From positions 1 through 64,000 of the forward strand of contig JAPSGB010000008.1 of the NCBI GenBank assembly GCA_035063585.1: DNA of 64,000 nucleotides, given 5' to 3'. A program made the position numbers and the translations under genes. Every line of letters begins with the position of its first letter. Within the stretch, counting starts at the first letter, position 1. This DNA comes from Polyangiaceae bacterium. GTDB lineage: Bacteria; Myxococcota_A; Polyangia; Polyangiales; Polyangiaceae. The notes under the pieces are model-generated. The model made no database searches. It saw only the letters and a list, made by a program, of their open reading frames with translations, and was not told the origin of the DNA. This document shows, piece by piece, positions 1 to 64,000 of the stretch.

Positions 1-107
1 TCGCGCCGCCCGAGCCCGCGCTCGCGCCGCCCGAGCCCGCGCTCGCGCCGCCCGAGCCCGCGCTCGCGCCGCCCGAGCCCGCGCTCGCGCCGCCCGAGCC
101 CGCGCTC
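1..107 (-). repeat. 21-bp tandem repeat (about 5 copies visible) encoding an SAGSGGA linker
   Basis: Unit ctcgcgccgcccgagcccgcg at 1-20 (partial), 21, 42, 63, 84. Confidence 0.95.
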
Positions 108-1435
108 CCGCCGGTGCCCGGCCCCGTGGCGTCGTCCTTGAAGCCGCCGGCGAGCTGCCAGCCGGGGTTCGTTCCGGAGCCCGCGTAGGCGCCGCGGAAG
201 GTGAAGCCGCCCTTGCTCGCGCCGTTGAAGTCGCGGTCGTAGTCCGTCTCGGAGGACACGCTCGCGAGCGCGAGCGGTGAGCCCTCGCATTTCCCTGCGA
301 GCGGGAAGAAATCCATGGCTCCGAGCGCGAGCGACGGGCTCGCGACGTAGCTCGGCGCGTTCGCCACCGTGTCGGTGAGGTTGTCGCTCTGGTTGGTGAC
401 GTTCCCGCTGATCGCCGTCGTCGCGAAGATGAGGTTGCCGGTCACGAGATCCCCCTCGGAGGCCTTGCTGCCGAAGCCGATCCCGGTTCCGGCCGCGTAG
501 ATGGTGTTGTTATAGACGTGGGCCAGCTTGAGCGGCAAATCGTGGTTCTGAAGGCGGATCGCCGTGCCCTTGACGTCCACGAACACGTTGTCATGCAGGC
601 TCACGCGCCCCGAGCCCTGGAACAGGGACTCGTTCGGGTTGTGGAAGAAGAAGTTGCCGTAGATCTCGTAGAGATCCTGCGAGCCGGGCCCTGAGTCCGG
701 AAAGCCGCCGACCAGGAGGTTCGGGCGGTCGCCGTCGGGACTCGGGCGATCCGTCTTGATGAAGACGTTGTCGCGGATGATGGTGGTGCTGGGCGCGGTC
801 GGCATGCCGGGCACGCTCGCGCGCGGCTTCTGGTACTTGATCTGCATGCCGTAGCCGATCGAGTCTAAGATGAGGTTGCCCTCGATGAGCCCTCCGATGA
901 AGGGGGCCGCGCCGTTCGAGTTGCCGAGGTAGAGCCCGGTGCCGACGCCCGAGATCCGGTTTCGGCGGATGACCCAGCCCCAGGTCGCGACCTTGGTCGA
1001 GATGCCGTCGTGCTGCTGGCTGCCGTCGTGGTTGATGAAGTTGCAGCCTTCGATGGTGATGTGATGAACCACGCCGCTCTTCGCGCTCACGCCGAAGGCG
1101 CCGTCCACGTGGTTGCCGTCGATGGTGACGTTTCTCAGCACGACGTAGCTCGAGTCCTTGATCTCGACGGTGTTACAGCACGGCCCGGGATCGGCGACGA
1201 ACACCGCCGGCGCGCCGGAGGATGGGCCGGCGATGACGATGGGCTTCGCGTCGCTGCCGTTCAGGCCGCTGAGCGTGAGCGTCCGGTAGCGACCGGGCGC
1301 GAGGACGAGCGTGTCGCCCGGCGTGAGGGTGCCGACCTTCGCCTTGTAGTCGCTCGGATCGGCGGGAATGTCCGCGGCCGCTGCGCGCCCGCTCCACACC
1401 AGGATCACGCCCGCCAAGAGTGCTCCGTACCTCAT
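1..1435 (-). CDS. Secreted right-handed beta-helix (pectin-lyase-fold) protein with Gly/Ser linker; 3' end runs off the window
   Basis: Missing from the ORF track, translated manually from ATG 1435: MRYGALLAGVILVWSGRAAAADIPADPSDYKAKVGTLTPGDTLVLAPGRY... Signal peptide, PGDTLVLAPG beta-helix start motif, repeated IRRN/IEGN/IRDN/IYGN/VYNN strands, then SAGSGGA repeats. Confidence 0.8.
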   Translation of the reverse strand, partial: MRYGALLAGVILVWSGRAAAADIPADPSDYKAKVGTLTPGDTLVLAPGRYRTLTLSGLNGSDAKPIVIAGPSSGAPAVFVADPGPCCNTVEIKDSSYVVLRNVTIDGNHVDGAFGVSAKSGVVHHITIEGCNFINHDGSQQHDGISTKVATWGWVIRRNRISGVGTGLYLGNSNGAAPFIGGLIEGNLILDSIGYGMQIKYQKPRASVPGMPTAPSTTIIRDNVFIKTDRPSPDGDRPNLLVGGFPDSGPGSQDLYEIYGNFFFHNPNESLFQGSGRVSLHDNVFVDVKGTAIRLQNHDLPLKLAHVYNNTIYAAGTGIGFGSKASEGDLVTGNLIFATTAISGNVTNQSDNLTDTVANAPSYVASPSLALGAMDFFPLAGKCEGSPLALASVSSETDYDRDFNGASKGGFTFRGAYAGSGTNPGWQLAGGFKDDATGPGTGGSAGSGGASAGSGGASAGSGGASAGSGGASAGSGGA

Positions 1436-1586
1436 GCGCTCGTCTCCTTTCGACTCCGCTCGAGCGACGACTCGACGCGCCCGACCACGTCTATCGGAGC
1501 CCCAATCCTTCAGGCGGTCAAGGCGCGGCGCCGACGCGAACCCGCTCCGCCCACGCGACGCGACGCGGGTGTGTTAGCCTCGTCGA

Positions 1587-1988
1587 GTGCTCCGGTTCGT
1601 CGAGGAGGGGGGGAGCGCGATGTGGGTCGTGCTCGCGGTCGGCGTCGTGGCGCTCGGGTTCGGAGCGGCCGCGCTCCGCTCCGCGGGCCGAGCGCGCGCC
1701 CGGCTCCTCGCGCGCGCGACCGCGAGCCTCTCGGCCGGCCTCGTCACCGCCGGCTTCGGGCTCGGCGCGACCATTTGGACGGTGAGCCGGGTGTTCCGGG
1801 CGGTCGCCGAGGTCGAGCCTTCGATGAAGGCGAACTCGCTCGCGACCGGGATCAGCGGGGCCATGAACAACGCGCTGCTCGGCGTCGCGCTCGCCGTCTT
1901 TCCGCTCGTCGCGGGGCTCATCGCCCTCGCGCGCGCGCTCGCCTTGCCGAGAGCAGGAGACGAGACGAAGCCCCCGGAAGCGCTCTGA
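1587..1988 (+). CDS. Small MotA/TolQ/ExbB-like membrane protein
   Basis: EGG..MW N-terminus, three hydrophobic segments, LATGISGAM resembling the ExbB LAxGIxxAL motif. Confidence 0.6.
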   Translation: MLRFVEEGGSAMWVVLAVGVVALGFGAAALRSAGRARARLLARATASLSAGLVTAGFGLGATIWTVSRVFRAVAEVEPSMKANSLATGISGAMNNALLGVALAVFPLVAGLIALARALALPRAGDETKPPEAL

Positions 1989-2044
1989 CCGCGGGAGCGG
2001 CGCCAGCGATGCGCGCGCGCCCGCCGCGTCGACGATGAGGTGGT

Positions 2045-2067
2045 CGGCCCGGCGCGGAACCGCGCGG
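2045..2067 (+). repeat. REP-like dispersed repeat copy
   Basis: cggcccggcgcggaaccgcgcgg, 1 mismatch to copies at 38225 and 53258; between convergent genes. Confidence 0.75.
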
Positions 2068-2068
2068 G

Positions 2069-3478
2069 TCAGCTCCCGAAGCGCGTGGGGCCGACGCCCG
2101 CGCGCCAAGCGAGGAAGCGCGCCTCGGGCGCGCCGCTCGCGCGGCTCACGATGAGGTGGGTCCGCGACGGGGCGTTGCTCGCCGGGCTGCCGTCGGGCGG
2201 TTCGTCCCCCGCCCACGCGCCGAGGTTCACGTAGGTCGCGTCGCCGCCGGGCGCCCGGCGCACCTCGGGGACGTGGCTGTGCCCCATCACGATGAACGCT
2301 GCCGGGAAGAGCGTCGCGATGCGCGCCGCCTGCTCGCGGAGGGACTCGACCGTGCTCACCTCGCTCCGCACGCGCCGCCAAGCCCACGCTCCGGCGCCGA
2401 TGAGCGTGAGCCCTCCGGCGGCCTCGACCGCGAAGAGTGGCGTCCACCGCGCGATGAGCGCCCAGAGCGCGAGCGCGACCAGCGCTACCGTGAACGCCAC
2501 GCGATCGATCATGAGCCCGGCCAGGATCCGGAGCAGGCTCCGCGTCACCGGCGGCCGCTGCAGTCGCGAGAGCGCGCGCAGCCGTCCGAGGCCCACCTCG
2601 GCAGCCTCGGCGAGGAGCGCCATCTTACGCTCGTGCTCGTCGCGGACGCGGCGCGCGGCCTCGCTCATGTGCTCGCGCCACACCCCGATGGCCGCGGCGA
2701 TCGCGACCACGAAGCGCCGCCCGAGCGCGAACATCCCGCGCGCTCCGAGCTGCGCGGCGAAGCGCAGATAGTCGAGCGCGGTCGCCGTGTCGTGGCCGCT
2801 CTCGAACAGCCCGCGGGTCGGTCGGACCACGATCCGGAGCAGGAGATCCGAGAGTGAGCGGTACGAGCGGCCCGGATCCGAAGGCTTTACCGGATGAAGG
2901 ACGTGCTCGAGCGAGCAGTAGCCGTCGTATTGGTGACCGTGCTCCACATAGACGACGCCCTCCTCGTAATAGAACCAGTCGGCGAAGCGCACGCGCAGCG
3001 CGGCCAGCGGCTCATGCTCCGCGATGAGCGCGCGGAATTCCGCCTGCACGGGGCGCCAGTGGAAATCGACATCGTGGTTGCCGCGCACCACGACGAGCGA
3101 GTTGCCGCAGCCGAGAAAGCGCGCGAGCGCCGCGAACACCTCGCGGTGGCGCGCCGCGACGCGGCGGAGCTTGGCCCGCGTGTGCTCGGCGGTGCTGCCG
3201 AGGCCGTGACGGCGCTCCTCCGCGGAGAGCGTCTTCTCGAGCACGCCCGGCGGCGGCGAGACGCTCATGCCCACGAAATCCACCAGATCCCCAGCGATGA
3301 CCAGCCGCCACGGCCGCCCGCCCTCCGGGCGGAGCCGATACCAGTCGAGGAGCGCGATGAGCTCGCGATCACGCTCCTCGGCGGCGGCGCCGCGCAGCGG
3401 CGCGTCCGGCCGCGCGTGGTGCACGAGGTCGCTGCCGAGGTGCACGTCGGACAAGATGAGGAGGTTGTGCTCGCGCAT
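2069..3478 (-). CDS. Calcineurin-like metallophosphoesterase with two inserted TM helices
   Basis: SDVHLG, GDLVD, GNHD, HGH and GHSH motifs; hydrophobic hairpin before the last motif. Confidence 0.85.
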   Translation of the reverse strand: MREHNLLILSDVHLGSDLVHHARPDAPLRGAAAEERDRELIALLDWYRLRPEGGRPWRLVIAGDLVDFVGMSVSPPPGVLEKTLSAEERRHGLGSTAEHTRAKLRRVAARHREVFAALARFLGCGNSLVVVRGNHDVDFHWRPVQAEFRALIAEHEPLAALRVRFADWFYYEEGVVYVEHGHQYDGYCSLEHVLHPVKPSDPGRSYRSLSDLLLRIVVRPTRGLFESGHDTATALDYLRFAAQLGARGMFALGRRFVVAIAAAIGVWREHMSEAARRVRDEHERKMALLAEAAEVGLGRLRALSRLQRPPVTRSLLRILAGLMIDRVAFTVALVALALWALIARWTPLFAVEAAGGLTLIGAGAWAWRRVRSEVSTVESLREQAARIATLFPAAFIVMGHSHVPEVRRAPGGDATYVNLGAWAGDEPPDGSPASNAPSRTHLIVSRASGAPEARFLAWRAGVGPTRFGS

Positions 3479-3558
3479 CGGGAGAGGAACGCTATGAGTC
3501 TAGTATGACCGCGCCATCGTCGCCGTCACGCGAGCGCCCGCGCTTCGTCCGATTTCCG

Positions 3559-4413
3559 TCATGAAGCGCGGAGTCGCGCGCGAGCGAGCTCACAGGCGAC
3601 CTCGCTCGCGTCGACGCCGGTGGCCTCGCGGCCGAGCCGCCTCGCGACCGCCACCGCGGTGCCGGAGCCGCACATCGGATCGAGCACTCGAGCCCCCTCG
3701 CGCGAGCCGATGAGGATGATACGCTCGAGGAGCGACTCCGGTTTCTGAGTCGGATAACCGGTGGTCTCCTTGACGAGCGGCGTGTTGGCGCGCATCGCGG
3801 GCAGGTCCGTCCATACGCTGCCGAGCCGCCGTCCGTGGTCGGCGTAGTAGCGGTACGTCCTCCCGGCGATGGTGCGCTCGCGGTAGCGGCGACCGTCGGC
3901 GTCCCGGCTCCGGAAGTGCATCTCGAGGCTCGTCGCGGCGTAGGGCTCGCGGAGCGCTGGATGGTCATCGTTCCACACGAGCTCGCGGCCGCGGCTGTAG
4001 ATGAGGATGGTCTGGTGCGTGACGCGCGGCCCGCCCCGGCCGCGCCCGCCGTTGCCCGGCGTCCAGATGAGCTCCCCTCGAAACTGAGCCCGCCCGAACA
4101 CGCCGTCTGCGAGCACCTTGGCGTCGTGGACGGCGCGATGGTCGAGGTGGAGAAAGAGGCCCGACCGCTCGGCCATCGCGTCGCGGACCACGCCGAGCCG
4201 CGGGCGGAGCATGACGAGGAAGGCGTCGAGGCCTCCCCAGCTGTCGCGATAGGCCGCCGCGCCGCGCGCGCGGTCGCCCCGCGCGCCGCGCGCGCGCCGC
4301 GCGCCGCCGGCGTTGAAGGGCGGATCCATGTAGACCAGCTCGAAGCCCGGCTCGAGCGAGGGAACCACCTCGAGGCAGTCGCCGTGCAGGATCGACTCGC
4401 GCGCGGCGCTCAT
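3559..4413 (-). CDS. Site-specific DNA methyltransferase (N6-adenine/N4-cytosine, beta-type), apparently orphan
   Basis: ILHGDCL, DPPF catalytic motif, YPTQKPESL, DPMCGSGT SAM motif; start taken at ATG 4413 overlapping the upstream stop (ATGA). Confidence 0.88.
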   Translation of the reverse strand: MSAARESILHGDCLEVVPSLEPGFELVYMDPPFNAGGARRARGARGDRARGAAAYRDSWGGLDAFLVMLRPRLGVVRDAMAERSGLFLHLDHRAVHDAKVLADGVFGRAQFRGELIWTPGNGGRGRGGPRVTHQTILIYSRGRELVWNDDHPALREPYAATSLEMHFRSRDADGRRYRERTIAGRTYRYYADHGRRLGSVWTDLPAMRANTPLVKETTGYPTQKPESLLERIILIGSREGARVLDPMCGSGTAVAVARRLGREATGVDASEVACELARARLRAS

Positions 4414-5972
4414 CGCCGCCGACGGCGGCGCGCGAGCGCCAGGCCGAGCGCGAGCGCCGCGAGCGCGCCGCTCGTTCCCTGCGGTTCCGCGCCGAGCCGG
4501 CACCCACACCCTCCGCCCTCGGCCGCGTCGGCGCGGCCGGCGCCGGGGTCGGGTGCCTTCAGCCAGAGGTGGCTCGTCACCGTGTGGAGCCGCCCGCCGA
4601 CCAGCACCTCCGCGCGCCAGCGCTCCTCGGCGTCGCCGCTGGTGAGCGGGAACGAGGCCTCGAAGGGATCGCTCGTCACGTCGAGCGGTTCCTGCGGCTC
4701 ACCTTCATGGACCAGGCGGAGCTCGGTGCCCTCGCCGCCCGTGACGCGGACGCGGAGCTCGAGCTTCCGGGCGCGGATGACGTCGTCATCGCCCGGAGCG
4801 ACCGAGGGCGAGAGCTCGATCATCGGATCGTCCGGGCTCTGGAGCTTCACCACCGTGCGACCGTGCCGGACGCCGTCGATGATGGCCGCCGCGCTGAGCT
4901 CGCTCGCGTAGACCATCGTGGTCGGGTTGCCGATGGGGCTCGCGGTCGCGCCGGTGTCCTGCCCGGCCTGGTGATCGTCGCTGCCGCCGATGGCGGTGAT
5001 GTGGTGGCCGCCGTGCGAGAGGTCGTCCCACATCGCGAGGACGCTCTGGATGAAGAGCTGCCCGGCGGGCTGGAGCCCGCCGTTCTCGATCTCGAGCGCG
5101 TCGAGCTGCTCCACCGGCAAGTCGAGGCTCCAGCCGCACCCGATGCAGGTGTCGAAGTCGAGCTTCGGGTGATTCACGGAGAAGAGCCCTCCCTGCTCGT
5201 GGACGGCGGCGGCGGCCGACTCCACCGTGACGCCGGGCTGGCCGAGCTTGTGATCGATCCACTCGGTGACGCCGAGGGCGTTCGCGTGGCCGCGATACGT
5301 GGTCCATTCCATGCCGGGGAGGAAGAGGAGGTCCGGGTGACGCTGCTGCGCGTCGCGGAAGTAGTCCTGCGCGGTGATGGTGTCGTGATCGCTCACCATC
5401 ACGAAGTCGAGGCCGCGGCCGCGCGCGAAGTCGGCGATCTCGTCGAGCTTCGGGCGCGCGTCGCCGCTCTCCCACGAGTGGACGTGAAAATCCCCCGCGT
5501 ACCAACGCGGGCCGAGCGCGAGCGCGGGAGCTGGCTCATAGGGAGCGCGCTCCGGCTGCGCCGGGAGCGTGGGCACGTCGCGAAGCACGATCTCGAGCCC
5601 GTAGCGCGCGGGCGTCTCGACCACCTTGGCCTTGCCGACGATCACGCGCCAGGTGCCGGCCGTGATGGGCCCGGGCACGTAGCTCCGCGAGGCGCGGTCG
5701 ACGCCGACCACGGCCGGCTCGGTGTTGCCGCCGCCCCAGCCGCGGAAGCCCTTGGGATCCTCGAGCCCCCAGTCGAGGATGTTGGCCTCCGAGAGGTCGT
5801 CGTGGCGCACCTCGATCTCGACCGTCCCCGCCTTCACCTCGAAGGGGACGAAGAAGTGATCCGCGCCCCCCATCGGCACGTCACCCTCGATCGGGATCAC
5901 CGTCTCGGCGGCGCTTGCCGCGCGCGCTGCGGCGAGGCTGGCGAAGAGCGCCGCGAGCAAGAGCCGCTTCAT
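4410..5972 (-). CDS. CehA/McbA-family PHP metallohydrolase with MYXO-CTERM-like C-terminal anchor
   Basis: Signal peptide MKRLLLAALFASLAAARAASA; GDFHVHS, SDHD, GMEWT, NHP, GGSDDH motifs; GGGCGC + hydrophobic + RRRRRR tail. Confidence 0.85.
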   Translation of the reverse strand: MKRLLLAALFASLAAARAASAAETVIPIEGDVPMGGADHFFVPFEVKAGTVEIEVRHDDLSEANILDWGLEDPKGFRGWGGGNTEPAVVGVDRASRSYVPGPITAGTWRVIVGKAKVVETPARYGLEIVLRDVPTLPAQPERAPYEPAPALALGPRWYAGDFHVHSWESGDARPKLDEIADFARGRGLDFVMVSDHDTITAQDYFRDAQQRHPDLLFLPGMEWTTYRGHANALGVTEWIDHKLGQPGVTVESAAAAVHEQGGLFSVNHPKLDFDTCIGCGWSLDLPVEQLDALEIENGGLQPAGQLFIQSVLAMWDDLSHGGHHITAIGGSDDHQAGQDTGATASPIGNPTTMVYASELSAAAIIDGVRHGRTVVKLQSPDDPMIELSPSVAPGDDDVIRARKLELRVRVTGGEGTELRLVHEGEPQEPLDVTSDPFEASFPLTSGDAEERWRAEVLVGGRLHTVTSHLWLKAPDPGAGRADAAEGGGCGCRLGAEPQGTSGALAALALGLALARRRRRR

Positions 5973-6029
5973 GCGCCGAGGATACCCCAAGAGGCGGGCT
6001 CGCGCCGGACCGACATGATAAACGACCGG

Positions 6030-6887
6030 CTAAAGTAACCCGGCGGCGCCCCCCGCGGCGACGGGCGGCGCTTCGAGCGGGTCGTCGGCGGCGATGGCGG
6101 CGAGGGTGTCGTCGTCGAGCGCCTCCAGGCTGGGTAGGCTCGGTAGCCAGTCCCAGTGCGGGCCGCCGCTGTCGCAGCCGCGGACCGCGTCCTCCGGCGA
6201 GCACGAGAGGCGAAAGTGCAGGTGATCGTCGTGGGCGAGGCTGTCGCCCGGCTGGAGCAGGACCGTCTCCGCGTGCCACACGAGCGCCGGCTCCTCGCCG
6301 CGCGCGCGCGCGTAGTCGATGATGAGCGCCTCGATGGCGCGGCTGCAGAACAGCCACTGGACGTCCGGGCTGCTCGAGAGGAGCGTCTTGATGAGCAGCC
6401 ACTCGCGCGGCACATCGAGCCGGAGGAAGCTGCCGTCCTCGAGCTCCGCGAGGCCGTCGGCGTCGAAGCGGATGAAGCCGGGGTTCTGGACCGGGGCGCC
6501 GCTCGGGGTGGTGACGTAGAAGAGGAGGTCGGCGTCGCGGCCGGTGCGGTGCGAGTGGTGTCGCGGGATCTTGCCGCCGCGCTCCGCCGAGAGATCGCCG
6601 ATGACGAGCGGCGCGCCGCCCGGGAGCGTCCGCTCGACGACCGCCGCCGCGTTGGTGAGGGCCGCGACCAGGCGCGGGTTGCCCCACACGATGTTCGTGT
6701 ACGGGCGATAGAGGCGGAAGCCTGGACCGGCGCGCGGGAGCGGCGCGCCGCCGGTGAGCACCCCCGAGCTGGGCGTGCCGACCGAGCCGCCGATGCCGGG
6801 CGCGAGCGGGGTGGGAGAGCTGAAGCAACCGACGAGCGCGAGCGACACGGCCGCGGCGGCAAGCCCGGAGCTCCGCGCGCGGCTCAT
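6030..6887 (-). CDS. Penicillin-insensitive murein endopeptidase (MepA-like) lipoprotein
   Basis: True start MSRARSS at 6887 (ATGA overlap with plsB stop); lipobox LVGC; IGDLS..GG, HHSHRTGRDAD and HDDHLH motifs. Confidence 0.82.
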   Translation of the reverse strand: MSRARSSGLAAAAVSLALVGCFSSPTPLAPGIGGSVGTPSSGVLTGGAPLPRAGPGFRLYRPYTNIVWGNPRLVAALTNAAAVVERTLPGGAPLVIGDLSAERGGKIPRHHSHRTGRDADLLFYVTTPSGAPVQNPGFIRFDADGLAELEDGSFLRLDVPREWLLIKTLLSSSPDVQWLFCSRAIEALIIDYARARGEEPALVWHAETVLLQPGDSLAHDDHLHFRLSCSPEDAVRGCDSGGPHWDWLPSLPSLEALDDDTLAAIAADDPLEAPPVAAGGAAGLL

Positions 6888-9523
6888 CTCGACGTGGGCT
6901 CGAGGTAGCCGGTGAGGCGCCCCTCGATGGCCTGCACCGCGCGCGCCGTGGAGAAGCTCTCGGTGAGCGTGAGCTTGCCGTCCGCCTGCGAGAGGTAGCC
7001 TTGATCGACGAAGGAGCGAAACGCATTCTCGAACACGGGCTTGCTCACCGCCTCGCGGCGGTGGAGCTCGCCCGCGAGGAACATCCGGCTGCCGACCGCG
7101 AGCGTGCGCCTCACGAGCTCCTTCTCGCTGAGCGAGCCCTTGACGAGCGCGCCCAGGCTGCGCGCCGCCACTCGATAACCCTCGAGGAAGCTCCGCAAGA
7201 TCGCCGCATAGGCCTCGAGCCACTCGCGTCCGCTCCAGCCGTGGCTGCCGGGGCCCGGCTCGAGCAGCTCGTTCGCGCCGCGCGCGAGCGCGCCCTCGTC
7301 GACGAGCAGCGCGACCGTCTGGTCGAAGATGGCGTCGAAGGCGGCGTCGGCGCGGAAGCGGAACTCGTGCTTGAAGAGCCGAGAGAGGTTCTGCACCCGC
7401 TCGCGCACCAGCGCCTCCGCGACCGGCGGCCCGGGCGGCACGAGCGCGGCGATGGCGACCAGGGCGCGCTCGACGAAGAAGTGCACGATGATGTTCTTCG
7501 ATGAGTCGAGGGCGAGCCGGTGCTCGTCGGGGACGACGTAGATCGCGCCAGGGCCCGCCGGCATGGCGCGGCGCCGGCGCCGCCGCCGCCGCGGGGCGTC
7601 CTCTGCCCCGGGGGCGCTCGCGTCGAGCAGCTCGGCCTCGATGAACATCTGCGCGGCCTCGGTGAGGGCGTCGGGGCGGAGCGCGCCGGCCTCGTCGACG
7701 AGCGAGGGCGACACTCGCGCGCTCATCGCGCGGAGCACGACCAGGAACCGCTCGGAGCGCTCGACCAGCTCCTCGTGCGGCGTGCCGCGCTTCTCGTGGC
7801 TGAGCAGCGCGAGCGCCGCCAGCGCCCCCGGCGTCACGCTCGCCACGCGGTTGATCTCGTCCATGACGCGATTGCCGAGGCGGGTGACCAGGGCGCGCCG
7901 GGCGGCCGGCGTGAGCGCCGCGTCCGCGCCGACGCCGAGCTCCTCGCGGAGCTCGGTGAGGCTCAGGATCTGGCCAATCTGCAGGTTGATGCGCCCGTAG
8001 CGGTGGCGGAGCACGTCGGTCGACTTGAGCAGCCCCGCGGCGTCTTCTCGCGTCTTCTCGCCGCCGGCGAGCTCGCGCTCGTAGCTCTCCACCACGCGTT
8101 CGTAGCCGATGCTCACCGGGACGAAGTAGGTGGTCCGCTGCGGCACGCCGAGCGCGGCGTCCACGATCATGTTGAGGAGGCCAAATTTCGGCTCGAGTAG
8201 CTTTCCGGTGCGGCTCCGGCCGCCCTCGAGGAAGAGCTCGATGGGGAAGCCGTCGCGGATGAGTCGCCGGATGTAGGCGTCCACCACCGCAGCGTAGAGG
8301 CGATCCCCCTTGAACGAGCGTCGGATGAAGAACGCTCCTCCACGCCGAAAGATGGCACCCACCGGAAAGAAATTCAGGTTGTCGCCGGCGGCGATGAGCG
8401 GGATCTGGAGGTTCTCTTCGTTGAAGACGTACGAGAGGAGCAGATAGTCGATGTGGCTCTTGTGGCTCGGCAAGAGCACGAGCGAGCCCTCTTTCGCTGC
8501 GGCGCGGACCCGCGCGAGATCGGCCTTGTCGTACTCGATACCGGCGTAGATCCGGTGAAACACCCGATCGAAGAGCGCCCCGAGGCCGCGGACGGTGGTC
8601 ATGTCCGGGGTCGCCTGGAGGCTGCGGAGCATGTCGAGCGCGCGGCCGGTCATCGCGTAGCGATCGGTCGGCCGCTCGCCGGCGACGTCTTCGATGACCT
8701 TGCGGAGCTTCGGCGTCCGCAGGATCTCCGCGCGCACGCGATCGGGGGGTTTTGCGGCCGGCCCGGTCACCGAGCGCCGCTCGCGCTCGAGCCGCCGCAG
8801 CATGGTGTAGGTCATCCGGCGGACCAGCGCCGGATCGGTCGCGCCCTCGGCGTTCGCGATGAACGCCTCGAGATCGAGCGGCTCGCCGAGCCGGAGCGCG
8901 ACGTGCTTGTAGTTGGCGAGGAACTGCCCGACGGTGCGCGTCGCCGACGGCCACTCGCGCGGGCCGAGCAGGAAATCCAGGCGGTTCGCGCCGCGGGTGT
9001 CAGGGTCCTTCGTCCACACGAAGACCTGAGGGACGAGCAGGATGGGACGGCGCCGCTCGCGCTGTAGGTCGATGAGCGTCCGCAGGAGCGCGTCGCCCTC
9101 CCTGAGCCCGCGCCCGCCGGTCGCGCCGCCGGCGAGATCGAGCACGCCCGGGGGCCGCTTCAGGAACAACATGGCCGAGCCGCTCTGCTCGAGCGCGTCG
9201 CGGAGCTCGTCGGATGGGGTGACTCCCCGGCGCGGGAGGATGGCGTTCAGCCAGCCCTTGCCCATCGGGTTCAAGATCCAGAGCCCGAGGTCGTTGGCGA
9301 AGCGCACCTGCGGGAGCGCGTAGCGCTTGGTCAGGTGATCGAGCGCGAGGAAATCGACGAAGCTGAGGTTGCGGAGGACGTAGACGACCGTCCCGCGGCG
9401 GGCGAGCTCCCGCACCGCCTCGACCCACGCCTCGTCGATCTGGATCCGCTCGAAGAACCGCTCGTAGAGGGCCCGGAGCACCGGGTTCGGGTGATAAGGC
9501 TTGGTGAGCGCGCGGGTCGGCAT
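6884..9523 (-). CDS. plsB: Glycerol-3-phosphate acyltransferase
   Basis: HKSHIDY (HX4D), AAGDNL, GAFFIRR, FLEGGRSRTG motifs; start at MPTRALTK (9523). Confidence 0.9.
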   Translation of the reverse strand: MPTRALTKPYHPNPVLRALYERFFERIQIDEAWVEAVRELARRGTVVYVLRNLSFVDFLALDHLTKRYALPQVRFANDLGLWILNPMGKGWLNAILPRRGVTPSDELRDALEQSGSAMLFLKRPPGVLDLAGGATGGRGLREGDALLRTLIDLQRERRRPILLVPQVFVWTKDPDTRGANRLDFLLGPREWPSATRTVGQFLANYKHVALRLGEPLDLEAFIANAEGATDPALVRRMTYTMLRRLERERRSVTGPAAKPPDRVRAEILRTPKLRKVIEDVAGERPTDRYAMTGRALDMLRSLQATPDMTTVRGLGALFDRVFHRIYAGIEYDKADLARVRAAAKEGSLVLLPSHKSHIDYLLLSYVFNEENLQIPLIAAGDNLNFFPVGAIFRRGGAFFIRRSFKGDRLYAAVVDAYIRRLIRDGFPIELFLEGGRSRTGKLLEPKFGLLNMIVDAALGVPQRTTYFVPVSIGYERVVESYERELAGGEKTREDAAGLLKSTDVLRHRYGRINLQIGQILSLTELREELGVGADAALTPAARRALVTRLGNRVMDEINRVASVTPGALAALALLSHEKRGTPHEELVERSERFLVVLRAMSARVSPSLVDEAGALRPDALTEAAQMFIEAELLDASAPGAEDAPRRRRRRRRAMPAGPGAIYVVPDEHRLALDSSKNIIVHFFVERALVAIAALVPPGPPVAEALVRERVQNLSRLFKHEFRFRADAAFDAIFDQTVALLVDEGALARGANELLEPGPGSHGWSGREWLEAYAAILRSFLEGYRVAARSLGALVKGSLSEKELVRRTLAVGSRMFLAGELHRREAVSKPVFENAFRSFVDQGYLSQADGKLTLTESFSTARAVQAIEGRLTGYLEPTSR

Positions 9524-9531
9524 CGCACGCG

Positions 9532-10209
9532 TCAGGCGGTCTCGGCGCCGCCGAGCGAGCGCCGGATCCGCAGATACACGATCGCGCTCGCGAGCAGCGT
9601 CGCGGCGGTGAGCGCGAGGAAGACGCCGCTTACGATCCGCGCGACGCCGGGTGAGAGCACCACGAACCCGAGGTCGCCGATCAGGTAGAGGAGGAGGGCG
9701 AGCAAGACGAGCCAGTGCACGAGCGCGCCGCTCAGCGCGAGCGACGGCCGCGCCGTCGGCTCGCGGGCTCGCGCGTCGCGGAGCACGATCGTCGTGAGGT
9801 CGAGGCGCGCGAAGAGCGCGGGTAGGTCGGCGTCGTCGCGGGTGACCCGCGCGAGCCGCGCCGCCACCTCGCGGCGCATCGCCGAGGTGCCGTTGGCGCC
9901 CGAGATCGGTGAGGTCGGGGCGACCAGGTGCGCGAGCCACACGCGAAACGACCCGCGCGGGCGCGCGGCGAGCGCGACGTCGGCGTTCGGCGCACGCTCG
10001 AGCCGGTCGACGAGCACTGGGATGAGCTCGGGGGCGTCGAGCCGGTCCGCGAGCACCACCAGCAGGGGAGAGCTCGCGCGCGCGAGCGCTCTGCGAAGCT
10101 CCGGGAAGCTCGTGCCGCCTACCAAGAGCTCGACCTCGCGCCCCCCGAGCGTGGCGCGGACTGGCGCCTCGAGCTCCGGGGCCGGGACGATGACGGACAG
10201 CGTGCTCAT
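9532..10209 (-). CDS. Degenerate glycosyltransferase-2-like membrane protein
   Basis: LSVIVPA start, RALARASSPLLVVL and ADVALAAR resemble GT2, but no DxD; two C-terminal TM helices. Confidence 0.5.
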   Translation of the reverse strand: MSTLSVIVPAPELEAPVRATLGGREVELLVGGTSFPELRRALARASSPLLVVLADRLDAPELIPVLVDRLERAPNADVALAARPRGSFRVWLAHLVAPTSPISGANGTSAMRREVAARLARVTRDDADLPALFARLDLTTIVLRDARAREPTARPSLALSGALVHWLVLLALLLYLIGDLGFVVLSPGVARIVSGVFLALTAATLLASAIVYLRIRRSLGGAETA

Positions 10210-10265
10210 CGAGCCCGGAGCCTAGCAGGTTGCCGCGTTCGCGGCGTGTCGCTAGAACGCCCTCG

Positions 10266-11639
10266 ATGCGGAGCGTCGTCGCGGTCGCGGTCGTGGCTCT
10301 CGGCCTCGGCGCCGGGTGCCGGAAATCCGCCCGGCAGACCGCCCCAGCTCCGAGCGCGGGCGGGAGCGAGGGTCGCCCCGCTGCGGCCGCGCCCCCCCGA
10401 TGCCGCGCGCCGCACCCGGGCGCGCTCTTCACGCTCGGCGAGCGCAGCCCGACGCCGCGCACGAGTGACGACGAGGACGATGGCGGCGACGCCGACGAGC
10501 TCGGCTTGCCCTTCGCGGTCGACGTGGGCTCGGCGGTCGGTTATGGCGGCGGCTTCGCGGTGTCCGCGCTCCGCCGGAAGCAGGGCAAGACGAGCGCGGT
10601 GGTCGCGCTGGTCGCGGCCGACGGAGGCAGCGGCCGGCTGGTCGAGCTCGGCGTCGTGTACGGTGACGCGGAGCCACCGCGCCTCGCGGCGCGCGGCAGC
10701 CAGGTGATCGTGGGGCTGCCAGGCAACGACGCCGGAGGCACCACGCTACGCCTCATCGCGCTCGACGACGCGTCGAATCCGCCCGGCGTGAAGCGCGGCG
10801 CGGAGTTTCGGCAAGGTCGCGACGAGTCGCAGGTGTTCGGGCTCGAGGTGGGCGAGCGGCGCGGCCTCATGGTGTGGGACGAGTGGGACGAGAGCGCGAA
10901 GCACGGCGTGGTCCGCGCGACCAGCTTCGCCCCGGACGATCTCTCGAACGCCACCCGCGCGAAGAGCATCTCGCCGCGCGGTGACGACGTCGAGGCGCCG
11001 CGGGTGGTAGCGCGCCCGGGCGGCTTCTGGGTGGCGTGGCTGAGCCACCGCTCCGCGGAGGCACGCGATCCCGATGCGGGGCTCACGCTGGTCGAGCTCG
11101 GCGAGCGCTCGCTCGAGCTCGTCCCGCTCGACGAGAACGGCGTCGCGACCGCCGCGCCGACCGCGGTGACCGCCAAGGGTGCTCACGTGCTCGCGTTCGA
11201 TCTCGCTCGCGCGCCGGACGGCGGCGCGCTCCTCGCGTGGCGTGACGACGAGTCGGCTCCGGGCGCGGAGAGTCGAATCGTCCACCTGGCGCACGTCGCG
11301 CCGAGCGGCGCCGTCCGCGCATCGGTCATCGACGACGAGGGCGTCGGCGCCGGCGTGCCGTCGCTCCTGGTCGAGCGCAGCGCGCCCCCGGCGGGCGGCC
11401 CTGCGGCGTGGCTCACGCTCGCCGGCGTGAGCGACGCGACCCGGCTCGCCGCGCTCGGTCCGAGCGGCAGCGTCGTGGATCGCGTCGACACCGAGCCGCT
11501 CCTCCGGCGCGCCGAGCCGCTCGCGCTCTACGGCGGCGCGCTGCTCGTCGGCGAGCCGAAGGGGCTCGCGATGGAGCTCTCCGTCATCAGTTGCTCACCC
11601 GGCGCGCCCGAGGCGCGCGACGCGGGCGCCGCGCGGTGA
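10266..11639 (+). CDS. Hypothetical lipoprotein, probable beta-propeller
   Basis: MRSVVAVAVVALGLGAGC lipobox; repeated beta-strand/W motifs (LMVWDE, WVAWLS, LLAWRD). Confidence 0.7.
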   Translation: MRSVVAVAVVALGLGAGCRKSARQTAPAPSAGGSEGRPAAAAPPRCRAPHPGALFTLGERSPTPRTSDDEDDGGDADELGLPFAVDVGSAVGYGGGFAVSALRRKQGKTSAVVALVAADGGSGRLVELGVVYGDAEPPRLAARGSQVIVGLPGNDAGGTTLRLIALDDASNPPGVKRGAEFRQGRDESQVFGLEVGERRGLMVWDEWDESAKHGVVRATSFAPDDLSNATRAKSISPRGDDVEAPRVVARPGGFWVAWLSHRSAEARDPDAGLTLVELGERSLELVPLDENGVATAAPTAVTAKGAHVLAFDLARAPDGGALLAWRDDESAPGAESRIVHLAHVAPSGAVRASVIDDEGVGAGVPSLLVERSAPPAGGPAAWLTLAGVSDATRLAALGPSGSVVDRVDTEPLLRRAEPLALYGGALLVGEPKGLAMELSVISCSPGAPEARDAGAAR

Positions 11640-11690
11640 CCCGGCCGCCGGCTTGGCGCGGCGGGCGCCAAGAGGCTAGCTTCGAGCGCG

Positions 11691-12269
11691 ATGAGCGCGG
11701 AGGAGTCGGTCGTGAATCAATCGGTTTCGAGCGATGGCGCGTCCGGCGCGCGTGAGGTCCTCGAGTTCTGGAGAGACGCCGGGCCAGCGCGGTGGTTCAC
11801 GAAGGACGAGGCCTTCGATCGCGACTTTCGCGAACGCTTCTTCGACGCGCACTTCGAGGCCGCCAGCGGAAGGCTCGAGAGCTGGCTCGACACGGCCGAG
11901 TCGGCGCTCGCTGCGCTCGTGCTCCTCGATCAGTATCCGCGGAACTCATTTCGCGGCACCGCGCACATGTTCGCGACCGACGGGCTCGCGCTCCTCTACG
12001 CGCGACGGAGCCTGCGCTTCCTGCGCGATATCGAGGAGCCGCTCCGAAATTTCTTGCTCTTGCCGTTCATGCACGCCGAGAGCGTCGCGGTCCAAGAAGA
12101 GGCGGTCGCGCTCTACCGCGAGCACCTACCCGTGTCCCTGCGCTGGGCGGAGATCCATCGTGACGTCATCGCGCGCTTCGGGAGATTTCCACATAGAAAT
12201 GTCGTGCTCGGGCGCACGACCACCGCCGACGAGCAGCGCTTTCTCGATGAGGGTGGCTTCGCCGGCTGA
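11691..12269 (+). CDS. DUF924 family protein
   Basis: VLEFW, WFTKD..FD, LLDQYPRN, PFMHAES, FGRFPHRN motifs. Confidence 0.92.
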   Translation: MSAEESVVNQSVSSDGASGAREVLEFWRDAGPARWFTKDEAFDRDFRERFFDAHFEAASGRLESWLDTAESALAALVLLDQYPRNSFRGTAHMFATDGLALLYARRSLRFLRDIEEPLRNFLLLPFMHAESVAVQEEAVALYREHLPVSLRWAEIHRDVIARFGRFPHRNVVLGRTTTADEQRFLDEGGFAG

Positions 12270-12348
12270 CGCTCTCGAGGGGGGCGGGCCGGCGCGGCCG
12301 GCGGCGCGGGTGCTTTCCCCGCGTCGAGCGCGGTGCTAACCCCCTCAC

Positions 12349-12897
12349 ATGAAGCCGCGCGCGGCGGTGCTCCTGGCGCCGGGGTTCGAGGAGATCGAGG
12401 CGATCACGGTCATAGACGTGCTCCGGCGCGCGGGCGTCGAGGTGCTCGTCGCGGGGCTCGAGGGCGGACCGGTCCGCGGCTCGCACGACATCATCGTGAC
12501 GCCGGACCGCGAGCTCGCCGGGCTCGTCGCCGGTGAGCTCGACCTCGTCGTGCTGCCGGGCGGGATGCCGGGCTCGGCTCACCTCCGCGACAGCGCGCCG
12601 GTGCTCGAGCTGGTGCGAAGCGTGATTCGCGCCGGGAAGACGGCCGCCGCCATCTGCGCGGCGCCCATGGTGCTCGAGGCGGCGGGCGTGCTCGAGGGGC
12701 GTCGCGCCACGAGTTTCCCCGGGATTTCGCTGCCGAGCGCGCATTACGAGGAGGCGCGCGTGGTGGAGGACGGCCCCATCGTCACGAGCCGCGGGGCGGG
12801 GACCGCGCTCGAATTCTCCCTGGCGCTGGTGGCTCGCCTCGTCTCGCCGGCCGCGGCGAGCGACCTCGCGGCGCGCATGATCGTGGCGCGCGCCTGA
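12349..12897 (+). CDS. DJ-1/ThiJ/YajL family glyoxalase/deglycase
   Basis: GFEEIEA, DVLRRAG, LPGGMPG, AAICAAP, TSRGAGTA. Confidence 0.92.
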   Translation: MKPRAAVLLAPGFEEIEAITVIDVLRRAGVEVLVAGLEGGPVRGSHDIIVTPDRELAGLVAGELDLVVLPGGMPGSAHLRDSAPVLELVRSVIRAGKTAAAICAAPMVLEAAGVLEGRRATSFPGISLPSAHYEEARVVEDGPIVTSRGAGTALEFSLALVARLVSPAAASDLAARMIVARA

Positions 12898-12983
12898 GCG
12901 CGCTCGGCCCGCGCGCGCCCCGGCGTCGGCCTCGACGATGGGCGATTGTGTCGGCCGAGAAACCAGAGTAGAGCGCCCGGACC

Positions 12984-14144
12984 ATGAACCTGAGCGTCCA
13001 CGATTTCGTCACCTTCGATGACCAGCGGCTCGCCGACTCCTGGAGAGGCAAGCGAGTACCGATGTCGGACGTGTACGAGGCCTACATCGCCGGGCGCATC
13101 GACATCCCGAACGATCGTTGGGAGTCCTTCTTCGAGACCCGCAACGATACCGTGGCGTTCCGGCTCACCGAAGAGCACTTCAAGTGGGCGCTCTCCAACC
13201 TCCTGCCCGAGGTGGCCATCCACTCGAAGCAGCAGGACAGCCGCATCGTCGGCGAGCACTATAACCGCGGCAACGACTTCTTCGGCTGGTTCCTCGGCGA
13301 GTCGATGGTCTACACCGCCGCGTCGTTCGAGACCCCCGAGCAGTCGCTCGAGGACGCGCAGTACCGCAAGATCGATCGCGCCTGCGACAAGCTCCGGCTA
13401 CACCCGGGAGAGACGCTGCTCGACATCGGCTGCGGCTGGGGCACCTTCGTCGCGCGAGCGGCCAAGGAGTATGGCGCGCGCAGCTACGGGGTCACGCTCG
13501 CAAAGGAGCAGGTCGCCTTCGGAGAGGAGCGCATCAAGGCCTACGGCGTCACCGATCGCGCCCGCGTCGAGGTTCGCGACTACCGCAACGTCACCGGGCG
13601 CTTCGACAAGATCGTCAGCCTCGAGATGGTCGAGCACGTCGGCGTGAAGAACCTCTCGACGTACTTCAAGAAGGTCCACGAGCTGCTCGAGGACGACGGG
13701 CTCTTCGTCATCCAGTGGACGGGCATCCGCAAGCTCTACCAGCCGCAGAACCCGCTGAGCGCCTTCATCCTGAAGCCGGAGGACCTCATTTGGTCCCTCT
13801 TCATGGCGAAGTACATCTTCCCCGGCGCCGACGCCAGCTTGCCGCTCTCCGCGATGCTCCGCGCCGCGGAGAACGCCGGCTTCGAGATCGAGAACGTCGA
13901 GCGACTGAGCGCGAGCTACCTCTTGACGCTCAAGCTCTGGCGCGAGAGCTGGATCGCCAACCGTGAGGCGGTGGTGAAGGCGTACGGCGAGCGCTGGTAC
14001 CGCCTCTGGAACTTCTTCCTCTACTGGGCGCGGCTGAGCGGCGAGCGCGGCGCGGCGTTCACCTACCAGGTCACCATGCACAAGAACCACGATAAGTTTC
14101 CGCGGGTCGACCTCCAGTTCAAGAAGTTCGAGAAGGGCAAGTGA
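12984..14144 (+). CDS. CFA-synthase-family SAM methyltransferase resembling fungal sphingolipid C9-methyltransferase
   Basis: HYNRGNDFFGWFLG..MVYT, LDIGCGWG, SLEMVEHVG, EDLIWSLFMAKYIFPGADAS. Confidence 0.85.
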   Translation: MNLSVHDFVTFDDQRLADSWRGKRVPMSDVYEAYIAGRIDIPNDRWESFFETRNDTVAFRLTEEHFKWALSNLLPEVAIHSKQQDSRIVGEHYNRGNDFFGWFLGESMVYTAASFETPEQSLEDAQYRKIDRACDKLRLHPGETLLDIGCGWGTFVARAAKEYGARSYGVTLAKEQVAFGEERIKAYGVTDRARVEVRDYRNVTGRFDKIVSLEMVEHVGVKNLSTYFKKVHELLEDDGLFVIQWTGIRKLYQPQNPLSAFILKPEDLIWSLFMAKYIFPGADASLPLSAMLRAAENAGFEIENVERLSASYLLTLKLWRESWIANREAVVKAYGERWYRLWNFFLYWARLSGERGAAFTYQVTMHKNHDKFPRVDLQFKKFEKGK

Positions 14145-14382
14145 GCCCGGAGCGCCGGCGCCCTGGGCGCTCGGCCGGGACGCCCCGGCTCGGCCGGTCC
14201 GAGTAGGCGCGACCGAGGTTGGCAACGGAGGCCCGTGACGCTCGTCGCGGCTCGAGGCCCGCGCGCGCATTACCCGGCGAGCGGGGCGAGCCGGTGCCAC
14301 GACGCGACTTGCCTTTCTCCCCGCCGAGCGCCAAGAAAGCGGCGCCGCGCGCCGGTTCGCCGCGGCTCGAAAGGGAAGAGAT

Positions 14383-14991
14383 ATGCTGAAACTCTACTAT
14401 TCGCCTGGCGCTTGCTCGCTCTCGCCGCACATCGTGCTCGAAGAGGCCGGCTTGCCCTACGAGGCAATCCAAGCGTCCTTGAAGACCAAGACCCTGGCGG
14501 ACGGCTCGGATTACCGAGCCGTGAACCCGCTCGGCTACGTGCCGACCCTCGAGCTCGCCGACGGCACGCGGCTCCGCGAAGGGCCGGCCATCGTGCAGTA
14601 TCTGGCCGACCAGGCACCGGCGAAGAAGCTCGCGCCCGAGAACGGGACGATCGCGCGCTACCAGCTCCAGGGCTGGCTCAACTTCACCGCCACCGAGATC
14701 CACCGTAACTTCTCGCCGCTCTTCAACCCGGCCGTGCCGGACGACATCAAGCAGGCGAGCAAGCAGCGTATCCTCGGACGGCTCGAGTGGGTGGACGGCG
14801 AGCTCGCGGGCAAGCAGTTCCTGCTCGGCGAGGACTTTACCGTTGCCGACGCGTACCTGTTCGTGGTGACCGGGTGGTCGAAGCCGATGCAGCTCGATCT
14901 CTCGAAGCTCACGAACCTCGTCGCGTGGCGCGAGCGCGTCGCGGCGCGGCCAGCGGTGCAGGCCGCCATGAAGGCCGAGGGGCTCTCCTGA
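14383..14991 (+). CDS. gstA: Glutathione S-transferase (beta class)
   Basis: MLKLYYSPGACSLSPHIVL, NPLGYVP, EGPAIVQYLAD, FTVADAYLF. Confidence 0.93.
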   Translation: MLKLYYSPGACSLSPHIVLEEAGLPYEAIQASLKTKTLADGSDYRAVNPLGYVPTLELADGTRLREGPAIVQYLADQAPAKKLAPENGTIARYQLQGWLNFTATEIHRNFSPLFNPAVPDDIKQASKQRILGRLEWVDGELAGKQFLLGEDFTVADAYLFVVTGWSKPMQLDLSKLTNLVAWRERVAARPAVQAAMKAEGLS

Positions 14992-15482
14992 AGCGAGCCG
15001 GCGCTCGGGCGGTGGCGGCGACCGCCTGAGGCCTCCCGAGCCCGCTCGGCCGGCGGGGGAGGGCCGGGGCGTGTCGCGCGGTTCCCTTCCGAGGGAGTCT
15101 CGCGGACGGCCGCGGCCGCCCGTGGCTCGGAGCGGCGCTCCCGCCGATTTCTCCGGGGTTTCTGCCGCGCGGCTCGTCCTGATCGACCGCCGATCCAGGA
15201 GGGGCGCCCGCGCGCCCGGGTTGACGCCGCGGCGGTACGCTCCGAGGATGTCGTGATGCGTCGCAGGCTGCGCGGAGCGGGGGCCACCGTCGAGTGGCCG
15301 CCCGCTCACGCCGCGCCGGACGCAGGGAGCTACCGCCTCTACCGCGCCGGAGGCCATCTCCGCGCCGTGAGCGAGGCGGCGCGGCGGGAGGCGGTCGCGG
15401 GCGGGTACGCGTACGAGGGCAGCTCTGGAGGCCGGTGAACGAACCCGGGAGCAGCGCGAGCCAGGCCAAGAAGACGCACGAG

Positions 15483-18293
15483 ATGGCCGAGACGAACGAG
15501 GCGCAGGCGGTGACTGGTACGCTGCATCGACGCGTCCTCGAGTCGATGCTCGACGCCTACCTGCTCGCGGATCTGAGCGGCCGGTTCCGCGAGTGGAACC
15601 AAGCCTCTGAGCAGATGTTCGGGTACTCCGCCGAGGAATTCCGGCAGCTGAGCTACCGAGAGCTCACCCCCGCGAGGTGGCACGAGCTCGACGAGCGAGT
15701 CACGAGTGAGCAGGTCCTCACCCGCGGGTACTCCGAGCTCTATGAGAAGGAGTGCGTCCGAAAGGATGGCACGGTCTTTCCGGTGGAGCTCCGCGTACAT
15801 CTTCTGCGAGATGACGACGGGCGCCCGGCGGCGATGTGGGCGGTCGTGCGCGATCTCACCGAGCGCCGGGCGGACGAGGCCATTCGCAGCCGGCTATTTC
15901 GCGTGCTCGAGTCGAGCTTGAACGAGATCTATCTCTTCGACAGCGAGACCCTCCGCTTTCGCTACGTCAACGCGGCGGCGTGTCGGAACCTCGGGTACAC
16001 GCTGGGCGAGCTCTCCCAGATGACGCTCGTCGAGCTGAAGCCCGCGTATACGCCTGAGTCCTTCCGGCAAGCGATCGAGCCGCTCGTGACCGGCGAGGCG
16101 ACCAAGATCCTCTTCGAGACCGTCCATCGGCGCAAAGATGGCAGCGTCTACCCGGTGGAGGTGCACCTCCAGCACATGGTCAGCGATGGTCGCTCGGAGT
16201 TCCTGGCGATCATCCATGACGTCACCGAGTCTCGACGCGCGCAGGCGGACCTCGAGCAGAGCCTCGTCGAGGCGGAGCTCCGCGCCGGGCTCAGCAGAGC
16301 GCTCGCCCGGGCGCGGACCGAGGACGAGATCCTCGAGGCGTTGGGCGACAGCGTCGACGCCTTCCCGGGAGTCCTCTTGACCCTCATCATGGTCGAATCG
16401 GCTGCCTCGGGGAGCGTCGCGGTGGTTCGACGCATCCGAAACCTCGGGAGCGCGCTCGAGCCTCCGAGCCCGACGGGCACGCACTTGTCCCTGGAGGCGC
16501 TCCGGTTGCTCCGAGCGCTGACGCTCGACGAACCTTGGGAGAGCGACGACGTCCAAGCGGACGCGCGGCTGGCCCCGGTCCTCCGCGACGCCCTCTTCTC
16601 ACCCGACGCGCACGGCGCCGCGGTATTTTCCATCTCGAGCGGCGGGCTGCTGTTCGGTCATCTCGTGGCGAGCGTCCGCGACCCGAGGCGCCTCGAGGCG
16701 CCGAAGGCCGCGCTCTATCGCGGTCTGGTCGACGAGAGTGCGATGGCGCTCCGCTCGCTGCGCCTCAACGAAGCCGTGCGCGCCTCGGAGCGCCGGCTCT
16801 CCTTGCTGGTGGTGGAGTCGCCGCTGGCGGTCATCGAGTTCGATCTCGCGCGACGCATCGTCGCGTGGAACCTGGCTGCGGAGCGCGTCTTCGGGCGCAC
16901 GAGCGACGAGATGATGGGCCGGCGATTGACGGAGCTCATCGGTGACGATGCGCGCTTGCCTTCCTTCGCCGAGCCGTTCCACGTGAAGTTCGAGACGGCG
17001 CGCCTCGACGGAACCATGATGACCGGCGAGTGGTTCGGCGCTCCGCTGCTTGGCGAGCTGGGGGAGCTCCTCGGAGGGGTGGTGCGGGTGATGGACGTAA
17101 CCACGCGCGAACGAGCCCTCGCGGAGCAGGTAAAGCTCGAGGCCGAGCTCGCGCGCGCGCAGCGGCTCGAGTCCATAGGACGACTCGCGGGCGGCGTCGC
17201 GCATGACGTCAACAACATGTTGACGGTCATCCTGGGCTACGCGGAGCTGCTCGCGAGCTCCACCAGCCCGAGCGATCCGAGGTTGGTCGATCTCCGCGAG
17301 ATTCAGGCCGCGGCCCGCCGCTCTCAAGGGATTACACGGCAGCTCCTCGCGTTCTCACGGCAGCAGGCGAGTGCGCCCCGGAGGCTCGACTTCGCCAGCG
17401 CCATCGACGCGCTCCAGAAATCGCTCGCGCGCGTGGTGGGCGAGGATATCGTGTTTCGTTTCTTGCGGCCGGCAGAGCCTTGGCCAGCGCTCGCCGATTC
17501 GGCGCAGCTCGATCAGATCGTGATGAACCTGGTCGTCAACGCGCGAGATGCCATGCCGCATGGGGGCACGCTCACGCTCGAGCTCGAGAATGTGACGCTC
17601 GAGCCGGAGGACTGCCAGGGGCGCGTCGAGGCGCGGCCGGGAAGGTTTCTTCGCCTCGCGGTGCACGACGAGGGCGTCGGGATGGATGCGGTCACGCTCG
17701 CGCAGATCTTCGAGCCGTTCTTTACGACCAAAGAGAACGGCAAGGGGACCGGGCTCGGGCTCCCGACCGTGTACGGGATCGTCTCCCAGAACGGGGGGTT
17801 CATCGAGGTCTCGAGCGCGCCGGGCGCGGGGACGCGCTTCGACGTGTACTGGCCCAAGGCCGAGGGGGACGACGAGCCGGCGCGGGCCGAGCCGGCGCCG
17901 GCTGCCGCGCGCGGGGGCGGCACCATCCTCCTCGTCGAGGATGACGCGCTGGTTCGGCGGGTGACGCACGCGATGCTGACGCGGCTCGGGTATCGCGTGC
18001 TCGCGGCAAGCGGCGCCCGCGACGCGGGGGAGCTCATCCGGGGTGAGCGCGAGGTCGCGCTCTTGATGACGGACGTCGTGATGCCGCACACTTCCGGCCC
18101 CGAGCTGGCCCAGGAGCTCACCCGGCAGCGGCCCGGGCTCAAGGTCCTGTTCGTGTCCGGGCACGGCGCTGACATCCTCGGTGAGCGCGGGGTCTTGAGC
18201 TCGGGCGTCTGCTACTTGCAGAAGCCGTTCACCGAGGGCGAGCTCGCCGAGAAGCTGCGCGAGGTGCTCGGCGCGGTGGCGCGCGCGAGCTGA
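15483..18293 (+). CDS. Cytoplasmic hybrid sensor kinase (PAS-PAS-GAF-like-PAS-HisKA-HATPase-REC)
   Basis: Two RKDG..PVE PAC motifs, GGVAHDVNN H-box, NLVVNARDAM, FFTTK..GKGTGLGL, receiver LLVEDD/TDVVMP/KPF; start uncertain (15435 GTG or 15483 ATG). Confidence 0.92.
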   Translation: MAETNEAQAVTGTLHRRVLESMLDAYLLADLSGRFREWNQASEQMFGYSAEEFRQLSYRELTPARWHELDERVTSEQVLTRGYSELYEKECVRKDGTVFPVELRVHLLRDDDGRPAAMWAVVRDLTERRADEAIRSRLFRVLESSLNEIYLFDSETLRFRYVNAAACRNLGYTLGELSQMTLVELKPAYTPESFRQAIEPLVTGEATKILFETVHRRKDGSVYPVEVHLQHMVSDGRSEFLAIIHDVTESRRAQADLEQSLVEAELRAGLSRALARARTEDEILEALGDSVDAFPGVLLTLIMVESAASGSVAVVRRIRNLGSALEPPSPTGTHLSLEALRLLRALTLDEPWESDDVQADARLAPVLRDALFSPDAHGAAVFSISSGGLLFGHLVASVRDPRRLEAPKAALYRGLVDESAMALRSLRLNEAVRASERRLSLLVVESPLAVIEFDLARRIVAWNLAAERVFGRTSDEMMGRRLTELIGDDARLPSFAEPFHVKFETARLDGTMMTGEWFGAPLLGELGELLGGVVRVMDVTTRERALAEQVKLEAELARAQRLESIGRLAGGVAHDVNNMLTVILGYAELLASSTSPSDPRLVDLREIQAAARRSQGITRQLLAFSRQQASAPRRLDFASAIDALQKSLARVVGEDIVFRFLRPAEPWPALADSAQLDQIVMNLVVNARDAMPHGGTLTLELENVTLEPEDCQGRVEARPGRFLRLAVHDEGVGMDAVTLAQIFEPFFTTKENGKGTGLGLPTVYGIVSQNGGFIEVSSAPGAGTRFDVYWPKAEGDDEPARAEPAPAAARGGGTILLVEDDALVRRVTHAMLTRLGYRVLAASGARDAGELIRGEREVALLMTDVVMPHTSGPELAQELTRQRPGLKVLFVSGHGADILGERGVLSSGVCYLQKPFTEGELAEKLREVLGAVARAS

Positions 18294-18358
18294 GCGCGCG
18301 CGCCGCCTCGAGGCCGCGTCGCCGGCCGCGCCGGACCGACCACGAGCCCCGAGACCGC

Positions 18359-19381
18359 TCACTCGCGCACGCGGTACCGCTTGGCCATGGCGCGGACGCT
18401 CTCCCGGAGCTCACTGCGCAGCTTCTCGGGGCCGACGACCTCGATGAGCGGGCCGTAGGACAGGAGCCAACCGCGCAGCTCGAGGGTGTCGGCGACGGTA
18501 GCGGTGAGGCGACTCCGTCCGTCGCCCGCCGCGTCGACGCGTTGGTCGCGCGCGAGCGGCGTCTCGCCGAGCGTAATCGCGACCTCGGTCTCGATCAGCG
18601 CCTCGAGCACGATCGGCGCGCCGACCGCGAAGCCGAAGCCGCCGGCTCTGATGTGTTCGTCGAGGTCGAAGCCTCTCGGACGTCGCCCGGGCGTATCGAG
18701 CGGCTCGACGTGGCGCATGCGATGAAGCAGCAAGTGGAGCACGTCGTCGTAGTCGAAGAGCGTCGAGACGAGCGTGAGGGTGCCCTCGCGCACGATGAGG
18801 CCGAGCGGGTTTACCACCAGCTCGCGCGCCGAGGTCGCGCCACGCTTGAGGTAGCGAGCCTTGAAGCGCCGCTCGCTGATCAACGCGTCGTACACCACGT
18901 CGAGCACGCGCGCGGGGACGTCGGGCGGACGGAGCGGCGGCCCGCGCGACACCACGCGCACCTTCTTCGGCCAGCGCGCGATTCGAGCGGTCTCCGCCTG
19001 AGCGAGCGTCTGGCGAGCTCGCTCGAAGTGCGGCTCGAGGCTCTTCAGCGTGGAGCGGGGGAGCGTGGCGCCGAGGTGCGCTTCGATGAGGGTGAAGGTC
19101 ACCGCGGCGGGGGTGCCCATCCCGGGGATCTCGACCAGCGGCGCGTCGGCCTCCCAATACCAAGCGTAGGGCTTGTGCGAGTCGTCGCAGCGGAGCGTGG
19201 TGAACCGCGCCGCCAGGCGCTCGAGATCGCGCTGGATGCTGCGGCGTCCGATGACGATCCCCTCCTCGGCGAGGAGCGCCTCGAGCCGGCTCGTGTCGAT
19301 GCGGCGGGGCGCCCGCGGCACCAAGCGGAGCAGCGCCCAGTGCCGGTACAGCGTGTCGGCGTCGTTGCCCGCGCGCGTCAT
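18359..19381 (-). CDS. WYL-domain transcriptional regulator (wHTH-WYL-WCX)
   Basis: N-terminal RSIQRDL HTH, VNPLGL WYL core, C-terminal WLLSYGPLIEVVGPEKLR WCX motif. Confidence 0.88.
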   Translation of the reverse strand: MTRAGNDADTLYRHWALLRLVPRAPRRIDTSRLEALLAEEGIVIGRRSIQRDLERLAARFTTLRCDDSHKPYAWYWEADAPLVEIPGMGTPAAVTFTLIEAHLGATLPRSTLKSLEPHFERARQTLAQAETARIARWPKKVRVVSRGPPLRPPDVPARVLDVVYDALISERRFKARYLKRGATSARELVVNPLGLIVREGTLTLVSTLFDYDDVLHLLLHRMRHVEPLDTPGRRPRGFDLDEHIRAGGFGFAVGAPIVLEALIETEVAITLGETPLARDQRVDAAGDGRSRLTATVADTLELRGWLLSYGPLIEVVGPEKLRSELRESVRAMAKRYRVRE

Positions 19382-19383
19382 GG

Positions 19384-19404
19384 CTGCGACAGCTTATGTC
19401 GCAG
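19384..19404. promoter_or_regulatory. Palindromic operator upstream of the WYL gene
   Basis: CTGCGACA-gctta-TGTCGCAG, perfect 8-bp arms, 2 bp from the WYL start codon. Confidence 0.7.
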
Positions 19405-19586
19405 GGGTACGGGGGGCAAGACGGCCGACCGCGAGGCGAGCGCCGGCCTCGGGGGCGCCCGGCGCGCCCCCGCCGGCGCGCGGCACGCAGCGCGGAGCCG
19501 AGGTCTCGGGAAGGCCGGAATCCGTCGCGGCCCGGGCGCGCCAGGAGCAGCTGGCGAGTCCGCGCGGATTTCGCCATGCTCACCGC

Positions 19587-20240
19587 GTGGAGAGTGAACC
19601 GAGTGAGCGTCTCGAGGCCGCCCGTCGCGAGATGGTGCGCGCCGGGCTCCGTGGTCGGGGCATCAAGGACGAGCGCGTGCTCGCCGCCATGGAGCGCGTG
19701 CCGCGCGAGCGTTTCATCCCGGAGTCGTTCCGCGCCGCGGCGTACGCGGATCGGCCGCTCCCCATCGGCCTCGAGCAGACCATCTCGCAGCCGCTCATGG
19801 TGGCTGCCATGCTGGAGGCGCTCGAGCTCCGCGGCGAGGAGCGCGTGCTCGAGGTCGGCGCGGGCTCCGGGTACCTGGCGGCGCTGCTCGGTGAGCTCGC
19901 ACGCGAGGTGATCGCGGTCGAGATCATCCCCGAGCTCGCCGCGCGCGCGCGGCAGACGCTCGCCGAACTCGGGGTGACGAACGTCCGCGTCGAGCTCGGT
20001 GACGGCGGCGTGGGCTATCCATCTGCGGCGCCCTATGACGCCATCGTGGTCTCGGCGGGCGCGCCCGACGTCCCCTTCGAGCTCTTGGCGGAGCTCGGCC
20101 CGGCCGGGCGCCTCGTGATCCCGGTGGGTCGTGAGCCGCAGGAGCTGGTTCGTATGCGCCGTCGGGGAGCGACCTTCTCGCGAGAGTCACTCGGGAGCTG
20201 CTCGTTCGTGCCGCTGACGGGCGCACGAGGCTGGGAATAG
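19587..20240 (+). CDS. pcm: Protein-L-isoaspartate O-methyltransferase
   Basis: VPRERF, QTISQP, VLEVGAGSGY, APYDAI, FVPL; start approximate (GTG 19587). Confidence 0.92.
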   Translation: MESEPSERLEAARREMVRAGLRGRGIKDERVLAAMERVPRERFIPESFRAAAYADRPLPIGLEQTISQPLMVAAMLEALELRGEERVLEVGAGSGYLAALLGELAREVIAVEIIPELAARARQTLAELGVTNVRVELGDGGVGYPSAAPYDAIVVSAGAPDVPFELLAELGPAGRLVIPVGREPQELVRMRRRGATFSRESLGSCSFVPLTGARGWE

Positions 20241-20242
20241 GC

Positions 20243-20258
20243 TGGCAAGGTTCCTGCA
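20243..20258 (+). promoter_or_regulatory. Putative sigma54 -24/-12 promoter for usp
   Basis: TGGCAAGGTTCCTGCA, GG-N10-GC, 2 mismatches to TGGCACGRNNNTTGCW. Confidence 0.5.
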
Positions 20259-20279
20259 CGGCGCTCTCCGGAGGTTCGT

Positions 20280-20729
20280 ATGAGCGTCTTTCGCCGCATC
20301 CTCGTGCCCATCGACTTCAACCCGTCGTCCGACCGGGCGCTCGAGCTCGCCGTGTCGCTCGCCGAGGCACACCAGGCAGAGCTCGTCGTCGTGCACGTGG
20401 TCGAGGTCCCCATCTACCCGTACACCACGCAAGTGATCCCCGAGGCGGATCTGCTCACTCCGCTCGAGGATGCCGCGCGCGTCGAGCTCGAGCGGACCAT
20501 CACGCGCGTGCGCGAGCGGCTCCCGGGAGCGGGCGCCGAGCTCCGCCGCGGGCTCGCCTGGCAGGAGGTGCTGGCGGCGGTCGAGCGCTCGAAGGCGGAT
20601 CTCATCGTGATGGGCACGCGCGGCCGCCGCGGCGTCGCGCACCTCTTGCTCGGTAGCGTGGCCGAGAAGCTCGTGCGCCTCTCCCCGGTGCCGGTGCTCA
20701 CCGTGCACGCCGAGCCGACCCCGTCCTGA
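20280..20729 (+). CDS. Universal stress protein (UspA family)
   Basis: RILVPIDF, DLIVMGTRG, LLGSVAEKLVR..PVPVL. Confidence 0.93.
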   Translation: MSVFRRILVPIDFNPSSDRALELAVSLAEAHQAELVVVHVVEVPIYPYTTQVIPEADLLTPLEDAARVELERTITRVRERLPGAGAELRRGLAWQEVLAAVERSKADLIVMGTRGRRGVAHLLLGSVAEKLVRLSPVPVLTVHAEPTPS

Positions 20730-20895
20730 GGGGGGCGCTTCGTCGCGGCCGGCGCCCGGGAGCGGCGGCGGCGCGTGACGCGCGACCCCGAACCTCGGCG
20801 TTCGCGTACGAAGACTCTGCGGGCGCGAGCCCGCCCCGCGCAAATGCTTCGCGCGGATCCCGGATGGCGGAGCCGCGCGGAACGACCGGCGCGCG

Positions 20896-21666
20896 TCAGT
20901 TCTCGCGCGTCATGGAGCTCGGGATGCCGCGCCGCTTCTGCCCGACGATCGCGTAGTAATAGAGGGCGCGGCCCTCGATGCTGAGCCGGTGACAGTATCG
21001 CTCGAGGCGGTGGAGCTTGAGGTAGTCCTCGTGGATGAGCCGCTTCACGAAGCGCGAGAACCCGCTCGCGTCCCCGGTGTCGAGGAACGTCTCCTTGATG
21101 TTGAAGGCGATCCAGCCGTCGTCTCTCACGAGGTCATGAGCGGCCGCGAAGGCGGTGACCGGGATGTCCCCGAAGCCGAGCGCCGCGACCGTGGTCATGG
21201 CGTCGAAATTCCAGGATCTCAGCTCCCCCTCGACGCTGGGCGCGAGCCGGGAGAGATCGGTCACGTAATAGGCGTCGTAGATCCCCGGGCGATCGCGCTC
21301 GGCGGCCCGCTCGGCCTCGTCGATGTGGTCTACCCCGACGATCCGCGCTGCGCCGCGCTCGGCGATCAGCTCGCCGACCATGCCGTTGCCCGCGCCCACG
21401 TCGAGGACGCGAAGCTCGGAGGGGTCCTGCCCCGCGTTCGAGACCGCGGAGCGCAGGAGCTCGGTGACCTTGGCCGGTGAGGAGCACTTCAGCCGATCGT
21501 AGAAGAGCTGCTCGTAGAGGCCCGGATATCGGTAGATGTCCGCGTAGTCATGGAACCCGATGGTCCGCTCCGCGCCGCCCTCCATGATGGTGAAATAGGA
21601 CTCGTTTTGCGCCGACCCGGTGAGATCGGCGCTCGGGAATCGGATCTGGTATCGCTTCGAACGCAT
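20896..21666 (-). CDS. Class I SAM-dependent methyltransferase
   Basis: VLDVGAGNG motif I; start MRSKRY at 21666. Confidence 0.8.
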   Translation of the reverse strand: MRSKRYQIRFPSADLTGSAQNESYFTIMEGGAERTIGFHDYADIYRYPGLYEQLFYDRLKCSSPAKVTELLRSAVSNAGQDPSELRVLDVGAGNGMVGELIAERGAARIVGVDHIDEAERAAERDRPGIYDAYYVTDLSRLAPSVEGELRSWNFDAMTTVAALGFGDIPVTAFAAAHDLVRDDGWIAFNIKETFLDTGDASGFSRFVKRLIHEDYLKLHRLERYCHRLSIEGRALYYYAIVGQKRRGIPSSMTREN

Positions 21667-21885
21667 GGTCGTCGTGGCCTCCTTCTGGGATGCGCGCCGC
21701 GAGAACGAACGGAGCGACAACGCCCGAAGACGCTGCTCGAGGCTCCGACGACGGCACGGGAGGCACCGACGCGCGACACTCGTTCCTCCACTTCTGGCTC
21801 ATTTCGCGGTCGATCGCAACGATTCATCGGCCAGGCTCGCTCTTCGCGCCGCGCGCGAGCGTGGTCCGGCCGCTCGGGCGGGCCC

Positions 21886-21908
21886 CCGCGCGGTTCCGCG
21901 CCGGGCCG
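21886..21908 (-). repeat. REP-like dispersed repeat copy
   Basis: ccgcgcggttccgcgccgggccg, reverse complement of the copy at 2045. Confidence 0.75.
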
Positions 21909-21934
21909 CCCCCAAGAAATTCTCGCCCGATGGG

Positions 21935-21975
21935 TTGACGAATCGTCAGCTAACTATTATCTGACGATTCGTCAG
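21935..21975 (+). promoter_or_regulatory. Twin palindromic TetR operators overlapping a TTGACG -35 element
   Basis: TGACGA-A-TCGTCA (21936-21948) and CTGACGA-T-TCGTCAG (21961-21975) flanking an AT-rich spacer; ATG at 21979. Confidence 0.8.
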
Positions 21976-21978
21976 ACG

Positions 21979-22599
21979 ATGCCCCGCCCGATCGATCCCG
22001 AGAAGCGCCGAGAGCTGGCGCGCCGCGCGGTGGCGGTGCTCGAGCGCGAAGGGCTCGAGATCTCGATCTCTCGGCTCGCCGAGGCGCTCGGCGTGAAGCG
22101 ACCCACGCTCCTCTACCACTTCCCGACGCTCAGCCACATCGTCGAGCTGGCGCTGGAGGATCTGCTCACCGAGCAGGCCGCCTTCGTGCTGCCGAGGATC
22201 GCGGCGCGGCGCCACCCCATCGATCAGCTCTACGCCCAGGTGCGCGCCATCCATGAGTTCCATCGCGGTCGTGAGGAGCGCGTCGTGTTCTTGACGCAGG
22301 CCATCGCGGCTTCGGCGGGCGGGCGACTCGCGCAGATCATCGAGGCGGGCAATCGCGTGTTCGCCCCCTACCGAGAGGCGATGGCGGAGCGGCTCCGCGC
22401 GGCGATCCGCGAGGGGACGGTCGCCCCATGCGACGTGGACGCGCTCATGGCGCTGCTCCGGGCCGTCACCGACGGGCTCATGGTGCAGCGGGTGGTGATG
22501 GACGTCGATCTCGAGCCGGTGCACGAGCTCCTCTGGAGGCAAGTGCTCGGCCCGCTCAAGAGGACCAAGGCGCAGCACGCGCGGAGGAGAACGGCATGA
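21979..22599 (+). CDS. TetR/AcrR family regulator
   Basis: MPRPIDPEKRR...LAEALGVKRPTLLYHF HTH. Confidence 0.9.
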   Translation: MPRPIDPEKRRELARRAVAVLEREGLEISISRLAEALGVKRPTLLYHFPTLSHIVELALEDLLTEQAAFVLPRIAARRHPIDQLYAQVRAIHEFHRGREERVVFLTQAIAASAGGRLAQIIEAGNRVFAPYREAMAERLRAAIREGTVAPCDVDALMALLRAVTDGLMVQRVVMDVDLEPVHELLWRQVLGPLKRTKAQHARRRTA

Positions 22600-24014
22600 C
22601 GAAGGCATTTCCCGAGCGCGGCATCCCGCGCGAAGCGATCCTGGCGCGGCTCGGCGCGCAGAAGGAGGGCGACCTCGCCAGCGACGGCCGCGCCTTCGCG
22701 TTCGTCTACGACGCGGGGGACGAGCTGCGCGGGCTCGCGCGAGAGGCGTTCGCGGCGTGCATGGGCATCAATGGGCTCGATCCCACCGTGTATCCCTCCG
22801 CGCGCCGCATCGAGAGCCAGGTGGTGCACGCGGCGCTCGAGCTCTTGAACGCCCCGGAAGGGGCGGTCGGGACCGCGACCGCAGGTGGCACGGAGAGCGT
22901 GATGCTGGCGGTGAAGACCGCTCGGGACTTCTTCCGCGACCGGGTGAAGCGGCCGAAGATGCTGCTGCCCGAGACGGCGCACGCCTGCTTTCACAAGGCC
23001 GCGCACTACCTCGGCGTCGAGGTGGTGGTGGTGGACGTCGATCCGGTGACCATGCGCGCGAGCGTGGCCGACGCGCGCGCGAAGCTGGACGATGACGTCG
23101 TCTTGGTGGTCGGCTCGGCGCCGAGCTACGCGCACGCGGTCATCGATCCCATCGCGGAGCTGGCGGAGCTCGCCCAGCAGCGCGGGGTCCTGATGCACGT
23201 GGACGCCTGCGTGGGCGGATGCGTGCTGCCGTTCATGCGCGACAACGGGGTCGAGCTGCCGCCCTTCGACTTTCTGGTCGAGGGAGTGACCAGCATCTCG
23301 CTCGATCTTCACAAGTATGGATTCGCGCCGAAGGGGATCTCGCTCCTGCTCCAGCGGCGACGCGAGCTCCGCGACGCGCAATATTACGCGTGCGCGCGCT
23401 GGCCGGGCTACGCCATCGTGAACTCGACCACGCTCGGCTCGAAGTCGGTGGCTGCGATGGGCGCGGCCTCCGCCATCATCGAGTGGCTCGGGCGCGAAGG
23501 CTACCGGGCGCGAGCCCGTGAGATGTGGGCAGCCACCGAGAAGCTGGTCGCCGCCATCGATGAGCTCGACGGCGTCCACCTGGTCGCTCGTCCTGACATG
23601 AATCTGCTCGCCTTCACGACCGACGGCGGGGACGTGTTCGAGCTCGCCGACCGGCTCACCGAGCGCGGCTGGCACGTGCAGCCGACCTACGCCTACGGGC
23701 GCTCGCCGGCGCACATCCACTTGACCCTCGACCCCGGCAACGCGGCGCGTGTGGACGCCTTCATCGCGGATCTGCGGGCGAGCGTGGTCGGGCTCCCGCC
23801 CACCGAGCTCCCGCCGGAGGGCGTGGTCGCCATGCTCGAGCACCTCGGGTCCGGCGGCGGTGGGGCCGACACCGGCGCGCTCATGAACGAGCTCGGCATC
23901 ACCGACGGTCGCATGCCTGAGCGGAGCGGTGCCATCCACCGGCTCCTGAACGCGGCATCGCCCGGGACGCGCGAGCGGCTGCTCGTGCTCTTCATCGGGG
24001 AGCTCTTCTCATGA
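22596..24014 (+). CDS. PLP-dependent sphingosine-1-phosphate lyase-like protein (group II decarboxylase fold)
   Basis: GGTES, AHACFHKAA, HVDACVGG, SISLDLHKYGFAPKG; start MTKAFP at 22596 after GGAGGAG, ATGA overlap with tetR. Confidence 0.85.
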   Translation: MTKAFPERGIPREAILARLGAQKEGDLASDGRAFAFVYDAGDELRGLAREAFAACMGINGLDPTVYPSARRIESQVVHAALELLNAPEGAVGTATAGGTESVMLAVKTARDFFRDRVKRPKMLLPETAHACFHKAAHYLGVEVVVVDVDPVTMRASVADARAKLDDDVVLVVGSAPSYAHAVIDPIAELAELAQQRGVLMHVDACVGGCVLPFMRDNGVELPPFDFLVEGVTSISLDLHKYGFAPKGISLLLQRRRELRDAQYYACARWPGYAIVNSTTLGSKSVAAMGAASAIIEWLGREGYRARAREMWAATEKLVAAIDELDGVHLVARPDMNLLAFTTDGGDVFELADRLTERGWHVQPTYAYGRSPAHIHLTLDPGNAARVDAFIADLRASVVGLPPTELPPEGVVAMLEHLGSGGGGADTGALMNELGITDGRMPERSGAIHRLLNAASPGTRERLLVLFIGELFS

Positions 24015-25543
24015 TCCGGCTGGGTCGCGGCGGTCGCCCGCTCCGCATCGGTTACGGGCGCATCTTTCACGAGGCGAACGCCTATTCGCCCATCCGGACG
24101 GTGCGCGCCGATTTCGAGCGCCTTCATCAGCTCGAGGGCGCCGAGCTCGCGCGGGCCGCGTCGCTCCGCGGGCAGGAGCTCGCCGCCTTCATGCCGCACG
24201 CGGAGCTCACCGGCTTCGTGCAGGCCGCGCGCGCGGCCGGCGGCGTCGAGGCGGTGCCTCTGACCTCGTCGTTCGCGGTGCCGAGCGGCCCGCTCACCCG
24301 CGAGTGCTTCGACTCGATCGTGGCCGGGCTCGCCGATGCAGCGCGGAGCGCGGGGCCGCTCGACGGGATCTACCTCGCGCTCCACGGCTCGATGCAGGTG
24401 GACGGGCTCGGCGAGGCCCCCGAGACGGTCATCATCCGGCGCGTTCGCGAGGCCGCGCCGGGAGCGCGCATCGCGGTGAGCTACGACCTCCACGCGAACC
24501 TGTCGTCGGGGATGGTGGACCCGACCGAGGTCATGGTCGCCTATCGCACGAACCCCCACTGGGACTTCGCACCGACCGGGTTTCGTGCCGGAAATCGCCT
24601 GATCCGCGCGCTTCGCGGTCAGGTGCGCCCGGTCCACGCCTGGCGGAAGCTGCCGATGGTGCTCGGGGGAGGGATGACCATCGATTTTCTCGCGCCGATG
24701 CGCGGCGTGTTCCGCTGGATGCGTCACCTCGAGCGCGATCCTCGGGTGCTCACCGCGAGCCTATTCATGGTGCACCCCTACACGGCCGCCAAGGATCTCG
24801 GCTGGGCCGCGCACGTGTGCACCGACGGTGATCGCGAGCTCGCCGAGCGGCTCGCCGACCAGCTCGCCGAGCGCGCCTGGAAGCAGCGGGACGTCCCCAT
24901 GCCGCCGCTCCGCGGGGTGGATGCGGCGCTCGACGAGGTCCGCGCGTCCGGCTGGAGACGGCTCGGCCCCGTCACGCTCGTCGACGTGGATGACATCGTC
25001 GGGGCGGGCGCCCCCGGCGGGAACACCCACATCGTCGAGGCCCTCGCTCGCGACGATCGCGGCTTGAAGGCCTTCGTACCGGTGCACGATCCGGACGTGG
25101 CGCTGGCGGCCTTCGGCGAGCCGATCGGTACGCGGCGGCGCTTCACGCTCCGCGGCACCCCGGGCTATGGGCAGCCGGAGGTGAACCTCGACGCTACCGT
25201 GGCCGCGCGCACCGAGGGCGAGTTCGGACGCACGGTCCGCCTCGACACGGGTTCTTTCCATGTGGTCGTCTCGGAGCGCTCGCCGCTGCCCATCCACCCG
25301 AGCTTCTGGGCGAAGGTGGGGCTGGCGGCGCGCGACGCCGATCTCATCGTCCAGAAGAATTTCTTCCACTACCGGCTCTTCTACGCCACGACCTCGTTCC
25401 GGCACTTGCCGGTGGTGAGCGACGGAGCGACCAGCTTCAAGCGCGTGCTCGCCGGCCCCTACGAGCTGCCGCGCCACCCTTCGACGAGGATCTCCGACTG
25501 GCGAACCTACGACGAGGCGCTCCGAAACTCGAGCTTTGCCTGA
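24011..25543 (+). CDS. M81 family metallopeptidase (MlrC-like)
   Basis: FHEANAYSP, LALHGSM, DLHANL, YRTNPH, D..GAGAPG motifs; ATGA overlap. Confidence 0.85.
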   Translation: MIRLGRGGRPLRIGYGRIFHEANAYSPIRTVRADFERLHQLEGAELARAASLRGQELAAFMPHAELTGFVQAARAAGGVEAVPLTSSFAVPSGPLTRECFDSIVAGLADAARSAGPLDGIYLALHGSMQVDGLGEAPETVIIRRVREAAPGARIAVSYDLHANLSSGMVDPTEVMVAYRTNPHWDFAPTGFRAGNRLIRALRGQVRPVHAWRKLPMVLGGGMTIDFLAPMRGVFRWMRHLERDPRVLTASLFMVHPYTAAKDLGWAAHVCTDGDRELAERLADQLAERAWKQRDVPMPPLRGVDAALDEVRASGWRRLGPVTLVDVDDIVGAGAPGGNTHIVEALARDDRGLKAFVPVHDPDVALAAFGEPIGTRRRFTLRGTPGYGQPEVNLDATVAARTEGEFGRTVRLDTGSFHVVVSERSPLPIHPSFWAKVGLAARDADLIVQKNFFHYRLFYATTSFRHLPVVSDGATSFKRVLAGPYELPRHPSTRISDWRTYDEALRNSSFA

Positions 25544-25572
25544 GGCTCGACGGAGGGGGATGCTCTCCCTCC

Positions 25573-26679
25573 GTGACTCGGAGACACTCGAGAGCCGCGG
25601 CTCACCGGCCTGTCGGCGAGCCGTTTCCACCGAAGCCGCCGCTCAAGGGACGGCGCAGCGAGCTCGCCGTGCTCGCGCAGGTCCTCGGCGAGCGCCATCC
25701 GACGCGGCTCGCGCTCGTCGGGGGCGGCGGGAGCGGGAAATCCACCCTCGCCGCCGCGCTCGGTTACCGGGTCGCGGGGCGGTTTCCGGGTGGGGTCCAC
25801 TGGTTTCGGGTCGGCGCGTGGGACGTCCGCACCCTCGGCGAGATCCTGGCGCTCAGGTTCGGCGTCGCCCGAGCGCACCCGTGGAAGGGACTCCGCGCCA
25901 CCCTGTCATCGCGCGGCCCCATGCTCATCGTGCTCGACAACCATGAGGACGACCGCGCGATCGCCGCCCTCTTCGAGCGGCTCGGCGAGATCGACGCGAG
26001 CGTCCTCATCACCGCGCGCCGCTGCCTGCTCGCGGGCGTCTCGATCTTCCCCGTGGTGCCCCCGCTCATCACCTCGGGGCGCGCAGCGTTCCCGAGCGCG
26101 GCGGGGTTGACCCGCCTGCTACGCTTCAACCCGCTCGCGCTCGACGTCGCGAGCGCGCTCATCGAGAGCGGGGAGACGACCGCGCGCGCGCTCGGCGAGC
26201 ACCTCTCGGCGCGCGGAGTCGGGAGGGTTCGTGTCATCGAACACGAGGACGATCTCCCCGAGGTGAAGTCGTTGGTGGAGTTTGCGTGGCGCAGGCTCGA
26301 CGGTGCGGCCAAGCGGCTCCTCGCCGTCCTCGCCCACACGGACGGGGACCATATGGACCGCGCGTCGCTCCTTCGCCTCGCGCGCGGCGGCGCGCGAGGC
26401 GAAGCGGGGCTCGAGCGTCTCCGGCGATGGCACGTGGTGGAAGAGCCGGTGGCGGACCGATTCTCGCTCCACGCCACGGTGCGCTACGCCGTCCTCCGCA
26501 AGACCCGGTTCGACCTCGGGCGCTACTTCGAGCACTATCTCACGCTCCTCGAGGCACATCCCGAGCGGCTCGCGCTCGAGCAATCGCACCTCTTCGCCTC
26601 GATGGAGCTCGCCCATGGGCGCGGCCGTCTCGAGGACGCGCTCCGGTTGAACGCGCTCCTCGCGCGCCTCGAAGCGTGA
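25573..26679 (+). CDS. NB-ARC/STAND-like P-loop NTPase
   Basis: Walker A GGGGSGKST, Walker B LIVLDN, LITAR sensor, NPLAL (GxP-like), LHATVR (MHD-like). Confidence 0.75.
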   Translation: MTRRHSRAAAHRPVGEPFPPKPPLKGRRSELAVLAQVLGERHPTRLALVGGGGSGKSTLAAALGYRVAGRFPGGVHWFRVGAWDVRTLGEILALRFGVARAHPWKGLRATLSSRGPMLIVLDNHEDDRAIAALFERLGEIDASVLITARRCLLAGVSIFPVVPPLITSGRAAFPSAAGLTRLLRFNPLALDVASALIESGETTARALGEHLSARGVGRVRVIEHEDDLPEVKSLVEFAWRRLDGAAKRLLAVLAHTDGDHMDRASLLRLARGGARGEAGLERLRRWHVVEEPVADRFSLHATVRYAVLRKTRFDLGRYFEHYLTLLEAHPERLALEQSHLFASMELAHGRGRLEDALRLNALLARLEA

Positions 26680-26694
26680 GCGCGCGACCCCGAG

Positions 26695-28374
26695 CTACTT
26701 CTCGTGGCAGTCCTTGCACTCGCGAGCCGGGCGCCGGCCGGACGCGTGACACTCGTAGCAGAGCACGCTATCGTGCCCCTTGATGTCGAGGTGGTCGCGC
26801 GGCATCTGCCAGGGGTGCCAGTCAGGGTAGGGCTCGGCCACCGGCTCGCCGAACCGCGCCATCGGACCGCGAACGGGCTGGGTGTGGCAGGCGCCGTCGC
26901 AGGAGTGGGTGAGCACGCGGCCGTCGGGCGCTACGTGCCGCCCGTCGTGGCAACGGAAGCAGCCGGGCCAGTAGCGGTGCCCGAGGTTCACGGGATAGGT
27001 GCGCCAATCTACCTTCATCTTGGGGAAGACTCCGCGAGCGTAGATCGATGAGGTCACCTCGGCGGCGCGGTCCACGTCGCCCCTGCGGCTCGCGAGCAAC
27101 TCTGGGTAGCGCTTCGAATAGAAGTCGCGGACATAGGCGCGGATCCCCTGCTGCGCATCGTCCTCGTCCTGATACTCGCGGAACAGCGCGTCGACGGCGA
27201 CCTCTTTGATCCAGGGCAGATCCTTCGCGAGCAGCCCGCCGAGGAGCGCTTGATCGACCGTGGAGTCGGGGGTCGGGAAGTTGTGCGCCGGGCGGTTGTG
27301 GCAATCCATGCAGTCCATCTGGCGGCGAGGCAGCCTCTCCATCGCTGGGACGGTCATCTTGGACGCCGTGTCTACGTAGACGGTCTCCGAGCCGTCGGGG
27401 CGGCGAACCTTGACCCACGGGATCTTCTGCAGTCGCTCGTCCGCGGCCGCGTAGGTGACCGTGTTGTCGATGAGCATGTGCCAGTGGATGCCGTCGCCCT
27501 CGCCGTGCGCCGGCGAGCCGCCACCGATCTTGAGGTTCAGCGTGATCTGCTCGGCGTCGTTGCCCTCGTTGTAGCGGTAATGTGAGAGCTGCACCATCCG
27601 AGTGCCCCAGGCCTTCTCTCGCCAGTGGCAGTGCTCGCAGGTCTCGCGGGCGGGGCGGAGGTTGTGGACGGGCGTCGGGATCGGGCGCGCGTAGCGGTTG
27701 GTGATGACGCCCCAGAGCTGGCGAGCGCCGCTCATCTTGGATTTCAGATACCAGTCGACGCCCTCGCCAACGTGACACTCGACGCAGCGCACCCGCGCGT
27801 GCGGAGAGTCGAGGTAGGCGGTGTGCTCCGGCTGCATCGGCACGTGGCACACCTGCCCGCAGAAGGTCACGCTCTCGGTGTAGTGAAATCCTTGGTAGCT
27901 CGCCCAGACGAGCAGCACGGTGCCCACCGCGCCGGCGACGATGGCGCCGAGGAAGAACCGGCGTTGCCTCCGGTCGTTGAGATCGATGCGCGGGTAGGGC
28001 AGCGCGCCGAGCTGGTGGTGCTTCTTGCGCCGTCCGGCCTCCCAGCGCATGCCGCCGAGGATGAGCACGCCGCCCAGGCCCATGAAGCTCGGGAACAGGA
28101 TGTAGCTGAAGATGTCCGCGTAGGGGTTCGGGCGATCGCTGGTGAGCTGCGCGAGCACCGACAAGACAGTGAGCGCGGCGCCGAGGACCACCGTCATCGC
28201 GCCCACGTTGCTGACGATGTTGTAGTAGAGCGGCGCTGGCCGCGGCCGCTCCGGCGGCTCGCCGGATCCGGCGGGGGCGCCGGGGGGCGGTGCGCTCGGC
28301 TCGGCGCTCTCCGGGGCGCTCTCGGGTAGGGCGCTCTCGGGCGGGGCGGTGGGCTCGGCGTCTTCGTTGGTCAT
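26695..28374 (-). CDS. ImcH-like inner-membrane NapC/NirT multiheme cytochrome c (3 TM, 8 heme motifs)
   Basis: Three TM helices, then CGQVCH, CVECH, CEHCH, CMDCH, CFRCH, CDGACH, CYECH, CKDCH; SPHARV, PARETC, GIHWH and NRPAH segments recalled as typical of ImcH. Confidence 0.85.
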   Translation of the reverse strand: MTNEDAEPTAPPESALPESAPESAEPSAPPPGAPAGSGEPPERPRPAPLYYNIVSNVGAMTVVLGAALTVLSVLAQLTSDRPNPYADIFSYILFPSFMGLGGVLILGGMRWEAGRRKKHHQLGALPYPRIDLNDRRQRRFFLGAIVAGAVGTVLLVWASYQGFHYTESVTFCGQVCHVPMQPEHTAYLDSPHARVRCVECHVGEGVDWYLKSKMSGARQLWGVITNRYARPIPTPVHNLRPARETCEHCHWREKAWGTRMVQLSHYRYNEGNDAEQITLNLKIGGGSPAHGEGDGIHWHMLIDNTVTYAAADERLQKIPWVKVRRPDGSETVYVDTASKMTVPAMERLPRRQMDCMDCHNRPAHNFPTPDSTVDQALLGGLLAKDLPWIKEVAVDALFREYQDEDDAQQGIRAYVRDFYSKRYPELLASRRGDVDRAAEVTSSIYARGVFPKMKVDWRTYPVNLGHRYWPGCFRCHDGRHVAPDGRVLTHSCDGACHTQPVRGPMARFGEPVAEPYPDWHPWQMPRDHLDIKGHDSVLCYECHASGRRPARECKDCHEK

Positions 28375-28395
28375 GGTGGAGGCCTTCTCTCGACG

Positions 28396-30567
28396 CTACT
28401 TGGTCGCAGTAAAGAGGTGGCAGGCTGCGCAGCTTTGCGCGTTCGGCTGGTGGCGGGTCCGGTCCTCGTGGCAGCTGAGGCAGTCGGCGCGGCTAGGCAG
28501 CTTGCGCGCGTGCGTGTCGTGGCAATCGGTGCAGCGCGCCTTGGCCTGATGGAGCTGGTGCGCTGCTGGGAGGCGCTCGTGGCAGGAGGCGCAGGAGGGC
28601 GGGGTGAAGGTGTGCGGCTGGTGGCACGAGCTGCACGTCGAGTGGGTGGGCCCGCGGCCCTTCGCCGCGCTCGCTTCGCGTGCATGGCAGCTCGAGCACG
28701 TCGACCGGAGGTCCTTGGGCGCGCGGTGCACGTCGTGGCACGACGCGCACTGGTGCCGGGTGCCCGTGACCTCGCGCGTCGCTCCGGCGTGACACTGGTT
28801 ACACGCTTTCGGGCGGGTCGGATCGTGCGGGGCGTGGCAGCTCGCGCACGCCTGATGCGCGGGGGGCTTCCAGGCCGACGCCCCCGCGGCCCGCTCCGCG
28901 TGGCACGACGCGCAGGGGGCCGCCACCAGCCCGGGGCCGTGCGCTTCCTCGTGGCAGGTCGTGCAGACCGCGTGCTTGCCGCTAGGCGCCTCGTCCGCGT
29001 GGCAAGTCTTGCACGCCGTCTTCTGGCCGATGGGCGGTCCGTGCTGCTCGTGACACTGGGTGCATGGGCGACCGGTGTGCGGGCCGGTGGTCGGGTTCTG
29101 GTGGCAGCTCGCGCACGCGGCCGGGGTCGCGCCGAAGGAGTGCTCCTCGTGGCAGCTCAGGCAATCCCTGTGCTTGGGCGGCGGCGCGGTGGAGACCAGC
29201 TTCACCTGTCGCGCGTGGCAGCTCTTACAAGCACCGAGCGCCGCGGCCGGCGCGTGCGGCTCGTGGCAGGTCCGGCAGGCCCGCGCGCGGTGCTCCGGCA
29301 CCGAGCGCGATAGCGTGGCGGACTGCTGCCCGTGACAGGCGGCGCAGTCCTTGGAGCGCGCTGCGTCGAGGTGCGGATCATGGCACGTGGCGCACGAGGC
29401 GTGACGGTTCGCGGTCTTGCCCGCGTGGCAGGTGGCGCAGCGCGCGGTGGGCTCGGCGGACACGTGCGGCTGGTGACAGTTTTCGCACTCGCCGTGCGTC
29501 TTGGCATCCCAGGAGGCGAGCTTCAGCACGTTGTCGGCGTGGCAGTCGCGGCAGCCTTGCGTCGCCGCCACGAAGTCATGCGGCTCGTGACACTGCGAGC
29601 AGCGCTGGTGCTTGGCCGCGGTGGTGTTGGCCGCGGCCTCGGCCTCGTGGCAGTTCGCGCAGGAGGTCATGAGCACCGTGCGCGGGCTGTGCGGCTCGTG
29701 GCAGGTAGTACACGAGAAGCGGTCCGGCATCTTCTCGTGGTGAGACTCGTGGCTCACCTTGGCGTGGCAGAGTGAGCAGTCTCGGCCACGGGAGCGCGCG
29801 TCGTCGCTCTGCTCGTGCGGCTGGTGGCAGAGCGCACAGGTCTGGAGGTTGCCGTGGAGCATCGATGACTCGATGGCCTTGGCCGGGACGCGCTCGGGGA
29901 GGAGCGACTTCGGATCCGGCTCGTCGGTCCCGCCGTGGCAGCGCTGGCAGAGGGCGGTCGGGGTGGCGGCGCCGCTCCCCATCGTGCGGCGAAAATTGTG
30001 GCAAGACAGGCACGAGATTTCGCGATGCTCGCTCACCGCGTGCGCGCCGTAGGTCTTGAGCTGGGTGTGGCACTCCGCGCACGCCGCCGCTCGCGGTGGG
30101 TTCTCGTGGTTCTTCGCGGCGTGGCAGGCCGAACACTCGAGCGGCGGGCTTGGCTGGGTGAGGTGCTCGACGTGGCTCTTGCTCTCGAGGAGCCGGCCCT
30201 CCGGGCTCGCGCCGCTCAGGTGGCAGCTCTTGCAGCGCGCGAGGTCGACCGCCCCGTGCGGCGTGGCTCGGGTGCTCGAGACCAGCCCGAGCGCCCACTG
30301 CTTCAGGTCCTGAGAGACTCGAGACTCGTGGCAGGCGGTGCAAGCCAGCTTCGCGTGCGCGCTCGCGTGTGCTGCCTGCGCGCTGCCCGCGTGACACGAG
30401 CCGCAGAAGTCGGGGCGCTTCACCCGCGCCCGCGCGCCGAGTAGGCCCAGCCCAACCAGCATGAGCAGCGCGAGCGGCAGCGCCCAGCGGAGCCACTTCG
30501 AGCGCAGCCACGCGGTGCGCCGCAAGGCTGGTGAGGCCGGCTCTTCGGGAGGAGGCGTCGAGGTCAC
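28396..30567 (-). CDS. Membrane-anchored 34-heme cytochrome c
   Basis: One N-terminal TM helix; 34 CxxCH counted by hand in 723 aa. Confidence 0.92.
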   Translation of the reverse strand: MTSTPPPEEPASPALRRTAWLRSKWLRWALPLALLMLVGLGLLGARARVKRPDFCGSCHAGSAQAAHASAHAKLACTACHESRVSQDLKQWALGLVSSTRATPHGAVDLARCKSCHLSGASPEGRLLESKSHVEHLTQPSPPLECSACHAAKNHENPPRAAACAECHTQLKTYGAHAVSEHREISCLSCHNFRRTMGSGAATPTALCQRCHGGTDEPDPKSLLPERVPAKAIESSMLHGNLQTCALCHQPHEQSDDARSRGRDCSLCHAKVSHESHHEKMPDRFSCTTCHEPHSPRTVLMTSCANCHEAEAAANTTAAKHQRCSQCHEPHDFVAATQGCRDCHADNVLKLASWDAKTHGECENCHQPHVSAEPTARCATCHAGKTANRHASCATCHDPHLDAARSKDCAACHGQQSATLSRSVPEHRARACRTCHEPHAPAAALGACKSCHARQVKLVSTAPPPKHRDCLSCHEEHSFGATPAACASCHQNPTTGPHTGRPCTQCHEQHGPPIGQKTACKTCHADEAPSGKHAVCTTCHEEAHGPGLVAAPCASCHAERAAGASAWKPPAHQACASCHAPHDPTRPKACNQCHAGATREVTGTRHQCASCHDVHRAPKDLRSTCSSCHAREASAAKGRGPTHSTCSSCHQPHTFTPPSCASCHERLPAAHQLHQAKARCTDCHDTHARKLPSRADCLSCHEDRTRHQPNAQSCAACHLFTATK

Positions 30568-30582
30568 GGTGCGCTGCGCGGG

Positions 30583-32265
30583 TCAGGGAACGCGGAAGGT
30601 CACGTCGCCGTCGACGTGGAGCTCCGGGCGGATGAAGTCGAGGTTCGAGTCGAGGTTCTCGTGGCAGGTCGCGCAGTCATCGGCGTTCGCCGGGTGCGGT
30701 GCGGGCGGTGGGAGCCCGTGACAGGTGCCGCACGCGGCCTGGGTGCCGTCGACCGTGGTCCAGAGCGGCCGGGTGAGCGCGCCGCCGGAGGCGTGCCCCG
30801 CGACGAAGTGCTCGCCGTGGCAGTAGGTGTTCCGGCAGGTCGCGCCGTCGAGCGTCGGTGCGGCGCCCCACGCGACTGCGACCCCGGAGAAGGTCAGCTC
30901 GGCAGGTCGGGGCGAGTCGAGATGGCCCGGAGCGCGCCACCCGCTCGGGACGACGTGACACTCGCCGCACGGCACCGCGCGCGCGCGGCCGCTCGAGACG
31001 AGGTGCGCCTGGTGCGCGCCGACCGCCATCATCGAGGTCGCCGTCTCGCCGCCGACCCCGCGCGGCGGCGCGTCGTTCGCGCTGCTGCCGTGGCACGCGT
31101 TGCACGCGGTGGGCGCGGAGACGTCGACCACCCCATCGACGTGCCGCCCTCGGGAGATGATCGAGTGATCGTCGGGGCCCACCACCTCGCCGTGGCAAAG
31201 CGAGCAGCGCTGCATCTGCGGGTGCGGCGCGGCCGGCGGCAGGCCGTGGCACGAGTCGCAGTCGAGCGGCGCGCCCGTCCGCGTCCACGCGGGCGAGGGC
31301 CTCGGCGCGGCCGGCTCAGGCGAGTGGCACCAGGTGTCTCCGCAGGAGCGGCTCGCGCGATCGAAGTCGGGGGCGTGGCCATGAGCCGCCGCCACTCCAG
31401 CCATGTGCACTTCGGCGGGGGCGCCGTCCATGTGGAGCGGGTCGTCCCACTTGGCGGGGATGTGATGGCACTCGCCGCAGGTGAGCGGGCGTCCGTGGTC
31501 GCCGCCCCCGAGGTGGCGCTGGTGCGCGCCGACCCCGGGCGAGCTCGGGTCGGTGTCGCCGTTTACCGCGCTCGGGGGCGCCGGGTTCTTCGCGTTGCCG
31601 TGGCAGTCGTTGCAGGCGACCGCGCGCACGTCCACCACGCCGTCGACGTGACGCTCGGGCGCGATGAAGTCGCGGTGCCCGCTCGCATCCGCCGCGCCCA
31701 CCACCTCCCCATGACAGGTCTCGCAGCGGGTAGTTTGCGGGTGCGGCGCGGCCGGCGGCAGGCCGTGGCAGGTGCCGCAGATCTCGGGCTCGGGGCGCTG
31801 GCGCGTCCACACCGGGCGGGCGCGGCCGTGGCAGTAGGAGTCGGAGCAACTCCGGGTGTTCGGATCGTAGCTCGGCGCGCGGCCGCCCTCGGCGGCGAGC
31901 GCCCCGAACCGGAGCTCGGCGGGGCGGTCGCTGTCGGCGTGGCCGGGCTCGAGCGCGGCCTTCGGTACCAGGTGGCACTCACCGCAGGCGACCGCGCCGT
32001 GCGTCGCGCTCGCGTAGAGGTGGCGCTCGTGGGCGCCCACGCCGGGGTACTCGGGCGAGGTGTTGCCGTTCAGATCGCGCGGCGGCGCGGAGCGCTGGAG
32101 CGGGGTGCCGCCCCGCGTGTCATCGCCGTGGCAGCGCGCGCAGTCACCGGTCGCGCGGGGCGCTTGCTCCGAGTCTGCGCGCTCGAGGCATGACGGGAGC
32201 CCCGCCACGAGGCCGGCGGCCATGAGCGCCAGCGCGCCGAGGCTCGTCGCTCGGCTACCCGCCAT
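30583..32265 (-). CDS. CxxxxCH/CxxCH-domain multiheme lipoprotein (15 heme motifs, 3 repeats)
   Basis: Start MAGSRA at 32265; lipobox-like LPSC; three modules, each CX2CH, CX2CH, CX4CH, CX2CH, CX2CH. Confidence 0.88.
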   Translation of the reverse strand: MAGSRATSLGALALMAAGLVAGLPSCLERADSEQAPRATGDCARCHGDDTRGGTPLQRSAPPRDLNGNTSPEYPGVGAHERHLYASATHGAVACGECHLVPKAALEPGHADSDRPAELRFGALAAEGGRAPSYDPNTRSCSDSYCHGRARPVWTRQRPEPEICGTCHGLPPAAPHPQTTRCETCHGEVVGAADASGHRDFIAPERHVDGVVDVRAVACNDCHGNAKNPAPPSAVNGDTDPSSPGVGAHQRHLGGGDHGRPLTCGECHHIPAKWDDPLHMDGAPAEVHMAGVAAAHGHAPDFDRASRSCGDTWCHSPEPAAPRPSPAWTRTGAPLDCDSCHGLPPAAPHPQMQRCSLCHGEVVGPDDHSIISRGRHVDGVVDVSAPTACNACHGSSANDAPPRGVGGETATSMMAVGAHQAHLVSSGRARAVPCGECHVVPSGWRAPGHLDSPRPAELTFSGVAVAWGAAPTLDGATCRNTYCHGEHFVAGHASGGALTRPLWTTVDGTQAACGTCHGLPPPAPHPANADDCATCHENLDSNLDFIRPELHVDGDVTFRVP

Positions 32266-33313
32266 GGCAATACCTGCACATCGCGGCGCTCTCCGACCGC
32301 GCGCTCTTCCACCCGTGGGGGTGGGGGTTGCCGCCCGAGCCGCCGACCTTGTGGCAGAGCACACAGTTGGTGGCCGGCCCCTGGTCGTGGCACGCCGCGC
32401 AGGCCAGGATGTCGCGGCGCGCGGCGCGGCCGTGGAAATCCCGATCGTTCGGGTTCGAGCCCATCCAGGCGCGCGGGTGCGGGCTCGCGCCGTTCACGGC
32501 GTTGCCGCTCACGCCACGGCGCGCATGGCAGGCGTCGCAGCTCTCGGTGGTGTGGCAGCTCAGGCACTTGCCGGGCTGCGATTTCGCCTCGATGGCGTGC
32601 ACGCCGAGGAAGTCGCCGGGGTGCGCGAAGCGGCGGTCGATGCGCTCCGGCTCGCGCTGCTCCACCCGGAGGCCCTGGGACACGTCGTGGCAGTCATTGC
32701 ACGACGCTTCGGTGTGGCAGTTCTGGCACATCGCCGGTGCCTCACGCGCGGCCGTGCCGTGACGGCGCTGGAACGCGGCATCGTGGCGAAGGAAGGTCTC
32801 GGGCAGGAGCCGAGACAAGGTCGAGCTCTCGTGGCACGGCGCGCACTCGGCGCGATCCCACTGCTCCTGGTGTTCGTGGCAACGGAAGCAGCTCTTCATG
32901 TCCGGGAAGGGGCTCGCGGGCCCGGCGGACTCGTCCGCCACCACGCCTCCGTGACAGGGCACGCACTGACCTTGGAGCTTCGGCATGGCGAGGTGCTCGG
33001 CGTGATTGAACGAGACCGTGCGCGCGATCGAGAGCGCGCGATCCTCGGGCGGCGGCGCCGCGGCGAGGAGCGCGCGCTCGCCGGGCGCGTGGCAGCGCTG
33101 GCACACCTCGACCGTGGGCAGCGGGTTCACGCCGGTCTCGACCGCGTGGCAGCTCGCGCAGCTCAGGCACTTGGGCTGGCCGGGGCCGCCGCAGGAGAGC
33201 TTGGTGAGGTGCTCGGGATGTGAGAACCGGGGCCGCGACCTGGTGCAGGCGGCGGCGAGCGCCGCGCCGAGCGTCATGGCGAGCAGCGCGCGAGACCAGC
33301 GCCGAACCGTCAT
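32255..33313 (-). CDS. Dodecaheme cytochrome c (cytochrome c3-like/ExtA-like), lipoprotein signal
   Basis: Start MTVRRW at 33313; LAAAC lipobox; 12 CxxCH; FSH..H and FNH..H c3-type motifs. Confidence 0.88.
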   Translation of the reverse strand: MTVRRWSRALLAMTLGAALAAACTRSRPRFSHPEHLTKLSCGGPGQPKCLSCASCHAVETGVNPLPTVEVCQRCHAPGERALLAAAPPPEDRALSIARTVSFNHAEHLAMPKLQGQCVPCHGGVVADESAGPASPFPDMKSCFRCHEHQEQWDRAECAPCHESSTLSRLLPETFLRHDAAFQRRHGTAAREAPAMCQNCHTEASCNDCHDVSQGLRVEQREPERIDRRFAHPGDFLGVHAIEAKSQPGKCLSCHTTESCDACHARRGVSGNAVNGASPHPRAWMGSNPNDRDFHGRAARRDILACAACHDQGPATNCVLCHKVGGSGGNPHPHGWKSARSESAAMCRYCHGG

Positions 33314-34740
33314 GGCCCCTTCCCGTCGAGACCGTAGGTGGCTCGGACCAGCGCCTGCAGATCGGCGTCGGCGTAAGGCGTCCGCGCGAGGGAGCTCCCG
33401 AAGAGGAGCCTGAGCTCGTCGAGCGCGCGCCACTCGACGGTGCCCGCGTAGACCTCGGCGATCCGGCGCCCGGAGATCGCCTCGTCGTAGAGGTAGAGGT
33501 ACGCCTCCGCGGTCGCAGTGACGCGCCCCGCGATGCGCTGCCGGAGCGAGTCGCGGAGCGCCGTGTAGCCGTTGCCGGGCGCTCGAACTCGCGCGAGCCC
33601 CAGGCGAAGCACGGTGCGCTCCTCGCGGTCCGGGGCGACACGGAGCGCGAGGTCCCCGCGCGCGCCCGCGTCGCCCGCAGAGTAGTGTTGGAGATACCCG
33701 CCGCCCTCCACGCCGATGAGCGCGAGCGGCCGCCACGAGGCGGTCGCGCCGAGCTCGTCGAAGGTGTCGGCGCTGAACACGCTCAGCACCGACTGGCGCG
33801 ACAAGAGGAGCGCCGGCTCGGTGTGGAGGTACTCGACGCCGAGCCCGACCCCGCGCGCGGGGACGGTGTCCGCCCAGAGGCGCGCGTCGGCGAGCCCGAG
33901 GCCGTCGAGGTCGAGCACGGCCGCCCCGCCGGCGCTCGCCCAGTCGAGCGGCTCTAGCTGAAAATCTCCGCCGAGCGAGCGCCGCGCGAGCTCGCTCGAG
34001 GCATGCTCCTCATGGAACGAGGCACCGACCACGAGCGGCCCGCGCTCGTAGGAGGCACGCCCGCCCGCGAGCCAGTAACCCGAGCGGCGGGCCTCCGGGA
34101 GCGCCTCGGGCTCGCGGAGCAGCGTGTCGGCGGCGGCCCCGAGCTGCGCGTAGCCCGGGCGGCCGCTCCACCGCGGCAAGACCGAGAGGCCCGCGTACGC
34201 GTCCATCCCGAGACCGATCGCGAGCCGTGAGCCCGCGGCCGCGCCGTCGAAGCGCGCGAAGCGGGCGGCGCCGCCGGCGATGACCTGGCGGCCGAGGCGG
34301 ACCCAGCTGGGTCCGGCGTGAAGCCGGACGTTGGCGGTCTGGAGGTCGCCGTCGAGGCGACGGGCCGTGTCGAAATCCTCGGTGGCCGTCGCGGCGCCCC
34401 AGGCGGAAAGCTCGACGCTCGTGTCATCCTCGCCGAGCGTGTCGAGGTCGTCCGCGCGGAGCGAGACGTACTCGTACACGGGCGCGATGGTGTCGGTGGT
34501 GACGAGCGCGCCGTTGGGCCCGGGTAGGAGCGCGCGCTGGTAGAGTTGCAAGTATGTGGAGCTGTGGAAGCGCACGAGCGCGGCGTCCCCGCGCTCGGCT
34601 CGGGCGCCGCCGCCTCCGGCGCGCGCCGGAGGCGCGCCGAGGAGCGCAGCGGTCGCCAGGAGCGCGCAGGTGACGGCGGCGCCCCGAGGCGCGGCCCGGG
34701 GCTCCGGGCGCTGGGTCGGGGTTCTGCGCCGAGAAACCAC
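33310..34740 (-). CDS. Putative outer-membrane beta-barrel (porin of a porin-cytochrome conduit)
   Basis: Signal-like segment ending PARA; alternating amphipathic strands (VRLGRQ, ELGATASW, ALVRATY); position among multiheme genes. Confidence 0.65.
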   Translation of the reverse strand: MVSRRRTPTQRPEPRAAPRGAAVTCALLATAALLGAPPARAGGGGARAERGDAALVRFHSSTYLQLYQRALLPGPNGALVTTDTIAPVYEYVSLRADDLDTLGEDDTSVELSAWGAATATEDFDTARRLDGDLQTANVRLHAGPSWVRLGRQVIAGGAARFARFDGAAAGSRLAIGLGMDAYAGLSVLPRWSGRPGYAQLGAAADTLLREPEALPEARRSGYWLAGGRASYERGPLVVGASFHEEHASSELARRSLGGDFQLEPLDWASAGGAAVLDLDGLGLADARLWADTVPARGVGLGVEYLHTEPALLLSRQSVLSVFSADTFDELGATASWRPLALIGVEGGGYLQHYSAGDAGARGDLALRVAPDREERTVLRLGLARVRAPGNGYTALRDSLRQRIAGRVTATAEAYLYLYDEAISGRRIAEVYAGTVEWRALDELRLLFGSSLARTPYADADLQALVRATYGLDGKGP

Positions 34741-34746
34741 GCGGGG

Positions 34747-35571
34747 TCAGTTCTCCACGATGACCGCGTCCTCGAGCAGCGCCGGGTAGTGGTAGCCGAT
34801 GCCGATGTCCACGTCGGCTCGGAGCACCCCCTCCAGCGTGATGACCTCGCCCTGCTTCGGCTCGGCCTGGGTGGTGACGGCCAGATCGTTGGTGCGGCTC
34901 GCGGCGTCGCCCGAGCCGTCGCGTAGGTGGAGGAACGTCTTGCCGTTGATGCCCGGTGTGACCTTCACGACCACGCCCCGGATGCGGAGCTTCTTTCCCG
35001 CGAGCTTCGACAGCGACGCGTAGGCATCGCCGACCCGCTCGGCGTTCGCGCCGCTCGCCTTCTCCACCTTCGGGAGCGCGACCTCGTCCCCGGTCGTGGT
35101 CGCCGCAGGGTGACCGGTGGGCTCGCCGCCGGGGCTCGGGGCCGCGCTGGTCGGCGGATGACCCGGAGGAAGCGCGCCGGCGCCCGCGCTCGCCGCGCCG
35201 GCGCCGAGGTTGCCGAAATAGATGACCTCGAAGGTTCGGTCGAGCGTCGGGCTCCGAAATCCGTTCATCTGCGTCGCGCCGACCACGGTCACGCGCTCGC
35301 CCTTGGTGAGCTTCGCGAGCGGCACCGCCGCCCACCGCTCCCCGGCGCCGGTGTCGAGGCGGAGATAGGTGTACTCGGGGACGTCGAGCGCCTCGAGGAC
35401 GGTACCGCTCAGCGTCGCGCCGTCTTCCGCCGGTGGCTCGGTCGAGGGCGCCGGCGCATCTCTCCGCGCGGGCTCGGCGGTCGGCTGCGCCTTCGAGCCG
35501 GGGCGATCCAGATAGAATCCGAGGACCATCGCGGCCGCGATGGTCCCGCCGAGGAGGTAACCCATCTTCAT
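34747..35571 (-). CDS. NrfJ-like / OB-fold membrane-anchored protein
   Basis: SGTVLE...YTYL...W.AVP...MNGFRSPTLDRTFEVIYF, then IRGVVVKV..GINGKTFLHLRDGSG..NDLAVTT. Confidence 0.7.
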   Translation of the reverse strand: MKMGYLLGGTIAAAMVLGFYLDRPGSKAQPTAEPARRDAPAPSTEPPAEDGATLSGTVLEALDVPEYTYLRLDTGAGERWAAVPLAKLTKGERVTVVGATQMNGFRSPTLDRTFEVIYFGNLGAGAASAGAGALPPGHPPTSAAPSPGGEPTGHPAATTTGDEVALPKVEKASGANAERVGDAYASLSKLAGKKLRIRGVVVKVTPGINGKTFLHLRDGSGDAASRTNDLAVTTQAEPKQGEVITLEGVLRADVDIGIGYHYPALLEDAVIVEN

Positions 35572-35585
35572 GACGGACCGGCGAT

Positions 35586-35601
35586 AGCATCACTCGTGCC
35601 T
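35586..35601 (-). promoter_or_regulatory. Putative sigma54 promoter for the leftward cytochrome operon
   Basis: Minus strand AGGCACGAGTGATGCT, GG-N10-GC, 2 mismatches to consensus. Confidence 0.55.
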
Positions 35602-35705
35602 CGCGAGCACCGACGCCTGTCAGCGCTCATGCGGATCTCGCCTTCGAGGATGCTCAAGGACTTGCTAAACGCTCCAGCGTGACGAGCTCGGGCATCGAGC
35701 GAGGT

Positions 35706-35721
35706 TGGCGCGGTCTTCGCA
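35706..35721 (+). promoter_or_regulatory. Putative sigma54 promoter for the mtrC/omcA-like gene
   Basis: TGGCGCGGTCTTCGCA, GG-N10-GC, 2 mismatches to consensus. Confidence 0.5.
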
Positions 35722-35821
35722 TTTCAGCGACGCTTGCCTCGGCTCGGGCGAGTTTCGCGAAACCTTTTCTCTAGCGGCTGAAACGCGCGCAAATCGCGCG
35801 CAAACCGGACAGGCTCGAACC

Positions 35822-38107
35822 ATGAAGATCTCAAGCGAGAGCATCGTGACACGAGATACGGCTCGGCTGCGCGCGCTCGGTGCGGCCGTACTGCTCATGA
35901 GCGCGCTCTCGAGCGCCTGCTCGGGGGACGATGGCGGAACCGGGCCGCAAGGTCCGCCCGGGGAGATGGGCCAGCCGGGGCAACCCGGGCAACCCGGAGC
36001 ACCCGGAGAGGGAGGCCCGCCGGGTCCCATCGGCGAGGCTGGCGTGCCGGGCGAGGCGGGCGTGCCTGGAGAGGGAGGCCCGCCCGGCCGCGGGTTCTGG
36101 ATCACCGGCCCGGGGCTCGAGCTCACCTTCGAGAGCGCGAACATCGACGCGAGCGGCGTCGCCACGACGCGCTTCAAGCTCACGGACGCGAAGGGCGTCC
36201 CGCTCGACCTCGGCGGCCTCTACTCGGAGGGCGCCGTGAGCGTGAGCTTCGTCCTCGGGTGGCTCGACCTGAACTCCAAGGGCGAGGCTGGCCAGTATCA
36301 CTCGTACACCAACCGCGACCAGAAGAGCCCCATCACGGGCAATACCGCGAGCCAGGCCGCCGCCGACAGCGGCGGCAGCTTCACCGAGATCGGTGAGGGT
36401 CAGGGCGAGTACGAGTATCGCTTCAAGACGAACATTGCGGTGGGGAACCCTGCGCGCACACACACCATAGGCGCCTATGCGACGCGCACCTTCCAGGGGC
36501 AGCGCTACGTAGCGAACGCCACCCACGACTGGGTGCCCGCGGGTGGGACGCCGCTCGAACGCGAGCTCGTCAAGCAAGAGAACTGCGACAGCTGCCACGG
36601 CACGCTCGAGGCCCATGGCGGCGCCCGGCGCGACGTCAAGCTCTGCACCATGTGTCACAACGCGGACGTGGTCGACCCGGACACGGGCAACACCGTCGAT
36701 TTTCGCGTGATGGTCCACAAGATCCACCGCGGCGCGGAGCTGCCGAGCGTGGCTGGTGGGACGCCCTACGAGATCATCGGCTATAACCAGAGCGTCGCCG
36801 ACTACTCCGAGGTCGAGTTCCCACAGCCCATCCAGAGCTGCGACAAGTGCCACGGCGGCGCGTCGGACGGTGCGCGCTGGAAGCTCGAGCCGACCCAGGC
36901 CGCGTGCGGCTCGTGCCACGACGGCACCTGGTTCGGTGCTCAGGCCGCCACCCCGGCCGGGATGACCAACCACGGCGGCGGCGAGCGCGCGGACGACGCC
37001 GACTGCTCGGTCTGTCACAAGCCGAACGGGCTCGGGAGCGCTGACGTGGTCGCGAACCACTACACCACCGCCACCAACCCGGCGAGCCCGGTGGTCGCGG
37101 TGAACATCGTCCGCGTGGACGACACGGCGCCGGGCCAGACGCCGAAGGTCGTGTTCAACGTCACCGTGAACGGCGCCGCGCGCGACATCATCGCAAGCCC
37201 GATGAGCCGCCTCACCATGACCTTCGGCGGGCCGACCACCGATTACGCGGGCGTGGTCTCGTACGCGGTACAGGGCGGTAGCTCGAACGTCGGCACCCTC
37301 GCGGCCGACGGCGCGAACTTCAAGTACACGTTCCCAGCGCCGGTCGCCCTCGGCGCCACCGGGACGTACGCGGTGGGGGTCGAGGCCGCGATCCAGCCAG
37401 GAGGCGCCGGGCAACCGCAGTACTACGCGTACAACCCCGTCACTTACGTCGCGGTGACCGACTCGACGCCGAAGCCGCGCCGCGGGGTGGTGGCGACCAG
37501 CGAGTGCAACCAGTGCCACGGCACGCTCTCCGCCCACGGCGGCCCCCGGAACAACACCGAGTACTGCGCGATGTGCCATAACCCGAACACGGACATCGCG
37601 GCGCGCGTGGCCCGCTTCGAGGGGAGCACCGTCGAAGCGCCGACGGTCGCGTTCGCGAACATGATCCACGCGATCCACCGCGGCACCGAGCACGCCGAGC
37701 CGTACGCGCTCGGCGGCTATCCCCCGCCGACCCGAGCCAACCCGGGCGGCAACCAGCTCGACTTCACCAAGCTCGAATATCCGCGCCCGCAGAACGACTG
37801 CGCGGCGTGCCACGTGAACGAGAGCCAGCGGCTCCCACTCGCCGCGGGGCTCTTGCCGGTCAAGAGCGAGCTCCTCACCTGCACCGAGGATCCCGGCGCC
37901 GATGGCGACAGCTACTGCGACACGCGGAGCTCGATCGTCACCTTCACCCCGCCCACCAGCGCCGCCTGCACCGGCTGCCACGACTCCTCGTCCGCCAAGG
38001 CGCACGCCGAGCTCATGACGACGCCGAGCGGCGTGGAGAGCTGCGCCACGTGCCACGGGGTCGGCAAGGCGAACGACGCCGAGCGCGCCCACGCGCTCGC
38101 GCCGTGA
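35822..38107 (+). CDS. OmcA/MtrC-family decaheme cytochrome c lipoprotein with collagen-like stalk
   Basis: Lipobox SSAC; 5+5 CxxCH separated by a beta-rich domain; AHGG.R, MVHKIH and MIHAIH motifs; start at ATG 35822. Confidence 0.9.
35924..36094 (+). repeat. Collagen-like (Gly-X-Y)19 coding segment
   Basis: [57 protein letters not shown]. Confidence 0.92.
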
Positions 38108-38137
38108 GCCCGCCCCCGCGCGCCGCGCCGGCTCGAC

Positions 38138-38331
38138 CTCTGCGACCGCCTCGCGGGGATGTCGGTCCGGCGCAGGCCGAGCACGCCGAGCGCGCCGAGC
38201 TCTGCGACCGCCTCGCGGGGATGTCGGTCCGGCGCGGAACCGCGCGGGCCGCCCGGTCCCGCGTCGCAGCGCGCGCGCCTGGCACAGCACGCGCGCACGC
38301 CGCTCGCTCCGCGCGGTTCCGCGCCGGACCG
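38138..38331. repeat. 36-bp direct repeat pair plus 23-bp inverted REP-like arms between convergent genes
   Basis: ctctgcgaccgcctcgcggggatgtcggtccggcgc at 38138 and 38200; cggtccggcgcggaaccgcgcgg at 38225-38247, inverted at 38309-38331. Confidence 0.85.
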
Positions 38332-38347
38332 GCAACCAGCAGCCAGC

Positions 38348-40570
<2,223 letters not shown>

Positions 40571-40573
40571 CGG

Positions 40574-42472
40574 TTACCTCTTTTGCCCGAGTCCGTGCCG
40601 CTCCCGCGCACGAAGGAATTGTTCGCGCAGTAGCGCGGTCTGCTGATCGAAATCGCCGAGTGCCTCGGCCTGGTGGAGTTCCTCCACCGTCTGCGTGTTC
40701 CTGCGCTTCTGCTCGAGTCGCTTCAGCTTGTAGATGTTGGAAACCAGCTCCTCCCTCGCGGTCGCGGGATCGCCGTGCACGGGCGCCGCGAGCCGTTCGG
40801 CCGCGAATGGATGGATCGTCGGTGACAGTTTCGCAAGCACGTGTTCCGGTTCCAGGAGCGCTGCACCATTCCAGCTTTGCCGCAATGCCGCGATTCCGGC
40901 GGCGGCGTCGCCTTCGAGACAGCCCGCGGCCTCGTCCGCCTCAGGTGTATCCAAGAGTTCGGGATAGTCCAGCAGCGCGCCGAAGATAGCGAGCGCGATC
41001 TCGTCGCGGCGGTCCCGGGAGCGTGCCCGGTCCGGCGCCGGGGCTCGCGTGCGCTCGCCGAGCGCGGACGGCGCGAGCGCGAGCCGCACCTCCCGCTCGA
41101 GCGCCGCGAAGGTGGCGGCGTCGGCGACGCCGAGCCGCGCCGCGATGGTGTCGGCGTAGCGCTTGGCCATCGCGCGCACGGTCGGATCCTCCTCGCGGGC
41201 GAGCAGCGTGGTGACCCGCTTCAGTCGGGCGGCTCGCTCTTGGGCGTCGGCCTGGGAGAACCCCGCGTCGAGCTCCCGGTCGAGCAGGTGCTCGAGGATG
41301 CCGCGCGCCGCGTCGAGCACCGCGGTGACCGCGCGGGGGCCCTCGGCGCGGATGAGGTCGTCCGGATCGCTCCCAGCCGGCAGCGTGGCGACGCGCGCGA
41401 AGAGCCCGGCCTCACGGCACGGCTCGTAGGCGTTGGTCGCGGCCTTCTGCCCGGCGCCGTCGCCGTCGAAGAGCAGCACGACGCGCGGAGCGAAGTGCTT
41501 GATCTGACGCGCCTGCTCGGTCGTGAACGCGGTGCCGAGCGGGGCGACCACGTGGTCGATACCGCGGGCGTGCAGGCTCACCACGTCGAAGTTGCCCTCG
41601 ACGATCACGCACTCTTCCTTTGCGCGCACCCCCTGTCGCGCCTGATAGAGCCCGAAGACCGCCTCGCGCTTTCGGTAGATGGGCGACTCCGGCGAGTTCA
41701 GGTACTTGGCGGGCGGATCGCCGAGCATCGGCTCGGCGCCTGCGCGCGCGAGCTCTGCCGCCTCCGGTTCGTCGAGGGCGCGGCCGCTGAAGGCGAGGAC
41801 GCGGCCCTGCAGGTCGTGCACGGCGAACATCAGCCGATGCCGGAAGCGATCGTAGTGGCCCGAGGACGTCTTGCGCGGCGCCACCAGCCCGACCCGTTCG
41901 GCCGCCTGCAAGCTCACGCCGCTCTCACGCAGGTGGCGGGTGAGGGCGTCCCACGAGTGTGGCGCGTACCCGACGCGGAATGCCTGCAGTGTGTGCGCGA
42001 CCGAGTCGGTGGGGGAGTCGCTCGAGAGCCCGCGCGCCGCGAGCGCCGCGCGCGCGTAGGACGCGAGCGGGTGCTCGCGGAGCATGCGCTCGAAGAACGC
42101 CGCTGCGGCGCCGTTCGCCTCGTAGTGTTCCTGCTGGCGCCGGCGCGCCTCGGCCTGCTCTCGGCGATCCGGGCCGGACTCCGCCTCGACGAGCTCGACG
42201 CCGGCGCGCTCGGCGAGGATGCGCACGGCCTCGTTGAACCCGACCCCTTGCGTCTCCTGAACGAAGCGGAAGACGTCCCCCGACGCCTTGCAGCCGAAGC
42301 AATGAAAGAAGCCGCGCTCCTCGTTCACGTTGAAGCTCGCCGTCTTTTCCTTATGGAATGGACAGAGGCCCACGTGGCTCCGGCCCTTGCGGGTGAGCTT
42401 CACCGTCTCGCCGATGACGGCGACGATCCCGCTCGCGCGCCGCACCCGGTCGATGGTCTCCTGGGTGATCAC
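40574..42472 (-). CDS. dnaG: DNA primase
   Basis: CPFH..HCFGC zinc finger, DRFRHRLMF, KYLNSPES, VEGNFDV, FDGD.AG TOPRIM motifs; start GTG 42472. Confidence 0.96.
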   Translation of the reverse strand: MITQETIDRVRRASGIVAVIGETVKLTRKGRSHVGLCPFHKEKTASFNVNEERGFFHCFGCKASGDVFRFVQETQGVGFNEAVRILAERAGVELVEAESGPDRREQAEARRRQQEHYEANGAAAAFFERMLREHPLASYARAALAARGLSSDSPTDSVAHTLQAFRVGYAPHSWDALTRHLRESGVSLQAAERVGLVAPRKTSSGHYDRFRHRLMFAVHDLQGRVLAFSGRALDEPEAAELARAGAEPMLGDPPAKYLNSPESPIYRKREAVFGLYQARQGVRAKEECVIVEGNFDVVSLHARGIDHVVAPLGTAFTTEQARQIKHFAPRVVLLFDGDGAGQKAATNAYEPCREAGLFARVATLPAGSDPDDLIRAEGPRAVTAVLDAARGILEHLLDRELDAGFSQADAQERAARLKRVTTLLAREEDPTVRAMAKRYADTIAARLGVADAATFAALEREVRLALAPSALGERTRAPAPDRARSRDRRDEIALAIFGALLDYPELLDTPEADEAAGCLEGDAAAGIAALRQSWNGAALLEPEHVLAKLSPTIHPFAAERLAAPVHGDPATAREELVSNIYKLKRLEQKRRNTQTVEELHQAEALGDFDQQTALLREQFLRARERHGLGQKR

Positions 42473-42774
42473 CCGCGCGACCTCGCCCGCGCGGCGGCCC
42501 ACCTGCGGCCCGGCGGACCCTCCGTCACTGCTTCGAGCTCCCCGGACACGCAGCGCAACGCATACCGCAAATCTCGCGGCCGCCAAGGCGCGCCCTGCGA
42601 CTAGTCAGCGTTCTTGTCCGGACGAGCCGCCGCGAGCGCCGGGCCTCGCGACTCCGCACGCGGCGTGCCAATGCCCGAGGGCGGCTCTCGGGGGGAGCGG
42701 GGCGGCGCGAGGGCGGCCTTCAGGGGGGCGAGGCGGCGCGAGGGCGGGCCGGTGCGGCCTCGCCTTCGGCCCGC

Positions 42775-43134
42775 CCTCGCGATGCTCCGGCGCGGCTCCC
42801 GTCCGGGCGGGGCCGAACGGCGGGCTCTCGAAGCCGCCGCGTCTCGCCTCGCGATGCTCCGGCGCGGGTCCCGTCCGAGCGGGTCGATGACCTACCAGAT
42901 GGTAAGGGCTTGCGCGCTGCAGACGTGCTCTACGGTCGCGTCGAGCACGTCCGGGGTCGATGACTTACCAGATGGTAAGGGCTTGCGCGGGTGCGCGAGT
43001 TCCCGACGCCCATGGGCGACGCCCTCGCGCTCGACCGGCCCGGAATGACCTCGTCGAGCGGCCCGCTGGCTCGTAGCGCGTGCCGCGCGCGTCGTCTGGC
43101 GCTCGACCGGCCCGGAGCAGCCTCGTCGAGCGGC
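42775..43134. repeat. Three successive pairs of 36-37-bp imperfect direct repeats with 72-73-bp period
   Basis: A at 42775/42847, B at 42881/42954, C at 43027/43099. Confidence 0.85.
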
Positions 43135-43261
43135 TCCGGCGCGCCGAGCGCGACGGCCTGCTCTCGGGGTCGTCGGCGCGCCCCGTCACGCTCGTCCGAG
43201 CCCGCTTGCGGAGCGGTCTCGGAAAAGTCCCGGCCAGGGGTCGATTCGGGACCGAGCCCGC

Positions 43262-43292
43262 TTGACGGTCGCGGGGAGGCATGTGCTACGCT
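43262..43292 (+). promoter_or_regulatory. Possible sigma70 promoter
   Basis: TTGACG, 19-bp spacer, extended -10 TGcTACGCT. Confidence 0.35.
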
Positions 43293-43430
43293 GCGCCCGT
43301 GTTCGACCCGGAGCGTGTGATCCAGCGCGGCGTCCCGGCTCGCCGGCTTGCTCCGCTCGACGCCTCGGAGCTTACGGGAGCATAGAGCGCACCCGGCGTT
43401 CATCTCGGCCCACTGCGCTCGGATCTTATT

Positions 43431-43449
43431 GAAAATGCAAATCAGTATC
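43431..43449 (+). promoter_or_regulatory. Fur box
   Basis: GAAAATGCAAATCAGTATC matches GATAATGATAATCATTATC at 15/19; conspicuous AT island heading an iron-related operon. Confidence 0.8.
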
Positions 43450-45090
43450 ACTTTCAGTGGGCGCTCCGAAGGGGGCGAGCTTGGTGGTGGAGGGCCGGCC
43501 TCGGCGAGCGCTCACCCCGCGGGGAGCGCGGCGGCTCCTGCCAAGCGTGAGCGAAACCTCGCGCGAGGAGCTCGCCGCCTCCGCGGCCTCGCTGCGAGCG
43601 TACTGCTCGCGGTCGGGCTCGGGAGCTCGTCCACCGCGCTCGCGGATGAACCGGCCGGCGCAGGCGCGGCTCCCATCGAGGAGCCGCCCCCGCCCACCGA
43701 GCCGAGCGATCGCGCGCCTGAAGTCGCCGATGATGCGACGGCGCCCGCCGCCGAGGTACCCGTCGTGGCCGCGGGGCACGCCGAGGTGCCCGCCGCGCCG
43801 CCGGCCGCGCCGGACCGAACAGGCCCCTCCGCGGTCCCCGTAGTGAAGGGACGTGACGAGCCGAAGCACGAGGCGTCGCGTTCGCCGTTCGAGCTCGAGC
43901 TCCACGGCTACGGCGATCTCCAGTTTGCCTTCCACGACTACGGCGCGAATCAGAACCGTCCGGGAGGCTCCCAGAGCGACCGCCGGCTCGTCTTCGACAC
44001 CACCCGCTTCGTGTTCGAGCTCGAAGGCCGGATGCCCTACGATCTGGAGTTCGAGGCGGAGGTCGAGTTCGAGCACGGCGGGACGGGCGTCGCCCAGGAG
44101 CTCGACTACGAGGAGTTCGGGGAATTCGAGCAGGAGGTCGAGAAGGGGGGCGAGGTCATCCTCGAAGAGTTCTATCTGAAGAAGAAGTTCGCCAAGCACT
44201 TCTCGGTCGCGGCCGGCCGGTTCTACGTCGCGGTGGGGCTCTTGTCGGACTTCAACCATCCGACCGACTACCTCGCGGCGACTCGCTCGGAGGCGGAGAC
44301 GACGGTCATCCCGGCGGTCTGGAACGAGATGGGGCTAGCGTTCAAGGCCAAGTTCGACTGGCTCCAGGCGACCGCCCAGGTGGTGAACGGGCTCGACTCC
44401 ACGGGGTTCAGCTCGCAGAGCTGGATCGCGACCGGGCACCAGCGCCGCTTCGAGTTCGTGCGCGCGAGCGATCTGGCGTTCGTGGGTCGCGTCGATCTCC
44501 TCCCGACGAGAGACGTCATCGTAGGGGCATCGGGCTATTACGGAGGCACGTCGCGCAACCGTCCGAAGGCCGATCTCGTCCAGGAATGCACGGGCGGCGC
44601 GGAGGATGTGGTCGCGCCGTGCGGCTATGTCGACGCGCCGGTCTTGATCCTCGACGCGCACACGCACCTCCGCCTGGGCCCGGTCCGCGCGAGCGCCCTC
44701 GCGCTCTGGGGACACCTCGCGAACGCCGGGGATGTCTCGAGCCGGAATGAACGACTCTCGAACGCGCTCAACGTCCTGCGGACGCCGGTCGCCGACGAGG
44801 CGCTCGCGATGTGGGCGGAGGTCGGGCTCGACGTGGCGCCGTGGCTGTCGCTCGAGCCCGCGCATCGGCTCGAGCCGTTCGTGCGGCTCGATCATTACGA
44901 CACGATGTTCCACGTGCGCGAGGGCCTGTTCGACAACCCTCGGTTCGAGCGCACGGTGTTCACCGGTGGCGTCGGCTACACGCTGCTCGACGCCATGGTC
45001 TTGAAGCTCGAAGCCAGCCGCCGGCACTTCGGCTCGTCGGCTCTCAACCCCGAAGACACCGTCCGGCTGTCGGCGGCCGTCGTCTACTGA
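43435..45090 (+). CDS. Outer-membrane porin-like protein of imelysin-associated iron operons
   Basis: Signal peptide ending TALA-DEP, acidic EVEFEHGG...EEFGEFEQEVEKGGEV loop, beta-strand pattern, C-terminal Tyr; start uncertain. Confidence 0.72.
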   Translation: MQISITFSGRSEGGELGGGGPASASAHPAGSAAAPAKRERNLARGARRLRGLAASVLLAVGLGSSSTALADEPAGAGAAPIEEPPPPTEPSDRAPEVADDATAPAAEVPVVAAGHAEVPAAPPAAPDRTGPSAVPVVKGRDEPKHEASRSPFELELHGYGDLQFAFHDYGANQNRPGGSQSDRRLVFDTTRFVFELEGRMPYDLEFEAEVEFEHGGTGVAQELDYEEFGEFEQEVEKGGEVILEEFYLKKKFAKHFSVAAGRFYVAVGLLSDFNHPTDYLAATRSEAETTVIPAVWNEMGLAFKAKFDWLQATAQVVNGLDSTGFSSQSWIATGHQRRFEFVRASDLAFVGRVDLLPTRDVIVGASGYYGGTSRNRPKADLVQECTGGAEDVVAPCGYVDAPVLILDAHTHLRLGPVRASALALWGHLANAGDVSSRNERLSNALNVLRTPVADEALAMWAEVGLDVAPWLSLEPAHRLEPFVRLDHYDTMFHVREGLFDNPRFERTVFTGGVGYTLLDAMVLKLEASRRHFGSSALNPEDTVRLSAAVVY

Positions 45091-45109
45091 GTCACAACGA
45101 GAGAACGTC

Positions 45110-46195
45110 ATGAAAATCATCCAGTCCTTGATGTGGTCCGTGGCTTTCGTAGGCACCGTCGGGTGCGGGTCGGACGGAGGCGGCGGCAGCGGCCCCACGT
45201 CGGGTTTCGACGACCAAGCGCTCGTCGTCGACTTCGCCGATCAGGTCGTGGTCCCCACCTACACGTTGCTCGAGCAGCGCATCGGCTCACTCGAGACCGC
45301 GGTCGACGCCCTCGCCACGAACCCGACGGCCGAGACCTTCAAGGCCGCACAGGACGCATGGATCGCGGCGCGGCAGCCCTGGGAGCAGAGCGAGGGGTTC
45401 CTCTTCGGGCCGGTGGACGCGTATGGCTACGACCCCGCGATGGATTCGTGGCCCGTCAACACGACCGACCTCGATGCGGTCCTCGCGTCGGGCTCCGCGT
45501 TCACTCCAGAGTACGTCGGAAACCTCCAGGAGACGCAGAAGGGGTTTCACACCATCGAGTATCTCCTCTTCGGCGTGGGGCGGAAGAAGACCGTCGCCGA
45601 TCTCACTCCGCGCGAGCTGTCGTATGTGTCGGCCATCGCCGCCGAGCTCACAGAGATCGCGACCGCGCTCGAATCGTCCTGGACTGACGGCGTCGACGGC
45701 CGGCCGCCGTATCGCGATATCTTCGCCAACGCCGGACAGCCCGGCAACACGTCTTACCCGTCACGCCTCGCGGCCGTTCAGGAGATCCTCGACGGGATCA
45801 TCGGCATCTGCGATGAGGTCGCCAACGGGAAGATCGCCGGTCCCTACGACGCTCACGATCCGACGCTCGTGGAGAGCCAGTTCGCGTTCAACTCGATCAC
45901 CGATTTTCAGGACAATCTGCGGAGCGTCGAGAACGTCTACTCGGGCGGCGTCCCTGCCGCCGGGACCAGCGGCAAGGGCCTCTCGGCCTACGTGGCCGAG
46001 CGTGACTCGGCGCTCGACGCGCGCGTGAAGAGCGAGCTCGCCGCGGCGATCGAGGCGATCGGGGCCATCCCGCCGCCGTTCCGCGACGCGATCGTGACGC
46101 CGAGCTCGTACAGCGCGATCGAGGCGGCCCAGGCGGCGGTCCGCAAGGTCCATGACACGCTGCAGCGAGACGTTCGGCCGCTCGTGCAAGAGTGA
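45110..46195 (+). CDS. Imelysin (peptidase M75/IrpA-like) lipoprotein
   Basis: Lipobox TVGC; WEQSEGFLFGP, DSWP, GFHTIEYLLF (HxxE) motifs. Confidence 0.9.
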   Translation: MKIIQSLMWSVAFVGTVGCGSDGGGGSGPTSGFDDQALVVDFADQVVVPTYTLLEQRIGSLETAVDALATNPTAETFKAAQDAWIAARQPWEQSEGFLFGPVDAYGYDPAMDSWPVNTTDLDAVLASGSAFTPEYVGNLQETQKGFHTIEYLLFGVGRKKTVADLTPRELSYVSAIAAELTEIATALESSWTDGVDGRPPYRDIFANAGQPGNTSYPSRLAAVQEILDGIIGICDEVANGKIAGPYDAHDPTLVESQFAFNSITDFQDNLRSVENVYSGGVPAAGTSGKGLSAYVAERDSALDARVKSELAAAIEAIGAIPPPFRDAIVTPSSYSAIEAAQAAVRKVHDTLQRDVRPLVQE

Positions 46196-46304
46196 CGACA
46201 TGCCCAACCTAGCTCGCAACGGCGCGCCCGCGTGGGGGCGCGCCCCGGGGACACCGTGCGGTTCCGGGGAGGGGGAGCGCGTGCCGCCGGGCGAGCAGCG
46301 GGGA

Positions 46305-47696
46305 ATGAGCCACCCCGGGAGAGCTTCGGGGCAGGTCCCGAGGCGAGGCGCCCTGCGTGTGCAGGCGTGGGTCCTCTTCGCCGGCTTGTCGGTGGCCGCT
46401 GGCTGCGGGGCCGCTGGCGACGAGCAGCCGTCAGGGGACGCGCCGAGGGCCGGGGGTGACACCACCGTCATCGACCGTTCGTCGAACGCGTTCACGTTTC
46501 CCGCGCCGAACCTGGATGCGGAGGACCTCGCGTCGCACCTCGACGGAGACGTCGCCTTCGAGGCGACCTTCGTCACCGCCCCGGCGCCCCGCAACCCCGG
46601 CCTTGGCCCTCTGTTCAACAACAACGGCTGCGCGAAATGCCACGTTCGAGACGGGCGCGGTCTACCCGAGGCCGGACGAGGGCCGCACGGCAGCCCGCTG
46701 CTCGTGCGGGTGAGCGCAAGCGCGGGCGAGCCGGCGGTCCCGGGCGGTGCGGTCGCGGTGGAGGGCCTCGGCACGCAGCTCCAGGACCACGCCGTCTACG
46801 GGGCCACGCCCGAGGTGACCGTGGCCATTCGCTGGGTCGAGCAACCGGGGGAGTACGGGGACGGCGAGCCGTTCTCGCTCCGGCGCCCGGTCTTCGAGAT
46901 CACGCTCGCCAGCGGCGAGCCGCTCCCGCGAGACGTCATGACCTCGGCGCGCATTCCTCCGCCCGTGTTCGGGCTCGGGCTCCTCGAGGCGGTCGCGGAG
47001 GACGACATCGTGGCGCGCGCGGATCCGGACGACGCCGACGGCGACGGCATCTCCGGTCGCCCGAACTACGTCTGGGACGAGGTCCGAGGCGCGCCGAGCC
47101 TGGGGCGATTTGGCTGGAAGGCCAACGTGCCGAGCCTCTTGCAGCAAGCCGCCGCCGCGTACTCCGGCGACATGGGCGTGAGCTCGCCGATGTTTCCCGA
47201 GGCGGACGGGACCTCGGAGGTCGACGAGCGCACGCTCGGGGCGGCGGCGTTCTACACGGCGACGCTCGCCGTACCGGGGCGGTACGGCTGGAGCGAGCCC
47301 GAGGTGAAGCGCGGCGAGGCGCTCTTTCGCGAGGCGCGCTGCGCGACGTGCCACGTCGAAGAGCTCCGCACCGGGGAGCAGGCGACGGGCGCGCTCCGCG
47401 GGCAGACCTTCCACCCCTATACCGATCTCCTCTTGCACAACATGGGCTTCGACCTGGCGGATGGGAGGCCCGATTTCATGGCTTCGGGCACGGAGTGGCG
47501 CACCGCGCCGCTCTGGGGGCTCGGTCTCACGCATACCGTGCTCCCGTACTCGAGCTTCTTGCACGACGGCCGCGCGCGCTCGATCGAAGAGGCCATCCTC
47601 TGGCATGGAGGTGAAGCCGAGGCGTCGAAGGAGGCGTTTCGAGTCATGGCTGCGTCCGACCGCGCAGCCCTCATGGAGTTCTTGCGCTCGCTCTGA
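46305..47696 (+). CDS. Di-heme oxidoreductase (DHOR/DUF1111) lipoprotein
   Basis: GLGPLFN..CAKCH, FGLGLLEA, GRFGWKA, CATCH, YTDLLLH, WRTAPLWG, LHDGRA..EAILWHGGEA; start uncertain (46200/46305/46359). Confidence 0.9.
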   Translation: MSHPGRASGQVPRRGALRVQAWVLFAGLSVAAGCGAAGDEQPSGDAPRAGGDTTVIDRSSNAFTFPAPNLDAEDLASHLDGDVAFEATFVTAPAPRNPGLGPLFNNNGCAKCHVRDGRGLPEAGRGPHGSPLLVRVSASAGEPAVPGGAVAVEGLGTQLQDHAVYGATPEVTVAIRWVEQPGEYGDGEPFSLRRPVFEITLASGEPLPRDVMTSARIPPPVFGLGLLEAVAEDDIVARADPDDADGDGISGRPNYVWDEVRGAPSLGRFGWKANVPSLLQQAAAAYSGDMGVSSPMFPEADGTSEVDERTLGAAAFYTATLAVPGRYGWSEPEVKRGEALFREARCATCHVEELRTGEQATGALRGQTFHPYTDLLLHNMGFDLADGRPDFMASGTEWRTAPLWGLGLTHTVLPYSSFLHDGRARSIEEAILWHGGEAEASKEAFRVMAASDRAALMEFLRSL

Positions 47697-47732
47697 CGGG
47701 ATGATGGCGCGAGCCGGCGACGTGACCTGATC

Positions 47733-50669
47733 ATGCAACGACCCACGGTGCTCTGTCCGGCGGCGCCCACGGCGCGTCGACTCGTCGTCGCGCTGGGCGC
47801 GCTCGCGCTCGCGGGCGCGTGCGGCGGAGAGCCGACCGCCCGCGAGACGTTCGACGCGAACGTGCTCCCCGTGTTTCAGCGCTCCTGCGCCGCGGCGGCC
47901 TGTCATGGCGTCGCGCCGGGGGCGGAGGCCCGCGGCGAGCAGATCGACTGGAATCAATTCTACCTGCGCCTGGATGCGCGGGGGATGCTGTCCGATCCGG
48001 ACCAGGCCTATGCGACGGCCAAGCGGGTCATCGACACGACCGAGGACCCCGAGTTCTCGCAGCTCCTCCGAAAGCCGCTCGGCGTGAGGCTCGGCGGGCT
48101 GCCTCACTACGGCGGGGAGAACTTCTCGGGGACCGACGATCCGGCGTATCGGGCCGTGCGGGACTGGATCTCCCTCGAGGCCGGAGGCGGTGAGGATCCG
48201 CGGCCCCTCGACGAGCTCGAGCAGCTCTTCGCCGACACCGTGCAGCCCGTGCTCGTGGAGGCGACCTGCATGACCTCGCGGTGTCACGGCCCGACCGCCG
48301 GCGCCACGCCGTACCACCTCGACGTGGGGTACCGAGGTCGATTCCCGGCAGCGGCCACCCGGCACAACTACGAGGAGACGCTCCGGATGGTGACGCTCGA
48401 TGGCGATCCCCTCTTGTCGCGCGTCATTCGAAAGGCTCAGCCCCTCGGGCCGGGGATCGTACACAAGGGCACGAATTTCGATTTCTTCGCCGGTGATCCG
48501 GGCGGGGGGGTCTCGGCCATCACCAACTGGATCTGCGCCGAGCGTCGGGCGCGCGCCGGAGAGGACTGCGCGAGCCCCGAAGCGCCGCCGATCTCGGGTT
48601 TCGTCTTCGTGCGCGGCCCGATCTCGCCGCACCCTGCGTTCGAGCTCGATTCCTTCACGCCGGGGAGTGATCTCTTCCTCGCGACCGTGGATACCCCCTC
48701 CGTCGTGCCTTCGTCGACGGAGAACCTCACCGAGCGGCTGCACCCGGGCGCCCCTGCCGACGTCCGCGATCCCGCGGTGTCTCGGGACGGTACCCGGGTC
48801 GTCTTCTCCATGCGGGTGAGCGCCGAAGACGGTCACCACCTCTGGATGCTCGACCTCACGTCACGAGCGGCGCGACAGCTCACCTCCGGCGCAGGCACCG
48901 ATCGTGACCCCACCTTCGGACCCGACGGGAGCGTCTGGTTCGTCTCGACACGCGCGGGCGTGGTGGCCGATCGAGGCGCGCTGCTCGACGCCGACATCTA
49001 CTCGCTCGAGCCGGAGACGGGAGCGCTCCGCCGCTGGACGTACACGCCCCACGTCGAGCGAAAGCCGGTGTTCTTCGACATCGGCGACGAGGCCGGCGGC
49101 GAGGTCGCCTTCAGCGCGCTGCGCGACGCGATCCCCGACCAGGCGCGCGCACACGTCTTCCGCTTCCCGCCGAGTCAGAGCACGGAGTATCACCAGCACT
49201 TCGGCATCACGCCCGTCGAGACGTTCTTCTACGACATGCGCGAGCTCCCCGACGGGCGCTACGTGAGCGTGGTCGGAGACCTGCCGGCCGTGTGGGAAGC
49301 GGGAGGGCTCGGGATCATCGAGCGGAACTTCGGTCCGGAGCTCAACCGGCGGGCGGCTGAGTCGCGCCCCGCGCTCGAGCTCTACGAGCCGCCGCTGGTT
49401 CGGCTCCAGGGCGACGGCGCCTACCGCGATCCCGTGCCGCTCCCCGACGGCAGGCTGCTCGTCGCGCATCAGCCGGGCCCGTTCGATCCGAGTGACCCGA
49501 AGGCGACCTTCACCCCGCGGCTCGAGCTGCTGACGCTCGTGGAGCGCCCCGACAGCAGCGGCCCGGCGGTGGCAGCGACCACCGTGCTCATCGAGGAGCA
49601 GGGGGTCGCGCTCACCGATCCGGAGCCCATCTCGGTTCGGGCGCCGGTCCGCCCCGACGGCGCGCCGCTCCCCCCGAACGACGCGGAGACTGCGCTCCTC
49701 ACCCACCAGGGTCTACCGATGATCGACGCGCTGCTCTCGAACCTGCCGCCTTCGGGCAAGAAGCAGCCGCGGACCGACATCGCGTACGTGCGCCTCGTCG
49801 AGCACCTCCCCATGACGCGGGCCGAGCGAACCGCAGTGCCGCCGGGGGAGACGCTCTTCGGCGCCGAGGACGCGACGACGACGGCGCTCGGGTCCCACGG
49901 GCCCGCGCGCATCCTCGCGGAGCTACCCGTCGAGGCCGACGGGAGCTTCCAGGCGCGCGTGCCCGTCGACGTGCCCTTCCGAGTACAGCCGCTCGACGCC
50001 TCGCGCATGGCGATCGGCGTGATGCATAATCGCTGGTTTTACACGCTACCCGGTCAGGTCCTCACGCAGGGGTTGTCGGTCGCGTCGGGGATGGAGCGCT
50101 ACGGCTCGAGCTGCGCGGCCTGTCACGGTGATCCGAACGGCGTGGGCGGTCGGCCGCCGGCGCTGGAGGAGCCCGACGCGATCACGGGCGCCTCCCTCTC
50201 GCTCAGCCGCTTCGAGGGCCAGAACCCGCGACGGCCCTTGGCTCCTCCTGTGCTCGGCGCGGCGACGCGCGTCGAGGTGGACTTCACGCGAGACGTACAG
50301 CCGATCCTCGATCGGCGCTGCGTCGGTTGTCACGCGGGCAGCGACGCCCCGGACGGCCTCGACCTCACCGGCACCCCCACCGCGCACTTCACCCAGTCTT
50401 ACGAGCACCTCCTCCGCGGGGGCGCCGGCTCCGGCGGCGGGCGCGCGTACGTCGACGATGGCGACGGTCGCGCTCGGAGCAGCTACCTCATCGAGCGGCT
50501 CATGGGCGTCGAGCTGGACGCGCCACGAGCGCTCCCCGCGGGTTCCTCGCGGCATCCGCTGGCCGGCGGCCGCTCGGGGGCGCTGACGGACGAGGAGCTG
50601 CTGGTCTTGATACGGTGGATCGATCTCGGCGCGACCTTCCGGGGGACCGGACGAGCGGTGACTCCATGA
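47733..50669 (+). CDS. Hydrazine-synthase-alpha-like multidomain lipoprotein (2 CX4CH cytochrome domains, PD40/TolB propeller, HZS-alpha middle-like domain, 2 CX2CH)
   Basis: LAGAC lipobox; CAAAACH, CMTSRCH; DPAVSRDG..VVFSMR, DPTFGPDG..FVSTR; RILAELPVEADGSF.ARVP...QPLD; CAACH; FTRDVQPILDRRCVGCH. Confidence 0.75.
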   Translation: MQRPTVLCPAAPTARRLVVALGALALAGACGGEPTARETFDANVLPVFQRSCAAAACHGVAPGAEARGEQIDWNQFYLRLDARGMLSDPDQAYATAKRVIDTTEDPEFSQLLRKPLGVRLGGLPHYGGENFSGTDDPAYRAVRDWISLEAGGGEDPRPLDELEQLFADTVQPVLVEATCMTSRCHGPTAGATPYHLDVGYRGRFPAAATRHNYEETLRMVTLDGDPLLSRVIRKAQPLGPGIVHKGTNFDFFAGDPGGGVSAITNWICAERRARAGEDCASPEAPPISGFVFVRGPISPHPAFELDSFTPGSDLFLATVDTPSVVPSSTENLTERLHPGAPADVRDPAVSRDGTRVVFSMRVSAEDGHHLWMLDLTSRAARQLTSGAGTDRDPTFGPDGSVWFVSTRAGVVADRGALLDADIYSLEPETGALRRWTYTPHVERKPVFFDIGDEAGGEVAFSALRDAIPDQARAHVFRFPPSQSTEYHQHFGITPVETFFYDMRELPDGRYVSVVGDLPAVWEAGGLGIIERNFGPELNRRAAESRPALELYEPPLVRLQGDGAYRDPVPLPDGRLLVAHQPGPFDPSDPKATFTPRLELLTLVERPDSSGPAVAATTVLIEEQGVALTDPEPISVRAPVRPDGAPLPPNDAETALLTHQGLPMIDALLSNLPPSGKKQPRTDIAYVRLVEHLPMTRAERTAVPPGETLFGAEDATTTALGSHGPARILAELPVEADGSFQARVPVDVPFRVQPLDASRMAIGVMHNRWFYTLPGQVLTQGLSVASGMERYGSSCAACHGDPNGVGGRPPALEEPDAITGASLSLSRFEGQNPRRPLAPPVLGAATRVEVDFTRDVQPILDRRCVGCHAGSDAPDGLDLTGTPTAHFTQSYEHLLRGGAGSGGGRAYVDDGDGRARSSYLIERLMGVELDAPRALPAGSSRHPLAGGRSGALTDEELLVLIRWIDLGATFRGTGRAVTP

Positions 50670-51127
50670 GGTGGACGATGGGGTTCATGCTCCTCATCGG
50701 CGCTGGACCGGCGGCGTGCGCCTGGCCGACTTCGGAGCCGTGGCCCAGCTTCGGGACGCTCGACGAGTTCGTCACGCAGGCGCAGCCGGTGCTGGCGGCG
50801 AGGTGTTCGAACCCGAGCTGCCACGGCAACCCCGACCGCCCGCTGTCGGTGTTCGCCGTTCATCGCTACCGGCTGAACGCAGCCGACACCTTCCTGGACG
50901 CTCCGCTCACGCGCGAGGAGCAAGAGCTGAACTTCGCTCGGGCGTCGGCCTTCTTGCTCGAGGTAGGAGACGCTTCGCACAGCCTGCTGCTCGCCAAGCC
51001 GCTCGCGGCCCGCGCGGGAGGCGCGGGGCACGACGCGGTCGAGGTGTTCGGCGATCGCGAGGACTACGACTACCGTCGCCTGCGCGGGTGGGTCGAGCAG
51101 GCGCTGGCCGCGCGGGAGGCTCCGTGA
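50666..51127 (+). CDS. Monoheme CX4CH cytochrome c lipoprotein
   Basis: ATG 50666 overlapping the upstream stop; PAAC lipobox; CSNPSCH; aligns by eye with the N-terminal domains of the upstream protein. Confidence 0.75.
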   Translation: MRWTMGFMLLIGAGPAACAWPTSEPWPSFGTLDEFVTQAQPVLAARCSNPSCHGNPDRPLSVFAVHRYRLNAADTFLDAPLTREEQELNFARASAFLLEVGDASHSLLLAKPLAARAGGAGHDAVEVFGDREDYDYRRLRGWVEQALAAREAP

Positions 51128-51342
51128 CGCGCCGGCTCCGCGTCGCGCTCGCTTCCACTTGCGCGCTGGTCTTCTGGGCCGGCTGCGCCCCGGTTCCCGC
51201 CTATCAGCGCGGGCGCCTGATGCAGCGGTCGATGCAGCCGAAGCCCCCGCTCGACGCGGCGTTCGACGCGCACGTGGAGGACCTGCGTGAGAGCGCCATC
51301 GGCGCCTCGGGCGGAGAGAGCGCGTCATGCGGGTGTCGTTGA
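51124..51342 (+). CDS. DUF4266 family small lipoprotein
   Basis: GTG 51124; WAGC, V..YQRGRL...M, H....RE...G, C-terminal CGC. Confidence 0.8.
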   Translation: MTRRLRVALASTCALVFWAGCAPVPAYQRGRLMQRSMQPKPPLDAAFDAHVEDLRESAIGASGGESASCGCR

Positions 51343-52418
51343 CCGCCCTGGCCCTCGGCGCCATCGGGACCGGGTGCGGGGCGACGGTGAGCCACCGCGC
51401 GAGCGCGCGCGTGCACGTCTACGATGATCCACGGATCACCGTCGTATCACCGACCGTAGAGGAGCAAGCTCAGATCGCCGATACGAAGGTGACCGCGCAC
51501 TACGGCGTCGACGCGGTGAGCGGCGCCACGCAGGCGCTGACGGTCGACGCGGTCTCGTCCGCCACCCGGTTCTCGGAGGTCAGGCAGGACGCCGGGCTCA
51601 GGGCGGCCCACGCATTCTCCGCGGAGACGGAGCTATCGGGAGGTTATAACCTCAGCCGGGAGCCGGATGACCTCGTGCATGTGCCGTCGCTCCGGCTCAC
51701 TCAGGAGCTCTTCGAGCGAATGGTCCGGGCGGCGGTGGGCTATCAGCTGGTCGTCGAGTCGATCGGTCGCACCGGAGATCCGCTCTTCCGCGAGCACGCG
51801 CTCGGGCATCGCGTCGATGTCGAGTGGACGCAGATCGCGACGCGCTCGCTCACCTTGACGGTGCTCGGCACGGGGACCGCGACCGAGTGCAGCGCCGGCA
51901 TCGGGTGCTTCGCCAACCCGTACCGCTACGTCGGGATCGCGCGCGGCGCCGCCCACATCGCCCTGCCCGAACGCCACCCGGACCAGCGCTTCACGGGCGC
52001 CGGCGCGCTCCGGCTATCGTGGGCGTTCGCCGGCTCGAGCGCCCTTCAGGCCGGCTCCCGGTGGGCCGTCGACAGCTGGAGCGTGGCCGCGTACACGGCC
52101 GACGCGGCGGTCGTGACCGAGCTCTTCGACGACCGCCTGCTCGCGCGGGCCGAGGCGCGCGCGACCCTGCAGAGTCGCGCGTCGTTCTACGACGAGCGCT
52201 ACCAGGGCTCCGGCGGCGTCCTGCCGGCGTACCGAACCGCGGACGCGGAGCTCTCCGGATTGCGGAACGCCCGAGCGCAGCTCTTCCTCGATTGGGCGTG
52301 GGGCCCCGTGCACATCGTCGGCCAGCTTGGCCGGATGTGGAACTACTACCCGGGGTTCCCCGCGTTGCCGACGCGGCACGCGTGGATCGCCGGGGGCGGG
52401 CTCGACGCCAACTTCTGA
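51327..52418 (+). CDS. DUF3570 family outer-membrane beta-barrel
   Basis: VDAVSGAT/VDAVSSAT, S.EPD, LPERHPDQR, DSWSV, TADAELS, C-terminal Phe; adjacent to DUF4266. Confidence 0.78.
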   Translation: MRVSLTALALGAIGTGCGATVSHRASARVHVYDDPRITVVSPTVEEQAQIADTKVTAHYGVDAVSGATQALTVDAVSSATRFSEVRQDAGLRAAHAFSAETELSGGYNLSREPDDLVHVPSLRLTQELFERMVRAAVGYQLVVESIGRTGDPLFREHALGHRVDVEWTQIATRSLTLTVLGTGTATECSAGIGCFANPYRYVGIARGAAHIALPERHPDQRFTGAGALRLSWAFAGSSALQAGSRWAVDSWSVAAYTADAAVVTELFDDRLLARAEARATLQSRASFYDERYQGSGGVLPAYRTADAELSGLRNARAQLFLDWAWGPVHIVGQLGRMWNYYPGFPALPTRHAWIAGGGLDANF

Positions 52419-52535
52419 GCGTCACGCCGCTGCCGGGCGAGCCGCGCGGGCCGTTCCTCGGGGGCGGTCGGAGCGGCGCGAGCGCGGAGCTCACGGGCTC
52501 CGCCGCGAGTTGCTCGCGCTAGACTCCCGGGCACC

Positions 52536-53219
52536 ATGCCTCGGCCACCCGGACCCTCCGAGCCTGCGCGCGGCTCCGCGCTCGATGCGGTCACCGTGGT
52601 CGCCCTCTCCGACACGCACATGCGACACCGCGAGCTGGTGGTCCCGCCGTGTGAGCTCCTCGTGCACGCGGGAGACTTCTCTCGGCGCGGCACGAGCGCG
52701 GAGACGCGCGAGTTCATCGCCTGGATGGCGAGCCAGCCCGCTCGCGAGAAGGTCCTCGTCGCCGGCAACCACGACCGCTTCGCCGAGCTCGAGCCGGAGC
52801 GGCTCCGCGAGCTCACCGTGCGCAGCGGGATACGCTACCTATTCGACGAGGAGGTGACGCTCCTCGGGCTCCGCATCTGGGGCTCGCCGGTCACTCCGGC
52901 CTTCCGCAGCATGGCCTTCAACCGCGAGCGCGGCGCGGCCATCCGCCGGCACTGGGACGCCATCCCCGCGGGGCTCGACCTCCTCGTCACGCACGGGCCG
53001 CCCCAGGGCATCGGCGATCGCGCCTTCTTCGGCGCGCATGTCGGCTGCGAAGCGCTCATGGACGCGGTGCGGCAGCGGCCGCCGCGCGCGCACGTCTTCG
53101 GTCACATCCACGAGGCGGCCGGTGAGTACCGCGACGCCGGACTCCCGACGCGCTTCCTCAACGTCGCCATCGCTCGCTGGCTCGGAGGTACTCGCCCGGC
53201 GGTGACCTTCACGCTGTGA
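52536..53219 (+). CDS. Metallophosphoesterase (MPPED-like)
   Basis: SDTH, HAGDF, GNHD, THGPP, FGHIHE. Confidence 0.9.
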   Translation: MPRPPGPSEPARGSALDAVTVVALSDTHMRHRELVVPPCELLVHAGDFSRRGTSAETREFIAWMASQPAREKVLVAGNHDRFAELEPERLRELTVRSGIRYLFDEEVTLLGLRIWGSPVTPAFRSMAFNRERGAAIRRHWDAIPAGLDLLVTHGPPQGIGDRAFFGAHVGCEALMDAVRQRPPRAHVFGHIHEAAGEYRDAGLPTRFLNVAIARWLGGTRPAVTFTL

Positions 53220-53257
53220 ACCGAGCCGGAGCGCTCGGCGGGAGGGGGAGGGGAGGT

Positions 53258-53309
53258 CGGTCCGGCGCGGAACCGCGCGGGGCGGGCCGCGCGGTTCCGC
53301 GCCGGACCG
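53258..53309. repeat. REP-like perfect hairpin (23-bp arms, 6-nt loop)
   Basis: cggtccggcgcggaaccgcgcgg-ggcggg-ccgcgcggttccgcgccggaccg. Confidence 0.88.
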
Positions 53310-53378
53310 GCAAACCCAAAAAAACCGGGGAGAACGCCCAGGAGCGTCGCCATTGTCGAAGCCGGTGCCCCGTGCTAA

Positions 53379-54881
<1,503 letters not shown>

Positions 54882-54888
54882 GGCGAGC

Positions 54889-55452
54889 ATGGCGGAGCTA
54901 TCGCAAATCGAGCTCGAGATCGTCACCCCCGAGGGGATCCAGCTTCGCGCCCGCGCGCACGATCTCACCGCGCCGAGCGTGGAGGGGGAGTTCGGCGTGC
55001 TGCCCGGGCATCGGCCGCTGCTCGCCGCGCTGAAGACCGGCATCATCAGCTACCACGACGCCGCCGGGGAGTCGCACTACGTGGCGGTGGGCCCCGGGTT
55101 CGTCGAGGTCAGCGAGGATCGGGCCCTCGTCCTCACCGATCGCTTCGTCGCCAAGGGGGACGTCGATCCGGTGCGGGTCAGACTCGACCTCAAGGAGGCG
55201 GACGACGCGCTCGACCGGTTCACCGGCGAGCCTGGCAGCCCCGAGCACGGCGCGCTCATCCTCGCCGAGACCTGGGCGGCAGCGCAGCTCGAGCTCTACG
55301 GTGATCCGCCGCCGCCCATGGTCCGCACCTTCTCCGAGTTCCAGCTCATCCCGCACGAGGACTACCTCGTCACCGACGAGGCCGCGCCGATCAGCGAGGC
55401 GTACTACGAAGCGCGCGATCAGAAGCAGGCCGCGAAGCACTCCGAGGAGTAG
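54889..55452 (+). CDS. atpC: F1 ATP synthase epsilon subunit with C-terminal extension
   Basis: LEIVTPE, GEFGVLPGH, GFVEV; follows atpD. Confidence 0.92.
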   Translation: MAELSQIELEIVTPEGIQLRARAHDLTAPSVEGEFGVLPGHRPLLAALKTGIISYHDAAGESHYVAVGPGFVEVSEDRALVLTDRFVAKGDVDPVRVRLDLKEADDALDRFTGEPGSPEHGALILAETWAAAQLELYGDPPPPMVRTFSEFQLIPHEDYLVTDEAAPISEAYYEARDQKQAAKHSEE

Positions 55453-55470
55453 GCTCGTCGGGCGACCGAC

Positions 55471-55926
55471 TCACGCGCCGCCGTCCGCGAGCGCGCGGCG
55501 GCGGGCGGCCGCGTCGTAGACGAGGATGGCGCGGTCGAGGACTATCTCCCCGTCGAGGAGCACGCGCACGTTCCAGAGCCCGAGCGGATCGCCGGGCTGG
55601 AACGCGATGAGCTGATCGAAGCGGGCCTGCTCGGGCCGGAGATCGGCGTCCGCGAGCGCCGTGACCCGGCGCGCGCCGGGCTTGCCCGGGGGGCGCTCGA
55701 TCTCCCAGCGCACGTGGTGCGCCTTCGGCTCGACTCGCGAGAGGTCGAGCCGAAACCCTTGGCTCTGGCGGGTGCGGTCGAGCTCGAACGGGATCTCGTC
55801 ACGCTCCTGCACCTGTCCGCCGAAGAAGACTCCGAGCCGCGCGTCCACGAGCGGCGCGGGGGCCCGCTCGGCGCGGCCGCACGCGATGGCGAGGAGCGCG
55901 GCGAGCGCGCCGACCAGGCGTCTCAT
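55471..55926 (-). CDS. Hypothetical lipoprotein
   Basis: MRRLVGALAALLAIAC lipobox at 55926, overlapping the rsmA stop. Confidence 0.7.
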   Translation of the reverse strand: MRRLVGALAALLAIACGRAERAPAPLVDARLGVFFGGQVQERDEIPFELDRTRQSQGFRLDLSRVEPKAHHVRWEIERPPGKPGARRVTALADADLRPEQARFDQLIAFQPGDPLGLWNVRVLLDGEIVLDRAILVYDAAARRRALADGGA

Positions 55927-56753
55927 CGGCGAAGCTCCTGCGCCATGCGCGCGAAGTCTGCCACGCCGAGCGTCTCGCCGCGCTGCTCGAGGCTGACCTT
56001 CGCGCGCTCGGCCGCCGCCGCGAGCGCGGCGCCGTCCGTCCCGAGCACGCCATGCCAAGCGTTTCGGAGCTTCTTCCGGCGCTGCCCGAAGGCGGCGCGG
56101 ACCAGGCCGCGGAAGGCGTCGTCCTCCTCGGCGAGCAGGGCCGCGCGCGGCTCGAGCACCAGCACCGCCGAGTCGACGCCCGGCTGGGGATGGAAAGCGC
56201 CGCGCTTGATCACGAACGCGCGGGTCGGCGAGAACGCGGCCTGGACGAACACGCTGAGCGCCCCGTAGGCGGGCGTCCCCGGCGCCGCCGAGACGCGGTC
56301 GGCCACCTCGAGCTGCACCAGGAACACCGCGCGGTCGAGCGCGCGCGAGAGCCCCACGGTCTTTTCGAGCAGCGGCCCGGTGATCTGGTAGGGCAGATTG
56401 CCCGCGAGCACGTGCGGCCTCGGGCCGCCCTCGAGGAGGGCGCTCACGTTCACCGTCTTCGCGTCGTCCTCGGCCACCCGGAGCTTGGGGCTGGTGAGCG
56501 CGCTCGCGAGCAGCGGGACGAGATCGCGATCGCGCTCCACGGCGACGACGCGTTCGGCGCGGGCGAGGAGCGGTCGGGTGAGCGCGCCGAGCCCGGCTCC
56601 GAGCTCGATCACGGTGCCGCCGGGCGGCGTGGTCGCGAGCTCCGCGATCCGCTCGGCGAGCCGCGCGTCGGCGAGGAAGTTCTGGCCGAAGTGCTTCTTC
56701 GGTCGCAGCCCGTGCAGGGCGAGCTGCGCGCTCGGATGATCGGAGGAGGCCAT
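55923..56753 (-). CDS. rsmA: 16S rRNA m6,2A dimethyltransferase
   Basis: KHFGQNFL, ELGAGLGALT, GNLPYQIT, F.P.PGVDSA, FGQRRKKLRN. Confidence 0.96.
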   Translation of the reverse strand: MASSDHPSAQLALHGLRPKKHFGQNFLADARLAERIAELATTPPGGTVIELGAGLGALTRPLLARAERVVAVERDRDLVPLLASALTSPKLRVAEDDAKTVNVSALLEGGPRPHVLAGNLPYQITGPLLEKTVGLSRALDRAVFLVQLEVADRVSAAPGTPAYGALSVFVQAAFSPTRAFVIKRGAFHPQPGVDSAVLVLEPRAALLAEEDDAFRGLVRAAFGQRRKKLRNAWHGVLGTDGAALAAAAERAKVSLEQRGETLGVADFARMAQELRR

Positions 56754-56758
56754 GGTCG

Positions 56759-58330
56759 TCAGCGCCCGCGCGGCCCGCCCGCCTCGCTCGCTCGCGCGCG
56801 TAATCGCTCGACCCGCACCCCGAGGCGCCGGAGCGCGCGCTCGCCGCGCGTACGGGCCGCCCGCGCGCGCACCTCCACCGCGTCGGCGATGATCCCCGCG
56901 AGCGGACTCTCGTGGCGCGGCACCCCGCGCTCGGGGATCATGTCGATCCAGCCGATCGTGACGCCCCGACGCGGCTGCTCGGCGAGCGCGCGCGCGAGAT
57001 CCGGGCGCGCCGACGGATCGAACGGCGATGACCAGAGGTAGATGAGGCTCGGGGTCGGTCGCTCGCGCCGGAGCCGCGTCAGCGTCTCGGCGAGGCGCCG
57101 GTCGGTGCGCGGCTGCTCGGGCTCCGCGCGCGGAGGTGAGCCGATGCCGAAGGCCGACAGGTAGCGGCGCAGCGCCCGCTCGCGGCGCCCGGCGGCCCAG
57201 GGAGAGAGCGCGGGGAAGGGCGCGCGCTCGCGCGCGCGCTCCGCGCGTCGGACCACGCGATCGAGCTCGGAGGCACGCACCTCCGCGGTCGCGGCCGGGT
57301 CGAGCGGCCGGAGGTGCTCGAGCACGCGGAGCGCGACGCCCACCTCGTCGAGCGCGCTCCGATCGGCGTCGAGCGTGCCGGTCTGGTTGGCGAGCGCGTT
57401 CATCAGCGCGATGCCGTGCCCGGGGCCGCGCTCGGGCGGGAGCCAGGCCAGCACCCGCGAGGCGACGATGGCCAGCCCGACGCGGTCGCCGCGGGCGAGA
57501 TGCCGCTCGGCGACCGCGGCGACCTCGTCGATGGCGAGATCGAGCGGCGCTTGCCCGGACACGCCGGCCCAGTGCTCGGTGGAGGCGTCGAGCAGGAGCC
57601 AGACGATGTCGCGCTCCTCGCGCTCGTAGTCGCGCACGAGCAGGATCCCCCGCCGGGCCGAGGCCTTCCAGGCGATGCGCCTGAACGGATCGCCGGTCTG
57701 GTGCTCGCGGAGCTCGCGGAGCTCGCCGCCGTCACCGGAGAGCGGCCCGGGTCGGCCCGCCTCGGCGGTCATTCGGCTCCGGCCGCCGCGCGCCGAGCGC
57801 ATGGCGAGCCCGAACGCGCGCGGCAGGACCTCGAGGCCGAAGGGGTTGGCGAAGGTGAGCGGGACCTCGTAGAGCCCCGGGTTTCCCTCGACCTCGAGCG
57901 AGAGCCCGTGGATCCCGTAGCGGCCCACGCGGGACGCGGAGATCTCGATGGTCACGCCGAGCCGCCCGCTCGCCGGCACCTCGCCCTCGGATGGATCGAC
58001 GCTGAGCGTGAGCTCCGGCGACGCGGTCGCGCGCAGCGAGACGTAGCGCGCGGCGCGCGTGTCGCGGTTTCGGACCTCGGCCTCGAGCTCCACGACCTCG
58101 CCCCGCGCGACCCGCCGCACGCGCGGCTCGCTCTTCCAGAGCATCTCGAAGCCGGCCGCGCGCACCCGGGAGACGCTGAGCCGCGTGACCGCGCGGGCGA
58201 TGGTGAGCCCCACGAGCAGCGCCCCCGTCCAGGCGACCACCGCGGCCTGCCCCGTCGCCACGCCCACCGCGACGCCGACGATGCCTGCGATCGCGAGATC
58301 GACGGCGGCGCGGGTGGGATGGAGCTCCAC
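56759..58330 (-). CDS. DUF58 domain protein (MoxR partner)
   Basis: ELRELREHQTGDPFRRIAWKASAR, VRDYERE, LLDAS, GDRVGL. Confidence 0.88.
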   Translation of the reverse strand: MELHPTRAAVDLAIAGIVGVAVGVATGQAAVVAWTGALLVGLTIARAVTRLSVSRVRAAGFEMLWKSEPRVRRVARGEVVELEAEVRNRDTRAARYVSLRATASPELTLSVDPSEGEVPASGRLGVTIEISASRVGRYGIHGLSLEVEGNPGLYEVPLTFANPFGLEVLPRAFGLAMRSARGGRSRMTAEAGRPGPLSGDGGELRELREHQTGDPFRRIAWKASARRGILLVRDYEREERDIVWLLLDASTEHWAGVSGQAPLDLAIDEVAAVAERHLARGDRVGLAIVASRVLAWLPPERGPGHGIALMNALANQTGTLDADRSALDEVGVALRVLEHLRPLDPAATAEVRASELDRVVRRAERARERAPFPALSPWAAGRRERALRRYLSAFGIGSPPRAEPEQPRTDRRLAETLTRLRRERPTPSLIYLWSSPFDPSARPDLARALAEQPRRGVTIGWIDMIPERGVPRHESPLAGIIADAVEVRARAARTRGERALRRLGVRVERLRARASEAGGPRGR

Positions 58331-58370
58331 CCGCCGAGGTTAGGCTCGACGCTCTCGAGAGTCGAGGCCG

Positions 58371-58961
58371 CTAGCGGCCGCCGTCGCAGCTCGCGCCACC
58401 CCGCGCCGCGCAGAGCTCCCGGGCGCGCTCGCCGAGCGCCACCGACTCCTTCGGATTCGCCGGTCCGCCGATCCCGGCTGCGAGCAGGCGTGCCGCGCGC
58501 TCGCAGGGGCGAGGATCCCGCGCGCGGACGCACGCCTGCACGTCGAGGGTCCGCGCGCGACGGCGGAGCTCGAAGATCCGAGCTCCGTCGGCCTCCGCGC
58601 CCGGCGCGCGCTCGAGGGCGCCCGCGGCTGCGAGGCACGCCGCCGGATCGCCCCACGCGCATCGGCGGATGGTCGTGTCGATGGCCTCCGGCGCGCCGGC
58701 CTCGGGCGCGCTGGGCGCGGCGTGCGCGAGCCCCGCGGGGGCGCCCGGCGGCTCCCCCGCGCGCGGGGTCGGGCTCGATGCGTCATGCTCGGCGTCGCCC
58801 TCGAGCGGGCTCGGGGCGGGGGCGAGCGTCGTCTCGAGCCGCTCCGCGGTCGGCGCGCGCTCGGCGAGCCACACCGCGGCGAGCGCGCCGAGGCACGCGC
58901 CGGCGACGATCGCGGCGACCAGCGCCGTGCGAGCCTGTAGCGGAGCCTGCCGTTCTCCCAC
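58371..58961 (-). CDS. Single-TM protein with Cys-paired Sel1/Hcp-like repeats
   Basis: TM helix, Pro/Ala linker, CAWGDPAAC, CVRARDPRPC, CAARGGASC. Confidence 0.5.
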   Translation of the reverse strand: MGERQAPLQARTALVAAIVAGACLGALAAVWLAERAPTAERLETTLAPAPSPLEGDAEHDASSPTPRAGEPPGAPAGLAHAAPSAPEAGAPEAIDTTIRRCAWGDPAACLAAAGALERAPGAEADGARIFELRRRARTLDVQACVRARDPRPCERAARLLAAGIGGPANPKESVALGERARELCAARGGASCDGGR

Positions 58962-59019
58962 GCGGCGCGACTATACTCTCGGGCGCGGAGCGGCGGCACT
59001 CGGTCCGCGCCCCTGGCGA

Positions 59020-60801
59020 ATGCGCGGTATAAAGAGAGCAGTCGGTCTCCTCGTAGCGCTCGCCATTTCGAGGGGAGCGGCCGCCGCGTCGCCGAAGTGG
59101 TCGCCCTACGAGCTCTCCACCATCGAGCGGGTGCTCGGCACGGAGCACGTCGAGCTCATCGACCCCGATCCGGACGGGAAGCTCATCGAGAGCATCGAGC
59201 TTGCGCCGCTCGACGTCTTCGATGAGCGGGATCCGATCCCCGACTTCGTCAACGTGTTCCACGTCACCACGCGCCGGCGCGTGGTGCGGCGCGAGCTCCT
59301 GTTCGGGGTCGGTGATCGGTGGAGCGAGCTCGCGGTCGCTGAGTCGGCCCGTAACCTGCGCGCCCTCCCGCAGCTCTCGCTGGTGCTCATCGTGCCGCTG
59401 CGTGGGAGCCGCCCGGGGCGGGTGCGGGTGCTGGTCGTCACCCGCGACGTCTGGAGCCTCCGGCTCTCCAGCAACTTCGGCTACGCCGCCGGCGCGCTCA
59501 CCTTTCTCGTGGTCCAGCCGGCGGAGATCAACCTGTTCGGCACCCACACCACGGTCGGCACGCTCTTCACCCTGCGTCCCGACACCTACTCGTTCGGCGG
59601 CCTGTTCGCCGATCCGAGAATCGCCGGCAGCGGGCTCCAAGGCGGCCTCAGCGGCAACGTGATCGTCAACCGCGAGACGGGGCGTCCGGAGGGCTCTTCC
59701 GGGAGTTTCAGCTACGGCAAGCCGCTCTACTCGGTCGAGAGCCGCTGGGCGTGGAACGCGAAGGCGGTGTGGAAGACCAACATCGAGCGGTACTACATCG
59801 GGAGCGTTCCGCGCACCTACGACTCGCCGCTCACCCAGGACGACGACCGGATCCCCTACCAATACTCGGCGGACTCGTGGTTTGGCGCTTACGAGCTCAC
59901 GCGCTCGTTCGGCCGCGAGTTCAAGCACGACGTCTCGGTTGGCGCGGAGGCGATCCGGCAGCGATTCCGCGCCGAACCGACCCGAGGGGCCAACCCCATC
60001 GCCGCGCGGGACTTCGCCGAGACCGAGGTCCCGACCAGCGACACCCGGCTGAGCCCGTACCTCCAGGTCGACACCTACACGCCGCGCTATCTGAGGGTGC
60101 ACGACTTCAACACGCTCGGGCTCGTGGAGGAGTACCGGCTCGGGCACGAGGTCCTCTCGCGCGTGTATCCGGCGAGCCGGGAGGTCGGCTCGTCGCGGAA
60201 TCTGCTCGGGACGTACCTCGCGGTTTCGTACACGATGGCGCTCGGCGACGGGCTCGCGCGCGCGCTCGCCGCGTCGCGGGTCGAGTTTGCCTCGCCCGAC
60301 GAGCGCGACGCACTCTTCGAGGCTCGCGTCCGGGTCGTCACGCCGAGCTTCGGCGTCGGGCGCGTCGTCTACGACGTCGAGGTCGCCAACCACTATCGAA
60401 ATTACCTGAACGAGCGCTACACCATCGGCGGCAACACGCGCCTCCGCGGCTATCCCTCGGATCGCTTTCGCGGAGAGGATCTGGTCGCGGGCACCCTCGA
60501 ATACCGCTCCTTGCCGGTCTCGATCCTCTCCGCCGAGGTCGGAGGCGCGCTGTTCTATGACGTCGGTGACGCCTTCGACGGCTTCGAGGCCCTCCGCCCG
60601 AAGCAGGATGTGGGCGTCGGCCTGCGCGTGCTCTTCCCGCAGGTCGACCGGATCGTGCTTCGCGCCGACTGGGGCTTCCCGCTCACGCCCGGCTTCGACC
60701 CGCTGCCCGGCGCGCTGTTCGTCACCTTCGGGCAGGCGTTCCCGATGCCTTCCATCCTGCCGCCGAGCTCGACCCGCAAGCGCACCGACCTCGATCAGTA
60801 G
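59020..60801 (+). CDS. Omp85/BamA-TamA family outer-membrane protein
   Basis: Signal peptide, POTRA-like TRRRVVRRELLF..ESARNLR, IGGNTRLRGYP, FYDVGDAF, VGVGLR, FGQAF. Confidence 0.85.
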   Translation: MRGIKRAVGLLVALAISRGAAAASPKWSPYELSTIERVLGTEHVELIDPDPDGKLIESIELAPLDVFDERDPIPDFVNVFHVTTRRRVVRRELLFGVGDRWSELAVAESARNLRALPQLSLVLIVPLRGSRPGRVRVLVVTRDVWSLRLSSNFGYAAGALTFLVVQPAEINLFGTHTTVGTLFTLRPDTYSFGGLFADPRIAGSGLQGGLSGNVIVNRETGRPEGSSGSFSYGKPLYSVESRWAWNAKAVWKTNIERYYIGSVPRTYDSPLTQDDDRIPYQYSADSWFGAYELTRSFGREFKHDVSVGAEAIRQRFRAEPTRGANPIAARDFAETEVPTSDTRLSPYLQVDTYTPRYLRVHDFNTLGLVEEYRLGHEVLSRVYPASREVGSSRNLLGTYLAVSYTMALGDGLARALAASRVEFASPDERDALFEARVRVVTPSFGVGRVVYDVEVANHYRNYLNERYTIGGNTRLRGYPSDRFRGEDLVAGTLEYRSLPVSILSAEVGGALFYDVGDAFDGFEALRPKQDVGVGLRVLFPQVDRIVLRADWGFPLTPGFDPLPGALFVTFGQAFPMPSILPPSSTRKRTDLDQ

Positions 60802-60804
60802 CGC

Positions 60805-61764
60805 TCAGGTGGCGCCGCTCTTCTTCTTGAGCGCCTGGACGAGGGCGTCGAGAGCGCCACGATACTCCGCCTGCAGCTTGCCGATGCGGTCATCGAGCAC
60901 CTGGAGCGCCTGCTTGCCTTGCTCGACCTCGGCGTCGAGCTTGCCCTTGGCCGCCTGGTCTGCCTCGAGGTGGGCCTTGGCCGTCTGCTTGGTCGCGCTG
61001 GAGGCTCGCGCGTCGGCGATGGTGGCCTCCGCCGCCTGGATCGACCGGTCGAGGGTGCTCCGCACCTCGCTCGCCTCGCGGAGCAGGCGGTCGAGCCGGG
61101 CCTTGGTCGCGACCACGTCGATGTGGGCGAGGTAGCTCGCCTGGGCGATCTCGTCGGCTTGGGTGATGAGTTTGTCCAGGTTCTGCTTGCCGAGCGCGTC
61201 CGAGTGCGACTCGATGTAGGCCTGCGCCTCGTTGCGTTCGCGCAGCCGCTTCTCGAGTTGCTTGTCCATCGAGGTCTCGAGGGCGCGCGCGGTCGGGCTG
61301 TAGGCGTCGACCTCGCAGCCCTTCTGCTTGGCCGCGTAGTTGGCGGCGCCGCCCACCTTCTTCTCGATTTCGCTCTTCTCGTCGTCGAAAAAAGAGCGGA
61401 CACCCTCCACCTCGGCGGCGCGCGCGACGTAGGCGCTGCTTCGGCCGGCCTGATCGGCGGCCGCGACGACCTCGAGCACGCCGTTCCAATCCGGTTTGTC
61501 GAGCGCCGCGGGGTAGTCGGAGAACTTCAGGGTGAGCTCGCGCACCTTGGCCTCGGCGATGACGAAGCGGTCGCGCGCGCGAGAGAGTTCGTCGGGGAAG
61601 CGCGCCGCGTAGCCTTCCTGCCCCGCCGAGGACGCCACGACCGGACCCTCGCCCTGCCGCGGGGTGCAGGCCGCCGCCGAGGTCGACGCGATGATTCCAG
61701 CGAGCAGGAGCGATGATGAGCGGTTCACGCGGCCGAGTAGAGCCGGCGCCAGCGCCGTGGTCAA
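60805..61764 (-). CDS. Coiled-coil lipoprotein, function unknown
   Basis: SAAAC lipobox, long Ala/Glu/Lys/Gln helical region; start may be GTG 61728. Confidence 0.75.
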   Translation of the reverse strand: MTTALAPALLGRVNRSSSLLLAGIIASTSAAACTPRQGEGPVVASSAGQEGYAARFPDELSRARDRFVIAEAKVRELTLKFSDYPAALDKPDWNGVLEVVAAADQAGRSSAYVARAAEVEGVRSFFDDEKSEIEKKVGGAANYAAKQKGCEVDAYSPTARALETSMDKQLEKRLRERNEAQAYIESHSDALGKQNLDKLITQADEIAQASYLAHIDVVATKARLDRLLREASEVRSTLDRSIQAAEATIADARASSATKQTAKAHLEADQAAKGKLDAEVEQGKQALQVLDDRIGKLQAEYRGALDALVQALKKKSGAT

Positions 61765-61826
61765 CCGGCAGCGCGCTCGCGGTGGGGCGGGCGACCGGCC
61801 GCTCGGGTCGCGCTCGCCCGGGGGGC

Positions 61827-62798
61827 TCAGGTCGGCCGGACCGCGCGCCGATAGCCGACGTGGGCGAGCGCGTCCTCGACGATCGAGGTGCGCGCGCGCG
61901 GGTCGCCCTCGAGCTCGGGGATCAGCACCAGGCGGTGAGCGAGCACCGGCGCCGCGACCCGGCGCACGTCATCGGGCGTGACGAAGGGGCGCCCCGCGAT
62001 GACCGCGCACGCCTTGGCGGCGCGGAGCAAGCCGAGCGAGGCCCGGGGCGAGGCGCCGAGCACGACTCGCGAGTGGTTTCGAGTGTGGATGCTGAGCGCC
62101 ACCGCGTACTCGTAGATGTCGTCTTCCACATGGACGCGCGAGGCGATCGACTGGAGCGTCAGCGCGTCGCTCGCCCCGAGCACGGGCTTCGGCTCCGGGG
62201 CCGCGATGCCGTGGGTGCGGAGCATCGCCACCTCGTCGCGAGGTTGCGGGTAGCTCATGCGGACGCGGACCAGGAACCGGTCGATCTGCGCCTCCGGCAG
62301 CGGGTAGGTCCCCTCGAGATCGATGGGGTTCTGCGTCGCGAGGACGATGAACGGGTCCGGCAGCTCGAAGCGATCGCCCTCCACGGTCACCTGCCGCTCC
62401 TGCATCGCCTCGAGCAGCGCCGACTGGGTCTTGGCCGGGGCTCGGTTGATCTCGTCCGCCAAGACGACGTTGGCGAACACCGGCCCCGCGCGGAGCGAGA
62501 AGGTCCCGTCCTTCGGGCTGAGGACGTAGGTGCCGGTGATGTCCGCGGGGAGCAGATCCGGCGTGAATTGCACGCGTCGTACCGTACAGCCGAGCGTGAT
62601 CGCGAACGCCTTCACGAGCGTGGTCTTGGCGACGCCCGGGACACCCTCGAGCAGCACGTGGCCGCGGGCGAGGAGCGCCACCAGCATCATGTCTACCGGC
62701 TCGACGTCGCCCATATAGACCCTGCCGACCTGCGCGCGTACGTCGGCGAGCCGCTCGCGGGCTGCCTCGATCTCGCTGATCTGCAAGGCTTGGGTCAT
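61827..62798 (-). CDS. moxR: MoxR family AAA+ ATPase
   Basis: EGVPGVAKT, QFTPDLLPAD, DEINRAP, ATQNPI.LEGTYPLPEAQIDRF. Confidence 0.96.
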   Translation of the reverse strand: MTQALQISEIEAARERLADVRAQVGRVYMGDVEPVDMMLVALLARGHVLLEGVPGVAKTTLVKAFAITLGCTVRRVQFTPDLLPADITGTYVLSPKDGTFSLRAGPVFANVVLADEINRAPAKTQSALLEAMQERQVTVEGDRFELPDPFIVLATQNPIDLEGTYPLPEAQIDRFLVRVRMSYPQPRDEVAMLRTHGIAAPEPKPVLGASDALTLQSIASRVHVEDDIYEYAVALSIHTRNHSRVVLGASPRASLGLLRAAKACAVIAGRPFVTPDDVRRVAAPVLAHRLVLIPELEGDPRARTSIVEDALAHVGYRRAVRPT

Positions 62799-64000
62799 GA
62801 GCTCCTCCCGCGTCTCGCGTCCGCTTCTGCCAGGAGATCGAGCACCTGTTCGCGAACGCGCGTGAGCGTGTTCTCCTTGACGGGGAAGGAGCGCGACGCC
62901 ATCACGGCGGCCTCGGCGCGATTCATCTCGGCGAGCATGGCCTTCAAGGCCCCGGACGATTGCCGACTCAGAGCGCCTTGTCGATCAATCTCTTCGACGA
63001 GCGTCGAGTTCGCTGCGCCGGGCGCGAGCCCGAGCCGCTCGCCAAGCCCCTCGACGAGCGCGCTCCGTAGCTCGAGCAACGCGAGCACGCGCTCGGTGGT
63101 CGGCGCGGCGAGCACCGCGGCGCGCCCGGCGGCGCCTCCTTGGGCCACGAGCGGGGTCTCGGCGACGAAGCGCAGCGGGCTCGGCCGGAATGGTCGCGTC
63201 GAGACGACCCCCATCCAGGCCACCACGCCGAGCGCCGCGAGCGCGGCGAGCAAGGTCGCCGCGAGCTCGGGCAGGCCGTCGCGCCGCACGGTCGTGACCA
63301 GCCCGGCGAGCGCGCTCAGGCGATCGCCGAGCTCGTCGGCGAGGCCTGCCTTCCCGCCGAACCGCCCGCGCTGCGTCAGTCGGTTCGCGACGACGTACAG
63401 CTTGCCACCGCGCACGCCCCAGCCGTCGTCCTCGACGAGGTAGTCGACGAGCCCTTCGGCGAAGGCGCGGTTGCCGGGGTACCTGAGCATCTGGTTTATC
63501 ACCACCGACGGATCGCCCATGGCGAAGAGGCGTCCGCGGTTCGCGATGATTCCGGTCACCGCGAGGGTCGCGTTCGGCTCGCCGAGCGCCGGTATCTCGA
63601 GCACGGGCGTGAGGTTCGGGTGGGTGAGCGCGGTCGCGTGGTTGGTGACGAGCTTCGAGACCCCGGCGACCACCGGGTGGCGACCTTGCTCGTACCCCGC
63701 GACCTCCTGGACGACCGGCACGGCGACGGCGAGCGCGGGGTTCTCGCGCAGCATCCCCGCCGGGCGCCGCGGGGTCGGGATGCGGCGGATGTGAAAGCGC
63801 TCGAAGAACCCGCTGGCCGCGCCGTAGTCGTCGAGCACCGCCAGGCGCCCGCCCGCGCGAAGGAACGCGCTCAGCTGCTCGAAGTCGAGCGCGACCTCCG
63901 GGCGCAGGACGAGGACGCCGTCGCCGGCCCCGAGCGCGCCGTAGTCGAGCGTGTCCGTGACGACCACCCGCTCCGGGCCGAGCCGACGACGCGCGAGGTC
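62795..64000 (-). CDS. DUF4350-like membrane protein (5' end outside the window)
   Basis: FLRAGGRL, GRLFAMGDPSV.IN, GNRAF motifs and a TM helix; directly upstream of moxR. Confidence 0.65.
   Translation of the reverse strand, partial: DLARRRLGPERVVVTDTLDYGALGAGDGVLVLRPEVALDFEQLSAFLRAGGRLAVLDDYGAASGFFERFHIRRIPTPRRPAGMLRENPALAVAVPVVQEVAGYEQGRHPVVAGVSKLVTNHATALTHPNLTPVLEIPALGEPNATLAVTGIIANRGRLFAMGDPSVVINQMLRYPGNRAFAEGLVDYLVEDDGWGVRGGKLYVVANRLTQRGRFGGKAGLADELGDRLSALAGLVTTVRRDGLPELAATLLAALAALGVVAWMGVVSTRPFRPSPLRFVAETPLVAQGGAAGRAAVLAAPTTERVLALLELRSALVEGLGERLGLAPGAANSTLVEEIDRQGALSRQSSGALKAMLAEMNRAEAAVMASRSFPVKENTLTRVREQVLDLLAEADARRGRSS

Follow-up and report, generated by a model that had tools for sequence, protein, structure and literature searches.

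The locus at 26695..38107 of the window (the whole stretch of 64,000 nucleotides that was analysed) probably encodes a trans-envelope conduit, which most likely serves outward extracellular electron transfer (EET) when oxygen and nitrate are scarce. It comprises a leftward operon and a divergent decaheme gene, as the original prediction had it, and the predicted total of 79 heme motifs agrees with our recount (74 CxxCH and five longer motifs). All seven genes are confirmed at the following positions and strands:

26695..28374, minus strand: ImcH-family inner-membrane quinol dehydrogenase of 559 aa, with three transmembrane (TM) helices and eight heme motifs, the first being Cx3CH (family and structure matches)
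28396..30567, minus strand: 34-heme periplasmic wire of 723 aa (21 aa per heme) with an N-terminal TM anchor (motif count and TM prediction)
30583..32265, minus strand: 15-heme lipoprotein (c15) made of three tandem five-heme modules with one Cx4CH each (TIGR01904)
32255..33313, minus strand: 12-heme lipoprotein (c12), hemes 5-9 homologous to ExtC and N-terminal hemes c7-like (profile, BLASTP, complex model)
33310..34740, minus strand: 22-strand outer-membrane beta-barrel, ExtB homolog (AlphaFold2 model and profile comparison)
34747..35571, minus strand: exported protein without hemes, assigned to no named family and previously labeled NrfJ-like (conservation)
35572..35821, no strand: divergent intergenic region of 250 bases, common to the operon and mtrC
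35822..38107, plus strand: OmcA/MtrC-family decaheme lipoprotein of 761 aa (TIGR03507)

The motifs divide into six CxxCH and two Cx3CH in the ImcH-like protein, 34 in the wire, 12 CxxCH and three Cx4CH in c15, 12 in c12, and 10 in MtrC. The six leftward genes overlap or are separated from their neighbors by 6-21 bases, and the probable starts, as distinct from those of the longest ORFs, are ATG 32265 for c15, ATG 33313 for c12, and ATG 35822 for MtrC. GC3 is 0.90-0.92 in all seven genes, similar to the 0.88-0.94 of adjacent housekeeping genes, indicating that the seven ORFs are real, native-looking coding frames. Only 11 ORFs with at least three CxxCH motifs occur in the 5.14 Mb genome, and 74 of their 111 motifs lie at the locus. 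Positions 24000-38167 are tiled, with one 22-base gap, by four contigs of a DNA run (X14) that is not flagged as a possible source, and the locus is thus not a chimera of the assembly. No sigma-70 consensus promoter was found in 35572..35821, and the promoter and terminator scan was uninformative. Short pieces at a depth of 3-11 cover parts of the locus in the metatranscriptome runs X19 and X20, but are no clear evidence of expression, since RNA libraries can hold DNA.

The barrel and c12 are homologous by sequence to ExtB and ExtC of the Geobacter sulfurreducens conduit. The AlphaFold2 model of the barrel (pLDDT 83) has 22 long strands and matches barrels of 22-26 strands with Z up to 20 (15.7 for MtrB). 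The beta-barrel nature of 33310-34740, on which the original prediction was staked, is thus borne out by a porin fold of the ExtB family. The barrel profile scores 35.5 bits against G. sulfurreducens ExtB, compared to a best score of 6.6 among the 120 shuffles listed of 200, and both ends align; the pairwise BLASTP match is weak (E 4e-5), and searches of Pfam/NCBIfam and of PDB sequences gave no match. The c12 profile reaches about 75 bits against ExtC (74.6-75.3, E 4e-25; maximum of heme-preserving shuffles, 24.3), and BLASTP aligns the two at 32% across 117 aa. A lipobox-like motif is found in all 76 c12 relatives (76/76). ExtA, the periplasmic dodecaheme to which the 12-heme protein had implicitly been mapped, was rejected as its counterpart, the c12 profile scoring 4.0 bits against ExtA for a shuffle mean of 2.4; c12 is instead an extended counterpart of ExtC.

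Complex modeling of these two proteins, proposed along with the original prediction, places c12 inside the barrel, with a score of 0.82 versus 0.11 for the best control, at least 84% of contacts agreeing between runs, and a partner pLDDT of at least 73. In the calibration, which applies only roughly here, 116 of 157 solved pairs and 2 of 215 mismatched pairs scored at that level. We therefore predict from this model that c12 fills the barrel.

The closest known system is ExtABCD of Geobacter (GSU2645-2642; PMC6148476), where, as here, an ExtB-type barrel is followed by an ExtC-type lipoprotein and then by another lipoprotein cytochrome, with a heme-dense periplasmic cytochrome close by. Nevertheless, ExtC has five hemes in 155 aa compared to the 12 hemes of c12, 18 strands are predicted for ExtB compared to 22 in our model, and a quinol dehydrogenase and MtrC lie inside the cluster here, unlike in ExtABCD. 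The ExtA slot is occupied here by the membrane-anchored 34-heme wire, of marginal similarity. The conduit to which ExtB and ExtC belong is needed for the reduction of electrodes (PMC6148476), and its outer lipoprotein is said by Otero et al. to be often swapped for non-orthologs. ExtC has been described as a lipoprotein of the outer surface, with ExtA as the periplasmic partner.

On the inner-membrane side, the ImcH identity originally assigned to the 26695..28374 protein holds. This protein shows the three TM helices, the Cx3CH beside helix 3, a number of CxxCH motifs between five and nine, and the NapC/NirT similarity that define the ImcH family according to PMC6295460; PF03264 matches partially, and the NrfH structure matches with E 7e-4. 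Residues E167, H177, K213, Q219, and Y228 correspond, by a constant offset of 40, to E127, H137, K173, Q179, and Y188 of G. sulfurreducens ImcH, and among eight relatives the H, K, and Q of this heme-1 pocket are found in 8/8, the Y in 7/8, and the E in 6/8. The three TM helices, the Cx3CH first motif, and the E/H/K/Q/Y pocket are thus shared with GSU3259, which has seven motifs and is monocistronic, whereas the protein described here has eight and is clustered with a conduit. Zhong and Shi (PMC6295460) report no mtrAB beside imcH, which is also the case here. One point counts against the main reading, ImcH being a menaquinol oxidase: neither of the menaquinone route markers MqnA and MenD exceeds its cut-off in the genome, which is 93% complete.

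The 34-heme wire is the positional counterpart of ExtA, with marginal homology at the sequence level (53.7 bits, compared to heme-preserving shuffles with a mean of 34.7, an sd of 5.8, and a maximum of 51.6). Its TM anchor is followed by a NapC/NirT-like three-heme start, and only 1 of 20 relatives of the 34-heme type has a lipobox-like motif. We rejected a NapC/NirT fusion, as its first three hemes reach just 6.3 bits against the profile of the neighboring NapC family (ImcH, 11.2). On this profile the median is 6.1 for the 34-heme type and -1.2 for a 27-heme type, and internal windows mostly score below -4. The helix carrying the quinol-site lysine is not conserved in the 34-heme proteins, and 20 of 22 such loci also have an ImcH or CbcL-like gene. 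We keep this start only as a degenerate relic.

At the other end, c15 is a candidate surface-side extension. Its score on TIGR01904, one of the models named with the original prediction, is 126.5 bits over three stretches, for a cut-off of 27. Among its relatives, 60 of 63 are lipobox-like, and the gene directly follows c12 in 60 of 64 loci. The c15 model, made without hemes (pLDDT 76, pTM 0.59), has no solved-fold match by Foldseek or VIA-align, which is not proof of a new fold; the c15 profile matches neither PDB sequences nor the first 93 residues of ExtD, a fragment. For the heme-free protein, we found no family or structure match, and no NrfJ model or named NrfJ record surfaced; the public names are OB-fold and nucleotide-binding. 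It shows conservation of an LPPGHP motif and of a His that hardly varies, is present in 39 of the 80 related loci described below, and may possibly be an assembly factor.

The MtrC/OmcA assignment of the divergent gene holds, with a TIGR03507 score of 431 bits (cut-off 209.3), two PF22113 stretches, 10 CxxCH in two pentaheme domains, a lipobox at Cys33, and a match to the OmcA structure 4lmh (E 1e-26). After the lipobox comes a stalk of 19 Gly-X-Y triplets (residues 35-91, bases 35924-36094), for which the collagen domain PF01391 matches slightly below cut-off. The Shewanella MtrCAB/OmcA system likewise combines such a decaheme lipoprotein with a cytochrome-in-porin design; nevertheless, its OmcA stalk is short, and the two non-heme cysteines of MtrC sit here between hemes 8 and 9. 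MtrA and MtrB, the absence of which had been anticipated, are not detected in the host genome (93% complete), with no TIGR03509 match and a best TIGR03508 score of 20 bits (cut-off 192). MtrB was found in none of 61 sampled relatives (0/61), while the positive control gave 9 of 301 phylum genomes over cut-off.

The survey of 80 related loci, 36 full-length and 44 incomplete, shows which parts are constant. The barrel followed by the 12-heme gene occurs in 76/80, the Cx4CH protein in 64/80, and the wire in 57/80. MtrC is found in 12/80 loci (absent from 68/80) and ImcH is absent from 72/80, which indicates that neither is a fixed part. An inner-membrane quinol dehydrogenase from one of the known EET families (ImcH, CbcL-like, or NapC/CymA-like) is present in 54 of the 58 wire-bearing loci, and collagen-bearing multiheme proteins in 29 of the 36 full-length ones; a collagen hexaheme of the other cluster architecture matches only collagens in the PDB. 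Fisher tests across loci were set aside because the loci are related to each other. The cluster is a modular system, with a constant barrel/12-heme/Cx4CH core, swappable collagen-stalked surface cytochromes, and two mutually exclusive inner modules: the 34-heme anchored wire with ImcH/CbcL, or a 27-heme lipoprotein with NapC. It is widespread in Polyangiaceae-type genomes, and one scan found close versions in 104 species-level genomes. The original description as a hybrid of two systems was thus overstated, the locus being no rare hybrid but a version of a modular cluster that is common; the Polyangiales-like host proposed at the same time is Polyangiaceae-like by its named relatives.

We found no description of the locus architecture itself in the literature; PMC8805035 mentions neither imcH nor Myxo nor collagen, and PMC12545173 and PMC11475568 mention neither Myxococc nor Polyangi. 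That genomes of Myxococcota can hold MtrC, ExtABC, and CbcL together is mentioned in a single sentence of the Olmsted preprint. Three further systems were compared by description. PCC3 of Proteobacteria (He et al. 2017, PMC5566968) is likewise a single envelope-spanning cluster, which encodes a porin, an inner-membrane protein, and cytochromes of very high heme content, but its porins are much larger (up to 42 predicted segments) and its inner-membrane protein has five helices and b-hemes; no ORF at our locus encodes such a five-helix protein with two HX13H motifs, ImcH being present instead. The Anaeromyxobacter pcc cluster (Shi et al. 2014, PMC4245776), also myxobacterial, has a porin and a 12-14-heme cytochrome of ~340 aa, but only two genes, found via OmbB/OmaB homology. 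The peat EET1-4 clusters (10.64898/2026.05.27.727921) combine porins, multiheme cytochromes, and MtrC-like proteins in other phyla, Acidobacteriota and Verrucomicrobiota.

From these assignments, we infer the following path. Quinol would be oxidized in the inner membrane by ImcH, as its family membership suggests, and electrons would pass to the anchored 34-heme wire, which could span the periplasm without soluble shuttles. Homology and the complex model suggest that they would then enter the ExtC-derived lipoprotein filling the ExtB-type barrel, from which they may be transferred at the surface to c15 and/or the collagen-stalked MtrC. The electron acceptors of these surface cytochromes would be conductive particles, humic matter, or oxides of Fe(III) and Mn(IV), and MtrC would take the place of the ExtD-type outer partner of Geobacter and work without MtrAB.

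The role of MtrC is the step most open to another explanation. It is possible, though rather unlikely, that the conduit is real and MtrC a mere neighbor, electrons leaving by way of c15 or through the hemes at the C-terminal end of c12, and MtrC being fed by lateral collision, as OmcA is, or serving another conduit. This would fit its divergent transcription, its low frequency among the 80 loci, a second barrel paired with a 13-heme cytochrome in the host genome (contig C21), and a relative (L126) with one MtrC copy that has no barrel within 20 kb. Nevertheless, of 13 relatives that have MtrC, 11 carry it no more than ~10 kb from a barrel of this family, and the linkage recurs with the distant subfamily of the barrel and in changing gene orders.

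The outward direction is also to be weighed against the physiology of the host, which looks like a facultative aerobe. Its genome encodes NarG, three genes of the heme-copper oxidase subunit I family, and alternative complex III; with its oxidases and nitrate reductase the host has other acceptors, which counts against outward EET. These genes would also suit an inward use of the same hardware, in which reduced humics, Fe(II), neighbor cells, or conductive particles supply electrons to quinone for nitrate or oxygen respiration, and the CbcL- and CymA-type partners of other cluster versions are described from Fe(III) reducers as well as from Fe(II) oxidizers (PMC6295460). We consider this quite improbable, as the present version uses ImcH, which is reported only in Fe(III) reducers (PMC6295460) and is described as needed for high-potential acceptors (PMC4251993, 10.1101/2023.05.03.539133), and oxidizer conduits mostly have no MtrC analogue, according to the Olmsted preprint.

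Equally doubtful is a main role as a heme capacitor, in which the 79 hemes would take up reducing equivalents when flocs or soil briefly turn anoxic and later release them to shuttles or oxygen, solids supporting little growth. The habitat (sludge, wastewater, and bioreactors), where the redox state cycles, the facultatively aerobic character of the host, and the wide distribution of the cluster family in Myxococcota, most of which are not known as metal reducers, would all suit such a role, but storage needs neither a cytochrome-filled porin nor exchangeable stalked surface cytochromes. Finally, although lipoproteins can face the periplasm, it is very improbable that the cytochromes belong, within the periplasm, to a soluble terminal reductase and that the barrel is an unrelated channel, a reading which the original prediction had named as its own refutation and which is largely ruled out by the ExtB/ExtC homology, by the complex model, by the barrel adjoining all of the best 30 phylum-wide 12-heme matches, and by the locus having no CxxCK protein and no catalytic partner (NrfA, not found in the genome either, or a molybdoenzyme).

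Returning to outward transfer, the locus suggests, from its sequence, that EET hardware extends to a myxobacterial group usually regarded as aerobic and that these bacteria may respire solid substances outside the cell. It would provide natural examples of MtrC without MtrAB, bearing on an open question raised for Desulfobacterota (PMC12133095), namely whether MtrC operates together with MtrAB in organisms other than Shewanella. The swap of inner modules (ImcH/CbcL or NapC) around a fixed core may offer a natural series for redox-potential tuning, and a testable prediction follows for Geobacter, since it is the segment homologous to ExtC that the model puts in the barrel. More tentatively, we propose a modular envelope wire of the Polyangiales, in which a collagen-stalked MtrC/OmcA is served by an ExtB barrel and an extended ExtC, with one anchored 34-heme protein bridging the periplasm without a soluble shuttle. 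If this is true, ExtC, and not ExtA, would sit inside the porin of Geobacter ExtABCD, and a large group of myxobacteria from soil and sludge would be unrecognized electroactive organisms.

All seven genes of the original prediction were found as described when the ORFs of the window were checked, and a motif search across the five cytochromes gave the same 79 heme motifs. The locus (26695..38107) contains:

minus strand, ImcH-like protein, 6 CxxCH and 2 Cx3CH motifs
minus strand, long multiheme protein (wire), 34 motifs
minus strand, TIGR01904-type lipoprotein (c15), 12 plus 3 Cx4CH motifs
minus strand, 12-heme protein (c12), 12 motifs
33310-34740, minus strand, barrel, 476 aa
34747..35571, minus strand, exported heme-free protein without a named family
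plus strand, divergent MtrC, 10 motifs

The genome (5.14 Mb, 93% complete) has 11 ORFs with at least three CxxCH motifs, and 74 of their 111 motifs lie in this locus, which shares the codon usage of the adjacent housekeeping genes and is tiled by contigs of X14, a DNA run that carries no flag as a possible source. Other multiheme ORFs of the genome (G000) are C14:87345-89540 (7+2 motifs), C5:55194-57173 (5) and C31:28205-29824 (3+1). After mtrC, the GC-rich intergenic region 38108-38347 contains a sequence of about 36 bases twice and is the target of many loose contig joins, suggesting that it holds a genome-wide repeat.

The product of 33310-34740 is predicted to be a β-barrel, as originally proposed, with 22 long strands in an AlphaFold2 model (pLDDT 83) whose best structural matches are outer-membrane barrels of 22-26 strands (Z up to 20), MtrB ranking 24th (Z 15.7). 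For comparison with Ext, we retrieved a Geobacter extABCD contig via a primer in the PMC6148476 supplement; its Ext proteins share their 90% clusters with the G. sulfurreducens PCA counterparts. The barrel profile scores 35.5 bits against ExtB (shuffle maximum 6.6), and the 12-heme profile scores 75.3 bits against ExtC (maximum 24.3 among heme-motif-keeping shuffles) and only 4.0 bits against ExtA, the stretch aligned to ExtC comprising hemes 5-9. At the sequence level, the barrel and the 12-heme protein are thus homologous to ExtB and ExtC.

Among the complexes originally suggested for modelling, the barrel with the mature 12-heme protein gave a favourable result for that pair, scoring 0.82 against 0.11 for the best of three controls, with contacts agreeing between runs by at least 84% and partner pLDDT of at least 73. 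The score reaches a mark attained by 116 of 157 solved pairs and 2 of 215 mismatched ones, counts that apply no more than roughly to the alignments built here, and may owe this to MtrAB likeness. In the model the cytochrome touches the majority of barrel strands and loops, mainly through its residues 131-327 (hemes 5-12), an arrangement that would place the 12-heme protein inside the barrel; a structure-database sequence search returned no solved relative of either protein covering this interface. The same genome has a distant second pair of this family, a barrel with a 13-heme protein (G000:C21:70150-73082, read as L121:7151-10083; barrel profile E 6e-7, 12-heme profile E 9e-29), with no further multiheme gene within the 19.7 kb covered there.

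At the inner end, the predicted ImcH identity is supported in sequence by a first motif of Cx3CH, three TM helices and residues E167, H177, K213, Q219 and Y228, each of which is numbered exactly 40 higher than its counterpart among the quinol-site lining residues of G. sulfurreducens ImcH given in 10.1101/2023.05.03.539133. The 34-heme protein is TM-anchored and lacks a lipobox, and its profile match to ExtA is marginal (53.7 bits; shuffle mean 34.7, maximum 51.6). GSU1996 and MtrA span about 1 nm per heme, so that the wire, with its hemes in line, would by rough analogy be longer than the periplasm is wide.

At the outer end, lipobox-like signals occur on the 12-heme, 15-heme and MtrC proteins and are kept, by a simple rule, in 76/76 12-heme and 60/63 15-heme relatives. 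Cx4CH lipoproteins range from two modules (10 hemes) up to 37 motifs (L057, L104, L107, L112), and this variation suggests an extension of adjustable length. The MtrC/OmcA assignment holds, the protein passing the TIGR03507 cut-off with OmcA as its nearest solved structure; its stalk has 19 Gly-X-Y triplets, and such a stalk is present in all 11 heme-bearing MtrC proteins of related loci. In keeping with the original remark that no MtrA/MtrB pair is evident, the family models found neither MtrA nor MtrB over cut-off in the 93% complete genome.

A second sample, drawn from the same order and partly overlapping the locus set below, comprises 61 genomes: MtrC passes its cut-off in 13, ImcH is found in 3 and the MtrB model matches none. 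Across the phylum, the MtrB model passes in 9 of 301 genomes, with 0 of 23 in the host's family. In 11 of the 13 MtrC-bearing genomes, no more than about 10 kb separates a full-length MtrC from a family barrel; MtrC and the barrel are on different contigs in G028 and G048, and G038 has a second MtrC copy with no barrel in 20 kb. MtrC could be a loose neighbour of the conduit.

The gene content, family memberships and conserved linkage of the locus are established. The Geobacter/Shewanella-type hybrid stands in its parts (ExtB and ExtC homologs, ImcH, MtrC) and is less singular than first thought, as a species-level scan confirmed 104 barrel relatives and, among 301 Myxococcota genomes, 141 have a match to the 12-heme profile with an E value of 1e-20 or better, the weaker matches possibly being other multiheme proteins. 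A barrel adjoins the 12-heme match in all 30 best of these 141. In the best 80 of the 104 loci (36 full length), we found the 12-heme protein in 76, the Cx4CH protein in 64, a long wire in 57, the heme-free protein (originally called NrfJ-like) in 39, MtrC in 12 (one a cut fragment) and ImcH in 8. Frameshifts in cytochrome or barrel genes (e.g. L037, L055, L082, L110) are probably sequencing errors.

Two inner modules are mutually exclusive in these 80 loci, with hand assignment of one truncated NapC and of three wires that were truncated or frameshifted. The TM-anchored wire of 33-34 hemes (22 loci) occurs with ImcH (7) and/or a 9-11-heme CbcL-like gene (19), either one in 20/22, and never with NapC (0/22); four of six CbcL-like members tested match cytochrome b561. 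The 27-heme lipoprotein wire (36 loci) occurs with a NapC/NirT tetraheme in 34 and a collagen-stalked hexaheme in 23, and never with ImcH or CbcL-like genes (0/36). The remaining 22 loci have no wire within the available stretch. A quick tree built from 72 12-heme proteins shows five switches of wire type, at least three of them forced by strong branches. The full set of ImcH, MtrC and barrel occurs in 4/80 loci, all close relatives, and also in G014 with the distant subfamily.

A multiheme protein with collagen, of any family, is present in 29 of the 36 full-length loci. The collagen-stalked six-heme lipoprotein-like family of the NapC-type architecture (L045:17235-18653 and 24 similar ORFs) has 5+1 or 4+2 motifs and a weak PF02335 match, with solved relatives for its collagen part only. 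Further candidate surface cytochromes combine a collagen stalk with carboxypeptidase-regulatory-like domains and 8-9 hemes (L038:656-3463, L068:17532-19775, L087:13873-16560) or carry Big_2 Ig domains (L078), and long ORFs of 926-1346 aa in G001:C29, G033:C134, G048:C478 and G060:C280 match the OmcA/MtrC model in separate pieces.

The named close relatives of the host are Polyangiaceae or Myxococcales MAGs, and the stretch is present in 20 of 24 listed runs (9 studies; 12 flagged as possible sources) whose records name sludge, wastewater, bioreactor or aquatic samples. The genome encodes NarG over cut-off, alternative complex III, three heme-copper oxidase subunit I family genes and three cytochrome c assembly genes; model searches found no NrfA, and neither MqnA nor MenD over cut-off at 93% completeness. 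Elsewhere in the window, 43348-50669 groups a porin-like protein, imelysin (PF09375), a di-heme oxidoreductase (PF06537), and a beta-propeller/cytochrome c protein that has a hydrazine synthase alpha-like domain, and looks like an iron-uptake cluster.

In the portions of the literature available to us, Myxococcota MAGs are stated to be rich in novel multiheme clusters that include MtrC, ExtABC and CbcL (Olmsted et al., 10.1101/2022.03.26.485925), Desulfobacterota combine Mtr, Omc and Pcc, there with mtrAB (Shaw et al., PMC12133095), and Anaeromyxobacter has a two-gene cluster of porin and 12-heme cytochrome (Shi et al., PMC4245776). We found no description of the present architecture in mostly open-access texts, taken without the supplements of two bioRxiv surveys that possibly list members, nor in the accessible parts of PMC5566968, 10.64898/2026.05.27.727921, PMC10553843, PMC12545173, PMC11475568, PMC11492766, PMC12307469 and PMC8805035. 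Compared with ExtABCD as defined by Otero et al. (PMC6148476), who report exchange of its outer lipoprotein, the barrel here has a predicted ExtC-derived filling, and the cluster adds a giant anchored wire, a quinol dehydrogenase and MtrC; unlike in Shewanella, MtrC occurs without MtrAB.

The hemes might instead serve as a charge store, or the same conduit might carry electrons inward. We infer outward flow because ImcH is known, from the accessible parts of PMC4251993 and PMC6295460, from reducers of high-potential acceptors. The locus is real and, with good probability, encodes a predicted extracellular electron transfer conduit, in which electrons would pass from quinol to ImcH, through the 34-heme wire to the 12-heme protein, and on via c15/MtrC to an external acceptor.

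What the first reader, a model, noticed from the sequence alone, without database searches (positions are those of the whole stretch)
43431..52418. Fur-box-headed operon joining porin-imelysin-DHOR to an HzsA-like heme propeller, a CX4CH cytochrome, DUF4266 and DUF3570: candidate undescribed redox-coupled iron acquisition system
Seen: a 15/19 Fur box, then seven co-oriented genes, the last four overlapping (50666-50669, 51124-51127, 51327-51342). They encode two different barrels and five lipoproteins with 7 heme motifs. Established: imelysin plus DHOR plus porin is a recurrent iron-regulated module; DUF4266/DUF3570 usually occur with thioredoxin and ApbE genes. Inference: the two modules are fused around an HzsA-like enzyme into an outer-membrane machine that oxidises or reduces iron or an iron ligand before uptake, with no TonB-dependent receptor.
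Basis: partly seen in the sequence, partly recalled or inferred. Interest (0 to 1): 0.82.

Follow-up and report, generated by a model that had tools for sequence, protein, structure and literature searches.

The report
Iron-regulated haem-flavin envelope redox operon
A wastewater myxobacterium has one iron-controlled operon that joins a known iron-uptake gene pair to an unstudied cell-envelope electron-transfer module, giving a first testable clue to what that module does.

Summary
A 15/19 Fur box at 43431-43449 heads seven tightly packed + strand genes:
- a porin
- an imelysin
- a DHOR dihaem protein
- a 978-aa HzsA-like four-haem lipoprotein
- a small CX4CH lipoprotein
- DUF4266
- DUF3570

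The set is not unique to this genome. The same seven-gene order recurs in 6 other Myxococcota MAG loci, and 3 more loci carry rearranged forms. A Fur-like box sits directly upstream of the porin in 8 of 9 loci.

The last four genes form an older core. In 28 related loci this core sits beside a fused HzsB/HzsC-like gene instead, often with ApbE, and has no Fur box. On the HzsA-like tree the Fur-headed form is one nested clade.

The DUF3570 protein models as an outer-membrane barrel of about 18 strands. It carries two tandem ApbE-type flavinylation motifs. The HzsA-like protein has the HzsA fold but lacks its tyrosine haem ligand.

My best reading (about 0.5) is a Fur-repressed haem/flavin envelope redox system that changes the redox state of iron for uptake. 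No function was tested, and every relative is a MAG.

Notes from this scan had already recorded HzsA-like genes next to DUF4266/DUF3570 on other DNA (e1-6963131). They did not record this Fur-headed imelysin/DHOR/porin form.

The parts
43431..43455 (+). Fur box. The core 19-mer at 43431-43449 scores 15/19. A second overlapping hexamer register runs to 43455. The box overlaps the only start codon of g1 (ATG 43435).
   Evidence: Orthologous boxes lie upstream of g1 in 8 of 9 loci. A PWM built without this site ranks it 8th in the genome, behind sites at ferritin, feoAB and TonB-receptor operons.
43435..45090 (+). g1, outer-membrane porin (OprO/P-like barrel, roughly residues 150-551). It has a long Pro/Ala-rich N-terminal part.
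   Evidence: Pfam Porin_O_P E 0.0017, below the cut-off. Atlas porin clusters: TM 0.65/0.8. A paralogue lies at C9 beside FMN_bind and ApbE.
45110..46195 (+). g2, imelysin (Peptidase_M75/EfeO-like) lipoprotein with the GFHTIE motif.
   Evidence: Pfam E 2.7e-67. The GxHxxE motif is present in 10 of 10 orthologues.
46305..47696 (+). g3, DHOR (DUF1111) dihaem peroxidase-like lipoprotein. The ORF is open from 46152; the likely start is ATG 46305.
   Evidence: Pfam E 3.2e-104. Two CXXCH motifs. The profile hits a dihaem cytochrome c peroxidase, 3o5c, at E 2.6e-4.
47733..50669 (+). g4, HzsA-like lipoprotein. Two N-terminal CX4CH domains are followed by a beta-propeller, the HZS_alpha middle domain and two CXXCH haem sites.
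   Evidence: Pfam and NCBIfam. AF2 pLDDT 89.5. Foldseek top hit 5c2v_A, E 1.6e-34. The profile hits HzsA at E 4e-39. All four haem motifs are invariant in 45 sequences.
50666..51127 (+). g5, small lipoprotein with CX4CH and a conserved distal His. It is a paralogue of the first domain of g4 and has no Pfam family.
   Evidence: hhalign probability 99.6, E 1.1e-23, to g4 columns 12-142. Invariant residues are C18, C47, C52, H53 and H122. No significant Pfam hit in 37 members.
51124..51342 (+). g6, DUF4266 lipoprotein ending in CGC plus one residue.
   Evidence: Pfam E 1.5e-10. Invariant residues are C21, R29, M37, H50 and C69-G-C71 in 17 of 17 sequences.
51327..52418 (+). g7, DUF3570 outer-membrane beta-barrel.
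   Evidence: Pfam E 1.2e-12. AF2 pLDDT 91.1, all-beta with about 18 strands. Foldseek returns only outer-membrane barrels.
51510..51566 (+). Codons for g7 residues 62-80: two tandem ApbE-type flavinylation motifs, DAVSGAT and DAVSSAT. They lie at the end of strand 3 and in the following loop, which has low confidence.
   Evidence: D62, A67, D74 and A79 are invariant in 32 DUF3570 sequences. The motif and its flavinylation were shown for Chlorobium DUF3570 in Meheust 2021.

Best explanation
This is a Fur-repressed cell-envelope redox operon switched on by iron shortage. Two modules that exist separately in related genomes have been joined in it.

Module 1 is the Efe-like pair, with an added outer-membrane porin:
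- an imelysin, the iron-binding M75 lipoprotein
- DHOR, a dihaem peroxidase-type protein

Module 2 is an electron-transfer core:
- a four-haem lipoprotein with the hydrazine-synthase alpha fold
- a one-haem lipoprotein that is a copy of its first domain
- the CXC lipoprotein DUF4266
- DUF3570, an outer-membrane barrel that ApbE loads with covalent FMN (ApbE is encoded elsewhere in this genome)

Proposed working; all of these steps are inferred:
1. Electrons pass between the periplasmic haems and the flavin on or in the barrel, so that ferric iron at the cell surface is reduced.
2. Fe(II) enters through the porin.
3. DHOR and imelysin capture and re-oxidise it.
4. It is handed to an inner-membrane transporter encoded elsewhere (FTR1 and FeoAB genes are present).

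DHOR here takes the place that a fused HzsB/HzsC-like dihaem partner holds next to the same core in related genomes.

What is shown: the gene content, the recurrence of the set, the conserved Fur-type box, the folds and the motifs. What is not shown: the direction of electron flow, the substrate and any protein contacts.
For: Regulation
- The 15/19 Fur box is rare in this genome.
- Boxes at >=13/19 lie directly upstream of g1 in 8 of 9 loci that have g1. Only 6 other such sites occur in 696,718 nt of related loci, and none lies upstream of g4 in the 28 HzsBC-type loci.
- A PWM trained on the orthologous sites only marks these places in G000: a ferritin gene, feoAB, two TonB-receptor operons, and a porin-FMN_bind-ApbE operon.
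- The genome has a single Fur-family gene, and it scores best on Fur models.
- The closest relative has a fur gene and a TonB-dependent receptor gene directly upstream of its copy.

One functional unit
- The intergenic gaps are 19 nt and 36 nt, and there are three overlaps.
- No terminator-like site lies inside the operon.
- The seven-gene order recurs in L029, L030, L033, L037, L038 and L042.
- In L036 (g4-g3-g2-g5) and L039 (g1-g2-g4-g3) genes of the two modules are interleaved.
- g3 and g4 are adjacent in all 10 loci of this type.
- These g4 sequences form one clade (support 100) nested among HzsBC-type loci.

Flavin link
- g7 carries DAVSGAT and DAVSSAT.
- ApbE is adjacent in 14 related loci.
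- L037 has TlpA-like, DUF4266, DUF3570 and ApbE in order.
- G000 has two ApbE genes.
- DUF3570 flavinylation by ApbE was shown experimentally (Meheust 2021, passages read).

Folds.

Imelysin/DHOR as Fur-regulated iron genes: Xu 2011 (passages read) and Price 2016 (passage read).

Presence in RNA libraries: two sludge metatranscriptome runs from one study give zero-mismatch contigs on g1, g2, the g2/g3 junction, g4 and g7. Some bridge g1/g2.
Against: - No experiment of any kind exists, and every relative found is a MAG.
- The older and commoner partner of the core is HzsBC-like and has no Fur box. The core itself is therefore not intrinsically an iron system.
- Inducing seven haem sites under iron shortage is costly.
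- The operon holds no ApbE, thioredoxin-like gene, inner-membrane electron donor or iron permease.
- The second flavin motif is SSAT, not the published [S/T]GA[S/T].
- L032, L034 and L039 carry g4 without DUF4266/DUF3570 at the locus.
- L042 has no box at >=13/19.
- RNA-library contigs may derive from DNA and cannot show a single transcript. None bridges g3/g4.
- The side of the membrane on which the flavin loop lies is inferred from strand parity only.
Confidence: 0.5

Rival explanations
1. The HzsA-like protein, with DHOR standing in for an HzsC-like partner, is an enzyme that acts on a small oxidant or nitrogen species such as H2O2, NO or hydroxylamine. The flavin barrel and small cytochrome only feed it electrons. 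Iron control then reflects peroxide or NO chemistry linked to iron stress, not iron uptake.
For: - g4 has the whole HzsA fold and both HzsA haem sites.
- 28 related loci pair the same core with a fused HzsB/HzsC-like protein.
- DHOR is distantly related to dihaem peroxidases.
- Hemerythrin and NnrS genes lie next to some related loci.
- Published work proposes that HZS-like enzymes use alternative substrates (PMC10732223, passages read; PMC12758564, section 7 read).
Against: - The tyrosine haem ligand of HzsA (CSGCHYGSY) is not kept: g4 has CAACHGDPNG.
- No HzsBC-like gene was found in G000 with two queries.
- The partners gained in this clade are iron-uptake families under a Fur-type box that is shared with feoAB and TonB-receptor operons.
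Confidence: 0.2
2. Electrons flow inward. Fe(II) entering through the porin is oxidised by DHOR/imelysin. The electrons then pass through the HzsA-like and small cytochromes to the flavin/thiol module or the respiratory chain. This would be an Efe-like ferrous oxidation-uptake system that needs no peroxide.
For: - The Efe analogy for imelysin plus a haem peroxidase-type partner (Xu 2011; Price 2016).
- An FTR1-family gene is present in the genome.
- g3 and g4 are always adjacent.
Against: - Nothing in the sequence sets the direction of flow.
- An outer-membrane flavin barrel has no obvious role in inward flow.
- The runs that hold this DNA are wastewater and sludge metagenomes. Free Fe(II) may be scarce there (my inference).
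Confidence: 0.15
3. Two independent systems merely abut. g1-g3 is a Fur-regulated iron module. g4-g7 is a general envelope redox module, read through or separately transcribed, with no shared function.
For: - Both modules exist separately in relatives.
- No RNA contig bridges the g3/g4 junction, and one contig starts at 47728.
- HzsBC-type loci have no Fur box.
Against: - The g3-g4 gap is 36 nt, with no terminator-like site and no structure beyond shuffled controls.
- The join is conserved in 10 loci.
- Genes of the two modules are interleaved in L036 and L039.
- There is one derived clade on the g4 tree.
Confidence: 0.1

Closest known systems
Flavinylation-associated DUF3570 / DUF4266 / thioredoxin-like / ApbE clusters, often with DsbD (Meheust et al. 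2021, eLife, PMC8238504)
   Same: DUF4266 has the C-terminal CXC and directly precedes DUF3570, which carries ApbE-type motifs. Related loci keep ApbE, and L037 also keeps a TlpA-like gene.
   Different: The window's operon has no ApbE, thioredoxin-like or DsbD gene. An HzsA-like four-haem lipoprotein and a CX4CH lipoprotein precede the pair instead. The whole set is placed behind porin-imelysin-DHOR and a Fur box. The passages I read do not describe DUF3570 as an outer-membrane barrel. The paper's cluster tables were not held as text.
Fur-regulated imelysin / DUF1111 (DHOR) operons such as P. aeruginosa PA4370-PA4373 and V. cholerae VC1264-VC1266, and the EfeUOB system (Xu et al. 2011, PMC3143127; Price et al. 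2016 preprint)
   Same: An imelysin with GxHxxE next to a dihaem DHOR, both lipoproteins, under a Fur-type box.
   Different: There is only one imelysin, and no second GxxxxE imelysin, no DUF1513 and no EfeU in the operon. A porin and the four-gene haem/flavin core have been added. Relatives still carry the classic imelysin-DHOR-imelysin form separately.
Hydrazine synthase alpha subunit (HzsA, Kuenenia stuttgartiensis, PDB 5C2V chain A) and the HZS-like alpha + fused beta-gamma gene pairs outside anammox bacteria (PMC12758564; PMC10732223)
   Same: Propeller, middle domain and C-terminal haem domain, with both CXXCH sites. Related Myxococcota loci have an adjacent fused HzsB/HzsC-like gene.
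   Different: - About 270 extra N-terminal residues carry two CX4CH domains.
- The HzsA tyrosine ligand is absent.
- No beta-gamma homologue was found in this genome.
- The association with DUF3570/DUF4266/ApbE and with Fur is not mentioned in those papers. PMC12758564 has 0 occurrences of 'Myxococc' and is not among the 5 papers that hold DUF3570 or DUF4266.
Porin-cytochrome outer-membrane electron conduits (MtrCAB, PioAB, Cyc2). Named from recall, not tested.
   Same: An outer-membrane barrel is encoded beside periplasmic lipoprotein cytochromes, in an iron context.
   Different: The barrel would carry covalent flavin, not an inserted multihaem protein.

Membership tests
Hydrazine synthase alpha subunit (HzsA) | Overall fold: beta-propeller, middle domain and C-terminal haem domain | tested here: met
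   Foldseek 5c2v_A E 1.6e-34, TM 0.63 by target, about 829 columns. Profile hit at E 4e-39.
Hydrazine synthase alpha subunit (HzsA) | Two CXXCH haem sites at the homologous positions | tested here: met
   C794/C797/H798 and C863/C866/H867 are invariant in 45 sequences and align to the HzsA motifs.
Hydrazine synthase alpha subunit (HzsA) | Tyrosine four residues after the first CXXCH as the proximal haem ligand. That this Tyr is the ligand is recalled from Dietl 2015, which was not read here. | tested here: not met
   HzsA reads CSGCHYGSY. The g4 family reads CAGCHGxxxG, and the window reads CAACHGDPNG.
Hydrazine synthase alpha subunit (HzsA) | Beta and gamma partner subunits encoded with it | tested here: not met
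   tblastn with two HzsBC-like queries found nothing in G000, which is 93% complete. Such a partner is present in 28 related loci.
DUF3570/DUF4266 flavinylation system (Meheust 2021) | A DUF3570 protein with [S/T]GA[S/T] motifs | tested here: met
   PF12094 E 1.2e-12. SGAT is at residues 65-68. The second motif is SSAT at 77-80, so only one fits the published pattern strictly.
DUF3570/DUF4266 flavinylation system (Meheust 2021) | A small DUF4266 lipoprotein with a C-terminal CXC, next to DUF3570 | tested here: met
   PF14086 E 1.5e-10. All 17 of 17 sequences end in CGC plus one residue. It overlaps g7 by 16 nt.
DUF3570/DUF4266 flavinylation system (Meheust 2021) | ApbE and a thioredoxin-like gene in the cluster | tested here: not met
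   Neither is in the window's operon. Two ApbE genes lie elsewhere in G000. ApbE is adjacent in 14 related loci, and a TlpA-like gene is present in L037.
DUF3570/DUF4266 flavinylation system (Meheust 2021) | Covalent FMN actually attached | not testable with these tools
   Needs co-expression with ApbE and detection of the flavin.
Fur-regulated imelysin/DHOR iron module (PA4370-4373 type) | An imelysin with GxHxxE adjacent to a dihaem DUF1111/DHOR | tested here: met
   GFHTIE, CAKCH and CATCH.
Fur-regulated imelysin/DHOR iron module (PA4370-4373 type) | A Fur box at the operon head | tested here: met
   This is sequence evidence only; no binding was tested.
Fur-regulated imelysin/DHOR iron module (PA4370-4373 type) | A second (GxxxxE) imelysin and a DUF1513 propeller | tested here: not met
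   The Pfam scan of the seven products shows one imelysin and no DUF1513. Relatives do have imelysin-DHOR-imelysin.
EfeUOB | An FTR1-type permease EfeU in the operon | tested here: not met
   None is in the operon. One FTR1-family match lies elsewhere, at C4:132028.

The most novel reading that the evidence does not exclude
DUF3570 is a covalently flavinylated outer-membrane barrel that works as a flavin-based trans-outer-membrane electron conduit. It is fed by the CXC lipoprotein DUF4266 and by HzsA-like and CX4CH cytochromes. In this clade of Myxococcota the conduit has been taken over by the Fur regulon for reductive iron assimilation through a dedicated porin and an Efe-like DHOR/imelysin capture step. 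That would make it a haem-flavin counterpart of the MtrCAB-type porin-cytochrome conduits. It would also give the first physiological role for the widespread non-anammox HzsA-like family.
Probability: 0.2. Interest if true: 0.9.

Novelty: new variant of a known kind. Interest (0 to 1): 0.64.

Why it matters
Three families are all widespread and none has an established biochemical function:
- HzsA-like dihaem or multihaem lipoproteins outside anammox bacteria
- the ApbE-flavinylated DUF3570/DUF4266 pair
- imelysin/DHOR

Here all three sit in one conserved operon under one recognisable regulator. This gives the HzsA-like/DUF3570 envelope module its first regulatory clue, iron shortage. It also suggests that a DHOR dihaem protein can take the place of an HzsC-like partner.

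The clue leads to simple tests:
- flavinylation of an outer-membrane barrel
- haem attachment at CX4CH sites
- Fur binding
- iron-limited growth of mutants

If the flavin barrel really carries electrons across the outer membrane, it would be a new kind of extracellular electron-transfer device.

Tried and rejected
- Complex prediction (g6 with g7) was not available and nothing was folded. No protein contact was tested.
- The cluster tables of Meheust 2021 are not held as searchable text: 3 files, 5,406 characters, 0 hits for PF18582, HZS_alpha, PF09375 or PF06537. Whether that paper's tables already contain HzsA-like neighbours could not be checked.
- Promoter and terminator scan of 42600-53400: 0 promoter-like sites and 1 terminator-like site. 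That site is on the - strand at 53341-53325, outside the operon.
- RNA folds of the g3/g4 gap and of the region after g7 are no more stable than shuffles (z -1.13 and -0.04).
- Rfam on the whole window: 0 matches.
- Pfam on 37 g5-family members at E <= 1: nothing significant. The best was PccH in 3 of 37 at E 0.089.
- phmmer of DHOR against PDB sequences: 0 hits. The profile gave only weak peroxidase and cytochrome hits.
- RNA-library contigs left parts of the operon and the phosphoesterase gene uncovered. I draw nothing from the uncovered parts.
- L042 has only an AT-rich patch at the g1 start, about 10/19 by my hand count. I do not count it as a Fur box.
- Rejected: that g4 is a true hydrazine synthase. 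The Tyr ligand and the beta-gamma partners are missing.
- Rejected: that the long antisense ORFs (for example 46662-48839 on the - strand) are genes. These are high-GC antisense frames, and the + strand products have strong family matches.

Full report
THE OBSERVATION

The window is about 70% G+C. It is contig C8 of a 5.14 Mb, 79-contig genome that is 93% complete.

At 43431-43449 lies GAAAATGCAAATCAGTATC. It matches the E. coli Fur consensus (recalled from memory) at 15 of 19 positions. The whole genome has only three sites at >=15/19. Ten Mb of first-order Markov simulation gave none. At >=14/19 the genome has 20 hits against about 1 expected, and at >=13/19 it has 92 against about 13.

Seven co-oriented ORFs follow.
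- g1: weak Porin_O_P
- g2: imelysin, E 2.7e-67
- g3: DHOR, E 3.2e-104
- g4: 978 aa with PD40, HZS_alpha and cytochrome c hits, plus an NCBIfam hydrazine_alpha match over the C-terminus (E 1.4e-21)
- g5: 153 aa, no family
- g6: DUF4266
- g7: DUF3570

The junctions are exactly as reported. There is ATGA at 50666-50669, GTGA at 51124-51127, and a 16-nt overlap at 51327-51342. The g1/g2 gap is 19 nt and the g3/g4 gap is 36 nt.

The seven haem motifs are real. DHOR has CAKCH and CATCH, g4 has two CX4CH and two CXXCH, and g5 has one CX4CH.

One correction is needed. The only start codon in the g1 frame before the signal-like segment is the ATG at 43435, inside the Fur box.

RECURRENCE

A profile of six g4 orthologues found 54 loci in the species-representative genome collection. 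All are MAGs. All but the weakest hit (L082, labelled an alphaproteobacterium) are labelled Myxococcota or by older names for that group. I scored gene order in them by tblastn with the window's proteins and a few neighbours' proteins.

- The full order g1-g7 recurs in L029, L030, L033, L037, L038 and L042. L037 and L038 are nearly identical.
- Rearranged or partial forms:
  - L032: g3-g4-g5, then an inverted g3-g2-g1
  - L036: g4-g3-g2-g5, with DUF3570, DUF4266 and ApbE divergent from it
  - L039: g1-g2-g4-g3
- g3 and g4 are neighbours in all ten loci of this kind. In L036 and L039 genes of the two 'modules' are interleaved.
- Flanking genes differ from locus to locus.

A second and larger group, 28 of the 44 loci L029-L072, has g4-g5-(g6)-g7 followed by:
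- a conserved protein of about 175 aa with no family
- a protein of 830-1000 aa that matches hydrazine synthase beta (5c2v_B, E 8e-12) in its N-terminal propeller and hydrazine synthase gamma (5c2v_C, E 5.7e-4) in its C-terminal dihaem part

The second protein is therefore a fused HzsB/HzsC-like protein. ApbE is adjacent in 14 of the 44 loci.

I built a FastTree tree of 45 g4 rows. Rows left out:
- L029 (masked run)
- L035, L053 and L068 (truncated)
- L038 (near copy of L037)
- L047 (ORF call ran on)
- L074, L076 and L081 (redundant paralogues)
- L082 (weak hit)

On this tree, all loci of the porin/imelysin/DHOR kind, plus two with short context, form one clade with support 100. That clade is nested among HzsBC-type loci. 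This is a quick tree with SH-like support only.

The classic imelysin-DHOR-imelysin module also exists on its own in relatives. Six such loci fetched with longer flanks show no g1-type porin within about 5 kb, and two or three of them have Fur-like boxes.

The window's operon is therefore a derived join. An HzsBC-like partner and the 175-aa protein were replaced by porin-imelysin-DHOR.

REGULATION

Fur-like sites at >=13/19 lie directly upstream of g1, or over its start, in 8 of the 9 loci that have g1. L042 has none. Counting L037 and L038 once gives 7 of 8. Only six other such sites occur in the 696,718 nt scanned, and none lies upstream of g4 in HzsBC-type loci.

I built a weight matrix from the six orthologous sites, leaving the window's own site out. 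Its best sites in G000 are:
- upstream of a ferritin-like gene (C27)
- a TonB-receptor/DUF5122/imelysin operon (C37)
- an operon of a g1-like porin, an FMN_bind protein, an unknown protein and ApbE (C9)
- a second TonB receptor (C9)
- feoA-feoB (C30)
- two sites of unclear meaning
- then the window's site

G000 has one Fur-family gene, and it scores best on Fur models, though below the equivalog cut-offs. In the closest relative, G004, a Fur-family gene and a TonB-dependent receptor gene lie directly upstream of the operon.

Together this is good in-silico evidence that the box is this organism's iron box and that the operon belongs to that regulon. No binding or expression experiment exists.

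THE PROTEINS

g4
- It folds with pLDDT 89.5 and pTM 0.89.
- Its best structural match by far is HzsA (5c2v_A, E 1.6e-34). TolB propellers follow at E 1e-13.
- The profile aligns both HzsA haem motifs and, strongly, the C-terminal haem domain.
- HzsA reads CSGCHYGSY. The g4 family has Gly and no Tyr at that position (CAACHGDPNG in the window).
- All four haem motifs and His125, His244 and His487 are invariant in 45 sequences.

g5
- It is a lipoprotein copy of the first g4 domain (hhalign probability 99.6).
- It has an invariant lipobox Cys, CX4CH and His122.
- It has no Pfam family.

g6
- It keeps its lipobox Cys, Arg29, Met37, His50 and a terminal CGC in 17 of 17 sequences.

g7
- It folds with pLDDT 91.1 as an all-beta protein of about 18 strands.
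- It matches only outer-membrane barrels.
- Residues 62-80 read DAVSGAT....DAVSSAT, at the end of strand 3 and in the following low-confidence loop.
- Asp62, Ala67, Asp74 and Ala79 are invariant in 32 family members.
- The SGAT form is kept in the Fur-headed clade and its nearest relatives. Other relatives have S/T-A-A-S/T, and some of those still have ApbE adjacent.
- By strand parity the loop lies on the outer face or in the lumen. This is inference; I could not inspect the coordinates.

Meheust et al. 2021 (abstract and passages read) showed that a Chlorobium DUF3570 is flavinylated by ApbE at two [S/T]GA[S/T] motifs. They also showed that DUF3570, DUF4266, a thioredoxin-like protein and ApbE cluster together, often with DsbD. 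L037 has exactly that string (TlpA-like, DUF4266, DUF3570, ApbE) behind g5. G000 has two ApbE genes elsewhere and cytochrome c maturation genes.

EXPRESSION

The DNA stretch occurs in wastewater, sludge and bioreactor metagenomes from nine studies, some of which may be its source.

Two sludge metatranscriptome runs from one study give zero-mismatch contigs on:
- 43406-43635
- 44751-45124, which bridges g1/g2
- 45755-46249 and 46032-46321, which run past the g2 stop
- parts of g4
- g7

RNA libraries can contain DNA, contigs cannot show a single transcript, and none bridges g3/g4. I take this only as weak support that the operon is expressed in situ.

MECHANISM

Shown:
- a conserved seven-gene unit
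- a conserved Fur-type box
- two outer-membrane barrels
- five lipoproteins
- seven conserved haem-type motifs
- a conserved ApbE-type motif pair on one barrel

Inferred, in this order:
1. Under iron shortage the cell builds an envelope electron path between haems (g5, g4) and FMN on g7, with the CXC lipoprotein g6 as a possible go-between.
2. Ferric iron is reduced at the surface.
3. Fe(II) enters through g1.
4. DHOR and imelysin capture and re-oxidise it, as proposed for Efe-type systems (Xu 2011; Price 2016).
5. FTR1 or FeoAB, encoded elsewhere, complete uptake.

A second Fur-boxed operon in the same genome also pairs a g1-like porin with a flavinylation target and ApbE. This supports a porin-plus-flavoprotein logic.

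Several things argue against too much confidence:
- The core's older partner is HzsBC-like and has no Fur box.
- The electron donor and the direction of flow are unknown.
- Some clade members lack g6 and g7 at the locus.

The rivals are listed separately: an enzyme acting on peroxide or nitrogen oxides, inward electron flow from Fe(II), and mere adjacency.

COMPARISON AND NOVELTY

Each part is known as a family:
- Imelysin/DHOR iron operons are described in Xu 2011.
- DUF3570/DUF4266/ApbE clusters are described in Meheust 2021.
- HZS-like alpha plus fused beta-gamma pairs outside anammox bacteria are described in PMC12758564 (section 7 and passages read) and PMC10732223 (passages read).

None of these texts, as far as I read them, links HzsA-like proteins to DUF3570 or to Fur-controlled iron genes. 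A full-text search for DUF3570 or DUF4266 returned 5 papers. A search for HzsA-like terms returned 10. Subscription-only papers and the unreadable eLife tables remain a gap.

Earlier AI notes of this scan did record HzsA-like lipoproteins next to TlpA/DUF4266/DUF3570 in other genomes (e1-6963131, e1-761141). The core association is therefore not new to the scan. The Fur-headed porin/imelysin/DHOR form and the HzsBC-linked Myxococcota form were not in those notes.

I class it as a new variant of known kinds, with a moderately high interest score. It gives a regulatory handle on two large families of unknown function.

Noticed in passing
L040-L070 (28 related loci; for example L014:10634-18362 = G004:C71): Myxococcota MAGs carry an HzsA-like gene, a small CX4CH cytochrome, (DUF4266), DUF3570, a 175-aa protein of unknown family and a fused HzsB/HzsC-like gene, often followed by ApbE. 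This is an HZS-like alpha plus beta-gamma set tied to a flavinylated barrel. The HZS-evolution paper I read has 0 occurrences of 'Myxococc'.
   Followed up: partly
G000:C9:8588-16901 (L025): A second operon with a Fur-like box: TonB-dependent receptor, TonB, a paralogue of the g1 porin (26% identity), an FMN_bind protein, a 194-aa unknown protein and ApbE. Strong Fur-like sites lie at C9:12465 and C9:16523.
   Followed up: partly
G000:C37:37161-44874 (L026): One of the three best Fur-consensus sites in the genome (15/19). It heads a set of TonB-dependent receptor, DUF5122 propeller, a second imelysin, a fatty-acid-hydroxylase-family gene and one more gene.
   Followed up: partly
window:42673-43152: The 850-nt gap between the dnaG start and the Fur box holds several pairs of direct repeats spaced 72-73 nt apart (42775/42847, 42881/42954, 43024/43096) and GC-rich inverted repeats.
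   Followed up: no
window:52536-53219: A metallophosphoesterase gene lies 117 nt downstream of g7. Metallophosphoesterase genes also flank the related loci L032 (4428-5357) and L039 (4425-5567, directly upstream of the Fur-like box).
   Followed up: no
G000:C21:29729-32943 and G000:C72:4602-6929: Two more HzsA-like paralogues (1070 and 775 aa, 24-29% identical to g4). The C21 gene has a weak Fur-like site (PWM score 18.9) right at its start. Pairs of such paralogues recur in many relatives.
   Followed up: no
L037:11239-11652 and L038: In two nearly identical MAG records, a TlpA/redoxin-like gene sits between g5 and DUF4266, and ApbE follows DUF3570. This gives a nine-gene version of the operon.
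   Followed up: partly
window:53400-55046: The stretch 53609-54542 has far higher contig depth than its surroundings in both RNA runs and in the DNA run. This suggests a conserved, abundant gene shared with other organisms. The gene was not identified.
   Followed up: no
window:38348-42586: rpoD (740 aa) and dnaG (670 aa) lie on the - strand directly upstream of the intergenic region.
   Followed up: yes
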